Positions 1 through 20,864 of a stretch of 20,864 bases of DNA are shown piece after piece (the stretch's first letter is position 1; each line of letters begins with the position of its first letter). The stretch is from Verrucomicrobiota bacterium (lineage in GTDB: Bacteria > Verrucomicrobiota > Verrucomicrobiia > Chthoniobacterales > UBA6821). The stretch lies in assembly GCA_008932965.1 (NCBI GenBank), contig WBXG01000031.1, forward strand, positions 1 through 20,864. Direction: 5' to 3'. The notes under the pieces were generated by a model. The model was not told the DNA's origin and made no database searches. It worked only from the letters and a program-made list of their open reading frames with translations. The position numbers and the translations under genes were made by a program.

Positions 1-843
1 ATAAAGGAAGCTTCCAATGAGAAGACTGTAAATAGTATATTCCCAAAATAAGGGGCGGTGTAAGAGTAAGATCACTAAGAGTGGTAACACTGCCATCGCT
101 AAGGTCATGTGATGATTGCTCATGCCAAGAGCAAAACTAAACACAATCCAAACAAAAGCATTACGCCACAATGGAGCGCGAATCCAAAGGTAGCAAAGGC
201 TTGCAAGCGCTAGCATGAGTAAAACATGCATGGAGTATGTTCCTTTGCCAATCGTGGCTTGAGACCAGACCGGGACCGACCAGGCAAAGGTCAATGAAGT
301 AGAGAGGGCTAGAAAAGTCGCAGCATGCCTCTTGACTCCCAACCATCGTGAACTACTGCGGGATAAAAGAGCCACGAGTGCAACTGCCATGGAGGCACAG
401 AGACCAGAAAAAAGATTGAGTTTCCAAGAGCCATTCCCAAAAGGAATGAGTTTGCTAAAAAGACCAGCTGTAATAGTCCACAGAGGATATCCTGAAGGAT
501 GAGGGACACCACAATGCAAGGCCGCAGTAGCCATCTCTCCATCATCTCCTAATCCTACATTTGGCATTACGGTTGACCAAAATGTCACGAGTGCTATTAG
601 AAAAGAAGAAAGTGCCACAAGCCAATCGATTCTTGAAAAAGCATCAAGAGGACGGAGTGCATCCCTCTTTTTTTGAAGATCCGAGGTTTCGAAAGAAGCT
701 GGTGTGAAGTGCATCCCTGTTGCCTGGTTGCTACCAAGCTGACTTTTGAGGAGGAGATGCTTTTCAATAGCGTCAACCCTCTCTTTAATTTTTAAAAAAA
801 GAAAATGGATAGCTTTCGTGAAGAAAAGCAGGAGTGATTCCAT
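1..843 (-). CDS. DUF2723/TMEM260-like GT-C membrane glycosyltransferase, N-terminal part (the gene continues past the left edge)
   Basis: This ORF is not in the ORF track because it has no stop inside the window. I translated the minus strand by hand, and the frame is open from 843 down to 1. It contains hydrophobic helices and the motif GDDGEMATAALHCGVPHPSGYPLWT, which matches the acidic-loop plus HP(P/S)GYP hallmark I associate with DUF2723. The ATG at 843..841 lies 4 nt after the TGA of the upstream gene. An in-frame alternative ATG is at 714..712. Confidence 0.7.
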   Translation of the reverse strand, partial: MESLLLFFTKAIHFLFLKIKERVDAIEKHLLLKSQLGSNQATGMHFTPASFETSDLQKKRDALRPLDAFSRIDWLVALSSFLIALVTFWSTVMPNVGLGDDGEMATAALHCGVPHPSGYPLWTITAGLFSKLIPFGNGSWKLNLFSGLCASMAVALVALLSRSSSRWLGVKRHAATFLALSTSLTFAWSVPVWSQATIGKGTYSMHVLLMLALASLCYLWIRAPLWRNAFVWIVFSFALGMSNHHMTLAMAVLPLLVILLLHRPLFWEYTIYSLLIGSFLY

Positions 844-847
844 ACAA

Positions 848-1594
848 TCAAAAATTACTTATCTCTCGTTTTCTAGGAGTTCGATGGCAGGCGTTTTGAA
901 GGAGCAATTTCCAAACCATAAAAAAAGCTTCAAAAACAATTCCCAACGACATTTTCGAAGTTCCTTGAAAACGATCTGTGAAAATAATGGGAACCTCAAT
1001 AAAAGGAAAGCCGCGGCGCCAAGCACGGTGACTCATTTCAATTTGAAAGCCATATCCATTGGATTGTATTGTTTCAATATTGATGTTTTCTAATGTTTTT
1101 CGATTCCAACATTTAAATCCTCCAGTCGGATCGTGAATCGGCATTCCTGTGATTGCATGCACATAATAGGAGGCTCCCACACTAAGGATGAGACGATGTA
1201 ATGGCCAATTAATAACACGAACTCCGTGTGCATAACGTGACCCAATGGAGAAAGCTGCCTGTTTGTTTTTGACTGGGGCTATGAGTTTAGAAAGGTCATC
1301 TGGATTGTGTGAAAAATCGGCATCCATTTGAATGATGATTTCGTAGTCTCGTTCCAGTGCCCATTGAAATCCGGCCACATAGGCACGGCCAAGTCCATTT
1401 TTTTGAGAGCGACTTAATAAATGAATCCTGGAATTTTTCAGAGATTGCTCTTGAACCCACTGACCTGTTCCATCAGGGGAGTTGTCATCGACCACAAGAA
1501 TATTAATGTTTTCTTCCAACGCTAATAAGGCCTCAACGAGTGGAGGTAGATTATTTCGTTCGTTGTAAGTAGGGATTACCACTATGGAAGCCAT
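848..1594 (-). CDS. polyprenol/dolichol-phosphate mannose synthase (GT2, Dpm1/Ppm1-like)
   Basis: 248 aa. Contains VVIPTYNERNNLPPL, ILVVDDNSPDGTG, GLGRAYVAGF and QMDADFSHNPDDL, the canonical GT2 DXD / Dpm1-type motif series. Confidence 0.85.
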   Translation of the reverse strand: MASIVVIPTYNERNNLPPLVEALLALEENINILVVDDNSPDGTGQWVQEQSLKNSRIHLLSRSQKNGLGRAYVAGFQWALERDYEIIIQMDADFSHNPDDLSKLIAPVKNKQAAFSIGSRYAHGVRVINWPLHRLILSVGASYYVHAITGMPIHDPTGGFKCWNRKTLENINIETIQSNGYGFQIEMSHRAWRRGFPFIEVPIIFTDRFQGTSKMSLGIVFEAFFMVWKLLLQNACHRTPRKREISNF

Positions 1595-1639
1595 TTCAAG
1601 TAAAAATTAAAGGGAACAGGATAAAGAGTAAATAATTCT

Positions 1640-1671
1640 GGGCTGCAGTAGATCAGTATGAAATATGCGGG
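1640..1671. repeat. solo right-terminus fragment of the 176-bp repeat family
   Basis: tgcagtagatcagtatgaaatatgcggg matches the right ends of the full copies (gatcagtatgaa(g/a)tat(t/g)cggg at 3828-3851 and 4012-4031). It is followed by TTAA (1672-1675) and lies 20-25 nt downstream of the gatA stop. Confidence 0.7.
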
Positions 1672-1695
1672 TTAACGCTCTTTTCCTGATAGTCG

Positions 1696-3144
1696 TCATA
1701 GCATTGATGGATGTTGCGTGTGCCATTCTGTAGCCTGTTGATAAGCATGACCCACACGAAAAAGCATTTTTTCTCCAAAAGAAGGCCCAATGAGCTGCAG
1801 GCCTACAGGAAGATCTTTTCCTTCTTTGCTAGCAAAACCACACGGAAGGCTCATGCCACAAATGCCAGCTAGATTAGCAGCAATTGTAAAAATATCGGCT
1901 AGGTACATTTTGAGAGGATCATTGATTTTTTCGCCACAGCGAAATGCTGTTTCAGGAGAGGTCGCTGAGACAATGAGATCAACTTTTTTAAAAGCTTCTT
2001 CAAAATCTTGGCGAATGAGTCTGCGGACTTTCTGAGCACGGAGGTAGTAGGCATCGTAATAGCCGCTTGTGAGCACATAGGTACCAAGAATAATGCGGCG
2101 CTTGACTTCAGCTCCGAATCCTTCTTCACGTGTTTGTTCGTAGAGAGAAAGAAGATCTTTTGTTTGAGCAGAACGCTTGCCATAGCGGACACCATCATAG
2201 CGAGCTAAATTGGAGGAAGCTTCTGCAGTCACGATGATATAGTAAACAGAGACAGCATACTCTGTATGAGGGAGTGAAATTTCTATTGGCTCGGCTCCAA
2301 GTGAGATCATTTGCTTAATAGCCTCTTCCACACGCGTGCGGACACCGGGTTCAATTCCCTCCACAAAATATTCTTTGGGAATTCCGATGCGTACTCCTTT
2401 AAGATCCTGACCTATTTCAGAGGTGAAATCTTCTTTTGGGAGTAATAGAGATGTTGAATCGTGAGAATCTACACCTGAAATTGCATTTAATAAAAGGGCA
2501 CTATCCTCTACAGTATGCGTTAAAGGACCTATTTGATCGAGTGAGGAAGCAAAAGCAATCAAACCATAGCGTGATACACGACCATAAGTAGGCTTCATAC
2601 CAACACAGCCACAGAATGCTGCAGGTTGACGGATGGAACCTCCCGTATCTGATCCCAGCGTCGCCATTGCTATTCCTGCAGCTACTGCTGCTGCTGATCC
2701 ACCGCTTGAACCACCGGGAATACGACTTACATCCCAAGGATTATAGGTTGGATGAAAGGCAGAAGTTTCGGTTGAGGAGCCCATGGCAAATTCATCCATG
2801 TTCAAACGCCCTAATGGGTAAGCTCCTGCTGCTCGAAGATTTTTGATCACGGTAGCATCGTAGGGAGCATGGTATCCCTCTAAAATACGCGAAGATGAGT
2901 AAGCTGGGGCTCCTTGGACGAGAATCGCATCTTTAATTCCAATGGGAATACCCCCCAACGGTTTGGTAAGGTCTGCTTTCTCAGCATCCAGACGTGCCTG
3001 TTGATGATCCCAAGAAAGGTAGGCTTTGATCTTCGGATTAATGGTGCTGATTCGTTGTTCTAACTCTGTGAGAAGCTCAAGCGGAGATATTTTTTTTGTG
3101 ACAAGAAGTCGTCGTGCTTCGGTAATCGAAAGATAAGAAGTCAT
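1696..3144 (-). CDS. gatA: Glu/Asp-tRNA amidotransferase subunit A
   Basis: 482 aa with the amidase signature GGSSGGSAAAVAAG and a GSDTGGSIRQPA block. Length and N-terminus are typical of GatA. Confidence 0.95.
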   Translation of the reverse strand: MTSYLSITEARRLLVTKKISPLELLTELEQRISTINPKIKAYLSWDHQQARLDAEKADLTKPLGGIPIGIKDAILVQGAPAYSSSRILEGYHAPYDATVIKNLRAAGAYPLGRLNMDEFAMGSSTETSAFHPTYNPWDVSRIPGGSSGGSAAAVAAGIAMATLGSDTGGSIRQPAAFCGCVGMKPTYGRVSRYGLIAFASSLDQIGPLTHTVEDSALLLNAISGVDSHDSTSLLLPKEDFTSEIGQDLKGVRIGIPKEYFVEGIEPGVRTRVEEAIKQMISLGAEPIEISLPHTEYAVSVYYIIVTAEASSNLARYDGVRYGKRSAQTKDLLSLYEQTREEGFGAEVKRRIILGTYVLTSGYYDAYYLRAQKVRRLIRQDFEEAFKKVDLIVSATSPETAFRCGEKINDPLKMYLADIFTIAANLAGICGMSLPCGFASKEGKDLPVGLQLIGPSFGEKMLFRVGHAYQQATEWHTQHPSML

Positions 3145-3221
3145 AGGAGGCTTAAAAATGGATTGTGGGGTCTATAAAAAGGAATAAAAAATGAGATTCT
3201 AAAATAAACTCGATCAGATGA

Positions 3222-3260
3222 AACTTTCCTATTTCTTGAAGTATATTACTAAGGAAAGTT
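3222..3260. other. perfect 9-bp inverted repeat (hairpin) in the gatC-gatA spacer
   Basis: aactttcct (3222-3230) and aggaaagtt (3252-3260) are exact reverse complements separated by a 21-nt AT-rich loop. Confidence 0.6.
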
Positions 3261-3270
3261 ATGGGACCTT

Positions 3271-3573
3271 CTACTCAAGAACTTTGGGCACAATAAAGAG
3301 TCCACTCGCTTGATGTGGAGCATTTGCAAGTGCCTCTTTTTTGGGGAGGCTAGGCTGAGGTTGATCGTCGCGCACAACGTCAAAAACAGAAATAGCGTGG
3401 GCCATCGGTTCAATACCAGTAAGATCAATTTTATTGATCAAGGCAACATGTTCAAGAACACGGTCCAGCTGTTTTGAAAAGAGTTCACTCTCCTCTAGGG
3501 TTAAAGTAATTCTGGCGAGACGAGCCAAGTACGGAACATCAAGGAGATGTGAATGAGAAGAAGAGGCCGCCAT
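3271..3573 (-). CDS. gatC: Glu/Asp-tRNA amidotransferase subunit C
   Basis: The C-terminal 100 aa of the 230-aa track ORF (MAASSSHSHLLDVPYLARLARITLTLEESELF...IEPMAHA...) has GatC length and pattern, with the ATG at 3573..3571. The upstream 130 codons run through repeat DNA and are rejected. Confidence 0.9.
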   Translation of the reverse strand: MAASSSHSHLLDVPYLARLARITLTLEESELFSKQLDRVLEHVALINKIDLTGIEPMAHAISVFDVVRDDQPQPSLPKKEALANAPHQASGLFIVPKVLE

Positions 3574-3675
3574 ATTTTCAAAAACTATAAAAACTGATGA
3601 ACGCACCCATGATTGAATCAATAAGGAGCTATTTTTTGTGTCTTTAGATTTAGGTGATTTTTTTAAAAGAGTTAG

Positions 3676-3851
3676 CCCGGATGTTGCATCCCAATCTACT
3701 ACGGAAGCCGGTAAGTCAGATGGATGCTGCACTAGACTTACATTTTGACTTAGGTGGTATGGACTCATACAGCCCGGTGTCAAAATACTCGTCTGCCTTG
3801 CCTTATCAGCCTTTGCGGCCTCCTCGTCACGATCAGTATGAAGTATTCGGG
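3676..3851. repeat. 176-bp MITE/REPIN-like palindromic element, A-type copy 1
   Basis: Flanked by TTAG (3672-3675) and CTAG (3852-3855). The right terminus is gatcagtatgaagtattcggg. The left terminus, cccggatgttgcatccc, is a degenerate form of cccgcatatttcatacc. Homologous along its whole length to 5872-6048. Confidence 0.85.
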
Positions 3852-3855
3852 CTAG

Positions 3856-4031
3856 CCCGCATATTTCATACCGATTCTGCTGCGGCTTGCGAACACCTGA
3901 TGGATACTGCGTTAGCTTCGAATTGCTCCTCGGGCAGTATGAAACATACAGCCGTCGTCGCAATCCATCACCTTCCTTGTCTGCATCAGGATTCGCGGCG
4001 CCTCACGACGAACCAGTATGAAATATGCGGG
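3856..4031. repeat. 176-bp MITE/REPIN-like palindromic element, B-type copy 1 (best-preserved termini)
   Basis: The terminal inverted repeats are cccgcatatttcataccg... and ...ccagtatgaaatatgcggg. CTAG flanks both sides (3852-3855 and 4032-4035). A central mini-hairpin, cagtatgaaacatacag, sits at the exact midpoint (3936-3952). Confidence 0.88.
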
Positions 4032-4320
4032 CTAGAAAGATTTACAAAAAAAAAGATCCTTAACAAGGTTATTTACCAAATGATGTTTCTCGATTGATTC
4101 TTGCTGCTGGAGATGAAGTGCTCTAACCAATGGAGGCTCGCTCCTAGAAAAATAGAAAATTTATAGATCTTCAAGCAGAAAAAAATATAAAATAGTGAAT
4201 AAAAAAGTTTGCTCCTGCCTATGTCTGGGGGGGTGTTTTTTGGGAGCTTAGTCTCCATTACTACAGGATAGTGCTCTTCTTTTCGGCAATTTTTTATAGC
4301 ACGTTCCATGGAAGATTTAA

Positions 4321-4438
4321 CCCGCATATTTCATACTGATTCTGCTGCGGCTTGCGAACACCTGATGGATACTGCGTCAGTCTCGAATCGCTCCTCGGGC
4401 AGTAGGGACTCCTGCAGCCGTCGTTAGAGTTCATTCCT
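4321..4438. repeat. truncated B-type copy (left half conserved, right part diverged and broken off)
   Basis: 4321-4404 differs from 3856-3939 at 5 positions by eye. Similarity then decays (gccgtcgt...cattccttc) and ends at the stop codon of the 4439..5824 CDS. It is preceded by TTAA (4317-4320). Confidence 0.85.
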
Positions 4439-5824
4439 TCACGTTTTTAAATTCAAAATGTCAACCGTTTGAGCTGGAACTTCCAAGAGCTCAGGCTCTT
4501 TCCCAATACGTGCAAAAATTCTTTCCCCAATTTTTTGTCCAAAAGATATTTCGAGCACGGTGTGATCTCCTGCTTGTTCATCGGGAGTATTTTCTGAGAG
4601 GTGAGCAATGAATCGAATTCTTGAGGTTGGTTGAGAAGAATCATCAAGTCCTGCTAATGCTGCTTGAGAAGGGGTAGCTACCTGATAGGAAAGGATCTTT
4701 GTTTTTTCAAGCATCTCCAACATTTTTTCAACAGTTGCCTTTGGTAGGATTGTTTGATTGTCTAGAATCCAATCTTCGCTTCCCCCTAATTGACGATGTA
4801 ATGAAAGGGTTTTTCCCAATGTAGTAATCTCAATACAATCAACCGTATCGAGATTGAGTTCAAAGAGCTGACGATCTCGTAATGCCTCGGGAGTGATCAT
4901 GAAAAGCTGCGATGAAGAAGGAGGTGCTATAAAAATAGCATGACGATCTGAAGAGCAAAGATAACAAGGTGGGGCATTAGTGTTTGCATTTAGATCCTCT
5001 GCCACATTACCTAGGGAGAGTGTTACCGGTTGGGAAATATCCTCCGCAAGTAAGCTTATTGTGGCACGAGGCTGATCTAGTCCATAGGTCGAGAGATTAT
5101 TGGGATCATCATTTCCAACCCGCTTTAAAACTTGTGTAGTAAAAAGAGGAGCAATCCATGATTGTAATGCTTCTGAGGAGATGATTCCAGAAATGGGCTG
5201 GGTCATAACCCATTTCTCATTTTCTTTTTTTAATGAAAGTTGACTCCTGCCACGTGTTACAGTGATCTCTTTTAAAGCATCCAATTTTAACGTGGTAAGG
5301 TAAGGATCACGAAAACTATCGGCATTTAAAAAGGCAATAGTGGCAATTTCAGAAGGGATGATCATGACTGTCTTCTGCTTTTCAAACTGAGCAAAAAGAG
5401 ACTTATCACTAGCGGCTTCATTTCCAATAAAAAGAGTTTGATCTTTGGCTCCTTCTTGATGAATCGTAAGAGAGCGTTTTGGGTTTTGAAGACCCAAGCT
5501 AGAGAGGCTTAATGTATGCTTGAGTTCTTTTGGGTTGAGAATATTGAGTGGTTTGAGTTCTGCAGCGATGGTCAGCAAGTGAACTATTTTTTTATCACTC
5601 ACACGATCAGGTGGCGTTGTAGAAATAGACCAAGCATCCTCCTCTCGCTGTAATGTATGTGTGTCATTGCCATCGGTAATGACAATGCGAGTAACCTTTT
5701 CCGGATCGAGATGAAAGATAGGACCGTCGGAAGCTGATTGTTGGTGAGGAAGGTCTGCAAACAAAAACCAGCTGATAGTTGCAAAAGCTAAAACAAAGAG
5801 AGCGATTGTTCCTCGTCGAGTCAT
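4439..5824 (-). CDS. DUF4340-like single-pass membrane protein (accessory to the GldG-type ABC module)
   Basis: 461 aa with an N-terminal TM helix (IALFVLAFATISWFLF). It has repeated segments of the type V.RI.I.....H.L.RE.D.W.I and ITVTRG..QLSLKKENEKWVMTQP, typical of DUF4340. It sits directly downstream of a GldG-like gene, the usual synteny. Confidence 0.7.
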   Translation of the reverse strand: MTRRGTIALFVLAFATISWFLFADLPHQQSASDGPIFHLDPEKVTRIVITDGNDTHTLQREEDAWSISTTPPDRVSDKKIVHLLTIAAELKPLNILNPKELKHTLSLSSLGLQNPKRSLTIHQEGAKDQTLFIGNEAASDKSLFAQFEKQKTVMIIPSEIATIAFLNADSFRDPYLTTLKLDALKEITVTRGRSQLSLKKENEKWVMTQPISGIISSEALQSWIAPLFTTQVLKRVGNDDPNNLSTYGLDQPRATISLLAEDISQPVTLSLGNVAEDLNANTNAPPCYLCSSDRHAIFIAPPSSSQLFMITPEALRDRQLFELNLDTVDCIEITTLGKTLSLHRQLGGSEDWILDNQTILPKATVEKMLEMLEKTKILSYQVATPSQAALAGLDDSSQPTSRIRFIAHLSENTPDEQAGDHTVLEISFGQKIGERIFARIGKEPELLEVPAQTVDILNLKT

Positions 5825-5871
5825 AATAGTTTATAATCTAGTTGAAAAAAGTAGCAGATATTGAGTTTCAA

Positions 5872-6048
5872 CCCAAATATTTCATACCAATCTACTACGG
5901 AAGCCGAGAAGCAAAGGTGGATGCTGCGTTAGACTTCCATTTTGACTTGGACAGTATGTATTCATACAGCCCTGCATCAAAATACTCCTCTACCTTGCCT
6001 CATCAGCCTTTGCAGTTACCTAGTCACGATCAGTATGAAATATCCGAG
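5872..6048. repeat. 177-bp MITE/REPIN-like element, A-type copy 2, inside the ABC operon
   Basis: Aligns end to end with 3676-3851, roughly four fifths identical by eye with one 1-nt indel. The termini are cccaaatatttcatacc and gatcagtatgaaatatccgag. The flanks are TCAA (5868-5871) and TTAT (6049-6052), and the TTA of the latter is the stop codon of the GldG-like CDS. Confidence 0.85.
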
Positions 6049-7545
6049 TTATGCATCAATGCGATTGCGCTTTCTCCTCCAGAGGAAAAAAACGCCTGAA
6101 AAACAGGCTCCCATTGGAATGATAAAAATGCACCAAAGAGCAATACTACGCAACTCTTGTTGGCTTAAATTTAAGGTAAAGTAGGATTTCATTTTGGCTG
6201 TATTCCCCGCCAAGGAAATACGATCAATCAATCCATTGAGGGAGCTCGAAAAAAAATCAAGTTCCACTTCTCCAATGCAAGAGTCTTTAATAAAATCACT
6301 ATTTCCTACAACAACCATACGGGAAGCACGGACGGCCACACGATCATCATGAAGAGCTCCACGGTCTGCCATTGCTGCTATAACGACTGGGTAGTGTGTG
6401 TCCTTAGTGGGTTGAAAAGAAATCTCCCCTGGTGATTGATCTGCAGCATCACAAGAACCCCAAAATCCATAGAGTGCCTCTATGAGGGGACGCACACGTC
6501 TTTCTTGAGAGTCCTGATCCTCTATTTCTAAAGCAAGTGATTGAGTTGGTCCCTGGAATAAGATGTTGAGATTTAAAAATTGTTTTGTAAATTCTGAGCC
6601 AGGAACAAAAAGACCCGTGACATCATGAATAATAATATCTCTGTTTCCTCCAGGAATAGAGCGAATGACACGATCATGCTGTGGGGTGATTCCAGTATCT
6701 TGAATGAGTCCTTTTATTAAAGGGGTTTCGACTGTGGGATCTAGTAAAATAAAGAGCCTTCCTGATTGTTTCCAATAAGCTCGCAAGGACTCTGCCTCTT
6801 TTTCTGAGAGATCCACATGAGCTCCCGCAATAACAATGAGCGCAGCATCCTCTGGCACATCATTGCTACTGCTAAGGTTCAGTAGTGATACGGTGATATG
6901 TTGCCAGTTGAGATAGCGTCCGATGATTTTCAAAGGGGAGGGACCAGGCACCATCTCTCCATGTCCTTGCAGAAAATAAATTTTTTTTAATGGCAATCCG
7001 CTTAATTCAATAAGTGCAGCATTAATGACTTGTTCTCCGCGAAAAGCTATCAGCCGTGTCTTTTTTTCTTCAATAGAGCTTCCTGTCTCGTACTCTCCTA
7101 GTTCTTTTACTGGAATGATTTTTTGGTGATCCAAATAATCAAGGATAACAACATTTTCATTGGGATTAAATTTATACTTCGCTTGCAGTTCACGAGCCCT
7201 TGTAAGATTTCTTGCAGGGTCCAAATATTCTACAATTAAGTTTTCACGTGCCTTAATTTGATATTCTTGAATCAGCGCTTCTAAGTCGCCATAAAGCTCT
7301 GTCTCTTGGGTTAAGGAAGTCGGCGAAAAATAGATAAAAATGTGTGCTGGTTTGTGAATGCCAGAGAAAAGAACCGACCCTTGTTCCGAGAGTGAAAAGC
7401 GATGTGATCTAGAAAGGTCCCAGTGACGATAGTGATAAAAAGAGATCACATTGATCGTAATAAAAAGTAAAATAACAGAAACTCCTTGGATGAAAAGGCG
7501 AGCAAAAAGCCAGTAGCGAGAGGGAGGAGAGATTAACGGCGCCAT
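6049..7545 (-). CDS. GldG-like ABC-transporter auxiliary protein (ABC_transp_aux family)
   Basis: It has N- and C-terminal TM helices flanking a large periplasmic part. LIVIAGAHVDLSEKEAESLRAYWKQSGRLFILLDP resembles the family core. The start is set at ATG 7545..7543 (MAPLISPP...), giving a 13-nt overlap with the permease stop. The track ORF start at 7602 would overlap by 70 nt. Confidence 0.8.
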   Translation of the reverse strand: MAPLISPPSRYWLFARLFIQGVSVILLFITINVISFYHYRHWDLSRSHRFSLSEQGSVLFSGIHKPAHIFIYFSPTSLTQETELYGDLEALIQEYQIKARENLIVEYLDPARNLTRARELQAKYKFNPNENVVILDYLDHQKIIPVKELGEYETGSSIEEKKTRLIAFRGEQVINAALIELSGLPLKKIYFLQGHGEMVPGPSPLKIIGRYLNWQHITVSLLNLSSSNDVPEDAALIVIAGAHVDLSEKEAESLRAYWKQSGRLFILLDPTVETPLIKGLIQDTGITPQHDRVIRSIPGGNRDIIIHDVTGLFVPGSEFTKQFLNLNILFQGPTQSLALEIEDQDSQERRVRPLIEALYGFWGSCDAADQSPGEISFQPTKDTHYPVVIAAMADRGALHDDRVAVRASRMVVVGNSDFIKDSCIGEVELDFFSSSLNGLIDRISLAGNTAKMKSYFTLNLSQQELRSIALWCIFIIPMGACFSGVFFLWRRKRNRIDA

Positions 7546-8288
7546 TTTCGTGATTGAACAACGTGAAAGGTCATGAAGAGGAATAAAAAAATCAGGCTGC
7601 AATAAAAAACAATTGAACGTGTATCAATAATTCCATGCGAGAAGCTTTTCATTGTTTCCATTGGTAAGAAAAATACCAGAAACTGACGGAATAGCATTGT
7701 GTTCAAAGAACTCGATGAAAGCAGAGTTCCTGAAAAAAAGAATAGTACAATCACACAGAAGGTAAGCATTCCGGATATCAATTGATGTGAGGTAAGTGAA
7801 GAGGCCATGCATCCGATTGAGATATAGAGCGCTCCTTGTAGAAGAAGCATTCCATAGGCACCACAATAGGCGCCATATCCTGCGGCAGCAACTTGATGAG
7901 CGGAGGGCCAAAACAACACGAAATAAAGTAAGCTTGGTGTCCAAAGAAGAATAAAAAAAACAAAGGCTCCAAAGAATTTTACTAGGAGCACCTGGGTGCC
8001 ACGTACCGGAGCGGTTAAGAGTGTTTCTATTGTTCCAGTTTTATATTCTTCCGAATAGAGGCGCATTGATAGCAAAGGAGGAAGGGCAAGAAGAGTGATC
8101 CAAAAAACAGGATTATTGAAAAATGCTTCCACAATGGAGGTTTCTGTGGGGCCGTGATTCAGGAGAGAGACGCTTGAATAAAAATTACAACCAGTTAACA
8201 CGAGAACAAAAACAAAAAGTGTTACTGCAAGCGAGGTGCGAAAATAAGAGGCAATTTCACGTTTCCAGAGAGTCCAAAAGGTACGCAT
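7533..8288 (-). CDS. ABC-2 type permease (GldF/NosY-like)
   Basis: 251 aa and polytopic, with the EEYKTGTIETLLTAPV motif characteristic of ABC-2 exporter permeases. Confidence 0.85.
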   Translation of the reverse strand: MRTFWTLWKREIASYFRTSLAVTLFVFVLVLTGCNFYSSVSLLNHGPTETSIVEAFFNNPVFWITLLALPPLLSMRLYSEEYKTGTIETLLTAPVRGTQVLLVKFFGAFVFFILLWTPSLLYFVLFWPSAHQVAAAGYGAYCGAYGMLLLQGALYISIGCMASSLTSHQLISGMLTFCVIVLFFFSGTLLSSSSLNTMLFRQFLVFFLPMETMKSFSHGIIDTRSIVFYCSLIFLFLFMTFHVVQSRKWRR

Positions 8289-8346
8289 GTATTAAAAAAT
8301 AGAGGATGGGAGGGATAAAAGAAAATCTTTGTATGGATCGTTTCTA

Positions 8347-9075
8347 TTAGTTCTCATCTTTTCGAGTGAGTAGTAGAAACATCTCTTCCAATGAAGCTTC
8401 AGGCAACATAAGCTGCTGGCGTAATTCCTCAAGAGTTCCTGAAGCTGCAATTCTTCCGTTATGAAGTATGAGGTGACGTTTGCAGAGCATCTCTGCTTCT
8501 TGAAGAGAATGTGTTGAGATAAAAAGGGTATGTCGTTTTGCAAGGTTAGCAATGAGTCCATGAATGTGGGCTTGTTGTAGTGGGTCTAGCCCAATAGTAG
8601 GTTCATCAAGGATTAAAAGATCAGGTTCATTCACGAGCGCATCAGCAAGCCCAACCCGTTGACGGTACCCTTTAGAAAGAGTTTCAATGAGCTTGTTTTC
8701 AACAGAGCGAAGCCCACAAAGGTCGAGTACGTCAATCACCTTCTCAGAAATACGACGACTTCGAACTTTTTTCAAAGCTGCTCGGTAAGAGAGATATTCA
8801 CCCACCTTCATTTCTGGATAGAGTGGCACATTTTCTGGCAAGTAACCAAGGCGCGCTCGAAGTTCAAGAGAATATTCATAAAGATCCAAGCCGTCTATGG
8901 AGACTGAACCTGAGGTAGGAGAGAGGTAAGAGGAAAGAATTTTCAGAAGGGTGCTTTTACCAGCTCCATTAGGGCCTAGAAGGGCTACAACCTCACCTTT
9001 TTGAATTGTAAAACTGAGCTGATGCAAGATCTCGTGCCCCCCATATTTTTTTGAAACCTCTTGAGCTATAATCAT
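8347..9075 (-). CDS. ABC transporter ATP-binding protein (GldA/CcmA-like)
   Basis: 242 aa with Walker A GPNGAGKST, signature LSKGYRQR and Walker B LLILDEP. Confidence 0.9.
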   Translation of the reverse strand: MIIAQEVSKKYGGHEILHQLSFTIQKGEVVALLGPNGAGKSTLLKILSSYLSPTSGSVSIDGLDLYEYSLELRARLGYLPENVPLYPEMKVGEYLSYRAALKKVRSRRISEKVIDVLDLCGLRSVENKLIETLSKGYRQRVGLADALVNEPDLLILDEPTIGLDPLQQAHIHGLIANLAKRHTLFISTHSLQEAEMLCKRHLILHNGRIAASGTLEELRQQLMLPEASLEEMFLLLTRKDEN

Positions 9076-9223
9076 TGTGTTGCAGGATAAAGGATAATGG
9101 TTAAGAGAGGAAAGGCTATTTAGATAATGTTTAAAAACCCATTAGCCCGGATATTCTAACTAAAATTCAATTGCTCTCTTGCTGAATAAACCCCTTTCAG
9201 GCAGAATACACCTTCTTAATGAT
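9076..9223. promoter_or_regulatory. divergent intergenic region expected to hold the promoters of the ABC operon (-) and sucA (+)
   Basis: The call is positional only: 148 bp of AT-rich sequence between divergently oriented start codons. I could not pin down a convincing -35/-10 pair by eye. Confidence 0.35.
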
Positions 9224-11968
9224 ATGAGTACTGCTTTTTTGGCGAAGTGGAATGAGGAAGCTATTGAAAAAAAATATGATCAATGGCGTCGTGATCCAAC
9301 ATCTTTAGAGGAGGATTGGAATTCTTTTTTTGAAGGATTCGAACTCGGTTTTGCTCGTGATCAGAAACGTGCATCATACCAAGAGTCTTCCTCCATTCCC
9401 ATCAAAGGTGACATTCGTGTTGAAAATCTTGTGAATGCCTATCGTACTTTGGGGCATACGATGGCACAACTCAATCCACTCGATTCCCATGCACCAAGCC
9501 AACCCCAGCTAGAAATTTCGGAGTTTGGTTTTTCTAATGAAGATTTAGAGGCTTCTGTTTTTTCTCCTTCGTTTCGTAATGGAGAGAAAATGACCTTGCA
9601 GAAGCTTATTGAAGAGCTGCGGTCTGTTTACTGTGGTACGTCCACTGTTGAATTCATGCATATTCAAGATCCGTTAGTTCGCAACTGGGTTCGTGATACA
9701 TTAGAGCAGAGTGATCAGGAAACAGATCAGACTTCTTATTATCGGATATTAAGAACACTTCATAAGGCAGAATTATTCGAGAACTTCTTGCACACAACGT
9801 ATGTTGGAAGCAAGCGTTTTTCTATAGAAGGAGGGGAATCGATGATGGTTGTTCTCTCAGAAATCCTTCGACGTTCTCCCGAGCAAGGAATCAAAGAGAT
9901 AGTTCTAGGAATGGCCCACCGTGGTCGTTTGAATGTATTAGCTAACTTTTTAAAAAAACCCTTTGCAGTTATTTTTAATGAGTTTTCTGATGAGTATCGT
10001 CCTGAGATTGGAGATGCAAGTGGGGATGTCAAATACCACCTTGGCTATCACACAACACGAGACGACGATCCTCAACATCCTATAGAAATTTATTTAGCTG
10101 CAAATCCAAGCCATCTAGAAGCTGTCAATCCTGTGGTGATGGGAAAAGTCCGAGCCCGCCAACGTATTTTAAATGATACAGAATCACGGCGGAGTGTCGT
10201 GCCCATTCTCATTCATGGAGATGCAGCTTTTATTGGTCAAGGAATTGTTGCCGAATGTCTTAATCTCTCTCAACTTCCAGGATATCGTGTCGGTGGAACA
10301 CTGCATCTCATCGTCAATAACCAAATTGGATTTACAACACTTCCTGCTGATGCTCGTTCTACAACGCATTGCACTGATATTATGAAGTTTATTGAGGCTC
10401 CCATATTTCACGTTAATGGAGATGATCCTCTTGCTGTATGCCGCATGGCACGTTATGCACTCGCTTTTAGGCAACAATTTGGTCGTGATGTCGCTCTTGA
10501 TGTAGTCTGCTATCGTCGCTATGGACATAACGAAGGAGATGAACCCTCATTCACACAACCCAACCTTTATAAAATTATTAAAGATCATCCACGGGTGAGT
10601 GAGGTGTTTTTAAAACAAGCTTTTGCTGCAGGAACCATTACTGAGGAGGAAGCTCATGAGAGTCGAGAAAGGACTACTAAGCACCTTCAAGAGGCTCTTC
10701 AAAAAATGAAAAAGGGGTTGGCTATCTCGGGTTATGATAAAAATGCTGCTTTTGTGGGCTCCACAGCTGTATTTCAGCCCGCCTATAATTTTGACCCAGT
10801 AGAAACAGCAATTTCTAAAAAAGCATTAATCAAATTAGTTGATGGATTAACAACCATTCCCGAGGCCTTTCGTATCCTTCCTAAAATTAAGAAAAATGTG
10901 ATAGAGCATCGTCAAAAGATTTTAGAAAAAGGAGGCCCTTATGATTGGGCATTTGGGGAGACATTAGCTTTTGCTTCATTATTAGTAGAGGGAACTCCAG
11001 TTCGTCTTTCAGGACAAGATAGTCGTCGAGGAACCTTTAGTCAGCGACATTCTGTTTTTTATGATGAAGTGACTCGAGAGCGCTTTATTCCTTTGTTACA
11101 TTTAGATCCCAATCAAGAGCGGTTTTGTGTTTATAATAGTCCTTTGTCCGAGGCTTCTGTGCTTGGATTTGATTATGGATATTCCATGGATTTTCCAAAA
11201 ATGCTCTGTATTTGGGAGGCTCAATTTGGTGATTTTGCGAATGGTGCTCAAGTAATCATCGACCAATTTATTGCCTCTTCCGAAACAAAATGGCTTCGAC
11301 CCTCTTCGCTCGTAATGCTCTTACCCCACGGTTACGAGGGCATGGGCCCAGAGCATTCTAGTGGGCGTCTAGAGCGTTTTCTTCAACTCTGTGCTGAGGA
11401 AAATATACAAGTCTGTAATCCCACTACCCCAGCACAATACTTTCATCTCCTGCGTCGTCAAATGAGAAGGGCTTTTAGAAAACCTCTTATTATCATGACT
11501 CCTAAAAAGCTATTACGCTTGGATGAAGCTGTCTCAAAAACAGAGGACTTTACTGAGGGGCATTTTCAAGAAATTCTCTTAGGACCGACATCTCAAGATC
11601 CTTTAAAAATAGCACGACTGATTTTTTGTACTGGTAAAGTCTATTATGATCTTCTGGCCTATCAGCAGACCCATGAGTTGAAAGCGGGCACATTGCTCAT
11701 TCGAGTGGAGCAACTCTATCCATTACATCAAGAGCTTCTAGAAAAGCTCATAAAACCGTTTTTATCCCAGAACACCGTTTTTGTCTGGTGTCAGGAAGAA
11801 CCAGAAAATATGGGTGCTTATCAATTTATAAAGCCTCGCTTAGAATCCCTTTTTAATAAGAAAATCATCTATGCGGGCCGTGAAGCAAGTGCTAGCACCG
11901 CTGTTGGGGCACTTTCTGTGCATCATAACGAGCAATCTGCCCTTGTAAAAGAGGCATTCGAGAAATAA
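9224..11968 (+). CDS. sucA: 2-oxoglutarate dehydrogenase E1 component
   Basis: About 914 aa. It has an N-terminal [16 protein letters not shown] block and a ThDP-type core ([37 protein letters not shown]). The ATG at 9224 (MSTAFLAKW...) is preferred over the TTG at 9179 used by the ORF track. Confidence 0.93.
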
Positions 11969-12005
11969 GAAATCCTATCCTTTCATTTTTACAACTCTCT
12001 TTTTT

Positions 12006-13109
12006 ATGAATATGCATGTTAAAATTCCTTCTGTAGGTGAATCTATTTCCTCTGGAGTTCTCTCTGCCTGGCATCTTGCTGAGGGGGCTCCTGTTTCTAT
12101 TGGTGATCTTTTGTTTACATTGGAAACGGATAAAGTTTCTACCGAAGTGACCGCTACAGAAGCAGGTATTCTCAAGAAATTAGTAGAAGAGGGGGCTGAA
12201 GTAAAAATTGGAGAGGTCGTCGCAGAAATCTTACCAGCTTCCATGGAAGATTCAAAAACACCTAAAAAAGAAGTTCCCACAAAAGATGTATCAGAAATCA
12301 AAAAAGAAAAAATATCAGCTCTAGCACCAACTCTAGCTCAGGCACCAGAACCTCAACATACTTCTCTCATCGAGAAAATATCTGAACCAGTTCCTTCTAA
12401 GAGCTCCACAGAGGGACGTGTCACTCGTCGTAAATTAAGCCCTCTGCGACGCAAGATTGCAGCTCAATTGGTCTCAGCACAACACACCGCAGCTATTTTA
12501 ACGACATTCAACGAGGTCGATATGTCTCGGATCATTCAGTTGCGTAAAGAGGTCCAGGAAACTTTTCAAGCAAAGTATGGTGTCAAACTTGGCTTTATGT
12601 CTTTTTTTATTAAAGCAGTAGTTGAGGCCCTCCAGGCTGTACCTAGCATCAATGCTCGGCTTGAAGAGGAGGAACTTATTGAAAATCATTACTACGATAT
12701 CGGTGTCGCTGTTGGCACTGAAAAAGGATTACTCGTTCCCGTATTGCGTCATTGTGAACAACAGTCACTTGCTGACCTAGAGGAGCAGCTTCTTGCTTAC
12801 GCAACGAAAGCTCGTGAAGGAAAAATCGCCCTTGCTGATTTACAAGGTGGTGTCTTCACCATTTCTAATGGTGGTGTCTATGGATCGCTCCTCAGCACTC
12901 CCATACTCAATCCTCCCCAAAGCGGCATTCTCGGTATGCATACGATTCAAGAGCGTCCTGTAGTAGTGAATGGGCACATTGTGATCCGTCCTATGATGTA
13001 CTTGGCATTAAGTTATGACCATCGTTTGGTTGATGGAAAAGAGGCTGTGACTTTTTTAATTAAAGTCAAAGAGGTGTTAGAAAACCCACTCAACCTCTTT
13101 CTCGAATAA
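12006..13109 (+). CDS. sucB: 2-oxoglutarate dehydrogenase E2, dihydrolipoyllysine succinyltransferase
   Basis: It has an N-terminal lipoyl domain ([10 protein letters not shown]), a Pro/Ala-rich linker and a catalytic domain ending in [10 protein letters not shown]. It starts 37 nt after sucA. Confidence 0.93.
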
Positions 13110-13115
13110 ATTTTC

Positions 13116-13772
13116 ATGGTTGTTGCTGTCACTTGTGGCCCAAGTTATGAACCGATCGATCAGGTTCGCTTTTTGAGTAATACCTCCACAGGGGAACTTG
13201 GAGCGCTACTTGCAACAACGCTTCAACAACATGGTTTCAAGGTAATCTGTTTGCGAAGTAGATTAGCTACTTATCCTATCGACTCTTCTATAGCTCAGGT
13301 CGTTCCTTTTTCAACCAATACTCAACTAGCTCACTCCCTTAAAGAAATCTCTAAGGAACATTCTCTCTTAGCGCTTTTTCATACAGCTGCTCTTTCTGAT
13401 TATCGGGTTGAAAAAATCACAAATCACCATGGAGAGGTGATTTCCTCTGGGAAAATTTCTACCGATTCAGGAGAGATCACAATGACATTGCAACCAACAC
13501 CAAAAGTGATTGCTATGCTTCGTGGCTGGTTTCCTCAAACCCTTCTCATTGGTTGGAAATATGAAGTCGATGGGACTAGGAAGGAAGCGATCTCCCAAGC
13601 AGAGCAACAGATTCAAAAATATCACCTGGATGCAAGTGTTGCCAATGGACCTGCTTTAGAAAATAGTTTTGAATTTATTTCAAGTAGCGGTATGAAGTCA
13701 GATCATCATTCTAAGAGCATGCTAGCTACTTTTCTGACAACATGGATTGAAGAGATGATCGCCAAAAAATAA
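13116..13772 (+). CDS. coaB: phosphopantothenate-cysteine ligase domain protein, standalone CoaB (no CoaC flavoprotein domain)
   Basis: 218 aa. VTCGPSYEPIDQVRFLSNTSTGELG, AALSDYR and LDASVANG align with the CoaB half of Dfp/CoaBC as I recall it. Confidence 0.7.
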   Translation: MVVAVTCGPSYEPIDQVRFLSNTSTGELGALLATTLQQHGFKVICLRSRLATYPIDSSIAQVVPFSTNTQLAHSLKEISKEHSLLALFHTAALSDYRVEKITNHHGEVISSGKISTDSGEITMTLQPTPKVIAMLRGWFPQTLLIGWKYEVDGTRKEAISQAEQQIQKYHLDASVANGPALENSFEFISSSGMKSDHHSKSMLATFLTTWIEEMIAKK

Positions 13773-13793
13773 TTTCTTGTTAAAATAGAGAGT

Positions 13794-14453
13794 ATGTTTA
13801 CAGGAATTATTCAAAGCATTGCTACCATTGCCGACATTCACGATCAAGAGGGGCTACGTACTTTTACCGTTGATTTTGAAAAGGGTTTTTGCAACGAGCT
13901 CACTGTAGGTTCTAGCGTCTCTTTAGATGGAGTCTGTTTAACGGTGACTGCATTATTCAATGATCATCGAGCTCATTTTGATGTGATGTTGCCAACGCTT
14001 AAAACTACCACCCTTCAGAATGCCTTCATGGGAATGAAAGTTAATGTCGAGCGGGCGACTAAGGAGGGAGCTGAAATTGGAGGTCATCCTCTCTCAGGCC
14101 ATATCGATTTCTATGGAAAGATTATTGCGATTCAAAATCCTGAAAATAACTATTCACTGACTATTGAAATTCCCTCAATGTGGATACGTTATATTTTTAA
14201 CAAGGGATATATAGCCCTCAACGGTACAAGCCTTACCATGAGTGAGGTAAATAAGCAGAAAGCGACCTTTGAAGTCTGGTTGATCCCTGAAACGCTGCGC
14301 AGAACAACATTTGATAAAAAAAAAGTTGATGACCTTATTAATATTGAACTCGATCGTAGCACACAGGTGATTGTTGATACTCTACGATCAGCCATAGAGG
14401 AGCAGTTTCAACTTTTGCGTGCAGGTGAGGGAGTAGCAAGAATCAACAAATAA
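13794..14453 (+). CDS. ribE: riboflavin synthase alpha chain
   Basis: 219 aa, starting MFTGIIQ. It has a duplicated lumazine-binding barrel pattern (SVSLDGVCLTV and YIALNGTSLTM). Confidence 0.9.
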   Translation: MFTGIIQSIATIADIHDQEGLRTFTVDFEKGFCNELTVGSSVSLDGVCLTVTALFNDHRAHFDVMLPTLKTTTLQNAFMGMKVNVERATKEGAEIGGHPLSGHIDFYGKIIAIQNPENNYSLTIEIPSMWIRYIFNKGYIALNGTSLTMSEVNKQKATFEVWLIPETLRRTTFDKKKVDDLINIELDRSTQVIVDTLRSAIEEQFQLLRAGEGVARINK

Positions 14454-14466
14454 TTACATTGTTGGT
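14442..14466. terminator. small hairpin spanning the abutting stop codons of convergent ribE and the OppF-like gene (possible weak bidirectional terminator)
   Basis: atcaacaa (14442-14449) pairs with ttgttggt (14459-14466) with one G-U wobble. The loop, ataattaca, contains both stop codons (TAA 14451-14453 and TTA 14454-14456). No U-tract follows. Confidence 0.25.
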
Positions 14467-15254
14467 ACGGCAGCTAAAAGCGTTTGTGTGTAGGGGTGCT
14501 CTGGATGCTCGAGGACCTGATGAGCGGGACCAGACTCTACAATTTTTCCAGAGTGTAATACGAGAACGGAGTCACTGATATGCTTGATAACAGCCAAGTC
14601 GTGACCAATAAAAAGCATTGCAAGCCCAAGCTCCTCTTGTAGATCTTTTAACAAATTAATGATCTGTGCTTGAACGCTAACATCAAGGGCGCTCACTGGT
14701 TCATCACAAATCAGAAGCTCCGGTTCCACTGCAAGAGATCTTGCAATGCTAATACGCTGCCGTTGACCTCCACTAAATTCATGAGGATAGAGTTTCATCA
14801 TCTCTGGTTTCAAACCTACTTTAACGAGCAAGCTGGCAACACGCTCCTGACGATCTAATCGAGACATTTTTGGAAAATGGATTTCAAGTGCTTCTGAAAT
14901 CATGCTGCCAATAGTAAGTTTAGGATGAAGCGAACTATGAGGATCCTGAAAAACCATTTGAATTTTCTTTCTCCAAGGATGAAATGCAGCCTCATTCATT
15001 GCTCCAATATTCTGACCCTGATAGAAAATTTTTCCGGAAGTGAGTTTGATCAACTTAACAACGGTTCGGCCAATAGTTGTTTTGCCACTCCCACTCTCTC
15101 CGAGCAGTCCTATTGTTTTGCCTCGAGGAATTGTAAAACTCACATCATCCACAGCTCGTATTTCGCCATCTTGACGATGCAATATTCCCTTAAAAACAGG
15201 AAAGTAAACCTTGAGGTTTTGTACCTCTAAAAGCAGTGAGGAGTCTGAAGACAT
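14454..15254 (-). CDS. oligopeptide/dipeptide-type ABC transporter ATP-binding protein (OppF/DppF family), orphan in this window
   Basis: 266 aa with Walker A GESGSGKTT, signature FSGGQRQRISIAR, Walker B LLICDEPVSALD and the C-terminal HPYTQ motif typical of the Opp/Dpp ATPase family. Confidence 0.88.
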   Translation of the reverse strand: MSSDSSLLLEVQNLKVYFPVFKGILHRQDGEIRAVDDVSFTIPRGKTIGLLGESGSGKTTIGRTVVKLIKLTSGKIFYQGQNIGAMNEAAFHPWRKKIQMVFQDPHSSLHPKLTIGSMISEALEIHFPKMSRLDRQERVASLLVKVGLKPEMMKLYPHEFSGGQRQRISIARSLAVEPELLICDEPVSALDVSVQAQIINLLKDLQEELGLAMLFIGHDLAVIKHISDSVLVLHSGKIVESGPAHQVLEHPEHPYTQTLLAAVPTM

Positions 15255-15263
15255 CGGGAGATA

Positions 15264-15740
15264 TTAATAAAGCTGATCATTCCCTTTCTCCTTTTCTGAA
15301 AGTATTTCAATAAACTCGCTAGGAGAGAGAGAGAGGATCAGTTTTTCTAATTTAGAAGAATCATTACAGACGCGAGAGATAGAGCCCATCACGCGAAGAT
15401 ACTCTTGATTGAGTGCATGGGGGATAGCGATTACAAAAAACAAATGAACCAATTCATCCACATGATTGAATGAGACTCCGCGATGGCTTCTTCCAACAGC
15501 CATCACAAAATCTCGAACACTATTGGTGCGGCCATGGTAAAGCATAGCAACTGTTTTTTTATTGCAAGAAAGAGGGAATGGAGGGGGAATAAGAATCGAA
15601 CTCAATAAGGAATTCCAGTCGGAGACACGTTCATCTTTTTTTAAATGTTCTAGAATTTCTTCTAAAACAGACTCTTCTTTTTCTGAGTTGAGTGAAAGAA
15701 ACAGAGACTTTGGAAGTAAAAATAATGACAGATCAGCCAT
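15264..15740 (-). CDS. PTS EIIA type-2 domain protein (PtsN / EIIA-Ntr-like)
   Basis: 158 aa. VAMLYHGRT occupies the position of the phospho-histidine loop (GIAIPHG in EIIA-Ntr). LFFVIAIPHALNQEYLRVMGSISRV resembles the second conserved block. Confidence 0.6.
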   Translation of the reverse strand: MADLSLFLLPKSLFLSLNSEKEESVLEEILEHLKKDERVSDWNSLLSSILIPPPFPLSCNKKTVAMLYHGRTNSVRDFVMAVGRSHRGVSFNHVDELVHLFFVIAIPHALNQEYLRVMGSISRVCNDSSKLEKLILSLSPSEFIEILSEKEKGNDQLY

Positions 15741-15786
15741 GAAGAATGTTATTATAGGGTGTTAAAGTTATAATGAGACGTTTTAA

Positions 15787-15828
15787 CCCGCATACTTCAT
15801 ACTGAAGTGTTATGAGGCGCCGTGAAGC
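15787..15828. repeat. solo terminus fragment of the repeat family (B-type right arm, inverted orientation)
   Basis: cccgcatacttcatactgaagtgttatgaggcgccgtgaagc resembles the reverse complement of 3987-4031 (cccgcatatttcatactggttcgtcgtgaggcgccgcgaatc). It is preceded by TTAA (15783-15786) and lies about 38 nt downstream of the nadK stop. Confidence 0.65.
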
Positions 15829-15865
15829 TTATTAGTACAAGGAAAACTTCTCAATGGAATAAACT

Positions 15866-16813
15866 CTACAAACGAGGTGTTTGGTTTTTTTTATTTTTGA
15901 GATTGCTTCCAGTCCACTGAAGTTTTTGGCACAAGACTTCGGCAAAAGTTGTTTCTGGAAGCATGACAAGGGGGAGTTTTTGTGGGGCCGTAGATAGGAG
16001 AAGGCTTTCATCTGGTTGCAGAAGCCTCGCATCACGGCCATCAAGGCTCATAAATACTTCTTGTGATCCAGTAGCTTGAATGGTGATTTTACTTTGATCA
16101 GAAATCACCATAGAGCGATTGCTAAAAGCGTGGGGACATATTGGGGAAATAAGTAACACATGACTTTCAGGAACTACTACAGGGCCTCCTGCAGCTAAGG
16201 AATAGGCAGTGGATCCAGTTGGTGTAGCAATAATGAGACCATCAGCGTGATATTCAGTAAAAAAAACATCATCAATAAAAACAGAAAGACTCACTAAGCG
16301 TGAGCGTTCACCTCGACTAATGACAACATCATTAAGAGCATTTCCAACAATTTTATTTTTTTTCCATTTATTGGAAATGGTGACCTCCAAAAGGCTTCGG
16401 TAACTTAAAACATAACTCTGTTCCGCCAAGCATTGAATAGCTTTTTTGTAGTCTTGAGCATTGAGGCAGGTGAGAAAACCCAGAGAACCGATGTTCAGTC
16501 CAAATATCGGTTTTACATAATTTACCGTTTGATGCAATGCACGCAGAATGCTTCCGTCGCCACCCATTACAAGAAGTATATCACACTGCTTGGCAAGAGT
16601 TCTTTCATCAAGGTTGGAGGGTTTTCCAATAAGGGCAGCAGTATCTTTCTCCATTAAAAAAGAGATTTTTTTTCGTTGGAGTTCTTTTACTACAAGCTCT
16701 ACAGCCTGAGCTGCACCCTCTTTTCCAGCATGAGCGATCAGACCAATAGTCATCGATGTGAGAGAAGGATGGGGAGGATTTTTATGGGGAAGGGGCTCTT
16801 TGATGGTTTTCAT
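15866..16813 (-). CDS. nadK: NAD(+) kinase
   Basis: Contains the GGDGSILRA motif and the downstream NDVVISRG and ADGLIIATPTGSTAYSLAAGGP blocks. The ATG at 16813 is 6 nt after the tlyA stop. An alternative ATG at 16753 (MTIGLIAHAGKEG) looks like a more typical NadK N-terminus. Confidence 0.9.
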   Translation of the reverse strand: MKTIKEPLPHKNPPHPSLTSMTIGLIAHAGKEGAAQAVELVVKELQRKKISFLMEKDTAALIGKPSNLDERTLAKQCDILLVMGGDGSILRALHQTVNYVKPIFGLNIGSLGFLTCLNAQDYKKAIQCLAEQSYVLSYRSLLEVTISNKWKKNKIVGNALNDVVISRGERSRLVSLSVFIDDVFFTEYHADGLIIATPTGSTAYSLAAGGPVVVPESHVLLISPICPHAFSNRSMVISDQSKITIQATGSQEVFMSLDGRDARLLQPDESLLLSTAPQKLPLVMLPETTFAEVLCQKLQWTGSNLKNKKNQTPRL

Positions 16814-16819
16814 GTTTTT

Positions 16820-17581
16820 TTACATGGAAGATATATTGGATGAGGGGCGCAAGAGGGCCAAAAATTCAATATTACCAGTCATTCCAGGGAGTGGAGATTC
16901 CATGACTTGTTCAAAATAATATCCTTCATTTTCTACCCAAAGGCGAATCGAGTCTACAGCTTTTTGTCGCAATAAAGGATCACGTACTATTCCACCACGA
17001 GCCACCTCTTTACGGGAGAGTTCAAATTGTGGCTTGATTAAAACAATGAGGCATCCTTCTGGTTTTACTAGAGAAAAGGCTGCTGGAAGGATACGGGTAA
17101 GGGAAATAAAACTTAAATCTCCCACAATCAGGTCAAAGAGTTCTGTGAAATCGCTAGGTTGAAGGTAGCGTGCATTGATTCCTTCACGAATTTCTACTAA
17201 CGGGTGCTGCCTCAAGGACCAGGCTAGCTGACCAGTGCCAACATCAATACCAGTTACTTTTTTAGCACCATGTTGTAGCAAACAATCTGTGAACCCACCT
17301 GTAGAGGAGCCTAAATCCAAGCAGTTGAGTCCCTCAGGATTAATAGAAAAACCCTTTAATGCTCCCTCTAGCTTATGACCACCACGACTCACATAGCGCT
17401 CTCGTTGGCTTAGGGTAAGGAGACTAGTTATAGGAATTTTTGTTCCAACTTTAGTAATAGGTTTTCCATCAACAAAGACTTGTCCTGCAAGAATAGAGCG
17501 TTGTGCTTTTTCACGAGATTCAAAAAATCCTTTCTCATGAAGGAGTTGGTCAAGCCTAATACGAATCACAGAAGCACTCAT
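16820..17581 (-). CDS. tlyA: TlyA-family rRNA (cytidine-2'-O)-methyltransferase
   Basis: It has an S4-like N-terminus (RLDQLLHEKGFFESREKAQRSILAGQVFVDGK) and an FtsJ-type SAM fold (YVSRGGHKLEGAL, CLDLGSSTGGFTDCLL). The ATG at 17581..17579 overlaps the HAD stop (TGATG). The track start at 17584 is a TTG one codon upstream. Confidence 0.88.
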   Translation of the reverse strand: MSASVIRIRLDQLLHEKGFFESREKAQRSILAGQVFVDGKPITKVGTKIPITSLLTLSQRERYVSRGGHKLEGALKGFSINPEGLNCLDLGSSTGGFTDCLLQHGAKKVTGIDVGTGQLAWSLRQHPLVEIREGINARYLQPSDFTELFDLIVGDLSFISLTRILPAAFSLVKPEGCLIVLIKPQFELSRKEVARGGIVRDPLLRQKAVDSIRLWVENEGYYFEQVMESPLPGMTGNIEFLALLRPSSNISSM

Positions 17582-18249
17582 CAATGATTGGGTTGCAAAG
17601 TCAGTAGTTGTTTAGGTTGATCAAAAATAAAATCGGGATCCATTGTAGCCAGGATAGAAGCTGAATTGTACCCCCAGGTAACAGCTGCTATACGAATGGG
17701 AACAGATTTAGTAGCCTCGATATCACGAGTTTCATCCCCAATGTAGATGATTTCATCTGCATTCCATTGATGCTCTTTCATCAGCTTTCGTATCTCTCGA
17801 CTTTTTCCAAGAAGCTTAGAGGAAGTCGAAATAAATTCAAAGCAGTCGATATGGTGCTGTTTTAAAAATGCAGTGACACTAAATTCTGAATTAGAAGTTA
17901 AAATGCCCAGTTGAAATCCCCGTGATTTTAGCTCGGCGAGTATTTCAGGCATCTCAGCAATAGGTTTCACCTCGGAAATACGTTCTTGAAACTTTGCTAA
18001 ACCACGACGGGCAATCATAGGAACACGCCACCGACTCACCCCCAAAAAACTGATGAGCTTTTGTACGGTCATATTTCGGGCCTCATGAATCTCCTCCTCG
18101 GGAAGAGATCGAAAGTGAAATTCTTGCGACAGTTCGTTTAAGATTCGTAATGCAATAGTACGTGTGTCGGCGACGGTTCCATCAAAATCAAATATCAGAA
18201 CTTTTGCCTTGCAGGAGCTAGCTTGTGGAATTTTAGAAGGTAAGAGCAT
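17581..18249 (-). CDS. HAD-superfamily hydrolase (phosphoglycolate phosphatase-like, subfamily IA)
   Basis: 222 aa with motif I FDFDGTVADT, motif II LTSNS and motif IV YIGDETRD. Confidence 0.8.
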   Translation of the reverse strand: MLLPSKIPQASSCKAKVLIFDFDGTVADTRTIALRILNELSQEFHFRSLPEEEIHEARNMTVQKLISFLGVSRWRVPMIARRGLAKFQERISEVKPIAEMPEILAELKSRGFQLGILTSNSEFSVTAFLKQHHIDCFEFISTSSKLLGKSREIRKLMKEHQWNADEIIYIGDETRDIEATKSVPIRIAAVTWGYNSASILATMDPDFIFDQPKQLLTLQPNH

Positions 18250-18381
18250 ACACTAGCGTCGCTGTAAGGTGGTGGTTTTTTTGGGATACTACTTAGAAAT
18301 TATATGAAAGGGCGTAGGAATTTTTAGAATGAGCAAGGCCGAAGACCGAATTCTATCCTAAGGTAACGTGAAGGGATAAGA

Positions 18382-18418
18382 AGGAAACTATTTCCTAAAA
18401 AACAGAAGGTTGTTTTTT
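18382..18418 (-). terminator. candidate weak terminator hairpins downstream of the aldo-keto reductase gene
   Basis: aaaaaaca/tgtttttt (18397-18404 / 18411-18418; 8-bp stem, 6-nt loop) and aggaaa/tttcct (18382-18387 / 18391-18396; 3-nt loop) lie 16-52 nt after the stop at 18434. The stems are AT-rich, so predicted stability is low. Confidence 0.25.
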
Positions 18419-18433
18419 GTAATTTCAAAGCAA

Positions 18434-19492
18434 TTAGATTCTCGCTTCTACTCTCGAGCGCAGTGAAACTGGTAGTTCCATCAAACCTTTGAATTTTCCC
18501 TCTTCTTGTTCGATTCCAAAATGATGGGAGACTAAATCATCAATACGGATCATTTCCTCCTCATGAAGTGGAGGTGTTGTTGAGGTTGTTGCAAACTCAC
18601 GAAGCTGTTGCTCATCATAAATATTAGGAAGAACCGTTGCTACGCGTGGATCACTCAAGAGCCATTGCATGGCTGCCTGACCCATAGTACGATCACCTGT
18701 TTCTAAAAAACGAAGTTGTTCTACTTTCTTGACCCCATTGAGAAGCCAGCTGCGAGGGCGATGATTGCGGTGGTCGTTGGGAGGAAAAATAGTCTCTGCT
18801 GTATACTTGCCTTCAAGCATCCCGGAGGAGTGGGGGACTCGAATGAAAAAACGAGTGTTAGATTCAGTTGCTTCTGCTACACGATGGAGTGTTTTTCCAG
18901 GATGTTGTTCTAGGAGATTATAAATATGCTGAACAACATCAGGATTCCGTTTTTCGATTGCAGCAGCTCCCTCTCCAAGCCAACCAATTGCTGGTCCTAG
19001 AGCAACTCCATGATGCATGATTTTTCCTTCTATTTTTAGGTTCTCTAATAGCTCCCATAGATCATCCTGCATTACCTGATCAAGACGAATATTGTGTAGT
19101 TGGAGCACATCAATACGATCGGTTTTAAGACGTTTGAGAGCTGCTTCTGTAGCTGCTCGGATTGCCAGTGGAGAGAAATCTTGTGGGATTTCTCGCTGTC
19201 CTCGCCGTGCATCGCCATGGTTGATAAAGTCATATCCCACCTTTGTTGCAATAACTATACGATCACGCTCTTGAGGAGTAGTGAATGCTTGAGCAATGAG
19301 CTCCTCACTTTTGCCATTTCCATAAGTGTCAGCTGCATCATACAGGGTGATGCCTAAATCAAAACCAAGACGCATTAATCTAACCGCTTCTTCATCAGTA
19401 TAATTTCCCCACCATCCTGTAGAAAGTGTCCAAAGGCCAAAACCAATTTCGCTGATTGGCAAAGTAGATCTAGACAATGCTCGATATTTCAT
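18434..19492 (-). CDS. aldo/keto reductase family oxidoreductase
   Basis: 352 aa with the LYDAADTYGNGKSEELI block (catalytic Asp/Tyr region) and overall AKR (beta/alpha)8 motif spacing. Confidence 0.88.
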   Translation of the reverse strand: MKYRALSRSTLPISEIGFGLWTLSTGWWGNYTDEEAVRLMRLGFDLGITLYDAADTYGNGKSEELIAQAFTTPQERDRIVIATKVGYDFINHGDARRGQREIPQDFSPLAIRAATEAALKRLKTDRIDVLQLHNIRLDQVMQDDLWELLENLKIEGKIMHHGVALGPAIGWLGEGAAAIEKRNPDVVQHIYNLLEQHPGKTLHRVAEATESNTRFFIRVPHSSGMLEGKYTAETIFPPNDHRNHRPRSWLLNGVKKVEQLRFLETGDRTMGQAAMQWLLSDPRVATVLPNIYDEQQLREFATTSTTPPLHEEEMIRIDDLVSHHFGIEQEEGKFKGLMELPVSLRSRVEARI

Positions 19493-19606
19493 AAGGAAGA
19501 GAGACTAACATTGGAGTTTTTATTGCACAAGAGTAGAGCAACTTTTCTATGGTGTGTGAATCGAATGGTGATGGATAGCAGCCCTTACATCACTCTTGAT
19601 GTTCTA

Positions 19607-20779
19607 TTAGAGGGATGAAGTTGTTGCTGCAAAACGTTCTACCATGCGGTTCCAGAGATCTTCTCCTTTTAAAATTTGAATTTCAATTCTGAGGTAATAA
19701 ATGGGGATTCCAAGTTCTGTAAGGCGTGGAATACGGACTGCATCTTTTTCAGTAGTGAGGATCATTGATGCATTGCGCCGTATGCAACGTTGGACAAAAC
19801 GATTAATTTCCTTTCTAGAATAGCGATGATGATCAGCATAACTTTGAGTCAGCAGAAGATGAGCTCCTAGATTGCGCAGTCCCTGTTCAAAACTTTCTGG
19901 GGAGGCAATTCCAGCAAGCACTCCAATCTTGAGATCTTGAAGATGACTCAGAGGAAGCGTCTCTCCTGTAACGATATTACAAAGCTCTACAGCACGGTGG
20001 GAGCATTCAATAATCTCTGCCGTACGATTCAATCTTCTAATGCGTTCGTGTAATGAAGTGAGATCACTTCCATTACATTTTGTAATGATAATATGAGTAG
20101 CACGTCTGAGATTTTCCGGTGGCTCTCGGAGGGTTCCTCGGGGAATGAGAAACTCATTTCCGAAGGGGGCTTCTCTATCAATGAGGACAACATCAAAACG
20201 ATGTCTTAACTTCAGGTACTGCAAGCCATCATCTAAGAGCAGAAGATCGCATCCCAAATGCTTAATCGCATAGAGTCCACTCTTAACGCGATCACGATCG
20301 ACAAGTACCGTTACTTTTTTAAGATTCTTGGCGAGCATAAAGGGTTCATCACCGGCAGTACGGGAATCAAGTAGCAAAGCGCCTCCCTCAGAGACAATAC
20401 GAGGAGCAAAGAAATCTTGATGCTTCCTAGTAACAGAAAACAAGAGTTGCAAAAAAGGCTTGGGAACACTTTTGTAGCCCCGGCTTAAAATGGCCACTCG
20501 ACGCCCGTGCTCTGTTAATTCTCGTGCTAATTTTTCTACAATGGGAGTTTTTCCAGTTCCTCCCATAGTGAGATTTCCAATGCTAATCACAGGGCATCCA
20601 ATGAGATGCTGTCTTAAGGTGCATGATCGATAGAGGGCTAAGCGAACATCAACAACTCTTCTATAGAGATAAGAGAGAAGGAGCAGAATACGACGCAAGA
20701 GTCTTGCTCGCTTACCACCACGGCGTTCCAAGATGATGTCTATTGCAGCTTGTTCTAAACTTTCAAAAAAACGACGCAT
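19607..20779 (-). CDS. lpxK: tetraacyldisaccharide 4'-kinase (lipid A biosynthesis)
   Basis: 390 aa. Contains the P-loop [15 protein letters not shown] typical of LpxK, then SRGY and DDGLQ blocks. A GGGAG Shine-Dalgarno-like sequence lies 9 nt upstream of the ATG. Confidence 0.9.
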
Positions 20780-20864
20780 GTGATAACTCCCACTCTTTTA
20801 ATGATCACTGGGAAATAATACTAAATCAATGTTCACTCTAAAATCGTTGCTCCTTCGTTATTCA

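Follow-up and report, generated by a model that had tools for sequence, protein, structure and literature searches.

A family of 176-bp MITEs, variable among strains of a freshwater Verrucomicrobium, and its probable IS1380-family partner

Repeat units of the window

The window (the whole stretch of 20,864 nt that was analysed) carries six members of one repeat family in 20.9 kb, i.e. three units of full length, a truncated one and two remnants of ends, all intergenic. They were found by nhmmer with a profile built from 41 units, and the search bore out the further members that an earlier note, made by reading the sequence, had reported. Two of the full units form an array whose order is TTAG (3672-3675), unit A (3676-3851), CTAG (3852-3855), unit B (3856-4031) and CTAG (4032-4035). 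The coordinates, the 176-bp length of A and B and the CTAG between them were exact on re-reading, and the other flanking 4-mers listed in the earlier note were correct.

Unit A (plus strand, E = 9e-42) is an A-type MITE, old and decayed: it has three to four mismatches in its terminal repeat and a hairpin z-score of about -1, is 68% identical to B and 81-82% identical to the third full unit, A2, and was found in every strain examined. Its target duplication is imperfect, since the 4-mer is TTAG on one side (a YTAR 4-mer from sequence and flank statistics) and CTAG on the other. Unit B (plus strand, E = 5.5e-50) is of the B-type and young: the 16-nt terminal repeat is intact, the unit is 95-98% identical to copies from MAGs of other species, and its presence varies among near-identical strains. 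Its ends form an inverted repeat of 26 nt that is 92% complementary. Strain comparison, detailed below, identifies the CTAG at 3852-3855 as one of the two 4-bp target copies produced by insertion of B, and, with the sequence, the CTAG at 4032-4035 as the other.

Further along, a TTAA (4317-4320), which alignment and the terminus map identify as an empty site in the window, flanks the truncated B-type unit (4321-4434, plus strand, model positions 1-113, E = 3.6e-24, 93% identity over 87 nt). This unit has lost its right arm and ends 5 nt ahead of the stop codon of a DUF4340 gene. Unit A2 (5872-6048, plus strand, A-type, 177 bp, E = 2.4e-40, about 82% identical to A) lies between an ABC-auxiliary gene and the DUF4340 gene in all strains; its flanks are TCAA and TTAT, and the upstream gene has its stop codon (TTA) at 6049-6051. 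The two remnants are on the minus strand. The first, an A-type left end of about 31 nt (1641-1671, E = 1.3e-4, with an exact 16-mer) followed by TTAA, is located between gatA and a glycosyltransferase gene; the second, a C-type right arm of about 60 nt (15787-15846, E = 8.8e-10) preceded by TTAA, is located between a PTS EIIA gene and an NAD kinase gene.

The GC content of the units is 0.50-0.53, versus 0.38 in the surrounding intergenic DNA. No Pfam family was detected in the open reading frames crossing the units, no Rfam family in the whole window, and no promoter or terminator consensus within the units when positions 3500-4500 were scanned. An exact look-up of the window's GatA protein gave no entry. 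The window was also free of transposase genes, as had been noted earlier: Pfam scans of its genes found none, Y1 included, and tblastn with an IS1380 transposase found no match in the window or in 10 strain contigs. As a side observation, the units break short-read assemblies, many contigs ending at a unit, and they create spurious 'hypothetical protein' calls as well as artificial N-terminal extensions of gatC.

Target sites and the probable IS1380-family partner

The terminal inverted repeat is 16 nt long, CCCGCATATTTCATAC, and is conserved across the 41 aligned units. With up to three mismatches allowed, it occurs 8 times in the window against 0.10 expected (none of 100 shuffles reached 8); in the chance control, exact matches of the 16-mer in unrelated taxa had no YTAR flank. 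At least three low-GC genomes of Chthoniobacterales carry multiple copies of the family. The MAGs CAIWMF01 and JAIPKF01 and the window together account for 44 or more full units and 171 or more termini, and the two MAGs have at least dozens of loci. Unit length ranges from 172 to 183 bp with a mode at 176, and there are shorter derivatives of 35, 48, 59, 60, 67, 111, 124 and 131 bp. None of these falls in an 88-bp class, and the earlier suggestion that the unit is a dimer of two halves of about 88 nt is left unsupported. The subtypes (A, B, C, D and P) are strongly modular and mosaic. A-type copies are 80-88% identical, decayed and fixed; B-type copies share 95-98% identity across species, against only about 79% for the orthologous genes of the same species. 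The differences between B copies are patchy, which suggests gene conversion.

Insertion duplicates a 4-bp YTAR target. The 4-mers on the two sides are identical in 27 of 43 full units versus 10.3 expected, a value reached in none of 20,000 shuffles, and they differ at one base in about a third of the units. In low-GC loci, 134 of the 171 termini have a YTAR flank, against a background of 1.3%, with the preference TTAA > CTAG > TTAG/CTAA. Another end is adjoined by 22% of the termini.

An element with the same ends and a transposase gene was found in L091 (2061-4065). It is a 2005-bp IS flanked by CTAA on both sides, its ends read CCCGCATATTTCATAC... and ...TATGAAATAAGCGGG, and its 484-aa ORF scores 345.9 bits on the NCBIfam model NF033539, 'IS1380 family transposase' (cutoff 180 bits), and E = 2e-131 against the Pfam family DDE_Tnp_1_4 (PF13701). 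An equivalent IS in L060 has a transposase scoring 323 bits on NF033539, also above the cutoff. Besides these two copies in genomes of other Verrucomicrobiota, 57 copies with the MITE terminal repeat and flanks were recovered from metagenomes, where both ends lie on the contig for 57 of 80 relatives of the transposase; all 57 have CCCG[C/G]ATATTTCATA[A/G/C] at both ends. The elements measure 1725-2207 bp and have a single ORF of about 480 aa, CCCG... ends and 4-bp YTAR flanks. In the metagenomic copies, YTAR-type 4-mers were seen at nearly all readable flanks, with CTAG on both sides in 27; many contigs have mixed flanks, possibly because short-read contigs join the flanks of different copies. 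A 459-bp internally deleted derivative in L017 (1479-1937), which keeps transposase residues 2-54 alone, links the size classes of the IS and of the MITE.

The sequence common to the IS and the MITEs is the 16-nt terminal repeat only, as seen when the subterminal regions of the IS were compared with the MITE arms. All recovered IS copies come from hosts of 55-66% GC, versus about 42% for the MITE hosts, and tblastn found no intact transposase gene in the sampled 8-kb slices of the MITE-rich CAIWMF01 and JAIPKF01. Pairs of ends enclosing 1.1-1.8 kb in JAAYVR01 were considered as a candidate IS and rejected: the DNA between them carries genes of the host (signal peptidase, flavin reductase) and no transposase.

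Since an IS1380-family IS has this terminal repeat at its ends and flanks of the same kind, the partner of the MITEs would be of the IS1380 type. To judge from these shared ends and target sites, the repeats are very probably a family of 176-bp non-coding MITEs mobilized in trans by an IS1380-family DDE transposase, such mobilization being the most likely route. The transposase would bind the terminal repeats common to both elements, cut a YTAR site with a 4-nt stagger and then integrate the unit; new copies would often land in the 4-mer already flanking a resident copy and so give tandem pairs such as A-CTAG-B. The earlier description is supported, in which the MITE family is uncatalogued and non-autonomous, has conserved termini and is flanked by YTAR.

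Folding, strain variation and alternative readings

As single-stranded DNA, unit B forms a single long, imperfect hairpin that has a central GTATG...CATAC mini-hairpin (MFE from -39 to -44 kcal/mol, z about -6.5). The whole-unit hairpin and its central mini-hairpin had been predicted by eye, and they hold for B; the fold of A2 is weaker (z from -2.6 to -4.4) and that of A is decayed. Cognate arms pair better than chimeric ones: -41.6 kcal/mol for B with B versus -33 to -34 for chimeras with the left arm of B, -32 for C with C versus -22 to -27, and -61 for P with P versus -33 to -36. Natural mosaics with weaker folds nevertheless persist, and RNAalifold, applied to 41 units, recovered terminal-repeat pairing alone, probably because the subtypes are out of structural register. 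Because the arms co-vary by subtype, the full-length hairpin appears to be a maintained property. It might help the ends of so small an element to synapse, or it might have a function in RNA.

The same co-variation speaks for a host structural or regulatory hairpin (a terminator, an mRNA stabilizer or a protein-binding site) whose copy number changes by recombination, an account that also gains from the intergenic position of all copies, from the hint of gene conversion and from the GC-richness of the units. We regard it as unlikely. New copies flanked by 4-bp duplications at unrelated loci are left unexplained by recombination, no Rfam family and no promoter- or terminator-like consensus was found in the units, and the RNAalifold result and the persistence of weakly folding mosaics weigh on the same side. 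A host role alongside mobility could still exist.

A MITE of another DDE family, either the IS5 group (with a 4-bp YTAR duplication) or IS630/Tc1-mariner (with TA duplicated within CTAG or NTAN), is very unlikely. YTAR is the classical target of IS5, which was for this reason a sensible first candidate, and CTAG is preferred by IS630, and pairs of flanks such as TTAG/CTAG and CTAG/CTAA would be compatible with a duplication of TA only. However, a 2-bp TA duplication is excluded because non-TA and non-palindromic 4-mers are duplicated directly: CTGA/CTGA, GTAA/GTAA, ATAA/ATAA, CTAA/CTAA and TTAG/TTAG are impossible from a TA duplication combined with a symmetric repeat. Identical non-palindromic pairs number 6 (CTAA twice, and GTAA, CTGA, ATAA and TTAG once each) versus 0.95 expected; there are no pairs of the inverted type, and the rare non-palindromic flanks match solely as direct repeats. 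Of the two duplications put forward earlier, YTAR or TA, it is thus the former that stands. As to IS5, the 4-bp YTAR duplication is present, but the ends of the element start with CCC and not with GG or GA. In the sampled DNA, every transposase-coding long element bounded by the terminal repeat has an IS1380-family gene, and none has an IS5- or IS630-family gene. In place of the families first named as mobilizers (IS5, IS630 and RAYT), IS1380 is the likely one.

The window was compared with five independent assemblies, to which it is 99.3-99.7% identical, and two sites show a length difference of exactly 180 bp (176 + 4). At the first, unit B is present in the window, L102 and L108 (flank-CTAG-B-CTAG-A) and missing in L103 and L110 (flank-CTAG-A), where a single CTAG is left; this is the empty site that had been proposed as a check. 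At the second (4317-4320), L102, L110, L105 and L109 have an extra full B-type unit and a second TTAA, the two alleles reading CGGG-TTAA-flank and CGGG-TTAA-unit-TTAA-flank. All four combinations of alleles at the two B-type sites are present in the population, and the intergenic length across strains is 685, 865 or 1045 bp. Both polymorphisms sit at a 4-mer flanking a resident copy. Either could be a loss and not a gain, whether through excision or through slippage between direct repeats made of the 4-mer and the terminal-repeat sequence; a SNP at position 5 of the terminal repeat of unit A is linked to the polymorphism and is compatible with gain and with loss. In L026, a syntenic contig 79% identical to the window, units occupy different intergenic places, in DNA too diverged for exact empty sites.

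Strains of an uncultured freshwater Verrucomicrobium that are nearly identical therefore still gain or lose copies of the MITE, and the earlier view that the family is active in this lineage is upheld by presence or absence, unit B included, among strains at least 99.3% identical. The B-type appears to be the currently or recently active subfamily and the A-type the older one. The possibility that all the repeats are relics of a past burst, now fixed and immobile, is consequently very slim as an account of the family. It draws on the decayed copies found in every strain examined (3676-3851 and 5872-6048, of the A-type, with the remnants 1641-1671 and 15787-15846); against it stand the two polymorphic B-type sites and the near-identity of B-type copies across species with far more diverged orthologues. 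It is refuted for the B-type and holds for the A-type.

Of the pair of element types first proposed, MITE or REPIN, only the MITE stands: the units do resemble REPINs (inverted REP pairs moved by a RAYT, or Y1/HUH, enzyme on single-stranded hairpins) in being long hairpins with conserved ends, many copies and intergenic positions, but the REPIN reading has a negligible probability, being excluded because target duplications are present (direct, non-palindromic ones included, with one 4-mer at empty sites), the ends are common to a DDE-type IS1380 element and not to a RAYT gene, and no Y1 transposase was found among the window genes.

Related systems and significance

The preferred reading, MITEs moved by an IS1380-type partner, can be set against known systems. 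REPINs and REP elements are likewise palindromic, intergenic and of high copy number; they lack a target duplication and are linked with the Y1 (RAYT) transposase, unlike the present units with their 4-bp duplications and DDE-type IS partners. Bacterial MITEs derived from IS elements include Correia/MITENme1 of Neisseria, ERIC/IRU and RUP. The units share with such MITEs a small, non-coding, multi-copy and intergenic nature, IS-matching terminal repeats, target duplications and a long stem-loop, and differ in their IS1380 partner family, 4-bp YTAR/TTAA duplication, modular subtypes and marked tandem arrays with one common 4-mer. A further example, MITEPye1 of Paracoccus yeei, is related to IS1182 (PMC11578231). 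No IS1380-derived MITE is described in the literature searched.

IS1380-family elements are 1.5-2 kb long and have a single ORF, a duplication of 4-5 bp and ends beginning with CCC; IS5 ends begin with GG or GA. Like IS1380, IS1247 and ISEcp1, the partner IS matches the IS1380 equivalog model, measures 1.7-2.0 kb and has repeats of about 16 nt starting with CC and a 4-bp duplication; the partner clade differs in its strict YTAR target and its repeat CCCG[C/G]ATATTTCATA. For comparison, IS1247 is 1672 bp long, with IR 16/13 and DR 5 (PMC3281130). The clade is abundant in Verrucomicrobiota, Planctomycetota and soil and peat metagenomes; the window holds non-autonomous derivatives of it only.

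The piggyBac superfamily is eukaryotic and a recognized relative of IS1380 (PMC5718144). Its end, TTAA directly followed by CCCTAGAAAGATA (PMC3078864), resembles the present arrangement, TTAA directly followed by CCCGCATATTTCATAC, in the 4-bp TTAA duplication and in the CCC immediately after TTAA. The MITE family differs by its prokaryotic host and by a target relaxed to YTAR, CTAG, TTAG and CTAA being also used; TTAA is its commonest target and not its sole one. A PDB sequence search with the IS1380-family transposase gave no match, and the transposase model that AlphaFold built on a shallow alignment had a pLDDT of 50.8, too low for a fold comparison with piggyBac.

It is rather improbable that the clade is the prokaryotic counterpart of piggyBac in both mechanism and ancestry, with seamless excision, a selected hairpin, tandem targeting and horizontal spread holding jointly. 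If it were, integration at TTAA/YTAR would go with seamless excision, the 'empty' alleles of the population being precise excisions; the full-length hairpin would be selected for helping the two ends of a 176-bp MITE to meet; new copies would be attracted by the 4-mer beside a resident end, hence the tandem arrays; and the 95-98% identity of the B-type across species about 79% identical would reflect recent horizontal spread.

To conclude, a MITE family and its likely autonomous partner are added to the Verrucomicrobiota, order Chthoniobacterales, where none is described in the literature searched. The architecture of TTAA followed by CCC connects IS1380-type elements with the eukaryotic piggyBac at the level of DNA, and the pair formed by the MITE and its putative IS1380-family partner would offer a simple system in bacteria for studying target choice and excision of the piggyBac kind. 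In freshwater metagenomes, the units mark strain-level variation and sites of rearrangement.

The 176-bp units and their relatives

Sequence reading gave the layout TTAG, unit A (3676-3851, 176 bp), CTAG, unit B (3856-4031, 176 bp), CTAG, with B bounded by a 26-nt inverted repeat, 92% complementary. The terminal 16-mer, CCCGCATATTTCATAC, had 8 matches in the window at up to three mismatches (0.10 expected; none of 100 shuffles reached 8). A search with a profile made from 41 units found six members, all intergenic: the full units A, B and A2 (5872-6048), a truncated unit (4321-4434) and two remnants (1641-1671 and 15787-15846). The gene order is GT2, gatA, gatC, DUF4340, ABC-transporter auxiliary, permease and ATPase, sucA, sucB and others; no window ORF is a transposase, and an Rfam scan of the window returned no family.

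A2 adjoins the TTA at 6049-6051, stop codon of the ABC-auxiliary gene, and the truncated unit ends 5 nt short of the DUF4340 stop codon (4439-4441). Upstream of sucA (9132-9150), TTAG followed by CCCGGATATTCTAAC is a possible 10-12 nt terminal-repeat relic, below the detection length of the profile search. Units also generate long spurious ORFs (window 3654-4097, plus strand, and 3271-3963, minus strand; strain contigs L102 7713-8006, L103 5982-6260, L108 10091-10513 and L110 2301-2651): 'hypothetical proteins' of 92-97 aa are called over the tandem pair, and gene callers lengthen GatC (100 aa) to 116-140 aa through units, the window's mechanical ORF reaching 230 aa.

An exact scan for the 16-mer, with one genome per species, gave at least 100 loci. 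Among the matches listed, most were in Verrucomicrobiota MAGs, the main carriers being the low-GC Chthoniobacterales/'Spartobacteria' MAGs CAIWMF01 (Kiruna_bin-02438) and JAIPKF01 (Tobar2m-G38), and many of the listed loci had plus/minus end pairs spaced 160 nt. The YTAR flank was present across Verrucomicrobiota and Planctomycetota; it was absent from the matches in unrelated taxa (Blautia, Christensenella, archaea, others), which are due to chance. At least 44 full units were extracted, 23 of them exactly 176 bp. Alignment of 41 units, including a 172-173 bp type from a Phycisphaerales MAG, revealed modular subtypes with left arms A, B and C, right arms A, B, C and D, and natural mosaics.

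The Phycisphaerales MAG (CAZIUL01, Planctomycetota) carries relatives (L015 6969-7140, L055 7016-7188, L067 6592-6763, L070 3925-4097) whose terminal repeat is the same, whose arms can be aligned with those of the family and which form a near-perfect hairpin (z about -10 to -11); horizontal transfer, common PVC-group ancestry or mis-binning could account for them. Another multi-copy element, in the MAG JAAYVR01 (Verrucomicrobia AS27yjCOA_75), has the same 16-nt repeat and YTAR flank, then CCTGAGCAGTCTGCGAAACGGGTGTCTTCAAGCAACCAAGGAAT (L003, L006, L010, L034, L046, L050, L058, L082, L090, L097 and L100); where two of its ends lie 1.1-1.8 kb apart, the DNA between them holds host genes (signal peptidase S26, flavin reductase) and no transposase.

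Folded as single-stranded DNA, units form a single long but imperfect hairpin, at whose centre sits a small GTATG...CATAC hairpin; the fold is strong in B (z about -6.5), weaker in A2 (-2.6 to -4.4) and decayed in A (about -1). RNAalifold recovered the terminal-repeat pairing only. Cognate arms fold at clearly lower energy than cross-subtype arms: -41.6 kcal/mol for B-B versus -33 to -34 for chimeras with the B left arm, -32.2 versus -22 to -27 for C-C, and -61.3 versus -33 to -36 for P-P. Complementarity is thus kept within subtypes, which might reflect either selection (e.g. because it aids synapsis when an element is this short, or serves an RNA role) or an origin of each subtype, time and again, as a palindrome. 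A consensus scan found no promoter or terminator inside the units. The lengths, layout, termini and hairpin described in the earlier note, and its statement that the window lacks a transposase, were accurate: coordinates, inverted repeat, 16-mer count and fold all agree. Its view of the unit as a dimer of ~88-nt halves was not supported, the known derivatives measuring 35-131 bp with none near 88 bp.

Target duplication and strain polymorphism

Flanking 4-mers were identical for 27 of 43 full units, against 10.3 expected in a permutation test (0 of 20,000 shuffles attained 27): TTAA/TTAA 16 times, CTAG/CTAG 5 times, and six non-palindromic direct matches (CTAA/CTAA twice, GTAA/GTAA, CTGA/CTGA, ATAA/ATAA, TTAG/TTAG) where 0.95 were expected (0 of 20,000 shuffles attained 6). 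Inverted-type pairs, which would be expected were the 4-mer part of the terminal repeat, were absent among full units. In the low-GC loci among the matches listed, YTAR precedes 134 of 171 termini (TTAA 67, CTAG 33, TTAG 20, CTAA 14; background share of the four together, 1.3%), with no consensus past the 4-mer. A 4-bp YTAR target is therefore duplicated directly, which excludes the two other mechanisms entertained in the earlier note: duplication-free RAYT/REPIN mobility, and the TA-only duplication of IS630, since non-TA and non-palindromic 4-mers are duplicated.

Ten strain contigs from independent assemblies, found via the 99%-identical cluster of the DUF4340 protein (many contigs), are 99.3-99.7% identical to the window. 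Their DUF4340-gatC spacer has three lengths, 685 bp (L103), 865 bp (window, L108, L110) and 1045 bp (L102), in steps of exactly 180 (176 + 4), and its alignment shows two polymorphic sites. Site 1, unit B itself (3856-4031), is filled in the window, L102 and L108 (flank-CTAG-B-CTAG-A) and empty in L103 and L110 (flank-CTAG-A); with just 68% identity between A and B, assembly collapse cannot account for this site. Site 2, the TTAA at 4317-4320, is empty in the window, L103 and L108 and filled in L102 and L110 (and, by end positions, L105 and L109) with an additional full B-type unit and a second TTAA, adjoining the truncated unit. All four allele combinations were seen, and the B allele shows linkage to a SNP in A's terminal repeat, at position 5. 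The change may have been insertion, excision, or slippage between direct 4-mer and terminal-repeat sequences. Both variable units lie in a 4-mer flanking a resident element; 37 of the 171 termini (22%; low-GC loci, among the matches listed) abut another end. In L026, a syntenic contig 79% identical to the window, units occupy other intergenic sites.

B-type copies are 95-98% identical across the window lineage, CAIWMF01 and JAIPKF01, although window and CAIWMF01 orthologous genes are ~79% identical; among A-type copies identity is 80-88%. Taken with the polymorphism in the population, these values indicate that B-type is a recently active subfamily, which probably spread horizontally, and A-type an old, fixed one.

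Several side observations concern the same contigs. Within unit B, 3925-3945 holds four clustered differences from the L102/L108 unit B (97.7% identity, versus 99.3-99.7% in flanks); the variant bases equal the ones in the truncated unit nearby, a pattern suggestive of gene conversion from copy to copy. L101 (JARVMP010080846.1, 99.6% identical), compared at 11386-19835 with window 3573-4439, has different genes after the truncated unit beside DUF4340 (hypothetical proteins, Glyco_transf_34, weak T3SS needle-like matches) in place of gatC/gatA, either by rearrangement at the repeat or as a chimeric assembly. Several other strain contigs terminate ~120-230 bp past DUF4340. Between a TMEM260-like gene and cinA, strains carry unrelated DNA (L102 13797-14580, 149-aa ORF, versus L103 12051-12531 and L110 8075-8555, 112-aa ORF). 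Both versions adjoin MITE-derived pieces: a degenerate full unit in L102, and in L103 and L110 a micro-element of 59 bp, made of two terminal repeats around ~25 nt, with TTTA/TTAA as its flanks. In L107 (571-1371), the gene for the oligopeptide-type ABC ATPase, which elsewhere encodes 266 aa, is annotated in two pieces, of 51 and 181 aa; the cause may be a frameshift or a sequencing error.

A probable IS1380-family partner

Every end pair 0.2-4 kb apart, among the matches listed, was searched for a partner. Two enclose an IS with one ORF: L091 2061-4065 (2005 bp, flanks CTAA/CTAA, 484 aa) and L060 123-2116 (1994 bp, 478 aa). Their products score 345.9 and 323 bits against NCBIfam NF033539, 'IS1380 family transposase' (cutoff 180), and match Pfam DDE_Tnp_1_4 (E 2e-131 and 2e-127). 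The L091 termini read CCCGCATATTTCATACC... on the left and ...TTATGAAATAAGCGGG on the right. In a Chthoniobacterales MAG, L017 1479-1937 is a 459-bp internally deleted IS derivative retaining transposase residues 2-54 only.

A metagenome scan with both transposases gave 80 loci at 75-84% amino-acid identity; 57 had both IS ends on the contig (1.7-2.2 kb), each carrying CCCG[C/G]ATATTTCATA[A/G/C] at both ends. Their flanks, YTAR-type 4-mers at nearly every readable end, were CTAG/CTAG in 27, TTAG/TTAG in 3, CTAA/CTAA in 2, TTAA/TTAA in 1, and mixed in the remainder, whose contigs barely exceed IS length, so that the left and right flanks could derive from separate copies. The transposase clade is very abundant (at least 8000 homologues in a protein search). 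IS and MITE share the 16-nt repeat only; the sampled low-GC DNA that carries MITEs yielded no transposase, and the IS copies are all from 55-66% GC hosts, the window being 42% GC.

Comparison with known systems

The window family shows all the defining features of a MITE, and the partner IS agrees with the IS1380 family model and general description; IS1247, for instance, measures 1672 bp with IR 16/13 and DR 5 (PMC3281130). Among prokaryotes, the recognised relatives of piggyBac are IS1380-like elements (PMC5718144). piggyBac itself inserts at TTAA only, both ends reading TTAA then CCCTAGAAAGATA (PMC3078864). The commonest configuration here, TTAA then CCCGCATATTTCATAC, is similar, but the target is relaxed to YTAR. 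On these end sequences the resemblance is a lead and not a claim of membership: a PDB sequence search with the transposase gave no match, and its structure model (pLDDT 50.8) was too poor for comparison with piggyBac. The literature searched held no IS1380-derived MITE and no description of a MITE in Verrucomicrobia; new MITEs of other IS families are reported routinely, e.g. MITEPye1 with IS1182.

To conclude, the repeats are a real, well-defined and recently active MITE family. The activity proposed in the earlier note was borne out by target duplications, multiple copies and strain polymorphism; its REPIN and IS630 options were not. A transposase of the IS1380 family most likely mobilises these elements, and what is chiefly gained is an IS1380/piggyBac-like architecture of target and ends, together with a clean population-level polymorphism.
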